From Marsupella aquatica (Eukaryota > Plantae > Marchantiophyta), in the NCBI GenBank assembly GCA_973895155.1, contig OZ316898.1, positions 21,153,292 through 21,217,291 on the forward strand: a stretch of DNA of 64,000 nucleotides, in the 5' to 3' direction. The translations under genes were made by a program, and so were the position numbers. The notes below the pieces were generated by a model that saw only the letters and a program-made list of their open reading frames with translations, had not been told where the DNA came from and ran no database searches. Shown here one piece after another: positions 1 through 64,000 of the stretch. Numbering within the stretch: the first letter of the stretch is position 1; every line of letters begins with the position of its first letter.

Positions 1-330
1 TGATCAGACAAAGAAACTGGTTTCAAATGTATTTGCCGAGGATTGACTATTAACTCTCTTAGCTTGAGAATTTGGTTGGTTGCATGTAGCAAAAAAGACT
101 GATTTTGACATCTGCTTGTGATAACCATGTTGTCGACTTTGGCCTGGAAAGCAAAGCATTCCTGTGACAGTTGAAAAAATGTCAAACTGCTCAGGGCATG
201 GCTGAATGGGTCCACAATGATTTCTTGAGAAAATCTAATCTAAACAATGCAAGCTGTGAAAATCTATCAATCATATTTGTCGAACACAACATGACTACCA
301 GCATCCCTTCCTAATCTTCCTAATCAGACT

Positions 331-334
<4 letters not shown>

Positions 335-398
<64 letters not shown>
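335..398. repeat. (TC)n microsatellite, ~32 units
   Basis: Uninterrupted tc run seen directly. Confidence 0.97.
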
Positions 399-402
<4 letters not shown>

Positions 403-2864
403 GAAAGCTTAAGCGCTGCCCTTCTCCATTTGGTGAATAGTTGCGTCAAGGTCATGAGGCTATTAACCTCTAATTCAAAACTTGCCAAAGTCAGACTTCA
501 GTGACATCTCTAGAATTTCCAGTTATTTGAAAGTACATTGACAAATCTACAAAGAGGACTCAGCTACTAGAAAGCTTAGGGTTCCTTGTTGAGAAAAGCA
601 GATTTCTCAATTGTGTCTTCTCAACTCAAATTGAGTGCCCAGGGCAATTTATTGGTTGAATATAGTGCCATCCAATGCCAAAATCAACTAACATAAACAA
701 AACTGTGCCTTGGGTTCATGAATTAATGTTCTAAACTTAGTTAAAATATCTCTTAAGTGTTTTAATGTAATAATAGTTAAAATATCTCATAGAGCTGAAG
801 TGTTTTAATGTCTTCTAGCTAGCAGAACATTATGGACCATATTAGCCTCTCAAAACCCAAGCTAAAGGCCCTTATTTTCCTGGTCATTATGAAGAACATT
901 ATAAAATCAGATTTGTATGCATGAGGTAATTTCTCCTATACTTTCATTAAGATTTGTAAAACTATCTCATCGTAATAATCTTTGATACCATAACATTTTG
1001 GACCATAATAGGCTCTCGCAACTTGAGTTAAAGCTAGCATTACATAGATTATTTTTACTCAAACAAGCCCTAAAAAATGTAGCCAGGGAGTCCACAAACT
1101 AATTTCATGTGGTAAGGGATGATGGGGGAGGGAGAATGAGGATGTAGGTTTCCCTTACAAGTGCCCCATCCATAACAACATTGTTGAGAGTAGCAAGGGT
1201 TAACAACTTGTTGATACTTAACTGAAGACAAGCAAGTGGTTAAATAGGTTAAGCCCTCCAAACACAACGTACTTTACCATGAATTAGTGCTGCTGAGGTT
1301 AGAATAGTGGAGAGGGCCTATATACCTTGGAGGAACACTTCATTGTGCTGACACTAGATATCAATGTCAAGCGTTGGAGAGTGGAGTGAGAGAAGAGTAT
1401 AGTGTCATCGACCCAGCATGTGATTTGCCAAGCTATGGCCAATGTATGGTGTTCATAATTATGTATAGTCAATTTTCCCTAGCATTTTGGTCAAGGACGC
1501 ACCCTGAACTGGGTGAACCAAACATCTTTCAAGTCAAGATAGATTGTGCGTTGTACCCTGGTTCCTCAACACATGTATCTCAACACAACTAGCAATAAGA
1601 AAGTCCATTCGTATGCAAAACGACATTCATTTCACAACCCTTCACATATCATGGAAAGAGTTATTAGGGTTAGGTTTTTTTTCTAGTTCTTCCATGCCAC
1701 ATTGATTTGAATCAGGCAAATGTTGGCTATCTTTGCCTATTTTTTTAATCTTGACCCCATGCTCCATTGGTACTAAGATTTTGCCACAGTATATGGTCAC
1801 CATGTTTATTCTATGAGCTCTAAGACTTTCAAATTTCAACTTTTGAATAAAGTACGAATGAAAGTAAAAAATGGTTGACCGTGCTCTAAGTTTTGAATTC
1901 AAAAGTTATCATCCCCTTTTCTCATCCATAGAGCTTCGAAGGCCGTGTCTTCCCATCCATGTGCCTCCCACTTTCTCCTTGATCATCGCCCCTTTTTTTT
2001 CCAGTCTCTTTGACCCCTTCCATGTTTTGCTTCACAGTCTTTTGTTGGCACAAAGTTTTTGGAAAACAACCATGAGAGTGCACTACATTAAAATGCACGG
2101 GCCGGATTGTTTGTCATTCTTCATGGTTGCAAATCTCTCCTCATTTTGGTTGGGTTGCTAGTGCTGTAAAATTGTTATTATCAGTTTGGTCATCGTTGTT
2201 GTTGTCCGCTGGTCCTCACTTATTTGCTTCCGACCCATAATGCAGGTTTTTTTTATTGGATTTTGTGAAAGACTAATACATTTTTGTGGAAGAACATTAG
2301 GGCTGTTTTAATAAATTTTTGCAAATTATAAGAAGATTCTAAAAAGTCAAAAGAATTTGTGTTTAAAAAATCAGTGATTAAAACTTTTACTCATGTCTAA
2401 TGTGCTATTCCCCAAAAACTTTGTGATATGAGACCCCCTTGGCATGAGGCCCCCGAGGTTATTGTTGTGAAAGTGTTGCTATTGGGGAGGGAAAAGGTTT
2501 GTGCATGGGCACGCGCAACGGTGGTCCATGTATGGTCGCACAATATGAGGGTGTTTTTTTTTTTAAATTTAAAATTTATTTGCAGGCGACTCTTAACAGG
2601 TAATTTAGATATTCAGATTTTCCCAAAATGTCCAGAATTTTGGGCAGATGCAAGGCAGGCATTGTGACAGACGAATGGCCCGAAAATGATTCCAAGCTCT
2701 TTTCTCCGCATACTTTCCTCACAAAAATACCCTATACTCTGTCCCCCCAACCAGGTTTAGTTTTTGCAGAGGCAACGGTAGTTTGGGTACATAATACCTT
2801 CGAGAATGTTATCCGTGATGAGATCCTATAAACTCCTGGTTTTTCATGAACCTGCTATCTCATG

Positions 2865-3511
2865 TTTTGTCTTATTCATATTTGTGTATCATGAATTTTT
2901 ATTAGAATGTACCTTAACAAGGGGCATCCTTTGTATCACATAGACTTTTAAGTCATTTTTGGACCCCTTTAAATTTTTGGTATTCTATAGTGTTTTGAAT
3001 TTATTTTGGCAGCCCCCTTATAATTTGTAAACTTTGTTAAGTCCTAGAGAGAAACTAAGGGTTTCATTTTCTACGGCTTTTAAGGATACTCATGAGTGAG
3101 AGGAATGATTCTAAGAAATGTCAGCACATCCTGTCTTAAACTCCCCTTGTGGCTTTCTTTCCTAAGTTTATGGTTTTTATTGAATAAGAGTCATTAATAA
3201 GACACACTGAAATACATGCACAACTCGTAGGATCTTTGTGTAATAGAATTGTACTTTCCATTGGTCACTATGTGCTTTTATTGCATGTGTTTTATTTATA
3301 TTATTTGATTTCATTGTGCACAACTCGTAGCAACTTTGTGTAATGAAATTGTACTTTCCATTGGTCACTATGTACTTTTATTGTATGTATTTTATTTATA
3401 TTATTTGATTTCATTCACATTTAATATGTATTCTAGTCTTACTCTTTAATTTTGTCCACTTAATATCACTACAAGACAAAAAGTAAAGCATGTTCCAGGA
3501 TGAGCATGCTA
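2865..3511 (+). repeat. Dispersed repeat, diverged copy of 13187-13673; contains a ~100-bp tandem duplication (3216-3415)
   Basis: Shared blocks ttttgtcttattc, aaggggca.cctttgtat, ttattttggcagcccc, tcactacaagacaaa...aagcatgttccaggatgagcatgcta in the same order at both places. Confidence 0.75.
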
Positions 3512-5792
3512 AGTATACTATATCATGAATACTTGAAAAATATCATCAGCCATATCTGAAAGACGACTTTCATCCGCGAAATCGAGCGTAGAATATTTCA
3601 ACAGTTTACTTTAACACATCTACTACTGTAGAAGCCGCGTAAAATGGTTCAGCCTTTGTGACCGACCGCTTCGGTCACGGGCCTGGTATTTGAGAGTTTT
3701 GCAAAGGAAATTCTTGGAACAGTAGTGTTGTTGTTCACAATACTGCCCTACGGTAGCGATACAATAATGTTGATCATGATCCACTAAAAAGGGTGGTGGA
3801 ATCCGGTTTAGGGTCCTTATTATAATGATAATGACACTCCTTTATCCTTTTGGTCGGCCCATTGAATAGGGGCGATGGACCGTCTTTGCAAATAAGGGCG
3901 AGCGAATGAATCTGAGAAGGGTAATTAATGCTAGGTTGCAATGATTAGTCCTAAGCCGCCAGCTGACAGGCACAGTTATGTAATGTCTGGCCTAAGCTTC
4001 ATTTCCCATTACCAGGTCCGCGGCGCGGTTGTGGGGACTGGGGAGTCTCACTTGGCCTGGCAGGGTCTCATCAGGCTCCATATTATTGTATTTTGTGGTG
4101 AAATCTTGGCACGAGACAGACCGACCCCGCCCCCCATCAACCATGGGCGAGGACATGTAACTAAAACTAGTATGTGGGTCCAACTCAATTTTTTTAACAC
4201 ATTGGTAATATTGTATTTGTTTGTTTTACTAATTCTCTTTCCTGGTCTTTCCTGGTTATCAAGTTTGCCAAAACTCTATGATGTGCCCAAATACAGTGCC
4301 AAAAATTTGGAAGGAGCTCATAATGTTGTCATCCTTTGTTTGTCTCCACCTCTCTATGTAATTCACATTGCAACTCCTCACTGTAGCAATCACCTTGCTT
4401 GTTCGAGTGACAAATTATTCATCACAAGGGTGAGCAACAAACTATCTTGGAGGCAAGGAGCTAGGCAATCACCTGCACTTCATTGTCCTGCAATGTTTTT
4501 GTGCAATGGATAATTATGCATTGTACTTGTCTATAAAATTATGAGATGTTTTTAAAAGTATTTGAAGTTTGCATAATAAAAGTTGACATGGCTAACAAAC
4601 AAATTCATAAACTCAAAAACTATTTATAGCATTGGTTTTTTAATTGTTTTGTGGGGAGACAAGTATACTTTTTGTTTGGAAAGTGTAATTTATTCATCAT
4701 GATTTGTCTAGTAATGACAAAAACAAAATTCTCATCAATTTTAATGGCAAATGGAAAGGAAGAAAAAACCCATAAGTGTAGAATCATAATGATCATGTTG
4801 GGAAGAGAGTAACTTTATACACAGGCACCTTCATGAGAGAAGAAACATACTAACTTCATTTCTGTTTTTTAAATGTATGTTTTACTAATCAATAGAAAGT
4901 CATAGCCTTATTTTTGTAGAGATTTTATAATAATAGAATAGTTTAATGTTTTGAGAATAGTTGATTAGTCTTGAATGTGCAAGTGAGTTTTGACATTATG
5001 CTTATGACTTTTTTGGTGTGTATTCAAGGAATATGTTTGAACAAGGCATAGGGGAGCTACACTCAAGTGGCATACAAGATATTTTTTTAAGATTTCTCAT
5101 GGTGACTACCATCAAGGTAAATGTTTATATCAGTGCATGTTTTTTATGACTAGAATTTGTGTTTATTTGTTATTTGTGAAGTGACTTGATATTTTGTCCA
5201 TTCAATTGACATGAGCAATTTTGTGTGAGTTTGTAGACAAATTTTGGCATCACTAAGAAACAACCCCAAGCTATCATCTAAGCTTGAAATAGAGGTTTGT
5301 TTCTCTCTTTATTCCTCGTTGAATAAATGTGATTGCTAAAGTTGTTCACTCGTAAAGCTAAATGAAGCATGGAATCTATGTATAGTTTAAAATCCAATTT
5401 TCACTTATGTAATATTGATCATAATAGTGTTTATTTTCAAATAAATTATCAGATTAGCTAAAAATTTGTAGCATTATCATATATGGATGTGCAAATATTA
5501 GTATATTAATTATTTGCCATAACACTTAGAGCTTTTATTTGAATCAACACCATAGATTTATGCAATCTTAACAAAACTATAAGTAATTGTAATTTGCAAT
5601 TTATTTGTAGAAAGGTAGATGAGTCTTTTGTAATCTTGTTTCATATTGTTATGGTTATCTTAGGGCATTACATATTAAGAAAGTGAAATTTGCCCTTTGT
5701 TGGATTCCAAAAAGCTCTTTGTACCTAAAATTATTCACTTAAGTTTATTATCAATCGGGTACTATAATTATAAGGTCCATATCATATTATTC

Positions 5793-6011
5793 AAGTTAAG
5801 GCAATAAACTTTAGTACACACATATGCAGAGGTCGGTGTAATGTTTGACCCTAATTGTAACTTCAAAATCAATATAAGGTTACAAGTTAAGGCATGCTGG
5901 TACACACATCCGCAAGTTAAGGGTCGGTGTATTGTTTGACCCCAGTTGTAACTTCAAAATAAATATAAAGTTACAAGTTAAGGCATCCTGGTACACACAT
6001 CTGCAAGGGTC
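5793..6011. repeat. Tandem repeat, ~90-bp unit, ~2.3 copies
   Basis: caagttaaggca...gtacacacat...ggtcggtgta.tgtttgaccc..ttgtaacttcaaaat recurs. Confidence 0.85.
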
Positions 6012-6615
6012 AGCGCCAAGCCGAAGTGGAGGCAATCACACAAGGCCAGACGGAGCAGCTGTTCAAGATGTATATATTCCGAGACCGGAGAGCATAAGGA
6101 TAGAGGCAAACATGCGGAAGGATATCATCGATCTCGAGTATGTTCGCCGGCATGGGGTTGATGGGAGGCGATGTCTCCTGTGTTGGGAGGACTCGAATAG
6201 CCCTGCAAATCATGGAATAAGGGAGTGTGGCGTAATGAGAGGGTTATGCCTGCGGTGTCTGTCCAATCGCCATCGGGTTTCCAACTGTAATGTGAAGAGT
6301 CAAGAACGTCATAATAATGCTTGCTTCAAGTGCTTCTTTCCGTTTGATCAAATCTACCAAACCCAGGTGCACACGTGGGAATCCGGGAGCAGCACCTGCA
6401 ACGATCTGTCCGGAGAGAGGATACGAATTCTAATCTGGCATGCATATAGGAATGACGTCTCGCGCAGTCGACTCAGGCAGCTGTTTCCTGACATGCCAAT
6501 GGATGACAGTAAATTTGAGCCTTGGCTACTTTCAATGGACGTGGAGAGAATGCTGAACAATTTTGAGCGGGTGGCGGCAGCTGTGATGAGGATGAAACCA
6601 TCATCGGAAGAATGA
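5932..6615 (+). CDS. Orphan Cys/His-rich putative zinc-binding ORF, probably a gene fragment; plausible start ATG 6112
   Basis: GC-richer open frame with CLLC-x9-H-x4-C, CLRC-x4-H-x4-C and CFKC...H...C clusters; the first ~80 nt lie in the tandem repeat. Confidence 0.45.
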   Translation: MFDPSCNFKINIKLQVKASWYTHLQGSAPSRSGGNHTRPDGAAVQDVYIPRPESIRIEANMRKDIIDLEYVRRHGVDGRRCLLCWEDSNSPANHGIRECGVMRGLCLRCLSNRHRVSNCNVKSQERHNNACFKCFFPFDQIYQTQVHTWESGSSTCNDLSGERIRILIWHAYRNDVSRSRLRQLFPDMPMDDSKFEPWLLSMDVERMLNNFERVAAAVMRMKPSSEE

Positions 6616-7446
6616 AGAGAGCTTGCTCTATCCTTGTTGCCGACCAGAGACTCATGTTCAATGCAAAACAAGCTACAGTTTAGTACACGTAAGGACGTCT
6701 TCCCGCCCTGGGAATTCGATAGGGCGTTGCCAGCTGATGAAGGCGATACACTGACCATTCACAGCGCTGCCCGCCCCCCCTACACTCTCAGTAACCAGGA
6801 AATTGTGGAAATTGGAGAACAAACCTAACCGTGGCAACAATGCCCCCACGCAAGTGTCGCATAGGGTTTAGTGGGCGGGGTAGTCGTAACCCATGCTAAA
6901 CCCACGACCGTTCATGCTCGTGGCCCGTCTCAACCTTTTCCTCCTTACTACTACTACTACTACTGCTATTACTACTGACTAGGGGTGCTGACTAGGGCGT
7001 CTGAAACTTATGCTTTAGGATTACATTTTGGCACCCAGTATATCACTGGTGTGGGCCGCCCGGGTCGGGTTTACTCTCCTCATTCCGTTCCTCATCACAG
7101 GCTTTCACAGAGATATAGACACTTGCAAAATTCTCTTCATTGTAACTACATGGTTGGAAAACAAGCTGCGTAACCAAATGTTGAACTATCTGATTATCGC
7201 ATTGCGTGTGAACATTGAAACTAGCAACTAATGGTAGAAAAGCCTAAAGGTACCGATCTCCTGGCGTCCCGGAAACTATTGTAACTGCAATGTTTACGAA
7301 ACGAAGCATAATTAAAATGGCAGGATTTGATAGTCGGAACACTAATTAGGGTTTAAGCCCCAGCGAAGCCAGCCGTGTAATCCCAACCTAATCCTACCCA
7401 GTGTCCCCTGGACACCGTCGCTTCCACCTTCCGTGAATCCCGCTTG

Positions 7447-9467
7447 CTAGTCCCTCCCAAACTCAATCCGATGACCCCGCAGGCGATCATTGTCCTCCCG
7501 GAGGACCCGGATCTGGTGGTTCAAGGAGTTAAACTCCCGCTGCATGATGTCGACCTCCTCCGCCGCGTCCTGAGAGGCGTCCTCCAAGTCATGGACGTTA
7601 CTCTTCAGCATGTCCGTTAGGTGGCCTTGCTCGGTGACCTCTCTCCTAAGGCGATCAACCTTGGCCTCGAGAGCGTCGACCCCTGTCGTGGCTTCTTCCT
7701 CGATCATGTCCGTCCGCCATTTGTGCTCCCGACCCTCTAGTTCGTAGATCTGGGTCCGAAGCCCAGCTATCTCCGCATCCTTGTCCGCGGTCGTGATGAA
7801 TGACAAAGCCACATACTCATTTATTTTGTCATTGGCCTCTTTAAATTGTGCTTGGATCGCCTTGGTAGTCTCAGTGTAGCGTCAGTTTTCCGCATCCTCC
7901 CTCTGACATTGGGAAGTCTGGTACTCGTCTTTGGTCACAGTGAAGATGTCCGTCATGAGCGAACCCATCTCGCGGCAGACATTCTTGGTTACGTTCCCCA
8001 GCAAGGCGATGAGAAACTTGGCCGCAATTGACTGTGGATCCTGACAAGGAACTTGGCCCTGCAAATCTTGGCTTGGTCGACGTGAGAAATCGGCCTGCTC
8101 CGGGGTCATGTCAACCGGGGAAGAGTGCTTGGCTTCGAGGGCCAGCTCTGGATCCATGGTTGTTACAAAATCCCGAATCCCCATGATTGCGGCTACGGCC
8201 TGGCCCTGGGCATCCATGGCCCCGATCGCCTCATCCGCCTGTGGAGGAGGTGCGACCAAGTTGGCCACCGGGTTCGGTCTCACGTTGTCCGGCGTGTCTA
8301 CCAGGCTCCTTGCTTCGGGCTGGGGCCATTGGTCGAACGGGAAGATTTCTGTCACATTGCACCCTAAACCCCCTCGATCGAATCGGGCATACCAATGGAG
8401 GATGATCTCGATGTGGCTGGCCATATGTGCCTTGCCCCCGATGTGGAAGGTATTCTGCAGCCAGACCATCTCCTCGTGGAACCTCCTCGCGAAGTAGGAA
8501 GCCCACCTCCTTGGCCTGTAACTCTCCACTTGAATTACCTGTGCAGCGGAGATGTCTTGTCGCGGCTCCATCAGGTGGATGGCGTATCTCTGGAACTCTA
8601 GGCGCTCCGCAATCTTCGGCCTGAGGCATGTCCGGATGAGGAAGCTGTTGTCGACGTGCCCATCTGGTGGAAAATTGGAGGAGTGATACCTTGCCCCCTT
8701 TCCTCCCGGGGCACGGGACTCCACCTTGTCCGTGCCTTCGGGTAAGCCAAAGATCCTCCGCAATCTATTTTCCGATAAGGACATCAGGCGTCCTTCCACT
8801 CTAGCTTGTAGTTTCCTGCATTGCGTTGTAGTTGGTGATGAAGTGTGCGAAGTCCTTAGTGTAGTAGCGGCTCGTGTTCCAGGGCAGGGTCACAAGGTGC
8901 TCAAATCCCTGTGCCCGGATGTAGGCGTCATTCGCGGTATGGAGGATCTTCCAGTGGAGGTTTTCTCCCATCCGATGCAGTGTCAACCGGGCTACCTCCA
9001 TGGGTAAGTGGGCCAATGACGCCGTCGGCACCTTCCTCTTGCGGTTCCGGTTTCGGCTTTCGGAATGATCGGTCGGGTGTGATAATCCGGAATCCCGATC
9101 CTCCCTACTATCTGATCGGGCGGGCTGTGTGGGCAAGGTGACAGCCATTGGTGTAGATGTCTGGAAAGCCTGGCTTCTGGTCTACCTGGGTTGCCGCTAC
9201 TCGGATTTGTGCTTGGGTGGGTTGGCGAGAGGGTCGTCTGTCGAGAGGAATGGACTCCTTGTCAGAACTCAGGTATGGTGGCTCAACTGGTGGTGGTGTT
9301 GCCCTGGGCGGCGTCGCCCGTTGTTGTTGCTGCTGTTGCTGCCCACTGCTCAAGGGTAACATCGGGGCTGGTGGCGGCGATGTCACTACTACTGGAACCG
9401 TGGCCGCGGCTACATTCCTGGGTTGCGGCTGCCGTCACTGTGATGGCGCTCCAACTCCCGACGCCAT
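7447..9467 (-). pseudogene. Decayed ~670-codon ORF-X-like accessory gene (family 3): low-complexity N-terminus, conserved domain, C-terminal coiled coil
   Basis: ORFs 9108-9386, 8801-9148, 7882-8799 and 7447-7812 join through two frameshifts and two in-frame TGA codons; GFEHLVTLPW...VEGRLMSLSENRLRRIFGLPEG...TCLRPKIAERLEF aligns by eye to ORF-X GLEAFVRLPW...IYGKDFYLTPKVIAEVFGLPIG...TCTNPHIGEMIDF. Confidence 0.7.
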
Positions 9468-10261
9468 AAGTCCCTTGTGCCCTCGCTGATGGAACCGATC
9501 ACGGGCACGTGATAAATGTGGTGGCGGGTCAAATCAATCGTCCCCTGGAGTAGTTCTGAAGATGTGGTCCTAGAGCCCAAGGAAAGCTTCCCAGATGTCT
9601 AGGCATTTACTTCCGTCAAAGAACAGTTCGTGTTGTGTATATCTCCGCTCGAAGGAGAGGTTGGAGATCTTCGTTGCAATGTTTGTTAGCGACACCACGG
9701 ATGGCTCGTCCCAACTCTTTTTGGATTTCCCACTTCCAAGGCTAGCGTTGCGGCAATGTGACTTCCCTCGGAGACAAAAGGAATTCCTGAACTAGATGGC
9801 CGTGCTGGACATGGGCAAGCTCGACGAGTGCAATTCCGCCACAATCGTTAGCAATATGATCGATAAAACGCGTGAGTTTGTGGAGTTGCTGATGCAAGCG
9901 TTTTCGCAGAAGGATGAGAGAGCTTTTCGCGAAATGGCGAGAATATAAGAAAGAGCAGTGGGAAGTGGCCCGCTCCTTCGATACCCTTTTGTGTCCTTCC
10001 CGAACCTTCGCTAAGGCCTAAACGAACGAGCAACCGTACCCAATCATCATTAATAAAACCTCCGCTCCGCAGGTCCCAGTCCAAGCGTGAGTGGATAGGT
10101 CCCAGTCCCCGGCGTGAGTGGATCCTGCGATTCATGAAGCAATCGTGTGTGTACGACAATGAAAGGCGTGAATTATAATTGAGATCGCTGGATTCATATA
10201 GGACTAGATGGTGGAACACGAATAGGGTAATGTCCTGGTCATTGGAGGGCATTAAGAGATA

Positions 10262-10760
10262 CTAGCCCCATGCCCGTGCGTTGCACGAAACATTTTTAGG
10301 TGAGTGCAAGATGTTGAGGAGAGACATAGAATCCAAGGCGAGGGCTGGAGGCCAAGATGTCCAGGAGAGGAAAGATGTTGAGGTGAGAAAAGGTGTCAAC
10401 GGGAGAAAAAGAAATGGAAGTGAGAAAAAGATGTAGAGGAGAGAAACGATGACAAGGTGAAAAAAAGATGCGAACACAATGAACCAATGTTGAGAGTTTA
10501 CGGAAAGATGTTGCTGTGAGGTAAAGGACACAAAAAATGTCTGTGCATTGCCCAAAAGATGTTGAGAGGAGACAAAGATGGCAAGGTTTCGGGTAAGTTG
10601 TAAAGCAAACACAGAAAATGTAGGCAAATGCGTTCCATATGCGTTGCAAAAAAAGATGTTGTTGCGTAAAAAAATGTCACTACATAAAATACGATGTTGT
10701 GCAAGGGATATCATGGAGAAAAGATGTCAATCATTACGTAAAAGAAAGTATGCTATAAAT
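10262..10760 (-). mobile_element. Helitron 3' end with degenerate AAAAGATGTTGAG-type internal repeats; 5' end not located
   Basis: Minus strand reads TTTCGTGCAACGCACGGGCATGGGGCTAG|T: hairpin, then CTAG, then T. Confidence 0.7.
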
Positions 10761-12325
10761 CAACTTTTATTAAAATGAATTTCAAAATTATTAATGCTTA
10801 TTTTAAATACTTAAATACTATTAAAAACATGATACAGAAATATACAAGATTATTCTGCTTTTTTCCACTTCCCTTTTTTTCACACCTTTTAACTCTTCCA
10901 CTTCCCTTAGTTTACCCTGCTGGCCAAGTTCTTGCTACTCTCCCTCTCATCTTTGCATAGTGCTTTATAATTATTTGTCTTTTCTTTAATTTCCCATTGT
11001 GTCTTTCTTTTTGAAATTGTTCTCCATTTACTCAATTTCTGTCTTTTTTTCTCTATATTCCCCCTTCCCCCATTTTTTTTCCTCTCGGCCAATCTCCTGT
11101 CTACCTTCCGTCCTTCCCCCTCATCTTAGTTTGCGTAGCTTCGAATTATTATAATATTGTTGTACCCTGGTACTCCCAATGGGAGAACAAAAAAGGACAA
11201 TCTGGTACCAGCCATAATTATTGTACTTTCTAGTACAATACAACTATTCTAGATTAAAGTGCTGAGGATGTCAGGTGTGTGTCAGTGTGTGGCATAATCA
11301 GGGCTTCCACCGCCCTTTCAAGAGAGGAAGGTATGCAGCTCAGCAGCTGCCCTGCATAGGGCTAATAAATACCTCAAGTACCTCTCGTTTTCACGATCAA
11401 CGGTGATGCAAAGACCTCAAAACATATCAATGGCCAGGGATGATTCCCGCCAAGACTGCATTTCATAAGGGGACGAAGGACGAAATCTGGCGGGATGCGG
11501 GATACTGTACTATAGTTGTAGAAGAAAGATTCTCACAATGCCAGTAACTAGGACAGTTAATGTACGTAAAAACTTGAGTGACTTTTAGGTAACAAACAAG
11601 AAAAAGTGAATCTCTGAATAGAAAGTCCAAGCGAAAGGGCCTGCAATCGGGTAAAGGCATGTAAGAAGTTAAAAACAATTCTTGTACAATTTGGGTTTTA
11701 CCTTTCCTATTTTTGTGATACTTCACATAATGCCCTCCTCAAAAGAAGGGAGGATGTATGGGAAATTAACGCACTCAAAAATACAAAGAAAAATTACCCA
11801 AAAGGAGGATTCTCTTCCCTCTGGTGGTCTGGTTATGAAATGATAAAAAAAATCGTCACGCATGTCATAATTTTAATAATGATACATAACATAGCATACT
11901 CTTTTCTATACAAATCCCTCTTTCTATGCGCATATGTTATGATGGGGTCATGGAGCTCATTTTTTTAATGTAAATAGAAATCATTGACAAAAACCATGCA
12001 TGATTACCATTTGACATATATCATATCATGTTATCTTACTATCTTACAATAACAGTGCCAACTGAAGTGTAGTTTTAAGAAACTAGGCCTAGGCCATCAT
12101 GTGCATGGGAAAAACTCAAATGTCAACTGGTACATGCAAGTTTTTTTGTGATAATTTCTAAGAAATCTTATTTATAAACCGCCCACTACAAAGTGGTAGC
12201 TACAGATGGGGCCTAGGTTTCTAGATCGAGTGAAGAAGCCCCTAGACCGTAACTCCATGGCTCATCAATGATGTGGATGGGAAAATGATAATCATGCGTG
12301 CTTTTTGTAGTCATTTCTATTTACA

Positions 12326-13778
12326 CTAGCTAGCCCAATGCCCGTGCGTTGCATGAAAGATGTCAATGTGATAAAACGAGGTCGAGGTGATACGAGGGGA
12401 GGAGGGAAAAGATATTGAGAAGAAAAAAGATGTTAAGGAGAGAAAAAAAAATGTTGAGATGAAAAAAGATGAAAGATGTTGAGATGAAAAAAGATGTTTG
12501 AGGTGATAAATGATATCAAGATGAGAAAAGATGTCGAGGTGAGGCAAGATATCAAGGAGAGAACCTTAAAGATATTGAGGCGATGAAAGATGTCTAGTTA
12601 ATAAACTCATTGTCATTGTTGTGGCCGTTTTTATGTGTGGGGCCATTCATTTGTGTCCTTGGTCAATATGGTTATTGCAAAAACGCATTAGGATTTAGTG
12701 TTAAATAATGTAAGTTTGAAGAAATTCCTCATAGAGAGAATAGAAAAAATAAGAAATTAATTTAGTTCTCCCCTCAATAGCCTTTTTTCCACCTTCCTAT
12801 GAATTATGTCTTTTGAACTGAAACCTCTAATTTGTATTGTTCTTTTTCTATATGTATACTTTAATTGAATGCGACAAACATGTGTCCAAAAGTTATGTGA
12901 GTCTACCTAGATTTTCTTGTTAGATCCACCTATCCATTATAGCCACAGGTCAACTCACATTGAATTTCCAGTCACTTTGATATTAGAATCCTTTTATGGA
13001 TGTTAGTGCCATAGTCTAGATGTGGGTGAAAGCGCATCCGTGTCCCAAGCTAGGAGAGAGTCTTTATTCTTCCTTGCACCCAATCTCATGGACAGGAATA
13101 TTTAGGCCTTAAATCCAAGGGTCATATTAATGAGTTCCCTCCAAAACTGCATTTTCTAAGCAGACGAAGAGAATGCACATTTCAGATTTTGTCTTATTCT
13201 GATTTTTGTGTCATGTATTTTCATTCCAATCTGCCTTATCAAGGGGCAGCCTTTGTATTCTATACATTTTTAATTAATTTTTAGACCCCTTTAGTTTTAG
13301 GTATTCTAGAGTGTTCTGAACTTATTTTGGCAGCCCCCTTTCACAGTATGTGTTTTCTTAGAGATGAATCCAAAGTCTCCACCACCACGAGTGAGAGAAA
13401 TGATGATGAAGCACATGAATGCATAGCCTCTTAAGTTCTCCTCATGTTTTTCTTTCATAGGTTTATGGATTGAAAGGAGTGTCATTCATAAGGCACCCTG
13501 AGTTAGGTGCACATATCATAGCATCGTTTGACTGTACCTTTTCTTGGTCACGTACTGTGCTTTTCTTGGCAGACACTTTACTTATATAACAGCACTTCTA
13601 TGCTCTCATATTTTATTTACTTTCACATCACTACAAGACAAACAAATAAAGCATGTTCCAGGATGAGCATGCTATAATCTATATCCAAGGGTCATATTAA
13701 TGAGTTCCCTCCAAAACTGCATTTTGTAAGCAGACGATAAGTAAAAAAGGGCGGGATTGTATATATATAGTGAGTAGA
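12326..13778 (-). mobile_element. Non-autonomous Helitron carrying a ~0.5-kb extra segment
   Basis: 3' hairpin plus CTAG|T at 12326-12356; 5' TCTAC at 13778; body is an inverted homolog of 16391-17244. Confidence 0.7.
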
Positions 13779-14517
13779 ATAACATATGTGCATAGAAAGA
13801 GGGATGTGCATAGAAAAGAGTATGGTTTGTTATGGATAATTATTAAAATGATGACATGGATGATGTTTTATTTCTTTCTTTCTTTCATTAATCTCAAAGA
13901 ATGTGAATAAGGACTATGTTTGGTGTCATTTATATTGTACTCCCTTCTATTTACGTGAAAAGAACGGGTAGTGGGGGCTAGTAGTCATGAATTTTCCATC
14001 CAGAATATGAGCCATGGAGTTAGGGCTTCACTCTAGAAACCTAGGCCCCAACTGTAGCTTGCATTTTGCGCTTTACAAGTAAGATATATGTATCTTTAAA
14101 GACAAGAGACCTGGCATTGGGTATTCCTAGCCTAAATGGTTTAATTATGAAATTTCTCATTTATCCTAGGTAGAAAAAAAAAGGTTTAATAGTTCAGGGT
14201 TTAGGGAGGTTGAATCACGTATTTTTTCCAGACTTTTTGTTTTTCTCCCACAATCTTGCAATAACAATGCAGTCGGGGACAGCGATATGTGGGGTGGGGG
14301 ATGGGGACGAGAGAGAAAACCTACCCTGCCACACGACTTCTACCGGTACCTCTCCTCTCCACCCACAACTCATTTTTTCAATTTTTTTTTCTCATTGATT
14401 TCTTGCTTCAACAACTTCTGCACTCTTCCCTGCCGACAAATTTGAACAAGTGCCCGGATATCACTTCACTTGGTACAATGCACTCCTTTTGGACCACAAA
14501 TTTTTGGGATTTCCATT

Positions 14518-14548
14518 TTAGGGTTCAGGGTTCAGGGTTTAGGGTTTG
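14518..14548 (+). repeat. Short interstitial plant telomere-like array (TTTAGGG/TTCAGGG); further short arrays near 14192, 15755, 15908, 17893, 19138
   Basis: ttagggttcagggttcagggtttagggttt. Confidence 0.6.
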
Positions 14549-16359
14549 CATGCAGCACAAATTTGACCTCTCCTTCCTTCCCCCAACTCATTCTTTAAAG
14601 TTATTTTGGCGTAATCAAGTTGTTTTTGTTGCCTTTTGACCACTTTTCTATCACTAAGAATTCCCAAATGGAAACACTTTTAGAAATGACATCCCATGGC
14701 TTCCACTTTCAAACTTGAAAACGTTTTTATTCAATATATATGTACTTTTGTGCAAAATCACCTATCTATCTTCAACTAAAATACTTAGTCCGGCCAAAAC
14801 TGAAAACAAAATCGTCCCTTTACCTAATGAGATTTTCTGGGAACAATTCCCTAATGATCGACCCCCTGAGGTCTATGAACGGTCCAGATCTGAAATTGAA
14901 ATGTCTATCAACGGTCCAGACTGGGGAAAAGTAAGCAGGGGGTTGATTAAGCAAGCTTTTTCCAGAAGGGGGTCTACTAAGCACATCTCTCATGGCTTAG
15001 CATTGGATTTATGTTATAGTTTACTCCCAGTCTCCCACCTTGGATCACCTAGAAATCAGTGTAACCGAAGGAGGCAAGCTAGACAATAAGTGATAATAAT
15101 TGTGAGTGCACAAATTAACAACAACAAAGTTAATTTGTCAGACATGAATATTTAATAGGGTTTTAGGGTTTACTCGTTGCATGTTAAAGGCATTTGTATT
15201 ATTTGAAGGAAGTATAATTATTAATACTCTCCACCCTATACAGCTAAAATGAGTGTGTATAATTGTGAAGAATATCTATTTAGTTATTTTTCAAAAAGCT
15301 AAATTTCAATTTTCTCTTTTATGTCATGAGAGGGGGGAAGGTGTGTAGAATACCCTATCACCACCAGAAATAGGGTATAGTTGTTTCCAAAAATGGGAAT
15401 CAATCTTACCTTGCCAGATCTATCCATACACTCGATTCTTTCTCCCTCTGCGTGTGGTATGGGAGGAGAGAGTATAGAGAAGCCTTTGTTTTCACGATGC
15501 CTTCTCCTATTGCGTGTGTTGGTGAGGGAGAGCGACTCGCTCTCGAGTGCGGATGAACGGCCTGTGCAAAGTCCTCTGTCTATCATACTCCTCCCTGACA
15601 ACAAGACATGTAGAATTCTTGTATGCACAACAATGTACTAGGGCTGGTTAGGTGGCTTGTGCTTTTCAGATGGTCTTTGCTAAACGGATTGTGGAAGTAC
15701 TTGTTCAGCAAAGCGGAGTTCCATGTGCTCAATGTAGGCATCGATAAAATGGCTTAGGGTTTAGGGTTAGGGTTCCCCCTTGTGGTGTGGCTTTTCGTGG
15801 CTGGTCTCTCTCTAAAAAAAATACTCATTCCGCTGAAGTTAACGACTTACTTCAAGGAATCCCCTGTGGACCTTAGCTCCTTTTCTTATGTTATGTCTCA
15901 AAAGGTGTAGGGTTTAGGGTTTCCAAAATTGTTGCTGAAGTATCTGGAAGAAAAGCCTTATCTAAAAAGCATACAATTTCCCAAAAGTACACTATCAAAA
16001 TTTAGGGTGGACTATAATATTCCAGAGTTAGTGAAAGTATTGATTATTGAGGTCAATGAAGCTATGGGTTTAGAAACCCTTCGTATTATTTTGCCTGCAG
16101 CTGGGATCAACAAGAGGGCCATTCGTCTGGACGATTGTGAGATGATATGGTATGACATCCCGGTGCGAATCAGGTTTATGTTGCGTTTCTTCGAGTGGTC
16201 GGGAGCCATAGGCACTCATCAAGGGAGAAGACTAGTAAGTCCGGATACATAATCTTGGCTTGGGTTTGCTGCTTCCCTGTGCTCCACCCCTTCGGCAATA
16301 ACTTAAAGTACACCATACAACCTAGAATCTGCCTACGCGAGGGTCGAGTCGGGGGGGCA

Positions 16360-16362
<3 letters not shown>

Positions 16363-16395
<33 letters not shown>

Positions 16396-17244
16396 TCGCT
16401 ATACTACACAATTCCATTTTTTGTTTTTTCTTTTCGTCTGCTTACAAATTGCAGTTTTGGAGGGTACTTATTATGACCCTTGGATTTAAAACTTAAATAT
16501 TCCCGTCCATTAGATCTGGTGAGAAGAATAATGGATGTGCTACTGTAGCTTGGGGCAAACACGTGCTTCCACCCACACCTGGACTATGGCACTGATATCC
16601 ATTAAATTGATTCCAATATGAAGAGTATTGGAAATTGAATGTGAGTGACATGTGGCTATAATGGGTAGGTGGGTCTAACAAGAAAATCTAAGTAGACCCC
16701 ACATCACTTTTGGACACATGCTTACCCCATTCACCCCGAAGTAAACTTATAGGAAAGGGGACAATACAAATTAGACTTTTTTGAGTTGAAAAGACATTAT
16801 TTATATGAAGTGGAAAAGAGGCTATTGAGGGGAGATTGAACTATATTTCCTACTTTTTCTTACTCTCTATGCAATATTTCTTTCAACTTACAATAACGCC
16901 GAATCCTAAATTCTTTTTTGCAATAACCATATTGACCAAGCGCACAATGGCCCCCCAAACATGAAATGGCCACAACAATGAAATGGTCACAATGATAATT
17001 GATTGCAACAATAAAATGGCTGTAATGACAATTGTGCAGCACACGGGCAATGGGTTTACATAATACAAATCAAACATTATAAAAAATTGTATTATCCTGC
17101 CTAAATTGAAGCTCACATCACATCTTTTGTCGGTTCAATATCCTTTTTCTCACGACATCTTTTATCATCTTGGCATCTTTTTCTCATCCCAGCATGTTTT
17201 AATCACCTCGACATCTTTCGTGCAACGCACGGGCATCGGGCTAT
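16363..17244 (+). mobile_element. Non-autonomous Helitron, ~0.9 kb
   Basis: Begins A|TCTATCTATC ((TCTA)n 16363-16394); ends with hairpin CGTGCAACGCACG and a degenerate CTAT; homologous to 12326-13778. Confidence 0.7.
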
Positions 17245-19576
17245 ATGAAACCCTAAACACGGATCTAAATTGTTTTTTGAAACACAGGGCGTTCACATCC
17301 TGTGAAAGAACACGGTGGAAAATCACTCATTACAAAATATAGTACAGATTGAGGGCAAGTTTAGGGTTTAAGATGGAACCAGACCGGGGTGTGGCCGGCC
17401 TGAGGGTCTAGGTGAAAGCGATATGATGCCATGATTATTACAGCGTGGTGAGCGAGTGGCTGCTTCTGCCCGTGGACATAGACGCACGGAAAATACAATA
17501 ATGATTGGAAAATTCAACCGTGGCACATTTAGAACGGCTTTTGCCTCCTAACTTTGCTCAACTGTCAAAGGGAGGTTGTTGTTCTACTCTGTAATGTGGG
17601 CTGGTGCCGTCTGTTCTTTTCTCTACAAGAATGTCGTGTAGAAAAAAACGGCAAAAGCAATTCCGCAAAGGCTGTAAGGCTTACTGCTTGGTGGTTACCT
17701 TAGTCTGTTAATCCTGAAACCGGACCGGAAACTCACTTGCCCAACAGGGCTTGGTTAGGTGGAATGCGACGGTCACACTGGCGGCCGATTGCAATTCGAG
17801 CACTACATTCTGCCGGACGGAAGAAAAGCAAACAGCCTTTGAAGTTTATGGTTTTGGGGTGTGTCGCATCAAACGGCGACCATCATTGACATTTAGGGTT
17901 TAGGGTGCATCAAAGTTTAGGAGAGACCCGAATTAATAATAGAAATAAGTAACATAGTGGGACAGACCGAACAACCACCTGGATTGTGCAGCTATGTACG
18001 CGTTGTACAGGCAAAATACCTCGATGTTTTCAAGGCTCCCTCCATTCTCCCCAATTGGTACAGACACATTCATGGATTGCACGACATTATTCCCATCATT
18101 TATCATTGCATCCAGCATACATACATACATACATGCATACATGATACATACCATGAACAACCACTGCCTTCACCACTATTTCCCAATTGTTCGAGGGTGA
18201 GGAGGATTTGGCCAATTCGGTCACCATTTAGCAGCATGCAACTAGCAGTGCCCATCGCCGGCGCTCTGCCTTTGGGTGACCTCATTTGTCTTGCAGAATT
18301 GCATATGTAGGTGTAATAAACCTTCAATAAAAAATATTAAATGTAAGGTGCATGTAGGTCCTTACATACCTTGTCTGGCCTTGTTGTAGAGGAAACTTTG
18401 AGTACATTGGGTGCTTCACATATTACTCATAGCGGCTCAAGTAGGTCTGCTGAAAGTTGGGAAACCAAATGAACTTAATGTCCTCATAAATATTCTTTTA
18501 TGTTTAGTCCCCGCGAGAAGGGTGTGAAGCAAGCAACAAAATGATTCATCAACCAAGGAAACAATTGCCACTGGGGAAATGGCTTTAAGACTAGCCCAAA
18601 TCTTTGTTTATTTTACAGAGCATTGCTCATGTTAATGAGATTGTTGTTGCGGAGCTAACAAAAATGAAACTTTGCGGAATCCTGCTTTCCAGAGATGACA
18701 TCTCTTGTTACACAAATATACTGGTTTTGACTAATTTTATTGCTACATAGCTACTTGGCAACTTTTTTCGGGAAAGACCCACTTATTTAATTTTAATTTT
18801 GCCCTGGAGTGTGGGGATTCTTACTTTTTTTCTGTGGTTTCGGGTGTTAGTTCTCAGCCCAGTGGCGGCCGACTCCATACAAAGGAAATGATTTTAACAC
18901 CCTGCGGAGAAGCAAACGTCTCTGGAGGGCTGTTTGAGTCAACCATGTCATGCCGGGGTGAGTGGTTCAGAGTTCTTTTCAACGTCGGTGGACAATCGAC
19001 CATGGAGTGCGTGGGTGGTTGTCCACTTTCGGCCATTGAGTGCCCTAAAATCCCGCCACCACTCGATAGAAAGTAAATGACCCGCTTAGGGCTTCAATGG
19101 GTTAGGGTTGTAATTGGTATTGAAAGGAAAGTGGGCATTTAGGGTTTAGCAGGCTGGATGCAAAACCGCGACGACTTTTTTCGACCCGTTTAGTATCGTG
19201 CCTGTAAGGGTTCAGGAGTCGCTCACTCGCTCTGAACGTCCATTTTGCCAAAATGACCGACGACTTCCGGATTCTCTGTTACCTCGTGCGGACATTGTCT
19301 TCGCCGCCTCACTCTAGCTGCACAAAAGCGTTGCGTTGATGCAGTTGCCATGTCTACTCCTCATAATCTGGTGTCTTGTTATTGACTATGAGAATGAACT
19401 CCCAGGTTAAGTTGAGCAGCATCGTCGTGGTTCTTCGGCAATGACGGACATGATTTTTTTTATTTAGGCATGTGCCATCCATACCTGGGAAAGGTTGGTT
19501 CAATTGCGTGTTGATTTGATTATGGGAGCTGACAACAGTCAATGGAGGGAGTACGCAAGGCACGCACACATCGCCG

Positions 19577-20604
19577 GCGGGTTGGTGCAGGTGTTCCGGA
19601 AGAAGCCATTCTTCGTTGATGGCCCGGGGAACGACCGGAACTCCTTGTCAGGCAAGGTCTTGCTGGTATCAACTTTGGTCTTATTGCCTATCGGCAAGCC
19701 AAACACTTCGGCAATTACCTTGGGAGTAAGATAGAAATCCTTCCCATATATCCTCGTGCAATTGGTCTCGGGTTCCCATGATCCCACGAATTCTAATAGG
19801 TCTGACTCCGGTACCTCCGGCTTCAGCCATGGTAATCTTACAAAGGCCTCTAAGCCGGATCCGGCCATGAAGCCTTGGTACTTCTTGGTCTGCATGGCCG
19901 TGAAGCATGCATCCTCCTCCCGTGCAAAATGTAGTTGCACCTCCACCGGTAGGGTTGCCGCCCAGCCCTTCCAGGTGTCATCCCTGGTTGGAATGGCCTT
20001 GATGGGATCGACCTCCTCCTCTTCGGCTTCTCCCTGCCTCCTGCTCTGCTGCTCGGCTGGCTTCTTTGGTGCCGCCGACCTCGTTCTTTTTGCCGGGGTG
20101 GCTTCATCGTTGACGGCTCCCTTCCTCTTCATCTCTGTTGCCGTGGAGGTTTCTCCTAGCACCGTTGCCTGGGTCCACCTTTCCGTGCTACCCTTTAATT
20201 CCCAGTGTATGTCGTTGCAGTTCTTGATGGCCTCTCGGATGCCGACGACGCTGTCTTTGCAAAACAAAAGATCATCGAGTTGATTGGAAGTAGGCGTCCA
20301 CAGGAACTCGTCCTTGATGAGTTCGCCTCCTAAGAAAGCCGTCTTCTGCAGCTCCCACAATCGAGCGAGCTCCTGCCGTTCTCGAGCTGCCCTTTCTGAT
20401 TCCTCGTCCTCGTAAGTCTTGATGTACTCAGTTGCCCGTTCGAACAGGCATCCCTAGAAATGTGCCGCTTGATTGACGTTGCTCATACCCTCCTTAGGTC
20501 GATCGTCGGTATCTACTCTCTCCCCGAGTGCTTGCCTAAGCAGCTGACAGTAGTTGGCCTCCCGTAGTCGTCTGCCTAGTTCGTGCTCGCAAATGAGCCA
20601 CCAT
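19577..20604 (-). pseudogene. ORF-X fragment in the truncated 3' LTR of element B
   Basis: ORFs 19539-20360 and 20454-20666 match ORF-X residues ~48-390. Confidence 0.9.
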
Positions 20605-20619
20605 GAGCTGAGAGTCAGG

Positions 20620-22326
20620 CCTTTCCTTCCTTCTGGTAGATCGAGTAGAGACCCGGTAGCAATCATGATCTAAATCCTCCTCTAAGAAGGTTGATAGGGC
20701 TTCGGCCTCATCATCAGATGGTACGAACTCTGCCTCGGCATCCTCTTGCCATCCTAGTTCGATGTGGTTGATTTGAACTCCTCCGGGGGTAGTACCTGGC
20801 GGTAAGATCTTGATCGGCAAAAGCTTATGATTTGCGGCCAGGCCTGCCAACCAAGTAGGACATTGCCCTAGCATATGACCTTCCTGTCGGCATCCCATAC
20901 ATAGCTGAGCTGGTTGTCCATCACCCTGTTTGCGTGCATTCGGGCATTCTCTAGCAAAATGGCCAGGTTGACCACAATTATAGCACGCCGCAAATCTTTG
21001 CACATTCGGCCTAGGAGGTACTGACGGTTTCTGAATAATCCGAGGATACATCTCTCCTGGATTGTTCCTTAATCCTGACCACAGAGATGCAGGTCTGTTG
21101 GATAGGTCTCGTGCTCCAGTCTCACTGATGCCGAAAACACTATCAGCGGCATCTCCCAAAAAGTACTCTACTTCTCCCTGACATGGTCTGATCTCGGCCA
21201 CATGCCGAACATGATTAGTATTAAGCTTAGGACACGCATCTTTATGGTGTCCGGTTTTATAACATAAGGCACACCATACAGAGCTATCCTCCTGTACTAC
21301 CTTCTTTGGTTTTACCTCTGCAATGATAGCCTTAAGTTGCTCGGTAAGGGCTACGATGTTATCTGGTGGCTTAGCCTCCATCTTGACTTTCGTCTTCCCT
21401 CTCCTTCTGCCCTTCCTTTTCCTAGTTTTTTCTTCTTCAGAACTAGAAGATGACTCACTCTTGCTACTCCCACTATCCGAGCTTGACTTATCACTTCTAG
21501 ACTTCTTGGAATGTTTCTTCTTCTTATCTTTTTTCTTATGGGGTGATCCCTCCTCTGATGAGGAACTCTCAGACTTAAGCTGTTTCTTCCGGCTTGTGAT
21601 ATCTGCATTAATGTATAATTGAATATCCTTAATTGCTTCGGCTAAAGTCTCTGGGTTCTCCTTCCTAATTGCAAAACTCATCTTCTGTGGCAAAGCATTC
21701 ACCAACCATTGAAGTTGCATACCTTCAGATGCATTGGTCTTTGTACGTCTTACCAGTTTCTGAAAGCGTTGCAAGAACTTCCTGAAGGATTTGTTCTCCT
21801 TGAACCGAAGTTGTCCCAACTTCAGCACTGCTAGTTCTGAAGTTCCAATGGGTCGAAACTCCTTAACAAAGAGTGTTTTGAAGATATCCCAGATGGCTTG
21901 ATCTTCCACATCTAATGCTCTGTACCAAGGCCTAGCCTCACCCTTGAACAGGCCGGGAAGAATCTGCATCTTGATGGCCGATTCTCCATTTGCTGCAGCG
22001 GTTCCCTCGAAATCATCCAACCATTCGTCCGGATCCTCATCTCCTCTCCCATGAAATGCCTTGTAATGTATGCACGACCGCTGGCTCAATCTGGTCCCTG
22101 GCCTCTCGTCTGGCCGTGCCTCTGGTTCCCCCATGTCGGTTGGAGACTCACTTCTCCTTACCGACTCTTCTTCTGGTATGTCTTCTTCGACGCCACTTCC
22201 AATTTCGGAGCTACCAGCTCTTTCTGCCCCTCTCAGTCGCTGTGTATCATGCCACCCGGCGAGCTGCTGCAGTCGAGCTCTCTCCCGTTGAATCACTCTT
22301 TCTTCCCTCGGCGTAAGGTCAGTCAT
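20620..22326 (-). CDS. gag: Gag of element B (gag domain plus three CCHC knuckles), fused at its C-terminus by a deletion
   Basis: FHGRGDEDPDEWL...GEARPWY...W..FK..FVKEF; CALCYKTGHHKDAC, CYNCGQPGHFAREC, CMGCRQEGHMLGQC. Confidence 0.9.
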
Positions 22327-22373
22327 TACCTACGCTTTCGTTCTAACTTCATATCTCACGGCTTAAGAAATGC

Positions 22374-22391
22374 CCCCTCCATCTAGCGCCA
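22374..22391 (-). other. Primer binding site of element B, probably tRNA-Asn(GUU)
   Basis: TGGCGCTAGATGGAGGGG 4 nt after the LTR end; from memory the plant tRNA-Asn 3' end is CCCCUCCUUCUAGCGCCA (one mismatch). Confidence 0.75.
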
Positions 22392-22395
22392 AAAA

Positions 22396-25300
22396 TGTGG
22401 TGCGTCCCATGGCTCCCTAAACCCAAGAAACCCCCCAGCTCAAGCCGATTCCCGCAGGTTTCGCGCTTGGCGAGGCCGTTTCCGCGGCTTAGCGGCATGG
22501 GACGCTGCTAACCTTCTACTACTACTATTAACATTTTACACACATATACTGGACAGATCCTTCATCGGGTCATGAGATACGTAGCCGGCCTAATATAGGC
22601 CTTCCCATGTCTTCCCCTGTCTTCCCCTCCGTCTTGTTAGGTATGTTTGGATTCCGCCGCCGGAATGATCCCCAATAGGCTTGGTTAAGCGCTAAGACCT
22701 CTCTTAGCTCGACACATCCAACTCTCACTCCCCTGCTTACTTTCCTTCCTTCTGTTGATGTGGGCACTCTTCACACAAGTTAATGCGACACACAAATAGC
22801 AAAATGACTCATTCTGACTGAGTCATACCATGCACTTGCCATACAAACAGTACATCTCATACACAAGTTCTGCGAACTAAGCCGTGAGGCCAACTCTATT
22901 CAGCTCTTAGGCATGAGGAAACATGAATATACACAAGGGTCACTGTATGACTAACCGAGAGCTTCTCGTACTACTTGATCCCAGCCCGGCTGGTGCAAAC
23001 TAAAAACTTGCTAAAGAAGAGGCCCTGAGCTCCCCGCTGCCCAAGTACTTATCCTGGTAGTGGATCCGCCATTCTTTGCATCGTAAGCCTAATCTACTTA
23101 ACAGTAATCTACTTGCCCGAATCTACCTACGTACAGCAAGGCAGGAGCACAAGTGTTGCTCCTACCAGTGGGACCGCAATCCCACTAAGCTAAGTATCAG
23201 GGCCGCTCCTGGTTCTGATCCTAATCCTAAACGTGGAGATCCGCGCCCGCCCTGCCCACTCACGCCTCCTCGCTCCACGTCCGCCCTCCCTAAAAGGAAC
23301 GGCGCCCTTGCACCGTCACGACACCGGCGGTGGATCCTTAATGGACGCCCCCAACGCTTCCTCCTCAGCCACTGCCGTAGGCTCATTCCCTGACAGATTA
23401 CCTGCCCTTGACTGAGTCAACTCTCCATCGGCCTGACTGGGTCCACCATCGGCGTCGGCATCGGCTCAAGAATCGGTTACGGCCTCAGCCTCGGCTACGG
23501 TCTCCCCGGCCTGCTCAAGAGGCGGATCTGGAATACTGGCCTCCTTACTGAGTAGTTCGGCTTGGGCCGCACCATCCCTACCTGTGATCATAGCGGGATC
23601 TATTGCCGTATTCATGTCGGAGGATGGTGCTGGTTCTACCTCTTTGGTCACCACGGCTTGTGGAGTCGGATTACTCCTTGACCCTGAAGGTTTCCGCTTT
23701 TTCTTCTTTTCTGGTTCGGCAGCTGGTCCCTTCCCCTTCCCACTTACCTCCGGCACTGGTGCAGTTGGCGCGGCTTTTTCTTCGGCCAGTACCACTCCTG
23801 GTAACTTGGTTGCCCCAATTGGAGTTGGGCCTGATGAAGACAAGCACCTAAATACTGCGGCTTGTTTCTTCAGCCGCTCCGTTTGGTTGTCGGCCCGCCG
23901 CTGGAGGTTCTCCATCTTCCTCGTGATTTCCTCCAACTCCTCCTGGGTCTCATCCAGGTCCTTGCGTGCCTCCTCTAGTTCCTTCTGGGCTTCCTCCCGT
24001 TCTTGTTTCAAGGTAGTCCTCTCCTCCTGGGTTGCTTTTAGCTCCTTGTCGAGCTCTGCAATGATGACAGACTCCATCTGGTTCATCTTGGCGTAAGTCT
24101 GTTCGAGCATCTCGTCCTTCTCCCTTAGGTCGGCCTTGAAGCTGGCCGTCAGGGACGCAAGCTCCTGCTGCAGCGCCATAATCCCTTGATAGGATTTCCC
24201 TAACTCGGCCTCCTTCTGCTCAAGGGCTCCGCGGATTTTCTCGAGCTCCCCTTTCAACGCCCATTCCTTTCTTTGGGTCTCCGCCATGGCCCAGCTGTTG
24301 GCTGTTATGTGGGCCTCCTCTGTATTCTTCAGCTCTTGCTTCCACTTCTCCCTCTCTTTGATCGTGTCGGCCAACTCTTCCTGCGTCTGAGTCAGTTTAT
24401 CCTTGATATTCTGATTATCAGCCTGCGCGGTGTCCAACTGCCCCTGCATGATGTTCAGCTCATGTCGTTTAATCCGCAGTTCATCTTGGGCTTTCTTGGC
24501 CGCCCTTAGATCTTCAATCTCGGCTTCCATCCTCCTAAGCCGCCAAATGACCTCGTCCTTCTTGCTTCTCTCTAAAGCCACCGCTTCTTCTAATTGGTGC
24601 TTCTCCAACTGCTCCCTATGGAAAAAGGGTCCTACTTCCAACTCCTCTCCAAAGATGCCGAGGGCAAGTTCCCCACACATCTCGCCATACTCCATGGCTC
24701 TATTCTTAGCGTAGGTGGAGTAAGTAGAAGTGATCGGCATCGCCCATCGCGGCCTCTGCTCCCAAGCCGTCCTGCGGATCTCTTCAATCGTGGCTAGAGG
24801 TTTGCTTCCTTTTTTGGCTAGCCGCCTGATGTCCTCCGGCCAATCTCCTCCTGGTAAATCCTTTTCCTTAGCCAGGGCGGCCTCCTCCTCCTGCTTGATT
24901 CGCTCCTGAAATTCCTGCACCGTCTGTTTTATGCCGTCGAAGCTCAGGGGAGCAACATCTGGTGGGGGAGACTCAGGGCTACTCTGCTGGTTGGGGTCCC
25001 CTCGCACTACCCTTGGAAGTGTGGGGACAAACCGGCCACAGGTCCTTACTCCTGGAACGTGATGGTCCGACCCATAGCCGGAATTATCATGGCTGCAGTC
25101 CTCCACTGCCTCCTCTACCTCTTGGACGTTCGGCTTCTCCCTCTCCTCTTCGTCGGTAGGAGCTTCAGGCAATTCTGCCTCAGATTCGGAGCTTGAGGTT
25201 CCCACGTACATTCGAACACCTGGCTTGGATTCCGGCCTGATTCTCTCCTTGTCTCCAGCAAAGGGGTTTTCTCTTGTGAGCCGGTGTAGGCCTACCTCTG

Positions 25301-27063
25301 TAGTAGTGTCCTGCATTGTTGCCGTTGCCGTTGTTGTTGCCGATGCCGATTTCTTTTCTTTCTCCAGTAGTTTCAGCAGACTCTGCATGCCTGGTTGCTG
25401 CATCGGCAAGTCTTCCTTCCTGGGCCTAAACACCTGCTCGATCGTAGGACTAACAGGTGGTTGAGGCTTCTCAGCCAACGGCCTCGGCGTTGGAGCTTCC
25501 TCGGGTGCCCTTACCTGCAGGGGAAGTACCGGGGCAAAAGTCTGACCTCTGGCATACCGGCACAATAGCGGCATGTGATAGCCCAGCCGCGACACGCTCC
25601 CCATGCCGATTACCTGCTGCTCCTCCTTTAAGATCTTCTTCAATTGGTTGAGGAGGTACCCGTTGTAGTCCCGGCTTGGGTCTGGCCTTTCTGCCAGATA
25701 GACCTGTGCCTTGCCGATCTCTGCCCTCGGCAAGTTACAATGCATGGTCACCCGCAAGAAGTCGATCATCTCTCCTATGTGCGGGTTGGTGCAGGTGTTC
25801 CGGAAGAAGCCATTCTTCGTTGATGGCCCGGGGAACGACCGGAACTCCTTGTCAGGCAAGGTCTTCCTGGTATCAACTTTGGTCTTATTGCCTATCGGCA
25901 AGCCAAACACTTCGGCAATTACCTTGGGAGTAAGATAGAAATCCTTCCCATATATCCTCGTGCAATTGGTCTCGGGTTCCCATGACCCCACGAATTCTAA
26001 TAGGTCTGACTCCGGTACCTCCGGCTTCAGCCATGGTAATCTTACAAAGGCCTCCAAGCCGGATCCGGCCATGAAGCCTTGGTATCTCTTGGTCTGCATG
26101 GCCGTAAAGCATGCATCCTCCTCTCGTGCAAAATGTAGTTGCACCTCCACCGGTAGGGTTGCCGCCCAGCCTTTCCAGGTGTCATCCCTGGTTGGAATGG
26201 CCTTGATGGGATCGACCTCCTCCTCTTCGGCTTCTCCCTGCCTCCTGCTCTGCTGCTCGGCTGGCTTCTTTGGTGCCGCCGACCTCATTCTTTTTGCCGG
26301 GGTGGCTTCATCGTTGACGGCTCCCTTCCTCTTCATCTCTGCTGCCGTGGAGGTTTCTCCTAGCACCGTTGCCTGGGTCCACCTTTCCGTGCTACCCTTT
26401 AATTCCCAGTGTATGTCGTTGCAGTTCTTGATGGCCTCTCGGATGCCGACGACGCTGTCTTTGCAAAACAAAAGATCGTCGAGTTGATTGGAAGTAGGCG
26501 TCCACAGGAACTCATCCTTGATGAGTTCGCCTCCTAAGAAAGCCGTCTTCTGCAGCTCCCACAATCAAGCGAGCTCCTGCCATTCTCGAGCTGCCCTTTC
26601 TGATTCCTTGTCCTCGTAAGTCTTGATGTACTCAGTTGCCCGTTCGAACAGGCATCCCCAGAAATGTGCCGCTTGATTCACGTTGCTCATACCCTCCTTA
26701 GGTCGATCGTCGGTATCTACTCTCTCCCCGAGTGCTTGCCTAAGCAGCTGACAGTAGTTGGCCTCCCGTAGTCGTCTGCCTAGTTCGTGCTCGCAAATGA
26801 GCCACCATCTCCTGCAAGCGCTCCTTACCCCTCCCCTCTGCCGGTCCTTCTTCCCGTTGATCCTTCCTAGCCGCCGACGCTTAACGCGCCCTAACTCTAA
26901 TCGGGTTTTCACCCTCAGCCTTACCTCCGGCCTCTGCCCGGGTTCCATGGTTGCCCCTAATTGTTTATATTTTCCTTGTTTTGTCCCTATACTAAGGTGT
27001 TCCTAGGGTGCCTTCCTGCTTTACCCACTTAACCGGCCGAGTGATTCCTGTCTAGGCATCACA
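22396..27063 (-). repeat. 5' LTR of element B (4668 bp)
   Basis: TGTGATGCC...CGCACCACA, followed by the PBS; colinear with the LTRs of element A. Confidence 0.93.
23316..26948 (-). pseudogene. ORF-X in the 5' LTR of element B (two premature TGA, at 26565 and 23466)
   Basis: ORFs of 127 aa and 1032 aa are in one frame, which continues to the family stop at 23316. Confidence 0.88.
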
Positions 27064-28205
27064 TCCCAGATCCACCTCTTGAGCAGGCCGGGGAGGCCGT
27101 AGCCGAAGCTGAGGCCGTAGCCGAGGCTGAGGCCATAGCCGAGAATGATTTCCGAGCCGAGGCCGAAGCCGAGGGTGGGCCCAATCAGGCCGATGGAGAG
27201 TTGACTCAGTCAAGGACAGGTAATCTGTCAGAAAATGAACCTACGGCAGTGGTTGCGGAGGAAGCGTTGGGGGCGTCCATTGAGGATCCACCACCGGTGC
27301 CGTGACGGTGCAAGGGCGTCGTTCCTTTTAGGAAGGGCGGACGTGGAGGGAGGAGGCGTGAGTGGGCAGGGCGGGCTCAAATCTCTAAGTTTAGGATTAG
27401 GATCAGGACCAGGAGGCGGCCCTGACACTTAGCTTAGTGGGATTGCGGTTCCACTGGTAAGAGCAACACTTGTACTCCTGCCTCGCTGTACATAGGTAGA
27501 TCCAGTTAGGTAGATTAGGCTTACGCTGCAAAGAATTAGGCGGATCCACTACCAGGATAAGTACCTGGGCAGCGGGGAGCTCAGGGCCTCTTCTTTAGCA
27601 AGTTTTTAGTTTGCACCAGCCGGGCTGGGATCAAGTAGTAAGAAAAGCTCTCGGTTAGTCATACAATGACCCTTGTGTATATTCATGTTTCCTCATGCCT
27701 AAGAGCTGAATAGAGTTGGCCTCACGGCTTAGTTCGCGGAGCTTGTGTATGAGATGTACTGTTTGTATTGCAAGTGCATGGTATGACTCAGTCAGAAGGA
27801 GTCATTTTGCTATTTGTGTGTCGCATTAACTTGTGTGAAGAGTGCCCACATCAACCAATAGAGGAAGGAAAGTAAGCAGGGGAGTGAGAGTTGGATGTGT
27901 CGAGCTGAGAGAGGTCTTAGCGGCTTAACTTTAGGGGATCATTCCGGCGGCGGAATCCAAACATACCTAACAAGACGGAGGGGAAGACAAGGGAAGGCCT
28001 AGATTAGGCCGGCTACGTATCTCATGACCCGATGAAGGATCTGTCCAGTATATGTGTGTAAAATGTTAATAGTAGTAGTAGTAGGAGGTTAGTAGTGTCC
28101 CATGCCGCTAAGCCGCGGAAACGGCCTCGCCAAGCGCAAAACCTGCGGGAATCGGCTTGCGCTAGGGGGGTTTCTTGGGTTTAGGGAGCCATGGGACGCA
28201 CCACA
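27064..28205 (+). mobile_element. 3' 1.1 kb of a family-1 LTR (element C), antiparallel, cut by the insertion of element B
   Basis: Encodes the ORF-X tail PDPPLEQAGEAVAEAE and ends GGGACGCACCACA; followed by CACTA transposase sequence. Confidence 0.88.
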
Positions 28206-29771
28206 GGTCACCAGAGAGCAAGTCCTGAGGTGGGCAGCTAGGAAGGCTGATTGGGACAAGAGAAGTGCCACTAATCGAGAACCTAAGGATCCAGTGGTGA
28301 AACACGGTGTGAAAAGACAGACCTTGATGGACTTGGAGTTGGAGTACTGGAGGGTAATGTACTTAGCCTCCAGCCCCTATATGATTGCAATTTTAGATTG
28401 GAGCAATGGTGGATTGATGTTGGTTACAATCCTCCTATGTGGTTAATTAGTGTTTCTGTTGTTGAATTCTTTGCTTTGTGGAGTGCAGGAATTCGAGCCC
28501 AGCAAACACAATGTGGACGTCATGCACATTGAGAAAAATATTTGTGAGAGCTTGCTGAAGTTCTTGTCGGGTGAGAAAGATACAGGAGCAGTTCGAGCTG
28601 ATATGCAACGGAAGGGGATTCGCCCTCACCTTTGGTTGAAGCCCCATGCAAGCAATCCCAATGTACTTCTCAAGTTCCAAGCTCCCTATGTGTGCACACA
28701 TGAAGAATGGAAGACATTCTTGTATAGATTGAGCTGTCTGAAAGTGCCCTCTGGCTATGCTGGTGCCTTCAAGAAGCATATTACAAAGAATAAACTTGGC
28801 AGTATGAAAACACATGACTACCATGTGTTGATGCAGCACATTCTGCCCCTATGCCTCAGAGGTCTCATGCAGAAACCAGTCCGTAATGTCATTCTTTGAC
28901 TGTGCAATGTATTTTGCCGTATATGTGTGAAAGTGTGGGATCCCCAAGGATTGGAGCAGTTGAAGCAGGATGTTGCTTATGTCCTCTGTGACTTGGAGAT
29001 ATACTGCCCCCTGCTTTCTTTGATGTTATGAGTCATCTCCTAATCCATGTGGTAGAAGAGCTAGGGCAGTATGGGCCAGTCAGTACCAGATGGATGTACC
29101 CTATGGAGCGATACATGAAGTTGTTGAAAGGTCATGTGAGAACATACTACAGGTCAGAGGCTTCCATGGCATTGGGGTACATTAAGGATGAGACATTGGG
29201 GTTCCTAACAGAGTACATGGCTGGGTCTGGTGAAGCTATGACAAGAGTTTGGAAATCTGGTGAAGATGATGGAGTGAGTGGCAAGGTTGTTGAAGGTGTG
29301 GGACGTGCTGTTCAGCTGCTTGTTGCGATTCGAGACAAGGCTCATTCATATGTGCTGGCAAACACAGAGCCTATGCAACCATGGTGGAGGTGAGTGATTG
29401 AATTGACTTGCCTTTGTTGTGATGCTTCTTGTCTGTTCCAAGGGTGATCTTAGGTTGTCATGTGTTGTTTAGACCTAACTATGCCTGTACCTCATATTGC
29501 AGGGAATATGATATGCAAAAAGCTGCACACTCTGGGCAGCAGGATCCCTTCCCACAGTTCGAGCAGTGGATTTGGGTGACAATTCGAGAGCATAGTAGAC
29601 ATCACCCAGATATGGAGAAGGATTTGTATCTTCTATCTGTGCCACCACGATTGTCTATTTTGACCTACAAACGGATCAGAGCTTATGGAAATCATTATCG
29701 AGTGAGGGATGAGCAGGGTGACCATTGTGTATCATATGATTGTGGTTTGATTTCTGTGTTTGAGCAGAGAA
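28206..29771 (+). pseudogene. CACTA transposase (TnpD-like), central part including a DUF4218-type region; spliced, with a stop and a frameshift
   Basis: HNVDVMHIEKNICESLL, KTHDYHVLMQHILP, HLLIHVVEE..YGPVSTRWMYPMERYMK; GT-AG introns at about 28355-28488 and 29390-29502. Confidence 0.9.
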
Positions 29772-32700
29772 TGTGGTGCGTCCCATGGCTCCCTAAACCC
29801 AAGAAACCCCCCAGCTCAAGCCGATTCCCGCAGGTTTCGTGCTTGGCGAGGCCGTTTCCGCGGCTTAGCGGCATGGGACGCTGCTAACCTTCTACTACTA
29901 CTATTAACATTTTACACACATATACTGGACAGATCCTTCATCGGGTCATGAGATACGTAGCCGGCCTAATATAGGCCTTCCCTTGTCTTCCCCTGTCTTC
30001 CCCTCCGTCTTGTTAGGTATGTTTGGATTCCGCCGCCGGAATGATCCCCAATAGGCTTGGTTAAGCCGCTAAGACCTCTCTCAGCTCGACACATCCAACT
30101 ATCACTCCCCTGCTTACTTTCCTTCCTTCTGTTGATGTGGGCACTCTTCACACAAGTTAATGCGACACACAAATAGCAAAATGACTCATTCTGACTGAGT
30201 CATACCATGCACTTGCCATACAAACAGTACATCTCATACACAAGTTCTGCGAACTAAGCCGTGAGGCCAACTCTATTCAGCTCTTAGGCATGAGGAAACA
30301 TGAATATACACAAGGGTCACTGTATGACTAACCGAGAGCTTCTCGTACTACTTGATCCCAGCCCGGCTGGTGCAAACTAAAAACTTGCTAAAGAAGAGGC
30401 CCTGAGCTCCCCGCTGCCCAGGTACTTATCCTGGTAGTGGATCCGCCATTCTTTGCATCGTAAGCCTAATCTACCTGATAGTAATCTACTTGCCCGAATC
30501 TACCTATGTACAGCAAGGCAGGAGCACAAGTGTTGCTCCTACCAGTGGAACCGCAATCCCACTAAGCTAAGTGTCAGGGCCGCTCCTGGTTCTGATCCTA
30601 ATCCTAAACGTGGAGATCCGCGCCCGCCCTGCCCACTCACGCCTCCTCCCTCCACGTCCGCCCTCCCTAAAAGGAACGGCGCCCTTGCACCGTCATGACA
30701 CCGGTGGTGGATCCTCAATGGACGCCCCCAACACTTCCTCCTCAGCCACTGCCGTTGGCCCGCCTACTGACAGATTACCTGCCCTTGACCGAGTCAACTC
30801 TCCATCGGCCTGACTGGGTCCACCTTCGGCTTCAGCCTCGACACCGGCCTCGGCAATACCCATGGCTTCGGCCTCAGCCACTCCCACGGCTTCGGCTTCA
30901 GCCACTCCCTCGGCTTCGGCCTCCCCTTCCCCTAGGGTAGTTGGATCCTTAGCCGTGACCCTGTCTGGGGTCGGTGCTGGGTCTACCTCCTTGATCACCA
31001 CGGCCTGTGAAGTCGTATTACTCCTTGACCCTGAAGGTTTCCGCTTCTTCTTCGTTGGTGGCTCGGCAGCTGGTCCCTTCCCCTTCCCACTTACTTCCGG
31101 CACTGGTGCAGTTGACGCGGCTTGTCCTTCGGCAATTACCACCCCTGGTAACTGGTTTGTCCCAACGGGAGATGGACCTGCTGCAGCTAAGCATTTAAAT
31201 ACTGCGACTTGTTTCTTCAGCCGCTCTGTTTGGTTGTCGGCCCGCCGCTGTAGGTTCTCCATCTTCCTCGTGATTTCCTCCAACTCCTCTTGGGTTTCAT
31301 CCAGGTCCTTACGTGCCCCCTCCAGCTCGTTTTTGGCCTCCTCCTGCTCCCTGTGGGCTTCCTCCAATTCCTTCTTCAAGGTAGCCCTCTCCTCCTGGGT
31401 TGCTCTTAGCTCCTTGTCGAGCTCTGCAATGATGACAGACTCCATCTGGTTCATCTTGGCGTAAGTCTGTTCGAGCATCTCGTCCTTCTCCCTTAGGTCG
31501 GCCTTGAAGCTGGCCGTCAGGGACGCAAGCTCCTGCTGCAGCGCCATAATCCCTTGATAGGATTTCCCTAACTCGACCTCCTTCTGCTCAAGGGCTCCGC
31601 GGATTTTCTCAAGCTCCCCTTTCAACGCCCATTCCTTTCTTTGGGTCTCCGCCATGGCCCGGCTGTTGGCTGTTATGTGGGCCTCCTCTGTATTCTTCAG
31701 CTCTTGCTTCCACTTCTCCCTCTCTTTGATCGTGTCGGCCAACTCTTCCTGCGTCTGAGTCAGTTTATCCTTGATATTCTGATTATCAGCCTGCGCGGCG
31801 TCCAACTGCCCCTGCATGATGTTCAGCTCATGTCGTTTAATCCGCAGTTCATCTTGGGCTTTCTTGGCCGCCCTTAGATCTTCAATCTCGGCTTCCATCC
31901 TCCTAAGCCGCCGAATGACCTCGTCCTTCTTGCTTCTCTCTAAAGCCACCGCTTCTTCTAATTGGTGCTTCTCCAACTGCTCCCTATGAAAAAAGGGTCC
32001 TACCTCCAACTCCTCTCCAAAGATGCCGAGCGCAAGTTCCCCACACATCTCACCATACTCCATGGCTCTATTCTTAGCGTAGGTGGAGTAAGTAGAAGTG
32101 ATCGGCATCGCCCATCGTGGCCTCTGCTCCCACGCCGTCCTGCGGATCTCTTCAATCGTGGCTAGAGGTTTGCTTCCTTTTTCGGCTAGCCGCCTGATGT
32201 CCTCCGGCCAATCTCCTCCTGGTAAATCCTTTTCCTTAGCCAGGGCGGCCTCTTCCTCCTGCTTGATTCGCTCCTGAAATTCCTGCACCGTCTGTTTTAT
32301 GCCGTCGAAGCTCGGGGGAGCAACATCTGGTGGGGGAGACTCAGGGCTACTCTGCTGGTTGGGGTCCCCTCGCACTACCCTTGGAAGTGTGGGGACAAAC
32401 CGGCCACAGGTCCTTACTCCTGGAACGTGATGGTCCGACCCATAGCCGGAATTATCAGGGCTGTAGTCCTCCACTGCCTCCTCTACCTCTTGGACGTCCG
32501 GCTTCTCCCTCTCCTCTTCCTCGGTAGGAGCTTCAGGCAATTCTGCCTCAGATTCGGAGGTTGAGGTTCCCACGTACATTCGAACACCTGGCTTGGATTC
32601 CGGCCTGATTCTCTTCTTGTCTCCAGCAAAGGGGTTTTCTCTTGTGAGCCGGTGTAGGCCTACCTCTGTAGTAGTGTCCTGCATTGTTGCCGTTGCCGTT

Positions 32701-34431
32701 GTTGTTGCCGATGCCGATTTTTTTTCTTTCTCCAGTAGTTTCAGCAGACTCTGCATGCCTGGTTGCTGCATCGGCAAGTCTTCCTTCCTGGGCCTAAACA
32801 CCTGCTCGATCGTAGGACTAACAGGTGGTTGAGGCTTCTCAGCCAACGGCCTCGGCGTTGGAGCTTCCTCGGGTGCCCTTACCTGCAGGGGAAGTACCGG
32901 GGCAAAAGTCTGACCTCTGGCATACCGGCACAACAGCGGCATGTGATAGCCAAGCCGTGACACGCTTCCCATGCCGATTACCTGCTGCTCCTCCTTTAAG
33001 ATCTTCTTCAATTGGTTGAGGAGGTACCCGTTGTAGTCCCGGCTTGGGTCTGGCCTTTCTGCCAGATAGACCTGTGCTTTGCCGATCTCTGCCCTCGGCA
33101 AGTTACAATGCATGGTCACCCGCAAGAAGTCGATCATCTCTCCTATGTGCGGGTTGGTGCAGGTGTTCCGGAAGAAGCCATTCTTCGTTGATGGCCCGGG
33201 GAACGACCGGAACTCCTTGTCAGGCAAGGTCTTCCTGGTATCAACTTTGGTCTTATTGCCTATCGGCAAGCCAAACACTTCGGCAATTACCTTGGGAGTA
33301 AGATAGAAATCCTTCCCATATATCCTCGTGCAATTGGTCTCGGGTTCCCATGACCCCACGAATTCTAATAGGTCTGACTCCGGTACCTCCGGCTTCAGCC
33401 ATGGTAATCTTACAAAGGCCTCCAAGCCGGATCCGGCCATGAAGCCTTGGTACTTCTTGGTCTGCATGGCCGTAAAGCATGCATCCTCCTCCCGTGCAAA
33501 ATGTAGTTGCACCTCCACCGGTAGGGTTGCCGCCCAGCCCTTCCAGGTGTCATCCCTGGTTGGAATGGCCTTGATGGGATCGACCTCCTCCTCTTCGGCT
33601 TCTCCCTGCCCCTTGCTCTGCTGCTCGGCTGGCTTCTTTGGTGTCGCCGACCTCGTTCTTTTTGCCGGGGTGGCTTCATCGTTGACGGCCCCCTTCCTCT
33701 TCATCTCTGCTGCCGTGGAGGTTTCTCCTAGCACCGTTGCCTGGGTCCACCTTTCCGTGCTACCCTTTAATTCCCAGTGTATGTCGTTGCAGTTCTTGAT
33801 GGCCTCTCGGATGCCGACGACGCTGTCTTTGCAAAACAGAAGATCGTCGAGTTGATTGGAAGTAGGCGTCCACAGGAACTCGTCCTTGATGAGTTCGCCT
33901 CCTAAGAAAGCCGTCTTCTGCAGCTCCCACAATCAAGCGAGCTCCTGCCGTTCTCGAGCTGCCCTTTCTGACTCCTCGTCCTCGTAAGTCTTGATGTACT
34001 CAGTTGCCCGTTCGAACAGGCATCCCCAGAAATGTGCCGCTTGATTGACGTTGCTCATACCCTCCTTAGGTCGATCGTCGGTATCTACTCTCTCCCTGAG
34101 TGCTTGCCTAAGCAGCTGATAGTAGTTGGCCTCCCGTAGTCGTCTGCCTAGTTCGTGCTCGCAAATGAGCCACCATCTCCTGCAAGCGCTCCTTACCCCT
34201 CTCCTCTGCCGGTCCTTCTTCCCGTTGATCCTTCCTAGCCGCCGACGCTTAACGCGCCCTAACCCTAATCGGGTTTTCACCCTCAGCCTTACCTCCGGCC
34301 TCGGCCCGGGTTCCATGGTTGCCCCTAATTGTTTATATTTTCCTGGTATTGTCCCTATACTAAGGTGTTCCTAGGGTGCCTTCCTGCTTTACCCACTTAA
34401 CCGGTCGAGTGATTCCTGTCTAGGCATCACA
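29772..34431 (-). repeat. 3' LTR of element A (4660 bp)
   Basis: Directly follows the PPT; colinear with 40652-45313 at offset 10880/10882. Confidence 0.96.
30693..34316 (-). CDS. ORF-X, LTR-encoded ~1207-codon protein (one internal TGA at 33933 in this copy)
   Basis: In-frame ORFs of 127 aa and 1079 aa; the other LTR reads CGA at that codon; start context CAACCATGG; ~300-aa coiled coil. Confidence 0.88.
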
Positions 34432-37400
34432 TAGCTCCCCACTTAATTGTGAAGCGTCCTCGCGAACAACTTCATCTTCGTCCATATAGTATTTCTTGAG
34501 GCGGTCATAATGGATGCGAACTGGATATACCTCTCCCGTAATGTTGGCCAATTGCACGGAGCCATTGGGGAACATCATGGTTACTCTAAAGGGTCCTAAC
34601 CAGCGAGTGTAAAGCTTTCCTGGAAACCTATTATACCTACTGTCATAAAGTAGCACAAGATCACCGGTATGAATACTAACTACTTTTAACCTTTTATCAT
34701 ACTGCTGCTTCATGATATTCTGTCTATATTCTACTCTCTCGGCTGAAATCATTCTCGCTTCCTCTAAAGCTTCTAACCTATATTCTCGCTCCTTTAGGCT
34801 CTCCTCCGCTGAGGCTCTTTCCTCAATTGTAACTTGAAATGTCGGTATCTCAAGTTGCATGGGTACCAGGGCTTCTTGTCCAAAGGTTAAGAAGAAGGGT
34901 GTATGACCGGTAGTGGATTTATAGGCAAGATTGTAAGCAAAAACAGCAGCAAACAATTTATCATCCCAATCGAGTTTGTTCTGAGCTACTGTCTTGTTCA
35001 ATATCTTTCCTATGATTCCGTTTGCTCGTTCTGTCAACCCGTTTGCCTTTGGATGGTAGGGAGTAGTAGGCCTATGTTTAACTAAATACTGCTCATTTAA
35101 ACGACTAATTATATCATTCAAAAAATGGGTTCCTCTATCACTAACTAATTCTAGGGGTGCTCCATACCTGGTGAAGATCTGCTCATACATGAATCTAGCC
35201 GTAGTAATTGCATCATCCTTCATTGTTGGTCTGGCCTCTACCCATTTAGTTGCATAATCCGTAGCCAGGATTATGTACTTGTTCCGTCGAGGGTGGGTCA
35301 GTGGTTTCAGAGGTCCAATGTAATCAATACCCCACTTCTCGAATGGTGCCAGAGGTAGAATAGGGTGCAGTGGATGCCTGGTGGACGCCCTTGGTCCTCC
35401 CGCTCGTTGACAAGGATCGCATTGTTTGATAAACTGATAGACATCTTTGTGCAAGGTGGGCCACCAGTAACCGGCATTTAATATCTTCTTAGACGTGGTT
35501 ACTGGGGCAAAATGTCCTCCGGCCTCCTCTCCATGCATGGCCCGTAGGACTCGTTTTACCTCTCTCTTTTCCAAACACCTTTGAATCGTGCCGTTGATTC
35601 CATGCTTGTGCAGTATGCCTTTAATGCACTGATACTGTCTGACCTTCCGCACAAAGACTGCGGCTTGCTCTCGGCTTAATCCTGGCTGTAATCTGGAAGT
35701 GCTGAGAAATTGTAAAATCTCAGGGTACCATGTACCAGCTATCTCCACAACGAATAGCTCCTCGTCGGGGAATCGATCATCGATGCAATCCGTGGCAGGT
35801 TTACCTGTGATCCTTGAAAAGAAGTCGGCATTGGCATGTAACTTTCCCGGCTTGATCCTCAGCTCATAGTCAAACTCCTGTAATAGCAAAATCCATCTTG
35901 CTACTCTGCCTGTAAGGTCCGGCTTATTGACTAGGTACTTCAAACTTTCATGATCAGTATGAAAGATTACCTTGTACCCTAGTAAATAATGCCTAAACTT
36001 TTTACAAGAATAAATGACTCCTAATGCTTCTCTTTCCGTGGTAGAGTAGTTCCGTTCGGCATCGGCAAGCTGACGGCTTGCGAAGTATATGGGATGGTCC
36101 CTTCCTTTCTCATCCAACTGACTTAGTACTGAGCCAATACAGAAGCCCGAGACATCTACAAAAACATGAAAATCTTTGTTCCAGTCCGGTGCTATCATGA
36201 CTGGGGCCTCTACTAACATCTGCTTCAATTCTACCACCGCTGTGACTCGTTCGGGTGTGGGTTCGAAGTCTGCTCCTGCCTTGAGCATATTGGTTAATGG
36301 TAAAGCCAGCTTGGCAAAATCCTTGATGAACCGGCGATAGTAACCAATGCATCCCAAGAAGGATCTTACATCCTTTATGTTCTTAGGTTGCATGATATCT
36401 AGCCATACTGCTAGCTTACCTTTGTCAATCTCAATGCCCTTCCTTGATACCTTGTGACCTAGTAGCACCCCCTCGGTTACTGCAAAAAAACATTTATCTG
36501 GGTGTAACTTGAGACCCACCTCTCTACATCTCATGAAGGTTTTCCTGAGGTATTTAGCATGTTTCGATGCCTTCCCGAATACTGCAAAGTCATCAATGAA
36601 GATTTCCATGAACTTTCTCAAGTAATCATGAAAAATGTTCACCATTAATCGTTGGAACATAGCTGGTGCGTTGCAGAGTCCAAACGGCATACGATTGAAG
36701 ACATAGATCCCCCATTCCGTGATGAAGGCCGTCTTGATTTGGTCTTCCTGCCGAATCCTGATTTGGTTATAACCAGAGTATCCATCCATGAATGAATATA
36801 GTTCATGACTGGCTACCATGTCTAGTACCATATCAGTAAACGGTAAAGGAAAATGGTCTTTTAATGTTGCTTCATTCAGCTTCTTGTAATCCTGACAAAC
36901 CCGGATCTTGGGTTTACCATCGGGTCCAGCTTTCTTGGGAACTATCACAATTGGAGACACCCAGTCTGAATGCAGGACTGGAGTGATGAATCCAGCTTCC
37001 ACTAGTTTGTCGATTTCTGCTTTGACCAGCAGGGAATACTTCAGGTTCATCCTTCGAATTGGTTGTCGAAATGATTTGGCTCCTAACATGAGATCAATTT
37101 GATGTTCCCCTAGTGTTGGATCTACTCCCTTTAGATCTTGGTGACTCCATGCAAACACATCCTGAAATTCAATCAATAAGTCACTGATCTCTTTCTCGAG
37201 CTCAGGTGCTAGGTTTCTCCCTAAGTTCAGTTCTCTTCCCTCTCCTAAGTCGAGCTTCCGATATTGCCGTGCTTGGATCATATTAATCTGCTTCTTCAAA
37301 TTCGGGTCCAGTTCGGCTTCCAGTCTCTCTAATCTCATACCTCCATAAACTGGGATCTCGGCTGGACTAGCCGAGTCGGTCCCTTCCTTGGTGTCCATAG

Positions 37401-37662
37401 ATTGTCCCCTTACCGGTCTATTTGGTTTTGAATTAGTGGTCGGCTCCCCTTCCTGCCTTGGCTCTAGATCGTGTCTGTCCATCTCATCCACCTCTTGCTC
37501 CTGAGAGTTAGGCCGCTGTGCTCTCTCGGCTTCTAATAGGGCCTCAATTTGTTTTGCCCTCGTAATCGGCTTGTATGCCGATCCCTTGGTATTTAATTTC
37601 TTGCCGATGATCGATGGCGTTGTGGACCCCGTCGGCTCTGCCACAACGCCTGCAGAAAATCC
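34420..37662 (-). CDS. pol: RT-RNase H-integrase, intact frame, entered by a predicted -1 frameshift; no chromodomain or extra RNase H seen
   Basis: DHFPLPF, FMDGYSGYNQI, MPFGLCNAPA, FIDDF, FVDVS...NYSTTERE, H-x6-H...CDPCQ, WGIDYIGP, SDRGTHF, ANGLTER, WLGPF; stop codon lies inside the LTR. Confidence 0.95.
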   Translation of the reverse strand, partial: GFSAGVVAEPTGSTTPSIIGKKLNTKGSAYKPITRAKQIEALLEAERAQRPNSQEQEVDEMDRHDLEPRQEGEPTTNSKPNRPVRGQSMDTKEGTDSASPAEIPVYGGMRLERLEAELDPNLKKQINMIQARQYRKLDLGEGRELNLGRNLAPELEKEISDLLIEFQDVFAWSHQDLKGVDPTLGEHQIDLMLGAKSFRQPIRRMNLKYSLLVKAEIDKLVEAGFITPVLHSDWVSPIVIVPKKAGPDGKPKIRVCQDYKKLNEATLKDHFPLPFTDMVLDMVASHELYSFMDGYSGYNQIRIRQEDQIKTAFITEWGIYVFNRMPFGLCNAPAMFQRLMVNIFHDYLRKFMEIFIDDFAVFGKASKHAKYLRKTFMRCREVGLKLHPDKCFFAVTEGVLLGHKVSRKGIEIDKGKLAVWLDIMQPKNIKDVRSFLGCIGYYRRFIKDFAKLALPLTNMLKAGADFEPTPERVTAVVELKQMLVEAPVMIAPDWNKDFHVFVDVSGFCIGSVLSQLDEKGRDHPIYFASRQLADAERNYSTTEREALGVIYSCKKFRHYLLGYKVIFHTDHESLKYLVNKPDLTGRVARWILLLQEFDYELRIKPGKLHANADFFSRITGKPATDCIDDRFPDEELFVVEIAGTWYPEILQFLSTSRLQPGLSREQAAVFVRKVRQYQCIKGILHKHGINGTIQRCLEKREVKRVLRAMHGEEAGGHFAPVTTSKKILNAGYWWPTLHKDVYQFIKQCDPCQRAGGPRASTRHPLHPILPLAPFEKWGIDYIGPLKPLTHPRRNKYIILATDYATKWVEARPTMKDDAITTARFMYEQIFTRYGAPLELVSDRGTHFLNDIISRLNEQYLVKHRPTTPYHPKANGLTERANGIIGKILNKTVAQNKLDWDDKLFAAVFAYNLAYKSTTGHTPFFLTFGQEALVPMQLEIPTFQVTIEERASAEESLKEREYRLEALEEARMISAERVEYRQNIMKQQYDKRLKVVSIHTGDLVLLYDSRYNRFPGKLYTRWLGPFRVTMMFPNGSVQLANITGEVYPVRIHYDRLKKYYMDEDEVVREDASQLSGELCDA
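34432..34445 (-). other. Polypurine tract of element A
   Basis: TAAGTGGGGAGCTA abuts TGTGATG; the same sequence is at 63767-63780. Confidence 0.88.
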
Positions 37663-38852
37663 ACTGTCCCTGCTACTGCTCCCCACTTAGCCGTTTCATC
37701 CAATTGGTCTACATCCTTTACTTCCTCCGGAATTGCAGCTAAAAAGGTGGATTCTATTGTAAAGCAGTCCTCGACCTCTTCGTCTTCTTCTTCCAAGTCA
37801 CCTTCCATTGGTTCTTGCCATAATCTGCTGGGGGGTACCTCTGGTCCAAAGACGCCTTCTTCGGTTAGGTTAGTGAGGCATTCTAACCAACGTACTTCAT
37901 CGGCTGACTCCAGTCCACTATCGTACCCATCTACTTCCCTTATGCTTTTCCTACGGTCATCCTTAGTGTCCCAGGATACCGTGATAGAGGGGGTCCCGAA
38001 AGTGAACTGCTTTTTACCCCAATCTTCTATTACCTCGGCTAGGTACAGCCATGGCCTACCAATCAATAGCCGGAATGACGTAGGATTTACCGGCTTCATT
38101 ACTACATAGTTAATGCTAAAGAAGATACCTCCTATCTCTGTCTTGATGCCGGTTAACACTCCCGTCGGAATGACCTGATATCCATTGGCCATGTTCAACA
38201 CTCTTCCAGTCATCTCCGGTGTTAGACCCCACCCTTTTGCTGTTGAATCAATCATAATACATACCCCTGATCCTCCATCGATGGGTACCCGTAGTAATAA
38301 TTCTCCTTGAATCATTAATGGTAATGCTGGGGCTCCTTGATCTTCTTCTATCATTAGTACGTCGGATCTGGTTGCTACCTTGGGTAATCTCGGCTTGCCG
38401 AGAATAGCCTTCCTTAATTGCTTCCGGAAGTACGGGCTATTTTTCAATAGTTGACCTACTGTTGCCGAGACTCTAGATTCTAGTACATCTTTAGCCAGGT
38501 CATAGGGAACAATCGGCTTCTCTTCTGGTGGTGTTTCCGTCTTGGATTCGGCCAGTTTTGCCACGCTAGTCTCCACAGCTGTTGGGTCTTCCGAAGCAAA
38601 CAATGCTTTTGCTCGTTTTACATCCTTGGCAATGGCTTCGGTATTCTCCAGGGTTTCTAATTCTCTTAGTTGTTCCTTAACACTAGCCGTAACAGAGGGG
38701 TAGAACAACTTAGGATGATCTCGATTGAAGTCGCTATCTTGTGAAGGATTGGTTTCATTGGTGGGCTCATGGCTTACCTGTATTGCCGGAGCCCTCCCTT
38801 CTCCTTCTGTTGATGTTGACGAAGAGTCGATCCTTTCCTCTGTAACCTTCCC
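37593..38852 (-). CDS. Aspartic protease region, in frame with gag behind one TAA
   Basis: VPIDGGSGVCIM and LLIGRPWL; the frame is open from 38852. Confidence 0.85.
   Translation of the reverse strand, partial: GKVTEERIDSSSTSTEGEGRAPAIQVSHEPTNETNPSQDSDFNRDHPKLFYPSVTASVKEQLRELETLENTEAIAKDVKRAKALFASEDPTAVETSVAKLAESKTETPPEEKPIVPYDLAKDVLESRVSATVGQLLKNSPYFRKQLRKAILGKPRLPKVATRSDVLMIEEDQGAPALPLMIQGELLLRVPIDGGSGVCIMIDSTAKGWGLTPEMTGRVLNMANGYQVIPTGVLTGIKTEIGGIFFSINYVVMKPVNPTSFRLLIGRPWLYLAEVIEDWGKKQFTFGTPSITVSWDTKDDRRKSIREVDGYDSGLESADEVRWLECLTNLTEEGVFGPEVPPSRLWQEPMEGDLEEEDEEVEDCFTIESTFLAAIPEEVKDVDQLDETAKWGAVAGTVDFLQALWQSRRGPQRHRSSARN
37603..37662 (-). promoter_or_regulatory. Predicted -1 ribosomal frameshift signal (G GAU UUU plus pseudoknot)
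   Basis: GGATTTT, 5-nt spacer, stem GGCGTTGTGG/CCACAACGCC, loop GCCGA pairs with downstream TCGGC; conserved at 60549-60608. Confidence 0.8.
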
Positions 38853-40582
38853 TTAATTTTTGGCCAGCCCATCCCACCTTTCCTTCCTTCTGGTAGATCG
38901 AGTAGAGACCCGGTAGCAATCATGATCTAAATCCTCCTCTGAGAAGGTTGATAGGGCTTCGGCCTCATCATCAGATGGTACGAACTCTGCCTCGGCATCC
39001 TCTTGCCATCCTAGTTCGATGTGGTTGATTTGAACTCCTCCGGGGGTAGTACCTGGCGGTAAGATCTTGATCGGCAAAAGCTTATGATTTGCGGCCAGGC
39101 CTGCCAACCAAGTAGGACATTGCCCTAGCATATGACCTTCCTGTCGGCATCCCATACATAGCTGAGCTGGTTGTCCATCACCCTGTTTGCGTGCATTCGG
39201 GCATTCTCTAGCAAAATGGCCAGGTTGACCATAATTATAGCACGCCGCAAATCTTTGCACATTCGGCCTAGGAGGTACTGACGGGTTCTGAATAATCCGA
39301 GGATACATCTCTCCTGGATTGTTCCTTAACCCTGACCACAGAGATGCAGGTCTGTTGGATAGGTCTCGTGCTCCAGTCTCACTGATGCCGAAAACACTAT
39401 CAGCGGCATCTCCCAAAAAGTACTCTACTTCTCCCTGACATGGTCTGATCTCGGCCACATGCCGAACATGATTAGTATTAAGCTTAGGACACGCATCTTT
39501 ATGGTGTCCGGTTTTATAACATAAGGCACACCATACAGAGCTATCCTCCTGTACTACCTTCTTTGGTTTTACCTCTGCAATGATAGCCTTAAGTTGCTCG
39601 GTAAGGGCTACGATGTTATCTGGTGGCTTAGCCTCCATCTTGACTTTCGTCTTCCCTCTCCTTCTGCCCTTCCTTTTCCTAGTTTTTTCTTCTTCAGAAC
39701 TAGAAGATAACCCCTCTTGCTACTCCCACTATCCGAGCTTGACTTATCACTTCTAGACTTCTTGGAATGTTTCTTCTTCTTATCTTTTTTCTTATGGGGT
39801 GATCCCTCCTCTGATGAGGAACTCTCAGACTTAAGCTGTTTCTTCCGGCTTGTGATATCTGCATTAATGTATAATTGAATATCCTTAATTGCTTCGGCTA
39901 AAGTCTCCGGGTTCTCCTTCCTAATTGCAAAACTCATCTTCTGTGGCAAAGCATTCACCAACCATTGAAGTTGCATACCTTCAGATGCATTGGTCTTTGT
40001 ACGTCTTACCAGTTTCTGAAAGCGTTGCAAGAACTTCCTGAAGGATTTGTTCTCCTTGAACCGAAGTTGTCCCAACTTCAGCACTGCTAGTTCTGAAGTT
40101 CCAATGGGTCGAAACTCCTTAACAAAGAGTGTTTTGAAGATATCCCAGATGGCTTGATCTTCCACATCTAATGCTCTGTACCAAGGCCTAGCCTCACCCT
40201 TGAACAGGCCGGGAAGAATCTGCATCTTGATGGCCGATTCTCCATTTGCTGCAGCGGTTCCCTCGAAATCATCCAACCATTCGTCCGGATCCTCATCTCC
40301 TCTCCCATGAAATGCTTTGTAATGTATGCGCGACCGCTGGCTCAATCTGGTCCCTGGCCTCTCGTCTGGCCGTGCCTCTGGTTCCCCCATGTCGGTTGGA
40401 GACTCACTTCTCCTTACCGACTCTTCCTCTGGTATGTCTTCTTCGACGCCACTTCCAGTTTCGGAGCTACCAGCTCTTTCTGCCCCTCTCAGTCGCTGTG
40501 TATCATGCCACCCGGCGAGCTGCTGCAGTCGAGCTCTCTCCCGTTGAATCACTCTTTCTTCCCTCGGCGTAAGGTCAGTCAT
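38853..40582 (-). pseudogene. gag: Gag of element A, 1-nt frameshift near 39710
   Basis: ORFs of 324 aa and 261 aa together match the continuous gag of element B. Confidence 0.9.
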
Positions 40583-40629
40583 TACCTACGCTTCCGTTCT
40601 AACTTCATATCTCACGGCTTAAGAAATGC

Positions 40630-40647
40630 CCCCTCCATCTAGCGCCA
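40630..40647 (-). other. Primer binding site of element A, probably tRNA-Asn(GUU)
   Basis: LTR...CA TTTT TGGCGCTAGATGGAGGGG. Confidence 0.75.
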
Positions 40648-40651
40648 AAAA

Positions 40652-43600
40652 TGTGGTGCGTCCCATGGCTCCCTAAACCCAAGAAACCCCCCAGCTCAAG
40701 CCGATTCCTGCAGGTTTCGTGCTTGGCGAGGCCGTTTCCGCGGCTTAGCGGCATGGGACGCTGCTAACCTTCTACTACTACTATTAACATTTTACACACA
40801 TATACTGGACAGATCCTTCATCGGGTCATGAGATACGTAGCCGGCCTAATATAGGCCTTGCCTTGTCTTCCCCTGTCTTCCCCTCCGTCTTGTTAGGTAT
40901 GTTTGGATTCCGCCGCCGGAATGATCCCCAATAGGCTTGGTTAAGCCGCTAAGACCTCTCTCAGCTCGACACATCCAACTATCACTCCCCTGCTTACTTT
41001 CCTTCCTTCTGTTGATGTGGGCACTCTTCACACAAGTTAATGCGACACACAAATAGCAAAATGACTCATTCTGACTGAGTCATACCATGCACTTGCCATA
41101 CAAACAGTACATCTCATACACAAGTTCTGCGAACTAAGCCGTGAGGCCAACTCTATTCAGCTCTTAGGCATGAGGAAACATGAATATACACAAGGGTCAC
41201 TGTATGACTAACCGAGAGCTTCTCGTACTACTTGATCCCAGCCCGGCTGGTGCAAACTAAAAACTTGCTAAAGAAGAGGCCCTGAGCTCCCCGCTGCCCA
41301 GGTACTTATCCTGGTAGTGGATCCGCCATTCTTTGCATCGTAAGCCTAATCTACCTGACAGTAATCTACTTGCCCGAATCTACCTATGTACAGCAAGGCA
41401 GGAGCACAAGTGTTGCTCCTACCAGTGGAACCGCAATCCCACTAAGCTAAGTGTCAGGGCCGCTCCTGGTTCTGATCCTAATCCTAAACGTGGAGATCCG
41501 CGCCCGCCCTGCCCACTCACGCCTCCTCCCTCCACGTCCGCCCTCCCTAAAAGGAATGGCGCCCTTGCACCGTCACGACACCGGTGGTGGATCCTCAATG
41601 GACGCCCCCAACACTTCCTCCTCAGCCACTGCCGTTGGCCCGCCTACTGACAGATTACCTGCCCTTGACCGAGTCAACTCTCCATCGGCCTGACTGGGTC
41701 CACCTTCGGCTTCAGCCTCGACACCGGCCTCGGCAATACCCACGGCTTCGGCCTCAGCCACTCCCACGGCTTCGGCTTCAGCCACTCCCTCGGCTTCGGC
41801 CTCCCCTTCCCCTAGGGTAGTTGGATCCTTAGCCGTGACCCTGTCTGGGGTCGGTGCTGGGTCTACCTCCTTGATCACCACGGCCTGTGAAGTCGTATTA
41901 CTCCTTGACCCTGAAGGTTTCCGCTTCTTCTTCGTTGGTGGCTCGGCAGCTGGTCCCTTCCCCTTCCCACTTACTTCCGGCACTGGTGCAGTTGACGCGG
42001 CTTGTCCTTCGGCAATTACCACCCCTGGTAACTGGTTTGTCCCAACGGGAGATGGACCTGCTGTAGCTAAGCATTTAAATACTGCGGCTTGTTTCTTCAG
42101 CCGCTCTGTTTAGTTGTCGGCCCGCCGCTGTAGGTTCTCCATCTTCCTCGTGATTTCCTCCAACTCCTCTTGGGTTTCATCCAGGTCCTTACGTGCCCCC
42201 TCCAGCTCGTTTTTGGCCTCCTCCTGCTCCCTGTGGGCTTCCTCCAATTCCTTCTTCAAGGTAGCCCTCTCCTCCTGGGTTGCTCTTAGCTCCTTGTCGA
42301 GCTCTGCAATGATGACAGACTCCATCTGGTTCATCTTGGCGTAAGTCTGTTCGAGCATCTCGTCCTTCTCCCTTAGGTCGGCCTTGAAGCTGGCCGTCAG
42401 GGACGCAAGCTCCTGCTGCAGCGCCATAATCCCTTGATAGGATTTCCCTAACTCGACCTCCTTCTGCTCAAGGGCTCCGCGGATTTTCTCGAGCTCCCCT
42501 TTCAACGCCCATTCCTTTCTTTGGGTCTCCGCCATGGCCCGGCTGTTGGCTGTTATGTGGGCCTCCTCTGTATTCTTCAGCTCTTGCTTCCACTTCTCCC
42601 TCTCTTTGATCGTGTCGGCCAACTCTTCCTGCGTCTGAGTCAGTTTATCCTTGATATTCTGATTATCAGCCTGCGCGGCGTCCAACTGCCCCTGCATGAT
42701 GTTCAGCTCATGTCATTTAATCCGCAGTTCATCTTGGGCTTTCTTGGCCGCCCTTAGATCTTCAATCTCGGCTTCCATCCTCCTAAGCCGCCGAATGACC
42801 TCGTCCTTCTTGCTTCTCTCTAAAGCCACCGCTTCTTCTAATTGGTGCTTCTCCAATTGCTCCCTATGAAAAAAGGGTCCTACCTCCAACTCCTCTCCAA
42901 AGATGCCGAGCGCAAGTTCCCCACACATCTCACCATACTCCATGGCTCTATTCTTAGCGTAGGTGGAGTAAGTAGAAGTGATCGGCATCGCCCATCGTGG
43001 CCTCTGCTCCCACGCCGTCCTGCGGATCTCTTCAATCGTGGCTAGAGGTTTGCTTCCTTTTTCGGCTAGCCGCCTGATGTCCTCCGGCCAATCTCCTCCT
43101 GGTAAATCCTTTTCCTTAGCCAGGGCGGCCTCTTCCTCCTGCTTGATTCGCTCCTGAAATTCCTGCACCGTCTGTTTTATGCCGTCGAAGCTCGGGGGAG
43201 CAACATCTGGTGGGGGAGACTCAGGGCTACTCTGCTGGTTGGGGTCCCCTCGCACTACCCTTGGAAGTGTGGGGACAAACCGGCCACAGGTCCTTACTCC
43301 TGGAACGTGATGGTCCGACCCATAGCCGGAATTATCAGGGCTGCAGTCCTCCACTGCCTCCTCTACCTCTTGGACGTCCGGCTTCTCCCTCTCCTCTTCC
43401 TCGGTAGGAGCTTCAGGCAATTCTGCCTCAGATTCGGAGGTTGAGGTTCCCACGTACATTCGAACACCTGGCTTGGATTCCGGCCTGATTCTCTTCTTGT
43501 CTCTAGCAAAGGGGTTTTCTCTTGTGAGCCGGTGTAGGCCTACCTCTGTAGTAGTGTCCTGCATTGTTGCCGTTGCCGTTGTTGTTGCCGATGCCGATTT

Positions 43601-45313
43601 CTTTTTTCTTTCTCCAGTAGTTTCAGCAGACTCTGCATGCCTGGTTGCTGCATCGGCAAGTCTTCCTTCCTGGGCCTAAACACCTGCTCGATCGTAGGAC
43701 TAACAGGTGGTTGAGGCTTCTCAGCCAACGGCCTCGGCGTTGGAGCTTCCTCGGGTGCCCTTACCTGCAGGGGAAGTACCGGGGCAAAAGTCTGACCTCT
43801 GGCATACCGGCACAACAGCGGCATGTGATAGCCAAGCCGCGACACGCTTCCCATGCCGATTACCTGCTGCTCCTCCTTTAAGATCTTCTTCAATTGGTTG
43901 AGGAGGTACCCGTTGTAGTCCCGGCTTGGGTCTGGCCTTTCTGCCAGATAGACCTGTGCTTTGCCGATCTCTGCCCTTGGCAAGTTACAATGCATGGTCA
44001 CCCGCAAGAAGTCGATCATCTCTCCTATGTGCGGGTTGGTGCAGGTGTTCCGAAAGAAGCCATTCTTCGTTGATGGCCCGGGGAACGACCGGAACTCCTT
44101 GTCAGGCAAGGTCTTCCTGGTATCAACTTTGGTCTTATTGCCTATCGGCAAGCCAAACACTTCGGCAATTACCTTGGGAGTAAGATAGAAATCCTTCCCA
44201 TATATCCTCGTGCAATTGGTCTCGGGTTCCCATGACCCCACGAATTCTAATAGGTCTGACTCCGGTACCTCCGGCTTCAGCCATGGTAATCTTACAAAGG
44301 CCTCCAAGCCGGATCCGGCCATGAAGCCTTGGTACTTCTTGGTCTGCATGGCCGTAAAGCATGCATCCTCCTCCCGTGCAAAATGTAGTTGCACCTCCAC
44401 CGGTAGGGTTGCCGCCCAGCCCTTCCAGGTGTCATCCCTGGTTGGAATGGCCTTGATGGGATCGACCTCCTCCTCTTCGGCTTCTCCCTGCCCCTTGCTC
44501 TGCTGCTCGGCTGGCTTCTTTGGTGCCGCCGACCTCGTTCTTTTTGCCGGGGTGGCTTCATCGTTGACGGCCCCCTTCCTCTTCATCTCTGCTGCCGTGG
44601 AGGTTTCTCCTAGCACCGTTGCCCGGGTCCACCTTTCCGTGCTACCCTTTAATTCCCAGTGTATGTCGTTGCAGTTCTTGATGGCCTCTCGGATGCCGAC
44701 GACGCTGTCTTTGCAAAACAGAAGATCGTCGAGTTGATTGGAAGTAGGCGTCCACAGGAACTCGTCCTTGATGAGTTCGCCTCCTAAGAAAGCCGTCTTC
44801 TGCAGCTCCCACAATCGAGCGAGCTCCTGCCGTTCTCGAGCTGCCCTTTCTGACTCCTCGTCCTCGTAAGTCTTGATGTACTCAGTTGCCCGTTCGACCA
44901 GGCATCCCCAGAAATGTGCCGCTTGATTGACGTTGCTCATACCCTCCTTAGGTCGATCGTCGGTATCTACTCTCTCCCCGAGTGCTTGCCTAAGCAGCTG
45001 ACAGTAGTTGGCCTCCCGTAGTCGTCTGCCTAGTTCGTGCTCGCAAATGAGCCACCATCTCCTGCAAGCGCTCCTTACCCCTCTCCTCTGCCGGTCCTTC
45101 TTCCCGTTGATCCTTCCTAGCCGCCGACGCTTAACGTGCCCTAACCCTAATCGGGTTTTCACCCTCAGCCTTACCTCCGGCCTCGGCCCGGGTTCCATGG
45201 TTGCCCCTAATTGTTTATATTTTCCTGGTTTTGTCCCTATACTAAGGTGTTCCTAGGGTGCCTTCCTGCTTTACCCACTTAACCGGTCGAGTGATTCCTG
45301 TCTAGGCATCACA
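40652..45313 (-). repeat. 5' LTR of element A (4662 bp)
   Basis: About 25 substitutions (counted by eye) and one 2-nt indel versus the 3' LTR. Confidence 0.96.
41573..45198 (-). pseudogene. ORF-X in the 5' LTR of element A (+2 frameshift near 43600; stops at 42713 and 42110)
   Basis: ORFs of 552, 283, 195 and 149 aa tile the protein. Confidence 0.9.
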
Positions 45314-45808
45314 GAGAACCTTTGAAGAATAGAGGGGTGGATGAAGATGGGTTACGTGGGGGAGTTGATCGACATTTGGGTGTTGAATTATGGTAACACA
45401 AGTGTCCCAGTGATATTGATGAAGGGATCATGGGTGAAATCAGAGTGGCAGAGACCAAGGGCCACCATGAAGCGTGATCATGATGGGTTCTTGTTGGCCA
45501 ATTTTAGGTCCAGAGTACCAAAATGGTCTGAGCCTTTTGTTTTCCCTAGCCAAGTTGAACAGGCTTTCTTTGCAGATGTGGAGGAGTCACATGGCTGGAG
45601 GGTGGTATGCCATAGCCAAGCACGGAACAGGCGGATGGATGGAAGTAAAGAAGAGTTCAGTTTGGATGACCATGCTGCATTCGAGCATCCTAGTCACGAG
45701 ACTGTACTTCCAACTCGGGCAGGGACTGACTACATCCCCTTAACATTGAGAGAGACATATGATGAACCTGGGCAAATGGAATATGATGAGGTTGATGATT
45801 TGCAATAG
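45314..45808 (+). pseudogene. CACTA transposase C-terminal part (DUF4216-type)
   Basis: GYVGELIDIWVLNY...VILMKGSWV...EPFVFPSQVEQAFF...GWRVV. Confidence 0.85.
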
Positions 45809-48800
45809 GCAACAGCTGGCGATTGGCAAGTATGAGGTTGAGGATGACTACCTGCACAGAGTCACAGAACGGGAATTGCTACCTGGAATGATGTTTAGGA
45901 TAGTTGGATATGCATGAAATTGATTGATACTTTGAATTTAGTGTGCTGATTCTCCCTGGTTGGTTGTGGGTGCTGTGCAGAAGCTATGGGGGAAGAGGGT
46001 GATGACATGGAGACAGACATGGGGCTTGGAGAGTGGGGTGAAGAGGAAAGATTGGATATGGATGGAGACCCAGATGCAGGGGGCTCACAGAAAAATGCAC
46101 TTGTGCAGGATGCACAGGGCCCTCATCAAGTCCCAGGTAGGTGGGCAGCTAGAGAGAAATCACATAATCCATACCCTAGAAGGAGCCAGAGTTATTGGCA
46201 AGGGACGCCTGATAATTATGATGATGACTATGATGGAGCAGAAGATGGATGGGATGAATATGAACACCCAGAGCGTGGTAGAGATGGGTACAGAGGGCAA
46301 TGGAAAGGTGAGGAGGATGATTGGACAAGTAAGTGCCTTGTGCTAGTGATTTTGTGATGGTAGTAGAGATTTAGCTCAATATGGACTTATCTGATGTGTA
46401 GCTAGGGCAAAGAGTTTATCTTACAGGTCCATGAGTGTGGCATGTACCTGTTGGTATGCAGACTCTGATTGGGACAATCACAAAAACAACAAATGCCATC
46501 CACGTTCAGATAGGAGGCAATCATTCACAGGCGGGAGAAACGGCCCTAATTCATCAAGACAAAGCAATAGGACAGGTGGTCCAGAACCATCTATGCGCCA
46601 AGGGAGAGGTAACTTGGTCATTGCAGAATTGCTCTGAAGTCCAGTGTATATTTGGCAGCAGGATTTATGATTCATACTTACCTAATGGATCCTGTAAATG
46701 TGCAGGGACTCCAGGGAGGTTTGGACAATGCAATCCAGGCCGTGGGGGAGATCAGGCCGTGGAGGGACCCCAGGCCGTGGGGGGACACCAGGCCGTGGAG
46801 GGACACCTAGTAGCGCTTCAGGGAGTACCAAGGCAGGAGACAGTAACAAATTTGGTAAAGTAGAAGTGAATTCTGATGGTTGGATAACTCCCACATGTGA
46901 TGGTAAGAACCGTTGGCATTCTGACCTAAGAGGAGAAGTATTGCGTTGGTTAGATTTGAGCATTACAGAGTTAGGAGTCAGAACAAAGCTGATTGGGCTG
47001 CTATCTGGAAGGACATTCTTGAACGGTGGGACTATGTTGGTAATGATGGTAAGGGCCCAGTTGAAGATTGCATATCAGATTATGCAATGAGGATTTTGAA
47101 ACAAGAGAGGCATAGGTTGAAAAGGATGTGGATAGACAATGGTTCTAACAGGAGAATGTCACCACCCCCATCATTGGAATTGGATCAATGGACACGGTTA
47201 ATCAAAGGGTTCATGTCGGAGGCTGGGCAGAGCAAGAGTGAACTGATGTCAAATGCTCAAGGCAAAGTGAAACACCTGTCACAGGCTGGGAGAGGAAGTT
47301 ATGCTCCAGTGAAAGAACAATTGGTAAGGCAGTGACATGCCTGATAGTAAGCCTCAAACTTATCATCTTGCTACCATTATTACATTTTCATTGACAATCA
47401 ACACTTGGTTTCATTCATATGTATGTTGATGTGGACTGCAGAAGAAATTGACAGGTGAAGAACCATCAGCACAAGAAGTGAGAGAGGAGTTCATGAAACA
47501 AAGGAGTGAGGTGACAAGTGTGACTTCCAAACAGGTGATTATGTTGTAATTCTGTATGTTCTGTGACTATTTGGCCTTGAGCATCAGAAAGAATTGTAGT
47601 AGGAAGTAAGCAACCAGTTCTTGGGGACAATTATCTGAGATATGTAAGTTGTGTTATGACAGGGAACTGTTACAACTCTCACAGAGATGTGTGAATGGTT
47701 GAAGTCATTAGAGTATGGACTCCCTCGAGTGGAAAGTAAATTGGCTGATCGTTTGGATATTGTGGAGGCATCTGTAGCGAACCTTCTTGCATCAATGGAA
47801 TCTAATTTCAAGCTTGTGATTGAAAAATTGGGTGATTCTCAACCAAACAATGAGGGCAACATTGTACAAAGTGTGCCCTTGTTAACAAAAAAGGGAATTG
47901 GCAAATCTGACACAGGTATGGAAATGACACTGGCCCATTGTTCATTGTGTCCTATGTTCAAATGTTAGAAGTAAGTTTTCATGAATTGAGTGAATGGTTT
48001 GAATGCAGGAAGAGTGGAGGCAGAGAAGGACCCTGTAATCAGTAAGCAGAATGGCAAAAAGGTTGCTGAGACAGGTAACCTGCTATGATCCAGTACATTA
48101 CATTTGAAAAGTGCATGGAGTTTTGTGAAGCTTAAGCCGGTTGGAGGTAATCTTTTTTGTAAGAACTGGTTGGATCAACTGGGATCTGAAGTGACATCAT
48201 GATTGATATATCAGGTGATTCAAAGAGCAATGAAAAAGATGTGCCCAGTGCCTCAGTGACCATAGCCAAGGAGGTATCAGGTAAGCTGATGCTTTAAATT
48301 CCTCTCCTACCATTGTTGAGAAACAATTCAGTGGTTAATAGATTGAACCTGAATATTGTGGTGTGTTTATTGATCAGCAGAAGCAGACATGGAGGATATG
48401 GCAATGGCAAAGAAGGGGAAGAAGGCTGTTCATAATGGTAAGGAGATAGTAACAACTTTGTGGTTAGTGACATGTACATGGCGCACATGTGATGAGTGAA
48501 TCACTTATGTTGGACAATGCACTGAATTGTAGTTGATGCAGAGTTGACAGACTCTCAACCAAGTGGGAGCAGGGTGAAGCGACGTCAAAACTTGGGAGCA
48601 ACATTGGATGCAAGTAAGATTGTAGATGCTTCAATTGAAGCAAGTACAATGTTGGCAGATACAGAGATGATGTCGCAGGGAAATCCTGCTACACAATCGG
48701 AAGTGTCAAATATGGATGCAGATTCTTTGAAGAAGAGTGTAGCCAATTCTCGATCACCAGCACAAAACACTCGTGCCAAAGTCATGACTTGCAACCAAGG

Positions 48801-48886
48801 TATGAATAATGTCATGTATAAGCCACCCAGGAAAGCCAAGAAAAACAGCCAGGGTAAGGTGGAGGTGATAGCCACAGCAGAGCCAG

Positions 48887-51800
48887 TGTAATAGCTATCT
48901 AAATTAGAAACTTAGAAATAATGAAAAACTTTTAAAAATTTTGTAGTTAGAAATAGATTAAACATAGCCAATTAATCTACTTTTAGATATAAGTAAGGTT
49001 AAGACTTAAGTTAGTCGGATTAATGGATAATACCCTGAGTAATTAGGTAGGGGTGAGACGAGCCAGAAGAAACTACTATCGATGTTCTCGAAGCACGGAA
49101 GGAAGATTGGTGCTGCCGCGTTTGACTATGAGTTACACAAAGCGTATCGGCGTAAAGGCGCAACGGTGCTTTGGAGCAAAAGCGCAACGGCGTATCGGCG
49201 GAAAAGCATAACAGCGCAACGGAGCAAAGGCGCAACAGCGGATCACTTGGCATTGCTCTCTTCGGATCGATAGTTAGCGACAATGCCTTGTTTCTTGTTG
49301 CTATGGCAGACGAAGGAGGAGAGATGACTGCGAGAGGAGTTCCTCTACCTAAGGCCGTCCCTGTGACATACCCTACGATGAAAAGAAGCTTGCACGTTTT
49401 GAAGGAAGCACTGGCGGTCATGCACCTGAGTAAATTACTCACTCTGCCTTGGTCTGCAACTTCATTGAGTTTTCTGAAGGATTGCAGTGATGGGGCACGA
49501 ATCGAAGTCGGTATGGTGGGAAATGCTCGGGCGAATCCAGAATTCTGGACTCTGCAATTTGTTGCTGATGCTTTCAACTGTCCCGTCGAAGGCGACAGCT
49601 TACACTCACGACAAGGAGAGACTGCGAGGCCTTATTTTTCTGGAACTCGAAACGTCCGCCATGGATGGAAAATGGACCAGTGCACCGATTATACTCTCAA
49701 AATCATTTTAGAATTTTTGATTCCAATTCTCCATCCCATCCGGCCACATATGATACCTGTGTCACTTGCCAATACTATTGTGGCAAGTTGGAAGGGAGTT
49801 GCTCAGATAAATTGGGCCTTGTTGCTAAGACAGGTTATTTTATCTCAAGTAAAGAAGGTGAAAATGGACGAGTTCACTACTCTCCCTTCTTATCTTTGCC
49901 AGTTGTACTTTCATGGGAATTGCTTACTTCCAGGCGAACAAGAGGAGCGGATCAGACTGCTTGATGAATTTGATCTTAGTGAATCAGGAGACGAGGATAC
50001 TGAAGGAGAAGATGCTGATGAAGTCCAACCGGAGGTTCCACCACCTATCTGTTCAGAGGTTACCCCTCTTACCCATAGAGAACCACTTGTGGAACCCAGA
50101 AGAACCTCTTCACCAATTCCTGATAACCCACTATCCCCTTTCGAAGATCTCAATCGGGATAGAAGACTTTACACCCCCCTCAATTCCAATCTTGATGAGT
50201 ATACATCCGAGCCAGAACCAGTAGAAACGTCTCCACCTTCTGTACCTGTAGTTGACATATCTATCCCTAATACTCTTCGATCACCCACAGTTCCAACTCA
50301 GAATTTATCTATAGACAGCTTGACCCCTTCAATGAGATCCCGTAAGAGACCCTTCATGTTCAGCAAACCAACGGCTGATGAACTGAGAGTAGAATCTAAT
50401 CAGCAAATTATTGATAAGTTAAGCAACTTATTGATCTGTGAACCTGAGGAGATAGTTGACTCTGTTGAGAGGTTAAGAGCAGCCTCTGTAACTCTGCCTG
50501 AACCTAGTAGTCCCGACTCTCTATACTCTCCAACCCAAGGTCCGACTCAGTTCTATCCCGAAGTGATGGAGCTATTTCGACCCACCTCCAATATTAGGGT
50601 TACAAATATTGCTGAAGCTGAACCAATGGAGGAAAATGATGCATCACCCAGGTTAGAGCTCCAACAGACACTATCTGCTTCCCCAGGTCACTCTGCTGAA
50701 CACTATCCTACTCTTATTAATAAAATGACTGACATGCTGGAGTGTGATGAGAGACACTTAATTGATGTCTTGGATGATCTTTTGCATAAGACATCAGCTT
50801 TACTTACCCGAGATCATCATCGAGAATATTGTGAGGATTTAGTCCACAGGCTTACACAGATTTTCGGATGCAACCCGAAGCAAGTCTATTCTGCCGTCCG
50901 TTATCATACCTCAGCCTCTGGCTCTCCCATTTACTATTCTTCCCCTTCTTCCAGTCATTCACCCACCTCTCCTTACAGTCCTTCGAATCAACCAGACCAA
51001 CTCTATCCTAGTTTTCCAGAACCTGAGATCACCCCTACAGGTGAACATCTTGCCACTTCTTATCCTGACACCCTTCCACCAGGTCAAGATAAATCCTGTC
51101 AGGTTAATTTCATCCCTACACTGCATATTGACCCTAAGACCCCTCAGGAGAATATTACACAATTTGCTGAGTTTGTCAGAGTTTCAGACCTTAGAACTCC
51201 TCCCATTTTAGAGTTTTGGCAATACTATCATAAGAAGAGAGTTGAATGTCTCTATATCCTGAAGCTTCATTTGAAGGATGTCACCCGCCTAGAGATAGCA
51301 GAGATGGATGAGATCTGGACAGAGGCTAAATATTTTCGCCCTATTCTTGTTGTCCTAATCCTAGTTGGACACATTGTATTGGAGAATGGAGATCTGGCCT
51401 TGGCATACTTCGGGAACTTACCTGCCTATGTCTTGGAATTCATCATCAACTTTTTGAGACAAACCAACAAACGATATCAGGTCAACCATGGTGTCCTACC
51501 AGAGAAACCCTTTATTGTTCAACAATTTTCTCACCAGTTGCTGAGAGTGAGAGAATCTGGAACAACATTACTTCCCAGCGATTGGCTGATTACACCTTGA
51601 AGTGGCGGGAACTGTTACCTCGTGTCACCCCACTGCTATCACTTGCCAAGGACTCTGACACCTTCATCAACAAGTTTCCACGCAACTACCATACTACTTG
51701 TTGTAGTTATGATTTGGTTGGCATCTATATGCAAGCTAGCAAGGTGAACACTATGTTTCACAGAAGACTACTCCCCATTCTAAATGTTGAACGACAAGTC

Positions 51801-53397
51801 AGATCTCTTCCATTTGCTCGACATGATACACAGGCTATGGATTTCCTTCGAGAGGCGATTCAAACCGAGACATTCAGGAGTTTTCAACAACCGGACCAGA
51901 CAGCACTACTCCAACAAGATTAGTTCTCCTACGACAATAGTTAAGATCAGTCAATCTCTGCAATTTTAGTTAAATAGCTCAAGTAGTTAGAAAAGTCTCA
52001 TACTTTTTCAGGAGATAGCCCTTATGTAGTAGAATCTCCCCTGAAAGTATCGACTTAAACCGACATGTAGTTTAGAATATATGACATTTTTAGTTTTGTA
52101 AAAAGCGTGAGTGCGCAAAGGCGCAACGGCGCTACTATGTAAAAGCGCAAAGGCGCAACGGCGCCTCCAACACTTAGAAAAATTTCCGGAAAATGTATTT
52201 TGTTTATCCGACAGCACTTTTCACCGATTTTATTAAGGCACTTAGACACCTCAGAAAAGTCTAAAATTTTGCCAGCATGTAGCATGTATATAAATCTTCC
52301 ACCTAGTAAAGTTTCACCCCATTTTGACTTTTAAGTTAGAAATTAAAATTCCGATAAACTCACTATTTATCACAAAAGTGCAAAAAACACTTTTACTCCA
52401 GTTTACACTAGGGATAACTTTTGGTTAGTTTTTCATTCCAACAACATTCTAGTGAACCTTGAGTACTCTTATAGCATATTTTCATACTTTTTACTTTAGT
52501 TTATGACCCTTAAGATGTGAAAGGGCATGTCCTTTCATTATCTCTTTTCCCCTTTAGTTCCTGCCACCCTATATGTACTTGAATTTCTGCCACTTTTAGT
52601 GTGAAGAAATTTCATGAGCGCTCAGTTGCAAGATTACAACTTTGTTACCTCCATTTGTAGCAAGCACTCCATTGCATATGAGTACTTAATACAAAGGAAT
52701 TCTTCCCCCTTCAAGTCTAAATGAATGAGAAGTTTGGATCCTTGAAGTAAAATTATTGTGATTGTTAAATCTTTTGAGTATGTAAAAATAGATTCCTTGC
52801 TGGTGATGTTCTACATATTCCTTAGTTCTTGATGCATAGTTTTTGACGTGACATTGCTTGTGCACGGGATGCAAAGATTGTTACTTATCAATTACTTATG
52901 GCTTCAAATTTGATTATGATGGTGTCTCTTATTTGTGACACAAAGTACCGATTGGATACAGAAGTGATTGATTACTAGTCTCCACTTAGTACCTTGGAAG
53001 GAAAAGTTGAGACATGTTGACGGCATTTTAGTAATCATCCTAGTACCGTAATCCTTTCCAGAAATGTTCTTGCGGATATACCACTTAAATCATATCAAAT
53101 GAAGTTATGTTGAGGAGTCACCTTGGTTGTTTCCTAACTCCCTCACCATACCTCAAGGTTTTCATTGTGTTTTATTAATTGTTTCCATTTGTTAATTTTA
53201 TTTACAATATCAAGCAGACATTTAAAACTATGCCTTGCTGAGCAACCATAGTAAAAGGCTCAACTTTGTGTTTTTGTTACCTTATTCATTCATAAGTGCT
53301 AAATCATAGAAAATCATTCCTTACATGTTCTTCCATGGGAACGAATATCGAGTTTTGGATCTTAAATGTTTATTTATGTCCCTAGTGTGATAGTACA
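48887..53397 (+). mobile_element. Solo LTR of a second family (4511 bp) containing a long ORF
   Basis: TGTA...TACA, 5-bp TSD GCCAG (48882-48886 and 53398-53402), no long TIR, no gag or pol. Confidence 0.88.
49303..51923 (+). CDS. ORF-X-like protein of family 2 (765 aa open from ATG 49303 to 51600; probable frameshifted tail to 51923)
   Basis: HLSKLLTLPW...WTLQFVADAFNCPVEG...FSGTRNVRHGWKMDQCTDYTLKIILEFL...INWALLL resembles the ORF-X domain; followed by an acidic and Pro/Ser-rich region. Confidence 0.8.
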
Positions 53398-54189
53398 GCC
53401 AGTCCATAATCTTCTATCATGGGAGGATGACTTGCAGGTATGTGTGGGTACAGGCATTTTGCGACCGGATCATGCTAAATTCCATGGCAAAGTGGTCCCG
53501 GATGACCATGTAGTAGTGTTGTTGACTACAGTGATTGTATCTGATTGTAATTTGCCATTTCCAAATAGAGACGATGATCCACCTCAGGAAATAATTGCAG
53601 ATGCAGTAGGATCTCTTGTGCTTTGGCCATCAGAGTGTGTTAGTCTGCAGTGACTGAATACAAGTGTAGATAGAATCATGTGAATTGTGTTACATTTTGA
53701 CATTGCCTTGGAAAGATCCAAGAAATATCTGTACCAATTTTTCCATTTGGTAAAGAGGATGAAGGAGCCGTTGTGTGTGACATTGATATTTCTGAATTCT
53801 GTATGTATGAAACAAGTGATTGATGTCAAACTATGGCTCTATGGTGATTGTCTATGATACTTGAATCTGTTTTGTATCATTTTAGTATTAGTGTGTATGG
53901 TATAGACAAATGCTTTGTGACCTTCTTTGTAGTCTATGATGTTTGAATCTGTGAATTCATATTAGTGTACATGGTATAGAAGATGGCTTTCTGAAAATTT
54001 GTGTGAGGTTCTAATGTTAACATGGTGAATGGTGACCTTATAGAGTGAGTTCATTCCAAGTACACAATAAAACATGAATGGAATGTGTTATTTGTGCACA
54101 AGAGTGAGTTCATTCCAAGTAGTATAGTGGGGTCTTCATCACTCATTTCCACTTGACATGAAAGACTTGTACATACCCCACAAAGTGTC

Positions 54190-54519
54190 TACTTTAGTCG
54201 TTTTATAAACCCACAAAGTATACTTAAAGACTACCCTCCATAACCTTTTGAGTCATTCCCAACAACTCACCATCGCAGCCCATAAAAGATTGAAAAAGAC
54301 TCACCAAACCTACCCACACAAAGACTACAATAGACTGAAAATCCAGTCTATAAAACGACTTATAAACCAGTTCTATAAAGGACTCAGTTGATCATAGTAA
54401 CAAAACATACGACTCATAGTCCTATAAAGGACTGGAGTCCTTCCCAGTCGTTTCCAAGTCCTATACGGTACTGAATAGTCGTTTAATGGGGTCTAAATAC
54501 CCCCCGGTTGCTACTAGTG
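54190..54519. repeat. CACTA subterminal repeats and right terminal inverted repeat
   Basis: Direct and inverted copies of TAAAACGACT/AGTCGTTT and ATAAAGGACT/AGTCCTATA, ending in TAGTG. Confidence 0.8.
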
Positions 54520-54983
54520 TTATCAAGGATAAACTGACTCGGACCTAGGGGGTGTTGGCCGATGCGGTTACGGAGAAAGAGAAGTGGAAGCAGGAGCTGA
54601 GGGACACAGAGGAGGCCCACATAGCAGCCAACAATAGGGCCATGGCGGAGACCCAAAGAAGGGAGAGGGCGTTGAAGGGGGAGCTTGAGGATATCCGCGG
54701 AGCCCTTGAGCAGAAGGAGGCCGAGTTAGGGAAATCCTATCAAGGGATTATTATGCTACAGTAGGAGCTTGCATCCCTGTCGGCCAGTTTCAAGGCCGAC
54801 CTCCATGAGAAAGACCACTAGCTCAACCAGACTTATGCCAAAATGAATAAAATGGAGTCTGAGGTCGTAATAGAGCTCGACAAGGAGCTAAGAGCAACCC
54901 AGGAGGAGAGGGCTACCTTAAAGAAGGAGTTGGAGGAAGCCTAGAAAGAGTTGGAAGAAGCCCAAAAGGAGCTGGAGGAGGCG
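54520..54983 (+). pseudogene. ORF-X coiled-coil fragment (element F), the target into which the CACTA inserted
   Basis: KEKWKQELRDTEEAHIAANNRAMAETQRRERALKGELE, with internal stops. Confidence 0.85.
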
Positions 54984-55873
54984 AAACCCTCCCTGCCCAC
55001 TATTCAGGGATATGCCTGGAGCAAAACCTACGGGAATCGGCTTGTGCAGGGCCAATTTTGCGGCTTAGCGGCATGGGACGCTGCTAACTCATTACTACTA
55101 ACCAATTAGCATTTTACACACATATACTAGACAGATCCTTCATCGGGTCATGAGATACGTAGCCGGTCTAATCTAGGCCTTCCCTGATCTTCCTCTCCTT
55201 GTCTGCTTTAGGTATGTTTGGATTCCGCCGCTAGAATGATCCCCATCTGGCTTGGGTAAGCCGCTAAGACCTCTCTCAGCTCGACACATCCAACTCTCAC
55301 TCCCTTGTTTACTTCCCTTCTTTGTATTAGTTGATGTGGGCACTCTTCACACAAGTTAATGCGACACACAAATCGCAAAATGACTCCTTCTGACTGAGTT
55401 ATACCATCCATACAAATAGTACATCTCATACACAAGCTCTGCGAACTAAGCCGTGAGGCCAACTCTATTCAGCTCTTAGGCATGAGGAAACATGAATATA
55501 CACAAGGGTCACTGTATAACTAACTAAGAGCTTCTCTTACTACTTGATCCCAGCCCTGCTGGTGCACTAAAAACTTGCTAAGGAAGAAGGCCCTGAACTC
55601 CCCGCCGCCCAGGTACTTATCCTGGCAGTGGATCCACCCAATTCCTTGCAGCGTAACCCTAATCTATCCTAACTGTAATCTACCTATGTACAGCGAGGCA
55701 GGAGCACAAGTGTCACTTTTACCAGTGGATCCATAATCCCACTAAGCTAAGTGTCAGGGCCACCTCCATGTTCTGATCCTAATTCTAAACTTGGAGATAT
55801 GAGCCCGCCCTGCCCACTCACGCCTCCTCCCTCCACGTCCGCCCTCCCTTAAAGGAGCGGCCCTCCACCACCA

Positions 55874-58800
55874 TCATGGTAGCGGTGGCTGATCCTCAAT
55901 GGATGCCCCCAACGCTCCCTCCGCAACCACTGTTGTAGGTCCGTCTTCTGACAGATTACCTACCCCGGACAGAGTCAACTCTCCATCGGCCTGACTGGGT
56001 CCACCCTCGGCCTCGGCCTCAACATCGGCCACGGCCTCCGATACGGCTTCGGCTTCCCCGGCCTGCTCTAATGGTGGATCCGGTACACCGGCTTCCTCAC
56101 TAAGCATTCCGGCTTTGGTCGTGCCATCCCCGGATTGTAGGCCAGTTGGATCCTCTGTCGTGACCCTGCCTGAGATTGGTGTCGGGTTTACCTCCCTGGT
56201 CATGATGGCTTGAGAAGCCGTGTTACTCCCTAACCCAGAAGGTTTTTGCTTCTTCTTCTTCCCTATCTCGGCAGCTAGTCCCTTCCCCTTGCCACTTACC
56301 TCTGGCACTGGTGCAAGTGTTGCGGCCTGTCCTTTGGCCAGTACTACTCCTGGCAACTTGGTTGCCCCACCTGGAGTTGGACTTGATGAAGCCAAACACT
56401 TAAATACTGCGGCTTGTTTCTTCAGCCACTCCGTTTGGTTGTCGGCTCGCCGTTGTAAGTTCTCCATCTTCCGCGTGCTTTCCTCCAACTCCTCCTATAC
56501 TTCGTCCAGGTCCTTGCGCGCCTCCTCCAGTTCCTTCTGGGCTTCTTCCAACTCTTTCTGGGCTTCTTCCAACTCCTTCTTTAAGGTAGCCCTCTCCTCC
56601 TGGGTTACTCTTAGCTCCTTGTCGAGCTCTGTTCCTTGAAAGAGATCATTTTATAAATTTTGATGTTCCCCCGCGAAAAACCCCACGGGAAGGGCGAACA
56701 AAGAAGGCCCAAAACGGCCAGACAACAGACCCCGCCACAGGGCAGTCCCCACTAGTGTTGGGGCAGACCAAGGGCACAGGATCAACAAGCACAAAACAGC
56801 ACAGGGAAAAAGAACCGCATCTACCCCCTACTCATCACATGGGCTACGAGTCACATCACAAACAACCAGCCAGTCACATCCCAGTGACGATGCAGCCGCT
56901 GCCAAAAGAGAGCCAACCCCTACGTCTCTCATCAATCCAGGTTTTGGCCCTAAGAAGTCTGGTGCATTTCCTACCCGGAAGAGAACGGCGACTAACCGCA
57001 TACAGATTCTCAGCCGCCTCAGTAAGAACCAGGCCCAAATCAAATGAGCGTCTGCCATGCAAATGGAACATATGTGTGTTCCGCCCCATCCAAAGTCGCC
57101 ACAGAATCTGATGCAAAACAAAAAGTCGAGCTCTGTTACGACCTTAGACTCCATTTTATTCATCTTGGCATAAGTCTGGTCGAGCTGGTCGTCTTTCTCA
57201 TGGAGGTCGGCCTTGAAACTGGCCGACAAGGATGCAAGCTCCTGCTGTAGCATAATGATCCCTTGATAGGATTTCCCTAACTCGGCCTCCTTGTGCTCAA
57301 GGGCTCCACGGATATCCTCAAGCTCCCCCTTCAAAGCCCTCTCCCTTCTCTGGGTCTCCGCCATGGCCCGATTGTTGGCTACTATGTGGGCCTCCTTTGC
57401 GTCCCTCAGCTCTTGCTTCCACTTCTCCCTTTACTTAACAGCGTCGGCTAACTCTCCTTGGGTCTGAGTCAGTTTATCTTTGATAATCTTATTATCAGAC
57501 TGAGCGTTATCCAATTGCCCCTGCATGATGTTTAGCTCATGCCGCTTAATCCGCAACTCATCTTGGGCTTTTCTGGCCGCCTTCAGGTCTTCCACCTCGG
57601 CTTCCTTCTCCCTAAGCCGCCGGATGACCTCGTCCTTCTTGCTTCTTTCCAAAGCCACCGCTTCTTCTAATCGGTGCTTTTCCAACATCTCCCTGTGGAA
57701 AAAGGGTCCCTGCTCCAACTCCTCCCCAAAGATGCTGAGCGCAAGTTCCCCACACATCTCTCCGTACTCCATGGCTCTATCGTTAGCATAGGTGGAGTAA
57801 GTAGAAGTCATCGGCATTAACCACCGTAGCCTCTGTTCACAAGCCGCCTTGCGGATCTCTTCAATCGTGGCTAGAGGGTTGCTTCTTTTTTTGGCAAGCG
57901 CCTGATGTCCTCTGGCCAATCTCCTCCTGGTAAATCTTTCTCCCTAGCCAAGGCTGCCTTCTCTTCCTCCCTGAGTCGCTCCTGAAACTCTTGTGCCGTC
58001 TACTTTATGCCGTCAAAGCTCGGGGGAGCGACATCTGGTGGGGGAGACTTGGGGCTACTCTGTTGGGTGGGTCCCCTCTAACGATTCTAGGAAGCATGGG
58101 GATAAACCGGCCACAGGTCCTTACTCCTGGAACATGATGGTCCGACCCGTAGCTAGAGTCGTCATGGTCGTAGTCTTCTACCGGCTCCTCTGCTGCTTGG
58201 ACTACCGGCTTCCCCCTCTGTTCTCCTGGTCTTGCCGTGAAAACGGCCTCACAGCTCACGGGCCCTGGTTCCTCCCCCGGCTTCTAGGCTGTCTTCTCCC
58301 TCTGTTTTCCACGGGCAGGAGCCTTAGGCTGGTCTGCCTCGGTTTTGGGGCTGGAGGCTCCCACATACATTCAAACTCCCGGCTCATGTTCTGGCCTCCC
58401 TCTCTCCTTGGCTCCGGTAAAGGGGTTTTCCCTCCTGAGTCGGCTTAGGCCGACTTCTGGGGCAGTGTCCTATACCGGTGGCGTTGCCGTTGCCGTCCTC
58501 TTCTCCTTCTCCAGCAATTTCAGCAGATTCTGCATGTCGGGTTGCTGCATCGGCAAGTTTTCTTTCCTTGGCCAAAACACTTGCTCGATCGTAGGACTGG
58601 CGGGCTGGTTGGGTTTCTCTGCTGCCGGCCTTTGTTCCGGAACTTCCTCTGGTGCCCTTGTCTATAGGGGAAGTATTGGGGCAAAGATCTGACTTCGGGC
58701 ATACCAGCACAACAGCGGCATGTGATAGCCAAGCCGGGACACGCTTCCCATGCCGATGACCTGCTGTTCCTCCTTCAAGATCTTCTTTAGTTGGGTGAGG

Positions 58801-60097
58801 AGGTACCCGTTGTAGTCCCGGCTTGGGTCTGGCCTCTCCACCAGGTAGACCTGTGCCTTGCCAATCTCTGCCCTTGGCAAGTTGCAATGCATGGTCACCC
58901 GCAAGAAATCAATCATCTCTCCAATGTGCGGGTTGGTGCAGGTGTTCCGGAAGAAGCCATTCTTTGTTGATGGCCCTGGGAATGATTGGAAATCCTTGTC
59001 AGGCAAGGTCTTCCTGGTATCCACTTTGGTCTTGTTGCCCATCGGCAAGCCAAACACTTCGGCAATCACTTGGGGAGTGAGATAGAAATCCTTCCCATAC
59101 ACCCTTGTGGAATTGTTCTCGGGCTCCCATGATCCCACAAATTCTAATAAGTCTGAATCCGGCACCTCCGGCTTCAGCCATGGTAATATCATAAAGGCTT
59201 CCAAGCCGGAGCCAGCCATGAAGCCCTGGTACTTCTTGGTTTGCATGGCCATAAAGCATACATCCTCCTCTTGCGCAAAATGTAGTTGCACTTCCTTGGG
59301 AAGGGTCGCCGCCCAACCTTTCCAGGTGTCATCTTTTGTTGGAATGGCATTGATGGGATCGACCTCCTCCTTGTTGGCTTCTCCCTGCCTCTTGCTCCCC
59401 TGCTCAACTGGCCTTCTTGGTGCCGCCGATCTTGTCCTTTTCGCCGGGGTGGCCTCTTCGTTGTTGTTTCCTTTCCTCTTCATCGCGGCTGCCGTGGATG
59501 TTTCTTCTAGCACGGTTGCCTTCGTCCACCCCTCCGTGCTACCCTTCAACTCCCAGTGCACGTTGTTGCAGCGGTTGATGGCTTCTCGGATGCCGATGAT
59601 TCTATTTTCGCAAAATAGAAGGTTGTCGAGCTGATTGGCAGTAGGAGTCCACAAGAACTCAGCCTTGATAAGTTCTCCTCATAAGAAGGCAGACTTCTGC
59701 AGCTCCCACAGTCAAGCAAGCTCCTGCCATTCTCGAGCTGCTCTCTCCGATTCTTCATCCTCGTAAGTCCCAAGGTACTCAGTTGCCCATTCGAACAGGC
59801 ATCCCCAGAAATGAGCACTTGATTTACGTTGCTGATACCCTTCTTGAGTTGATCGTCGGTATCTGCTCCCGCCTAGAGTGCTTGCCTAAGCAGCTGATAG
59901 TAGGTGGCCTCACGTAGTTGTCTGCCTAGTTTGTGCTTGCAAATGAGCCACCATTCCTCGCAAGCAGTCCTTACCCCTCTCTTCCTCTGATCTTCCCTTC
60001 CGTTGGTTACCTCTAGCCGCTGACACTTAGCGCGCCCTAACCCTAATCGTGTTCTCTCCCCCTGCGTCCTTACCTCCGGCCTCGGCCCGGGTTCCAT
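55874..60097 (-). pseudogene. ORF-X of element D (stops, frameshifts, LINE insertion)
   Basis: ORFs 59873-60109, 58662-59654, 57431-57919, 56828-57364 and 55874-56488 match ORF-X. Confidence 0.88.
56634..57124 (-). mobile_element. 5'-truncated LINE (491 bp)
   Basis: 13-bp TSD GTCGAGCTCTGTT (56621-56633 and 57125-57137); minus-strand ILWRLWMGRNTHMF fits the L1-type ORF2 C-terminal WxxWxxRNxxxF motif. Confidence 0.8.
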
Positions 60098-60215
60098 AGT
60101 CACCCTCAATTGTTTATATTTTCCTTGTTTTTTTGTTACTATACTAATGTGTTTCTAGGGTACATTCCAGTTTTCCCCATTTAACTGGCCTAGTGATTCC
60201 TGGCTAGGCATCACA

Positions 60216-63200
60216 GACCCCCTCTATCACTGTATCCTAGGACACCAAGGATGACCTTAGGAAAAGCATCAGGGAGATAGATGGGTATGACAGTGGACTA
60301 GAGTCAGCCAATGAGGTACGTTGGCTAGAATGCCTCACTGACCTAACCGAAGAAAGTGTCTTTGGACCAGAGGTGCCCCCCAGCGGACTATGGCAGGAAC
60401 CTATGGAGAGTGACTTGGAGGAAGGTGAAAAAGAGACCAAGGACTGCTTTACCATAGAATCCACCTTTTTAGCTTCAATTCTGGAGGAAACACAAGAGGT
60501 GGACCAGTTGGATGAAACGGCTAGGTGGGGAGCGGCAGTAAGAACAGTGGATTTTCCTCTGGCATTGTGGCAGAGCCGACAAGATCCACAACGCCGTCGA
60601 TCATCGGCAAGAAATTAAATACCAAGGGATCGGCTTACAAACCGATCACAAGGGCATAACAAATTGAGGCCCTACTAGAGGTCGGAAGAGCACAACGACC
60701 TGACTCCCAAGAAGCGGGAATGGAAGAAGTACACAGAAACAAACCAGAGCCGAGTCAAGAAGGGAAGTCGACCACCAATAGACCGGCAAGGGAACAGTCT
60801 GCGGATAAAAAGGGAGAAATCAAGTCAACCGACTCGGCTAGTACAGTCGAGATTCCAGTTTATGGAGGTATGAGACTGGAGAGGCTGGAATCCGAGCTGG
60901 ACCCAAATTTGAAGAAGCAGATTAATATGATTCAAGCACGGCAATACCAAAAGCTTGACTTAGGAGAAGGAAGGGAATTGAACTTAGGACGGGACCTAAC
61001 ACCTGAACTTGAGAAGGAGATCAGTGAATTACTAATTGAATTTCAGGATGTGTTTGCATGGAGTCACCAGGACCTGAAGGGAGTAGACCCAAAATTGGGA
61101 GAACACCGAATTGATCTCATGTTAGGGGCCAAATCATTTTGGCAACCAATTCAAAGAATGAACCCAAAGTATTCCCTGATGGTCAAAGCTGAAATTGACA
61201 AGCTAGTGGAGGCCGGATTCATCAGTCTAGTCCTACATTCAGACTGGGTGTCTCCAATTGTGATAGTTCCCAAGAAAGTTGGACCCAATGGTAAACCCAA
61301 GATCCGGGTTTCTCAGGATTACAGGAAGTTGAATGAGGCTACGTTAAAAGACCATTTTCCTTTACCCTTTACTGATATGGTACTAGATATGGTAGCCAGT
61401 CATGAACTATACTCATTCATGGATGGTTACTCTGGTTATAACCAAATCAAGATTAGGCAGGAGGATCAAATCAAGACAGCCTTCATCACGGAATGGGGGA
61501 TCTATGTCTTCAATTGTATGTCGTTTGGACTCTGTAACGCACCAGCAATGTTCCAATGATTAATGGTGAACATTTTCCATGACTACTTAAGAAAGTTTAT
61601 GGAAATCTTCATTGATGACTTTGCAGTGTTTGGAAAGGCATCAAAACATGCTAAATACCTCAGAAAGACCTTCATGAGATGTAGAGAGGTAGGTCTCAAG
61701 TTACACCCAGATAATTAAATGTTTCTTTGGAGTTATGGAAGGTGTGCTGCTAGGGCACAAGGTATCAAAGAAGGGCATTGAGATTGACAAAGGTAAGCTA
61801 GCAGTATGGCTAGATATCATGCAACCTAAAAACATAAAGGATGTAAGATCCTTCTTGGGGTGCATTGGGTATTATCGCCGGTTCATCAAGGATTTTGCAA
61901 AGATAGCTTTACCATTAACCAACATGCTCAAGGCAGGTGCAGACTTCGAACCCACACCAGAATGAGTAACAGCAGTGGTGGAATTGAAGCAAATGTTAGT
62001 AGAGGCCCCAGTCATGATAGCACCAGACTGGAACAAGGATTTTCATGTCTTTGTAGATGTCTCAGGCTTTTGTATCGGCTCAGTATTAAGTCAGTTGGAT
62101 GAGAAAGGAAGGGACCATCCTATATACTTTGCAAGCCGCCAGCTTGCCGATGCTGAACGAAACTACTCCACCACATAAAGAGAAGCATTAGAAGTCATTT
62201 ATTCGTGTAAAAAGTTTAGGCATTATTTGCTAGGGTACAAGGTAATCTTTCATACTGATCATGAAAGTTTGAAGTACCTAGTAAATAAGCCGGACCTTAC
62301 AGGCAGGGTAGCAAGATGGATTTTGCTATTACAGGAATTTGACTACGAGCTAAAAATCAAACCGGGAAAACTACACGCCAATGCCAACTTCTTTTCAAGG
62401 ATCACAGGTGAACCTACCATGGATTGCATCGACGATCGATTTCCCGACGAGGAGCTATTCGTTGTGGAAATAGCTAATACCTGGTACCCTGAGATTTTAC
62501 AATTTCTTAGCACATCCATATTACAGCCAGGGCTAAGCCGAGAGCAAGCCGCAGTCTTTCTACGGAAGGTCAGACAGTATCAGTGCATTAAGGGTGTGCT
62601 CCACAGGTATGGAATTAGCGGCACGATTCAAAGGTGTTTGGAGGAGGGAGAGGTAAAACGAGTCTTACGGGCTATGCATGGGGAGGAGGCCGGAGGACAT
62701 TTTGCTCCAGTAACCACATCTAAAAAGATATTAAATGCCGGTTACTAGTGGCCCACCTTGCACAAAGATGTCTATCAATTTATCAAACAATGCGATCCTT
62801 GTCAACAAGCGGGAGGACCAAGGGCGTCCACAAGACATCCACTGCACCCTATTCTACCTCTGGCACCATTCGAGAAGTGGGGTATTGATTACATTGGACC
62901 CCTGAAACCACTGACCCATCCGCGGAGAAACAAGTACATAATCCTAGCCACAAATTATGCAACTAAATGGGTAGAGGCCAGGCCGACCACGAAGGATGAT
63001 GCCATTACCACGGCTTGATTCATGTATGAGCAGATCTTCACCAGGTATGGCGCACCCCTAGAATTAGTTAGTGACAGAGGAACCCATTTTCTGAATGATA
63101 TAATAAATTGTTTAAATGAGCAGTATTTAGTTAGACATAGGCCTACTACTCCCTACCACCCAAAGGCAAATGGGTTGATAGAACGAGCCAATGGATTTAT

Positions 63201-63816
63201 AGGAAAAATATTAAACAAGACTGTAGCCCAAAACAAACTTGATTGGGATGATAAATTGTTTGCTGCTATTTTTGCTTACAATTTAGCCTATAAATCCACT
63301 GCCGGTCATACACCCTTTTTCTTAACCTTTGGGCAGGAGGCTCTGGTACCCATGCAACTTGAGATTCCTACATTTCAAGTTACAATTGAGGAGAGAGTCT
63401 CAGAGGAGGAAAGCCTAAAGGAGCGAGAATATAGATTAGAGGCCCTAGAAGAGGCAAGAATGATTTCAGCAGAGAGAGTAGAATATAGACAGAATACCAT
63501 GAAGCAACAGTATGATAAAAAGTTGAAACCAGTTAGTATTCACATAGGAGATCTTGTATTACTTTATGACAGTAGGTATAGTAGGTTTCCAGGTTAACTT
63601 TACACTCGCTGGTTAGGACCCTTCAGGGTAACCATGAAGTTCTCCAATGGCTCCGTGCAATTGGCAAACATTACTGGAGAGGTGTACCCAGTTCGCATCC
63701 ATTAAGACCGCCTCAAGAAATACTATATGGACAAAGATAAAGTTGTTCGCGAGGACACTTCACAATTAAGTGGGGAGCTATGTGATGCCAAGCCAGGAAT
63801 CACTAGGGCAGTTTAA
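60216..63816 (+). pseudogene. pol: pol pseudogene of element E
   Basis: Series of ORFs from 60373 to 63597 with RT, RH and IN motifs, broken by stops. Confidence 0.92.
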
Positions 63817-64000
63817 ATGGTAAAGTTGTACCCTGGAAACACATTAGTATAGTAACCAAAACATGGCAAATATAAACAAATAAGAGTGACTATGGGACCC
63901 GAGCCGAGGCTGGAAGTAAGGACATCGGGGGAGGGAAAACGATTAGGGTTAGGGCGCGCTCGGTGCCGGCGGGTAGGAGTAACCAACGGGAGGGAAGACC
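60216..64000 (+). mobile_element. Family-1 element E: decayed PR-RT-RH-IN, PPT (63767-63780) and start of the 3' LTR (63781 onward, runs off the window)
   Basis: Colinear with the pol of element A; taagtggggagcta|tgtgatgcc; ORF-X ATG at 63892. Confidence 0.92.

Follow-up and report, generated by a model that had tools for sequence, protein, structure and literature searches.

A selected accessory gene inside both long terminal repeats of an Athila-like Ty3/Gypsy retrotransposon from the liverwort Marsupella aquatica

The window analyzed here, a 64-kb stretch of Marsupella aquatica DNA, contains a young insertion of an Athila-like Ty3/Gypsy element whose long terminal repeats (LTRs) each carry a copy of a large accessory gene, ORF-X, which is under purifying selection. 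Our best overall explanation, held with middling confidence, is of an Athila-like element with 4.66-kb LTRs in which a selected and likely self-promoted ORF-X encodes a predicted nuclear DNA-binding protein with a VANC/plant-mobile-domain fold and a coiled coil, which likely counters silencing.

RESULTS

The element and its LTRs

The element lies on the minus strand, as do all features given below unless stated otherwise, between copies of a target-site duplication (TSD), GAGAA (left, 29767..29771; right, 45314..45318), in decayed transposase-like sequence that we take, from its motif, to be CACTA-like. Alignment of the 5′ LTR (4,662 nt; 40652..45313) with the 3′ LTR (4,660 nt; 29772..34431) showed 25 substitutions (22 transitions and 3 transversions) and one 2-nt indel (99.4% identity; K2P, 0.0054). 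Both LTRs have the termini TGTGATG..CACCACA, with GAGAA at either flank. The primer-binding site (PBS) (TGGCGCTAGATGGAGGGG; 40630..40647), presumably tRNA-Asn-like, is separated from the 5′ LTR by four T residues; no tRNA gene was found in the 64-kb window. The polypurine tract (PPT) with its conserved upstream motif, termed type A here (34432..34468), overlaps the last pol codons and ends 3 nt from the 3′ LTR. The pol frame crosses the PPT and has its stop codon at LTR nt 10 to 12, leaving no spacer after pol.

Between the LTRs lie gag (Retrotrans_gag and zf-CCHC; 38853..40585), a protease frame (37593..38852), and an open RT-RNase H-integrase frame of 1,088 codons (34420..37686). The gag-pol region of this copy is damaged: gag is frameshifted, and a stop lies between it and protease. 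Pfam gave no match for the protease frame; its assignment is supported by tblastn to relatives and by what we presume to be the protease motif. The gene order gag, PR, RT, RH, INT inside TG..CA LTRs with PBS, PPT, and TSD is that of Ty3/Gypsy elements. Pfam detected a single RH and neither an extra RNase H nor a chromodomain on pol; about 100 amino acids separate RH from the integrase zinc domain, with nothing beyond integrase.

Further related copies lie in the window. LTR B (22396..27063; 95% identical) carries an ORF-X with two stops and leads into the PBS and gag of an element that has lost internal sequence. A sister-family LTR (55040..60215; ∼83% identical) is decayed and interrupted and contains ORF-X, and a sister-family pol on the plus strand (60216..64000) is followed by the same PPT and LTR start. 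Across the window, the LTR begins at the identical nucleotide in five cases and ends at the identical nucleotide in four, with differing flanks. The LTR limits that the initial annotation had drawn from the TG/CA ends, TSD, PBS, and PPT are thus borne out by both the LTR alignment and independent copies. Rearranged copies are abundant in the region, which might raise the suspicion that the 4.66-kb repeat is an artefact of assembly, or that a local segmental duplication surrounds an element with short LTRs. This is extremely improbable, given that the 25 differences between the two LTRs are biased toward transitions, the TSD is undamaged, both termini are common to independent copies, and the same layout is found in the sister family and in distant relatives. 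Contigs from four sequencing runs (organism labels A to D) span the entire stretch, and the PBS is joined to the LTR end in one X1 contig. The summed depth on ORF-X was 2.9 to 4.1 times that on gag/protease and close to that on the non-coding LTR end (ratio, 0.75 to 1.42), a weak indication since depth is not copy number.

ORF-X is under purifying selection

In the sense of gag-pol, ORF-X runs from an ATG at LTR nt 116 to a stop at about nt 3737 (1,207 codons, 78% of the LTR). The 3′ LTR copy (30693..34316) has a stop at codon 128, and the 5′ LTR copy (41573..45198) is frameshifted near nt 1712 and interrupted by stops at codons 828 and 1029, so the breaks lie at non-overlapping sites, as initially described. 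The codon-128 stop is a minority of 0 to 3% in the contigs of the four runs. The initial annotation had also proposed a complete gene of ∼1,207 codons in each LTR. Its frame, extent, and sense hold, whereas no intact full-length copy is present in the window (those of both main LTRs, of LTR B, and of the sister are broken) and the start is probably elsewhere. Compared with the sister, codons 1 to 86 have 4 synonymous and 29 non-synonymous changed codons, with no protein-level constraint, whereas codons 87 to 127 have 9 and 5, respectively, and are constrained. Because constraint sets in there, the gene probably starts at Met87 (34058), which would give 1,121 codons and 72% of the LTR.

The dN/dS ratio of ORF-X was 0.40 (0.30 to 0.53) versus LTR B and 0.23 (0.19 to 0.29) versus the 5′ part of the sister, compared to 0.99 and 1.47 to 1.48 in shifted-frame controls. 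It fell to 0.11 (0.06 to 0.19) in the core domain, equal to that of pol (0.11). All 5 indels within ORF-X versus LTR B, and 7 of 10 versus the decayed sister, had lengths divisible by three, against 0 of 10 in the non-coding 3′ part of the sister. The non-coding tail, the final 920 nt of the LTR (29772..30692), is ∼90% identical to the sister family, above the expectation from synonymous sites, and likely contains core LTR signals.

The ORF-X protein has a conserved globular domain (213 amino acids folded; 32892..33530), a predicted coiled coil at residues ∼785 to 1040 (31197..31964), basic nuclear localization signal (NLS)-like motifs at residues 217 and 1086, and disordered linkers. Relatives carry homologous ORFs at the env position, which would suit an env-like membrane protein, but no transmembrane segment was found (maximum 19-residue hydropathy, 0.86). 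For that reason we regard ORF-X as not env-like and an env function as very unlikely.

The core domain resembles VANC21 in its predicted fold

The structure prediction that had been proposed for ORF-X produced a confident model of the core domain (AlphaFold2; pLDDT, 89.9; pTM, 0.87). Of 48,161 chains compared with it, four reached Z 2; the best was VANC21 bound to DNA (9lnk; chain 9lnk_A) with Z 8.0, a borderline value since the aligner rates Z 7 to 8 as typical for a best match, and the next reached 2.2. With this single aligner, 201 of 213 residues were aligned with VANC21 at an rmsd of 4.4 and 7% identity. Foldseek with the same model returned no match at E 0.001, VANC21 was absent from its rows, and none of its 177 chains reached Z 2 upon realignment to this model. 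A first fold from 26 sequences (pLDDT, 66) had given no match in PDB, BFVD, or a wide search. PDB sequence searches with ORF-X yielded only chance or coiled-coil matches, a DUF1985 profile did not match alignments of 26 and 17 ORF-X family members (homology may be too remote), and no PMD Pfam match was found for ORF-X.

VANC, MAIN, and PMD proteins have a common fold, and coiled-coil oligomerization has been predicted for VANC and Athila-domain proteins (PMC13547354; bioRxiv 2024.09.27.615353). VANC binds motifs of its element and strips DNA methylation (PMC5735166). Its targets are short motifs repeated in non-coding regions. ORF-X resembles VANC21 of VANDAL21 (PDB 9lnk; PMC5735166) and the MAIN/MAIL plant mobile domain proteins in its predicted core fold, its coiled coil, and its nature as a transposon-encoded accessory protein. 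It differs from them in the 7% identity, the missing DUF1985/PMD match, its host (an LTR retrotransposon, not a Mutator-like element), and the absence of any repeated target motif found in its family, and its fold is known from prediction. No 7- or 8-mer was enriched in the non-coding LTR parts of the window family (89 to 100 of 100 shuffles equal). CCGGA-type 7-mers were enriched in relatives L004, L006, L010, L014, and L018 (0 to 1 of 100 shuffles), all from the other clade with LTR-borne ORFs described below.

A shared fold with VANC21 does not by itself show a function. Since the modelled core fold resembles VANC21, the ORF-X protein is likely a DNA-binding factor that helps the element to escape host silencing. 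Tentatively, it might instead be a replication accessory (a particle scaffold, a nuclear import factor, or an integration tether). This would fit the basic motifs, the disordered linkers, and the length of the coiled coil; no repeated target motif was found in the window family, and roles like those of retroviral accessory genes have been proposed for plant extra ORFs in a review (PMC7264820). Against it, constraint in ORF-X is strongest in a compact domain, and the one structure that this domain notably matches is an anti-silencing factor bound to DNA.

Relatives carry the ORF internally or downstream of the PPT

The nearest named relatives of the element are from liverworts: the RT region is 69 to 70% identical in Calypogeia and 54 to 60% in Riccia, compared to 40 to 51% in named angiosperm proteins. 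A word-based homologue search with the N-terminal region of ORF-X found none among 2,439 candidates, and phmmer found 23. Two scans of viral contigs revealed no relatives. The metagenome set comprised 68 loci, ∼50 of them distant and outside the layout classification. In a first layout (3 metagenome loci), the accessory ORF is internal and the LTR-proximal PPT lies 3′ of it. In a second (7 loci), this PPT comes directly after pol and the gene lies downstream: the type-A PPT is within ∼100 nt of the pol stop in 9 of the 68 loci, and an ORF of the same domain family follows it in 7 of those 9; LTR limits are inferred here because no relative contig contains two LTRs. L006 has a PPT, a 1,082-codon ORF, and a PBS in succession across 4.55 kb, and L010 and L014 have matching termini (TGTGGGA..TCCCACA). 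Since related loci likewise have the PPT directly after pol and the gene downstream, the layout is not restricted to one family. ORF-X is a member of a bryophyte-type accessory-ORF family whose position varies among relatives, some carrying it internally and others 3′ of the LTR-proximal PPT. The proposal that an accessory gene from the env position now lies 3′ of the PPT is accordingly upheld as to family (that of the internal ORFs of L001 and L008) and place (inside both LTRs), though not as to an env-like nature.

L001 and L008, in which the ORF lies between pol and LTR, have purine tracts both 3′ of pol and 3′ of the ORF. This arrangement would fit an origin in which the role of the old PPT passed to one located 5′ of an internal ORF, extending U3 across the gene. 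Within the LTR, the post-pol tract is matched best 11 nt past the ORF-X stop, in four window copies and the sister. We consider this route, which the initial annotation had implied, unlikely: the match is not significant (58 of 1,000 shuffles), nor is it of the right type, the type-A LTR-proximal motif being found immediately 3′ of pol but at no site in the LTR, with no relic after ORF-X. The groupings of ORF-X subtype and integrase also disagree, as the ORF-X subtype groups with L008-type ORFs and the integrase of the same element groups elsewhere. This mismatch suggests that a promoter-ORF cassette may have been captured by recombination. In a quick integrase tree (36 rows, after exclusion of 35 short ones), a three-way fork joins the window family with the internal-ORF clade and the other LTR-ORF clade, and one or two origins of the layout are both compatible with it.

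Placement of ORF-X within the LTR

A TATA-like box (TATAAA; LTR nt 95; 34332..34337), kept in three LTR starts, is a candidate ORF-X promoter. Such a box also lies 5′ of the ORF in L007, L009, L010, L014, and the internal-ORF relative L008; in 6 of the 11 relatives checked, none was found upstream of it. ORF-X would be transcribed from its own promoter at the 5′ edge of the LTR (nt 95, with Met87 as the start) and would sit in an enlarged U3, with genomic RNA starting within the conserved last 920 nt. It would then be copied once from the 3′ end of the RNA and duplicated into both LTRs in each round, an expressible copy would persist in solo LTRs, and its protein would act on element chromatin against silencing.

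Alternatively, the nt-95 box could be the sole promoter, with a U3 of ∼125 nt and ORF-X in R/U5. The LTR would then be a self-contained gene (promoter, ORF, and poly(A)), and gag-pol would be expressed by read-through and splicing across ORF-X. We hold this to be possible, on the unlikely side. It would account for the conserved TATA-like box, splice-site-like sequences at nt 139 (donor-like GAG|GTAAGG) and nt 4044 (acceptor-like TCTTCTTTAG), and the 3′-UTR-like region downstream of ORF-X; in L007, L009, L010, and L014, the TATA lies 330 to 460 nt into the LTR, ahead of the ORF, as in an ordinary LTR promoter. One observation counts against the enlarged-U3 placement. The stretch at LTR nt ∼3900 to 4250 is U-rich, bears TGTA, and resembles a 3′ end; as it lies upstream of the sole downstream TATA-like site (nt 4459), it fits a short R poorly. 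The R/U5 placement, however, requires minus-strand strong-stop DNA of ∼4.5 kb and unspliced genomic RNA that reads past its own poly(A) signal, demands that follow from established reverse-transcription logic, and the similar TATA before the internal ORF of L008 points to an ORF-specific promoter.

DISCUSSION

Coding sequence that lies in or overlaps the LTR and is duplicated by reverse transcription is familiar from MMTV sag, HIV nef, and foamy virus bel2. These are genes of vertebrate retroviruses with ORFs of a few hundred codons, whereas ORF-X has ∼1,100 codons and an unrelated protein. Among plant elements, the Tekay members Retrosat2, RIRE3, and RIRE8 likewise combine LTRs of >3 kb with an extra ORF, but they are chromoviruses whose ORF0 lies upstream of gag-pol and is handled apart from the LTR (PMC3485330). 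Our literature search, with most subscription papers outside its coverage, found no earlier description of plant retrotransposons with ORFs in their LTRs.

The element resembles Athila/OTA Ty3/Gypsy elements, as PMC6317226 and PMC7264820 describe them, in being a non-chromovirus with a 5-bp TSD, no extra RNase H, and a large accessory ORF weakly linked to Transposase_32/ATHILA ORF-1; LTRs of up to ∼5 kb are known there. Their extra ORFs are internal, whereas here the ORF is inside both LTRs with no spacer after pol. REXdb defines Athila by a PBS for tRNA-Asp, -Asn, or -Ala and an extra ORF between pol and PPT (PMC6317226), but ORF-X lies 3′ of the PPT. We assign the element as Athila-like only, on its domains and TSD. 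Tat/Ogre/Retand elements differ in their additional RNase H, and Phygy/Selgy in their 4-bp TSD. As to the Transposase_32 link, ORF-X did not match the PF20167 (Transposase_32) or PF03078 (ATHILA ORF-1) profiles, and the L008 ORF matched at 21.4 bits (E, 2.5e-4; 160 of 177 positions), below the curated cut-off of 45. Atlas scores from the accessory ORF to this family were 0.87 to 0.88, hhalign to a 3-sequence profile gave 4 to 6%, and an atlas search without PF20167/PF03078 gave no usable match.

The layout runs counter to the working assumption of non-coding plant LTRs and internal extra ORFs, and annotation pipelines would overlook LTR-borne genes or label solo LTRs as host genes. An LTR gene of ∼1,100 codons outlasts solo-LTR formation, the host's main route of retrotransposon deletion. 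The VANC21 fold match offers a testable hypothesis for the long-open role of Athila-type accessory ORFs. More speculatively, a VANC-like, sequence-specific anti-silencing gene may have entered the LTR in a bryophyte gypsy clade, possibly more than once, in which case every insertion and solo LTR would carry a self-promoted copy that could derepress the family in trans, and Athila-like "env-position" ORFs would be anti-silencing factors older than eudicot VANC. If true, a fold described as eudicot-specific in VANC would extend to a retrotransposon of a non-vascular plant.

ORF-X lies within the terminal repeats of an Athila-like element

Self-comparison of the window revealed a direct repeat (4667 columns, 99.4% identity) that represents the LTRs of the main element, an Athila-like Ty3/Gypsy retrotransposon at 29772-45313 on the minus strand. 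Both LTRs (40652-45313 and 29772-34431, minus strand) start with TGTGATG, end with CACCACA, and are flanked by GAGAA; within the window, five LTR starts and four LTR ends coincide, with different flanks. These ends, flanks, and common termini bear out the 4.66-kb limits proposed in the initial annotation, and an assembly artefact is a very unlikely source of the repeat. The pair differs by 22 transitions, 3 transversions, and one 2-nt indel (K2P 0.0054). The internal region (6220 nt) contains gag and frames for protease (PR) and RT-RH-INT, the latter open over 1088 codons; this pol frame reads across the PPT to a stop at LTR nt 10-12 and therefore leaves no internal spacer for an extra ORF. 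The accessory gene ORF-X lies inside the terminal repeat and is therefore duplicated along with the LTR. At 27063/27064 and 60215/60216, deleted and inverted family fragments (19577-28205 and 54520-60216) meet exactly at LTR termini, which suggests insertion into same-family copies.

Among named RT relatives, the closest came from Calypogeia fissa (69-70%), followed by Riccia sorocarpa (54-60%). Of the 10 ORF-X homologs that were looked up, 4 are named proteins of Calypogeia, so that a liverwort is the probable host. By the criteria of the REXdb table (PMC6317226), the 5-bp TSD and the lack of an extra RNase H and of a chromodomain are consistent with Athila and rule out Tat, Phygy, and Selgy. 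Nine runs in seven studies contain part of this sequence; depth was taken from four, all as contigs, which showed a high-copy, variable family. Depth over ORF-X, which is no copy number, was 2.9-4.1x that over gag/protease, weakly favoring an LTR location; no consistent depth step was found at the ORF-X end in these contigs.

The PR and RT frames are offset by -1 in the main element (37662-37595, minus strand) and in the sister, a related decayed family (60546-60615, plus strand), with a conserved GGAUUUU heptamer. The heptamer of the main element is followed after 5 nt by a 10-bp stem (z -2.98), and pseudoknot pairing seems possible on visual inspection; the best structure of the sister differs. 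This is a candidate site for a programmed frameshift. Just upstream, 11 nt identical to the PPT core (37688-37678, minus strand; one mismatch in the sister) may be a central PPT, or a chance match, as they are also coding.

ORF-X is under purifying selection from Met87

The initial annotation described a 1207-codon gene. The frame is present at that length, counted from LTR nt 116, but codons 1-86 showed no constraint and selection was detected only from Met87 onward. This fits a predicted gene of 1121 codons starting at Met87, with a leader of ∼250 nt and a TATA-like box at nt 95. The 3' copy is interrupted by a single stop and the 5' copy by two stops plus a frameshift; a third LTR copy (LTR B, 22396-27063) has two stops and the sister LTR (55040-60215) several. 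Pairwise dN/dS was 0.40 against LTR B and 0.23 and 0.44 against the 5' and 3' parts of the sister, with shifted-frame controls of 0.99 and 1.47-1.48; that of the core domain was 0.11, like pol. The value between the element's own LTRs, 0.56 (interval 0.22-2.43), comes from a pair too similar to inform. An identical codon-128 stop occurs in three of the five window copies (33933-33935, 26565-26567, and near 59680 in the sister LTR), although it accounts for 0-3% of contig depth in the four runs; recurrent mutation or local conversion might be involved.

The predicted fold of the core domain resembles an anti-silencing protein

Besides a 200-residue globular domain, the ORF-X protein has a long coiled coil, basic motifs, and linkers that are acidic and proline-rich; sequence analysis found no hydrophobic segment. 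A core-domain model from 26 sequences was of poor quality and gave no structural match, and one from 59 sequences reached a pLDDT of 89.9. Its best match among 48,161 chains was VANC21, the anti-silencing protein of VANDAL21, with its target DNA (Z 8.0, borderline by the search tool's own guidance; rmsd 4.4; 201 of 213 residues at 7% identity), followed by a runner-up at Z 2.2. This borderline match spans the whole core domain and lies far above the remaining chains; the VANC21 chain was absent from the Foldseek matches to the same model. Transposase_32 and ATHILA clusters in a protein atlas (scores 0.87-0.88) and a below-threshold Transposase_32 match to the ORF of a metagenome relative (L008) agree weakly with this fold.

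VANC is described as binding short element motifs and removing methylation (PMC5735166). A fold common to VANC, MAIN, and PMD (plant mobile domain) and coiled-coil oligomerization predicted for VANC and Athila-domain proteins have been reported (PMC13547354; bioRxiv 2024.09.27.615353); the passage in question does not connect the domain of Athila with the fold of VANC. The repeated target motifs expected of a VANC-like factor were not found, relative to shuffles, in the noncoding LTR parts of the main element's family, and were found in those of the other LTR-ORF clade. There (L004, L006, L010, L014, and L018), CCGGA-containing 7-mers were strongly enriched (0-1 of 100 shuffles), which makes them candidate targets of the accessory protein in these elements. 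On balance, we slightly favor an anti-silencing or related chromatin action for the ORF-X protein.

Relatives and origin of the LTR-borne layout

A metagenome scan with integrase C-termini yielded 68 loci. Iterated profiles placed the ORF-X domain family 3' of pol in L001, L002, L004 to L010, L014, and L018, as two subtypes (alignment probability 98.9%). A conserved PPT motif, here called type A, indicates where the LTR begins; LTR limits of relatives were deduced because two LTRs never occur on one contig. Type A follows an internal ORF in L001 (a complete, circularly permuted element with an LTR of ∼1 kb), L008, and L020, and directly follows pol in the window element and nine loci, seven of which have the ORF of this domain family downstream. 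L006 runs over 4.55 kb from PPT through TG, a 1082-codon ORF, and a noncoding tail to the PBS, with no second type-A motif across that span; L010 and L014 have inverted termini that correspond to the post-pol start. Two further ORFs of the domain family belong to other elements. One, at 49156-51600 (plus strand), is open over 814 codons and groups with L001, L002, and L005; the other lies at 7882-9181 (minus strand). The 812-codon internal ORF preceding type A in L020 (2663-5098) matched neither the ORF-X domain nor Pfam and is taken as another accessory gene.

The LTR-borne layout may have two origins, since a quick integrase tree did not settle the branching order among the window family, the clade with internal ORFs, and the other LTR-ORF clade, and the two LTR-ORF groups have different ORF subtypes. 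Had the PPT simply switched, a type-A relic would be expected 3' of ORF-X; none is present, and we consider such a switch improbable. Capture of a promoter-ORF cassette behind a pre-existing LTR start would fit better.

ORF-X would have its own promoter at the 5' edge of the LTR. Genomic RNA would start within the final 920 nt, which are conserved (90% identity to the sister), and would carry a single ORF-X copy at its 3' end. Priming of plus-strand synthesis at the PPT would then put the 4.66 kb into both LTRs. A single promoter, with ORF-X in R/U5 and gag-pol made by splicing, has real sequence hints in the LTR in its favor, yet we regard it as rather unlikely; ORF-X is probably in U3.

Retroviruses have LTR-borne ORFs. 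For plant elements, reviews assign extra ORFs, where they treat them, to the internal region (PMC7264820; PMC6317226), and Retrosat2, as presented in PMC3485330, has its ORF0 upstream of gag-pol, unlike LTR-borne ORF-X. The check for a prior description that the initial annotation had called for found no plant LTR-borne gene in the literature searched, nor is one described in passages of PMC12885004, PMC1142308, PMC11728184, PMC11358816, and bioRxiv 2026.09.17.752431. The LTR-borne layout of ORF-X is real and probably an undescribed variant of plant gypsy architecture, and it comes with a testable functional lead.

Follow-up and report, generated by a model that had tools for sequence, protein, structure and literature searches.

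A 4511-bp insert with a large gene of its own interrupts an exon of another transposable element in the 64,000-nt stretch of the Marsupella aquatica genome analyzed here (the window). It raises the question of whether the insert is a solo LTR that contains a gene and, if so, what such a gene would do. The reading we favor, with a probability of roughly 0.55, is that the insert is the solo LTR of an Athila-type Ty3 retrotransposon with a gene inside, and that the product is a predicted VANC/PMD-like factor, which would bind motifs in the LTRs of its own family and counter host silencing. The insert and its immediate surroundings are as follows.

48887..53397, + strand: TG..CA insert, likely a solo LTR, judged by its ends, the empty site and its multi-copy 5′ end
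48882..48886, + strand: left target-site duplication (TSD), GCCAG
53398..53402, + strand: right TSD, GCCAG
48526..53650, + strand: interrupted exon of a high-copy CACTA-type host element

The insert starts with TGTAATAG and ends with GATAGTACA (TGTA..TACA). The preliminary description had recognized a TGTA...TACA insert with the TSD GCCAG whose removal restores the exon in frame, and the ends, the duplication and the single open frame obtained by reading both flanks as an empty site all agree with this. In three of four public runs the empty site is present, with contigs that skip exactly the insert and one TSD (48880 to 53397, 4516 nt). TG..CA ends, a TSD of the 4–6-bp class together with an empty site elsewhere, and the lack of both internal gag-pol and a second terminal repeat are properties of a solo LTR. 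Neither a terminal direct repeat nor a long inverted repeat was detected at the insert ends, and an Rfam search gave no match.

No integrase, RT or gag was found in the insert itself. This would also suit a TG..CA element with a 5-bp TSD that was not derived from an LTR, such as a non-autonomous Ginger-like DNA transposon, and relatives of the insert's gene are found in DNA transposons. Long terminal inverted repeats would be expected in that case, however, and no inverted repeat extends beyond TGTA/TACA, a pairing whose score was equaled by 289 of 500 shuffles. The layout of the insert also parallels the proven LTR of a neighboring retrotransposon (family 1) and the LTR of a metagenomic Ty3 relative (L002), both described below. 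We consider a Ginger-like origin very improbable.

The interrupted sequence had been called a CACTA exon. The host does have pieces of DUF4218 and DUF4216 and a ..CTACTAGTG end at 54520, on which its identity as a CACTA element rests, but the exon itself has no Pfam match. The intervals 28447–29887, 45326–48886 and 53403–54520 belong to one CACTA-type element, apparently host to both a full family-1 element and the insert, and this is then followed by older family-1 LTR pieces (54521–54982).

Contigs of two runs (X1 and X3) were aligned to the first 80 bases of the insert. Those that start exactly at 48887 had a depth of 379 in X1, compared with 37 for the single flanking contig, and of 247 plus 75 in X3, compared with 16. 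Flanks differ between contigs sharing this 5′ end, which is therefore a terminus common to dispersed copies, as in solo LTRs. Contig depth is not a copy count, but the values suggest about ten or more near-identical copies with the same exact 5′ end. Long sibling contigs differ from the insert copy by ∼1% (e.g., 4 of 452 and 6 of 495 letters), which indicates that the insert family is young. Three flanks were visible. Two, in contigs that matched at least 31 letters, were at the insert's end, and the third belonged to a diverged variant. Each was unique, and no PPT, PBS or gag-pol was seen in them, in a comparison that probably missed contigs overlapping the end by only 30 letters. In X1 and X3 no contig connects the insert's 5′ end with the host sequence before it, a gap that proves nothing. 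The name solo LTR, given in the preliminary description, agrees with how the insert ends, with its TSD and missing terminal repeats, and with its multi-copy 5′ end. A PBS, PPT or gag-pol was not seen as the neighbor of any copy, so that we infer rather than observe this identity. We regard it as probable.

Three coding features were delimited inside the insert.

49303..51923, + strand: accessory gene of ∼870 codons; in this copy 765 codons are open (up to 51600) and the frameshift lies at ∼51.53 kb
49333..49992, + strand: N-domain, conserved and intact in this copy; VANC21 is the closest match to its predicted fold; remotely homologous to the family-1 ORF-X
51106..51920, + strand: conserved C-domain, helical and divided between two frames; no fold match; shared with a CACTA-borne relative

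A stop-free frame runs from 49156 to 51600 (814 codons); counted from the ATG at 49303, it holds the 765 codons that had been claimed as a minimum. In 300 base shuffles no frame exceeded 214 codons. A C-domain profile matches with positions 1–139 in the first frame and 139–262 in the second (E = 7.7e-31), and homologues extend into the frame ending at 51923. Because the homologues run on and contigs of all four runs have an indel relative to this copy near 51.53 kb, this copy is frameshifted in the C-domain and the full gene is longer, at ∼870 codons. Among 1.84 billion representatives, phmmer identified 263 relatives at E ≤ 0.001, with a conserved N-domain (approximately residues 13–245) and C-domain. 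A profile search found eight proteins without informative names, and a look-up of the ten top relatives gave no protein names. Neither the whole ORF nor the N-domain had a match in word-based protein searches, and no relative was found in viral and prokaryote collections. Only nine of the 20 ORF differences listed are synonymous, so that evidence for selection on the insert's family is weak.

That a gene can reside in an LTR is evident from a second element in the window.

29772..45313, − strand: family 1, a full Ty3 element with 4.66-kb LTRs, each holding ORF-X

The family-1 LTRs (4662 and 4660 bp) have 25 mismatches (99.4% identity), and the element has a TSD of TTCTC, a PBS, a PPT, gag and RT-RH-INT. 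The gene-in-LTR layout therefore exists in this genome, which counts in favor of reading the insert as a solo LTR. Compared with a diverged copy, the LTR gene has a dN/dS of 0.24 (984 codons) and of 0.10 in the N-domain; on this codon comparison, the ORF is under purifying selection. Family 1 is like the insert in the size of its LTR, in having the gene near the 5′ end and in its homologous N-domain. It is unlike the insert in being a proven full-length element, in showing no DNA similarity, in having a coiled coil instead of the insert's C-domain and in its distant place in the tree of N-domains.

The preliminary description had considered the two families unrelated, without visible DNA similarity, while calling the insert's protein ORF-X-like. 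At the DNA level this was borne out, since blastn (word size 7) and tblastn gave only chance-level matches of 20–25 nt; the best blastp match had E = 0.43. At the protein level the families are not unrelated. When 790 window frames were ranked by a profile of 84 insert-related N-domains, all five family-1 LTR ORFs (E = 1.5e-5 to 6e-3) came directly below the insert, and by this profile the insert protein is a remote homologue of ORF-X, in keeping with the term ORF-X-like. The proposal that gene-in-LTR architecture occurs in at least two lineages holds for family 1, with its full element, and extends to the insert, for which no copy was seen beside gag-pol, insofar as this is a solo LTR.

Other traces of family 1 and its gene were noted. 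No TSD-flanked solo copy was found within the window. A second family-1-type internal region (60216–64000, + strand) is 89% identical and ends in a PPT and an LTR start; this start is just 73% like that of the young LTR, the U3 start thus diverging faster than pol. A family-1 LTR with PBS and gag (27063..19577, − strand) is fused at ∼20620 to an inner piece (positions 256–1283) of another LTR and, from its structure, is an internal deletion derivative. In family 1, pol reaches into the 3′ LTR, whose initial 12 bases contain its stop codon (34420–34431, − strand). A degenerate third ORF-X-like gene (∼9000..7447, − strand) has stops, frameshifts and a coiled-coil-like tail; its N-domain profile match is weak (E = 0.079), and the six TG..CA/TSD candidates for its ends are at chance level.

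A metagenome scan with a six-row alignment yielded 37 loci with relatives of the insert's gene, and in all 37 the relative lies outside LTRs (one internal to a Ty3 element, 36 in one family). That none lies in an LTR counts against taking the insert's gene-in-LTR layout for granted. The Ty3 locus, L002, is a circularly collapsed contig with pol in RT-RH-INT order. Its gene, 38–40% identical to that of the insert in the N-domain, is internal and follows pol in this order.

L002 901–3714: pol
L002 3762: PPT-like tract
L002 4222–6450: gene
L002 6565: PPT, followed by a ∼990-bp TG..CA LTR, a tRNA-Asp-type PBS and gag

PPT-like tracts lie on either side of this accessory gene (L002:3718–3775 and 6520–6575). 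The upstream tract is preceded by a short stem-loop and followed by GG instead of TG, so it would not yield an integrase-ready end. The tract and pre-PPT element that immediately precede the family-1 LTR are matched in L002 by the second tract and its own pre-PPT element (0 of 300 shuffles), and the matching pre-PPT element is upstream of the gene in family 1 and downstream of it in L002.

In the family of 36 loci, a CACTA 5′ end lies ∼830 bp before the gene in 22. These CACTA-ended elements (L004–L037; e.g., L013:9175–13300 and L015:734–4043) show ∼15 distinct flanks among the 22 loci with an end. They carry both gene domains (the C-domain in L015 as well), ∼830 bp inside the end and opposite a DUF4216 piece. 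No 3′ CACTA end was found for this family; it owes the label CACTA to its 5′ end, to subterminal TCGCAAA repeats and to the DUF4216 piece, which is just under the cut-off. A mobile accessory factor would be expected to turn up, as this gene family does, in a CACTA-ended transposon. In a tree of 87 N-domains built by a quick method, the insert, L002 and the CACTA gene share a group of 14 rows (SH-aLRT 94, short of the starred level), and family 1 is on a long branch of unsure place. Because the insert groups with L002 and the CACTA gene and not with family 1, two separate moves are favored over a shared ancestral layout; this suggests that the gene entered the LTR in the insert lineage separately from family 1.

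The non-coding parts of the insert contain clustered repeats of a short motif.

49157..49238, + strand: motif cluster A, four GCGCAACRG copies just 5′ of the start codon
51924..53397, + strand: non-coding 3′ part, T-rich from ∼52.2 kb
52113..52161, + strand: motif cluster B, GCGCAAAG/GCGCAACG units at an 8-bp period
52287..52295, + strand: TATAAA-type box TATATAAAT, the only one in the insert; putative LTR promoter

Six of the window's seven exact GCGCAACRG sites lie in the insert, on one strand and in two clusters flanking the gene. These are clustered same-orientation motifs in non-coding element DNA, as in the VANC system, for a motif picked after viewing the sequence. The strength of an 8-mer common to the insert's two non-coding parts was reached by 0 of 500 shuffles and, when windows were slid along the sequence, by 7 of 519. 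If one mismatch is tolerated, the window as a whole holds 15 motif sites where 14 are expected, which is no enrichment. GCGC-core clusters are present in L002 at the two corresponding positions, ahead of the gene and in U3, and AGCGCT-type clusters there are found in addition in the 5′ leader, in the variable region of the gene and before RT. The best alignment of the insert's 3′ part with the L002 LTR pairs cluster with cluster, at a score that 16 of 200 shuffles reached and that is not significant alone. Family 1 has no comparable motif cluster.

Cluster A is placed where an LTR cluster and a pre-gene cluster would both fall, as would be the case if the 4.5-kb unit had never been an LTR. It could instead be a non-autonomous deletion derivative of an L002-like element, amplified in trans, in which a fusion, perhaps via the motif clusters, brought the LTR start together with the internal gene and what remained of the 3′ LTR. 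The gene of the closest relative with context, L002, is indeed internal, contig depth over the 3′ 1.3 kb of the insert is several-fold that over the ORF part, and none of the three flanks seen is a PPT. Such a derivative should, however, have the first ∼250 bp and the PPT again behind the gene. No PPT-like tract was found there, and a vestigial LTR start is not supported (71 of 500 shuffles match equally). There is also no known route by which a unit without two LTRs, PBS and PPT would attain some ten copies with the same end. We judge a deletion derivative to be unlikely.

The N-domain offers a lead to function. Its model (pLDDT 94.6) was compared with 48,161 chains, and the best structural match was VANC21 in complex with DNA (9lnk_A; Z = 7.3, rmsd 4.0, 9% identity), aligned over 197 of the 220 N-domain residues; the runner-up had Z = 4.4 over 59 residues, 2.9 below VANC21. 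Since 7.3 is less than the caution level of 8, below which a match can be a common arrangement, we treat the modeled likeness to the VANC21 fold as moderate. Foldseek searches of the PDB and BFVD found nothing for the N-domain, and a sequence profile search of the PDB did not recover VANC21. Atlas leads for the protein were Transposase_32 (0.87) and ATHILA (0.86) clusters, and one of the 84 profile members has a weak Transposase_32 match (E = 0.005); these are independent pointers in the same direction as the VANC21 fold. None of the 84 members matches PMD or DUF1985, and the insert scores above no Pfam curated cut-off for PMD, Transposase_32, ATHILA or DUF1985. For the C-domain, a model of the natural relative P0099 (pLDDT 73) gave no Foldseek match, a best Z of 3.6 by VIA and an uninformative Atlas result.

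The VANC21 structure was reportedly described by Tanaka in 2026. According to the accessible portions of the sources, VANC is structurally homologous to MAIN/PMD (PMC13547354; bioRxiv 2024.09.27.615353), PMDs are carried by Gypsy and MULE elements (PMC5418596), and VANC21 binds short motifs that are dense and in one orientation in the non-coding parts of its own element (PMC5735166). The predicted fold of the insert's N-domain moderately resembles VANC21 (PDB 9lnk; PMC5735166) and the MAIN/MAIL1 PMD over nearly the whole domain. As in VANC, insofar as its accessible description goes, a conserved domain is combined with a variable region, and short same-orientation motif clusters lie in non-coding element DNA. 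Unlike VANC, the hosts here are retrotransposons and CACTA elements rather than MULEs, identity is 9%, the C-domain is a different one, and binding and demethylation by the insert's protein are predictions. VANC proper is encoded by VANDAL MULEs, which a TG..CA element with a 5-bp TSD is not, and it is described as dicot-specific in the accessible text of PMC13547354. To an anti-silencing role of the encoded protein, predicted from this model, we give slightly less than even odds.

The motifs could have another explanation. On the opposite strand their core reads as the Athila PBS core, and GCAACGGCGCC at ∼52155 reverse-complements tggcgccgttgcc, the PBS core given for FIDEL (PMC2844528). The clusters might then serve RNA pairing in the PBS region, or be tandem duplications, and the protein of a solo LTR might be otherwise accessory (a chaperone of RNA or particles, a factor for nuclear import or an integration aid). 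The moderate VANC21 match and the lack of a known fold match for the C-domain count in favor of this, and the accessible portions of the literature examined contain no retrotransposon PMD/ATHILA protein shown to be anti-silencing. On the other hand, the L002 motif AGCGCTA is not complementary to L002's own PBS, and the gene family has a further host in a CACTA-ended DNA transposon, a kind of element that does not pass through RNA. An accessory role of this kind is conceivable, if rather doubtful.

For the favored reading, a gene-bearing solo LTR, we envisage three steps. At the start, the gene would have had the position it has in relatives, downstream of pol and ahead of the 3′ LTR, flanked by two PPT-like tracts. 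Two PPTs are reportedly also present around the Athila extra ORF (Wright and Voytas in 2002). Plus-strand priming would have shifted to the upstream tract and the downstream one would have been lost, with the result that the gene was copied into both U3s. The simplest reading is that priming switched from the downstream to the upstream tract independently in the two families, and we see an even chance that a PPT shift is how the gene came to lie in the LTR. In a second step, inter-LTR recombination would have left one LTR, gene included, between the TSDs. Finally, the N-domain is predicted to bind the GCGCAAC-type clusters that flank the gene and lie upstream of the TATA box, and the bound clusters would keep the promoters of the family open, an effect that solo copies may exert in trans.

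Retroviruses have genes in U3, namely sag of MMTV, nef of HIV and bel of foamy viruses. There too, coding sequence in the LTR is present at both ends of the element and remains in solo LTRs, but the proteins are unrelated, and the present gene has ∼870 codons and belongs to a plant Ty3 lineage. Extra ORFs are common in plant Ty3 elements and, in the accessible text of the reports, are described in the internal region (PMC7264820; PMC6317226). In non-chromoviral Ty3 elements, the same texts list Athila ORF-1 (PF03078), the Ogre PMD (PF10536) and Retand Transposase_28 (PF04195) (PMC6317226; PMC7264820), and LTRs of 4–5 kb are known (PMC1142308, accessible text). Literal phrase matching in open-access papers turned up no account of a plant LTR that contains an ORF. 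The present elements resemble the non-chromoviral group in their large sense-orientation accessory ORF, in the Transposase_32/ATHILA leads and in LTR length, which reaches ∼5 kb in that group, and the L002 gene sits exactly at the classical post-pol position. They are unlike the known cases in that the TG..CA unit contains the gene, as is proven in family 1 and inferred in the insert, and that no Pfam cut-off is reached.

Solo-LTR formation is viewed as the host's deletion of retrotransposon coding capacity. A gene inside the LTR escapes this deletion, and its dose is doubled in every full element. L002, with an internal gene and two PPT-like tracts, and family 1, with the gene in the LTR, would represent both states of a simple switch. 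LTR finders that filter on length or on the absence of an ORF are likely to misannotate gene-in-LTR elements. The function of plant Ty3 extra ORFs is an open question, as stated in the accessible text of PMC7264820, and here the VANC21 fold lead and the candidate target motifs in the same DNA make it directly testable. More speculatively, plant Ty3 elements may at least twice have moved a VANC-like anti-silencing gene into the LTR via a PPT switch, with a domain that travels among Ty3, CACTA and MULE elements and with solo LTRs as cassettes of gene and motifs that keep full-length relatives unsilenced. If the predicted role is true, leftover solo LTRs would keep helping their own family to escape host silencing.
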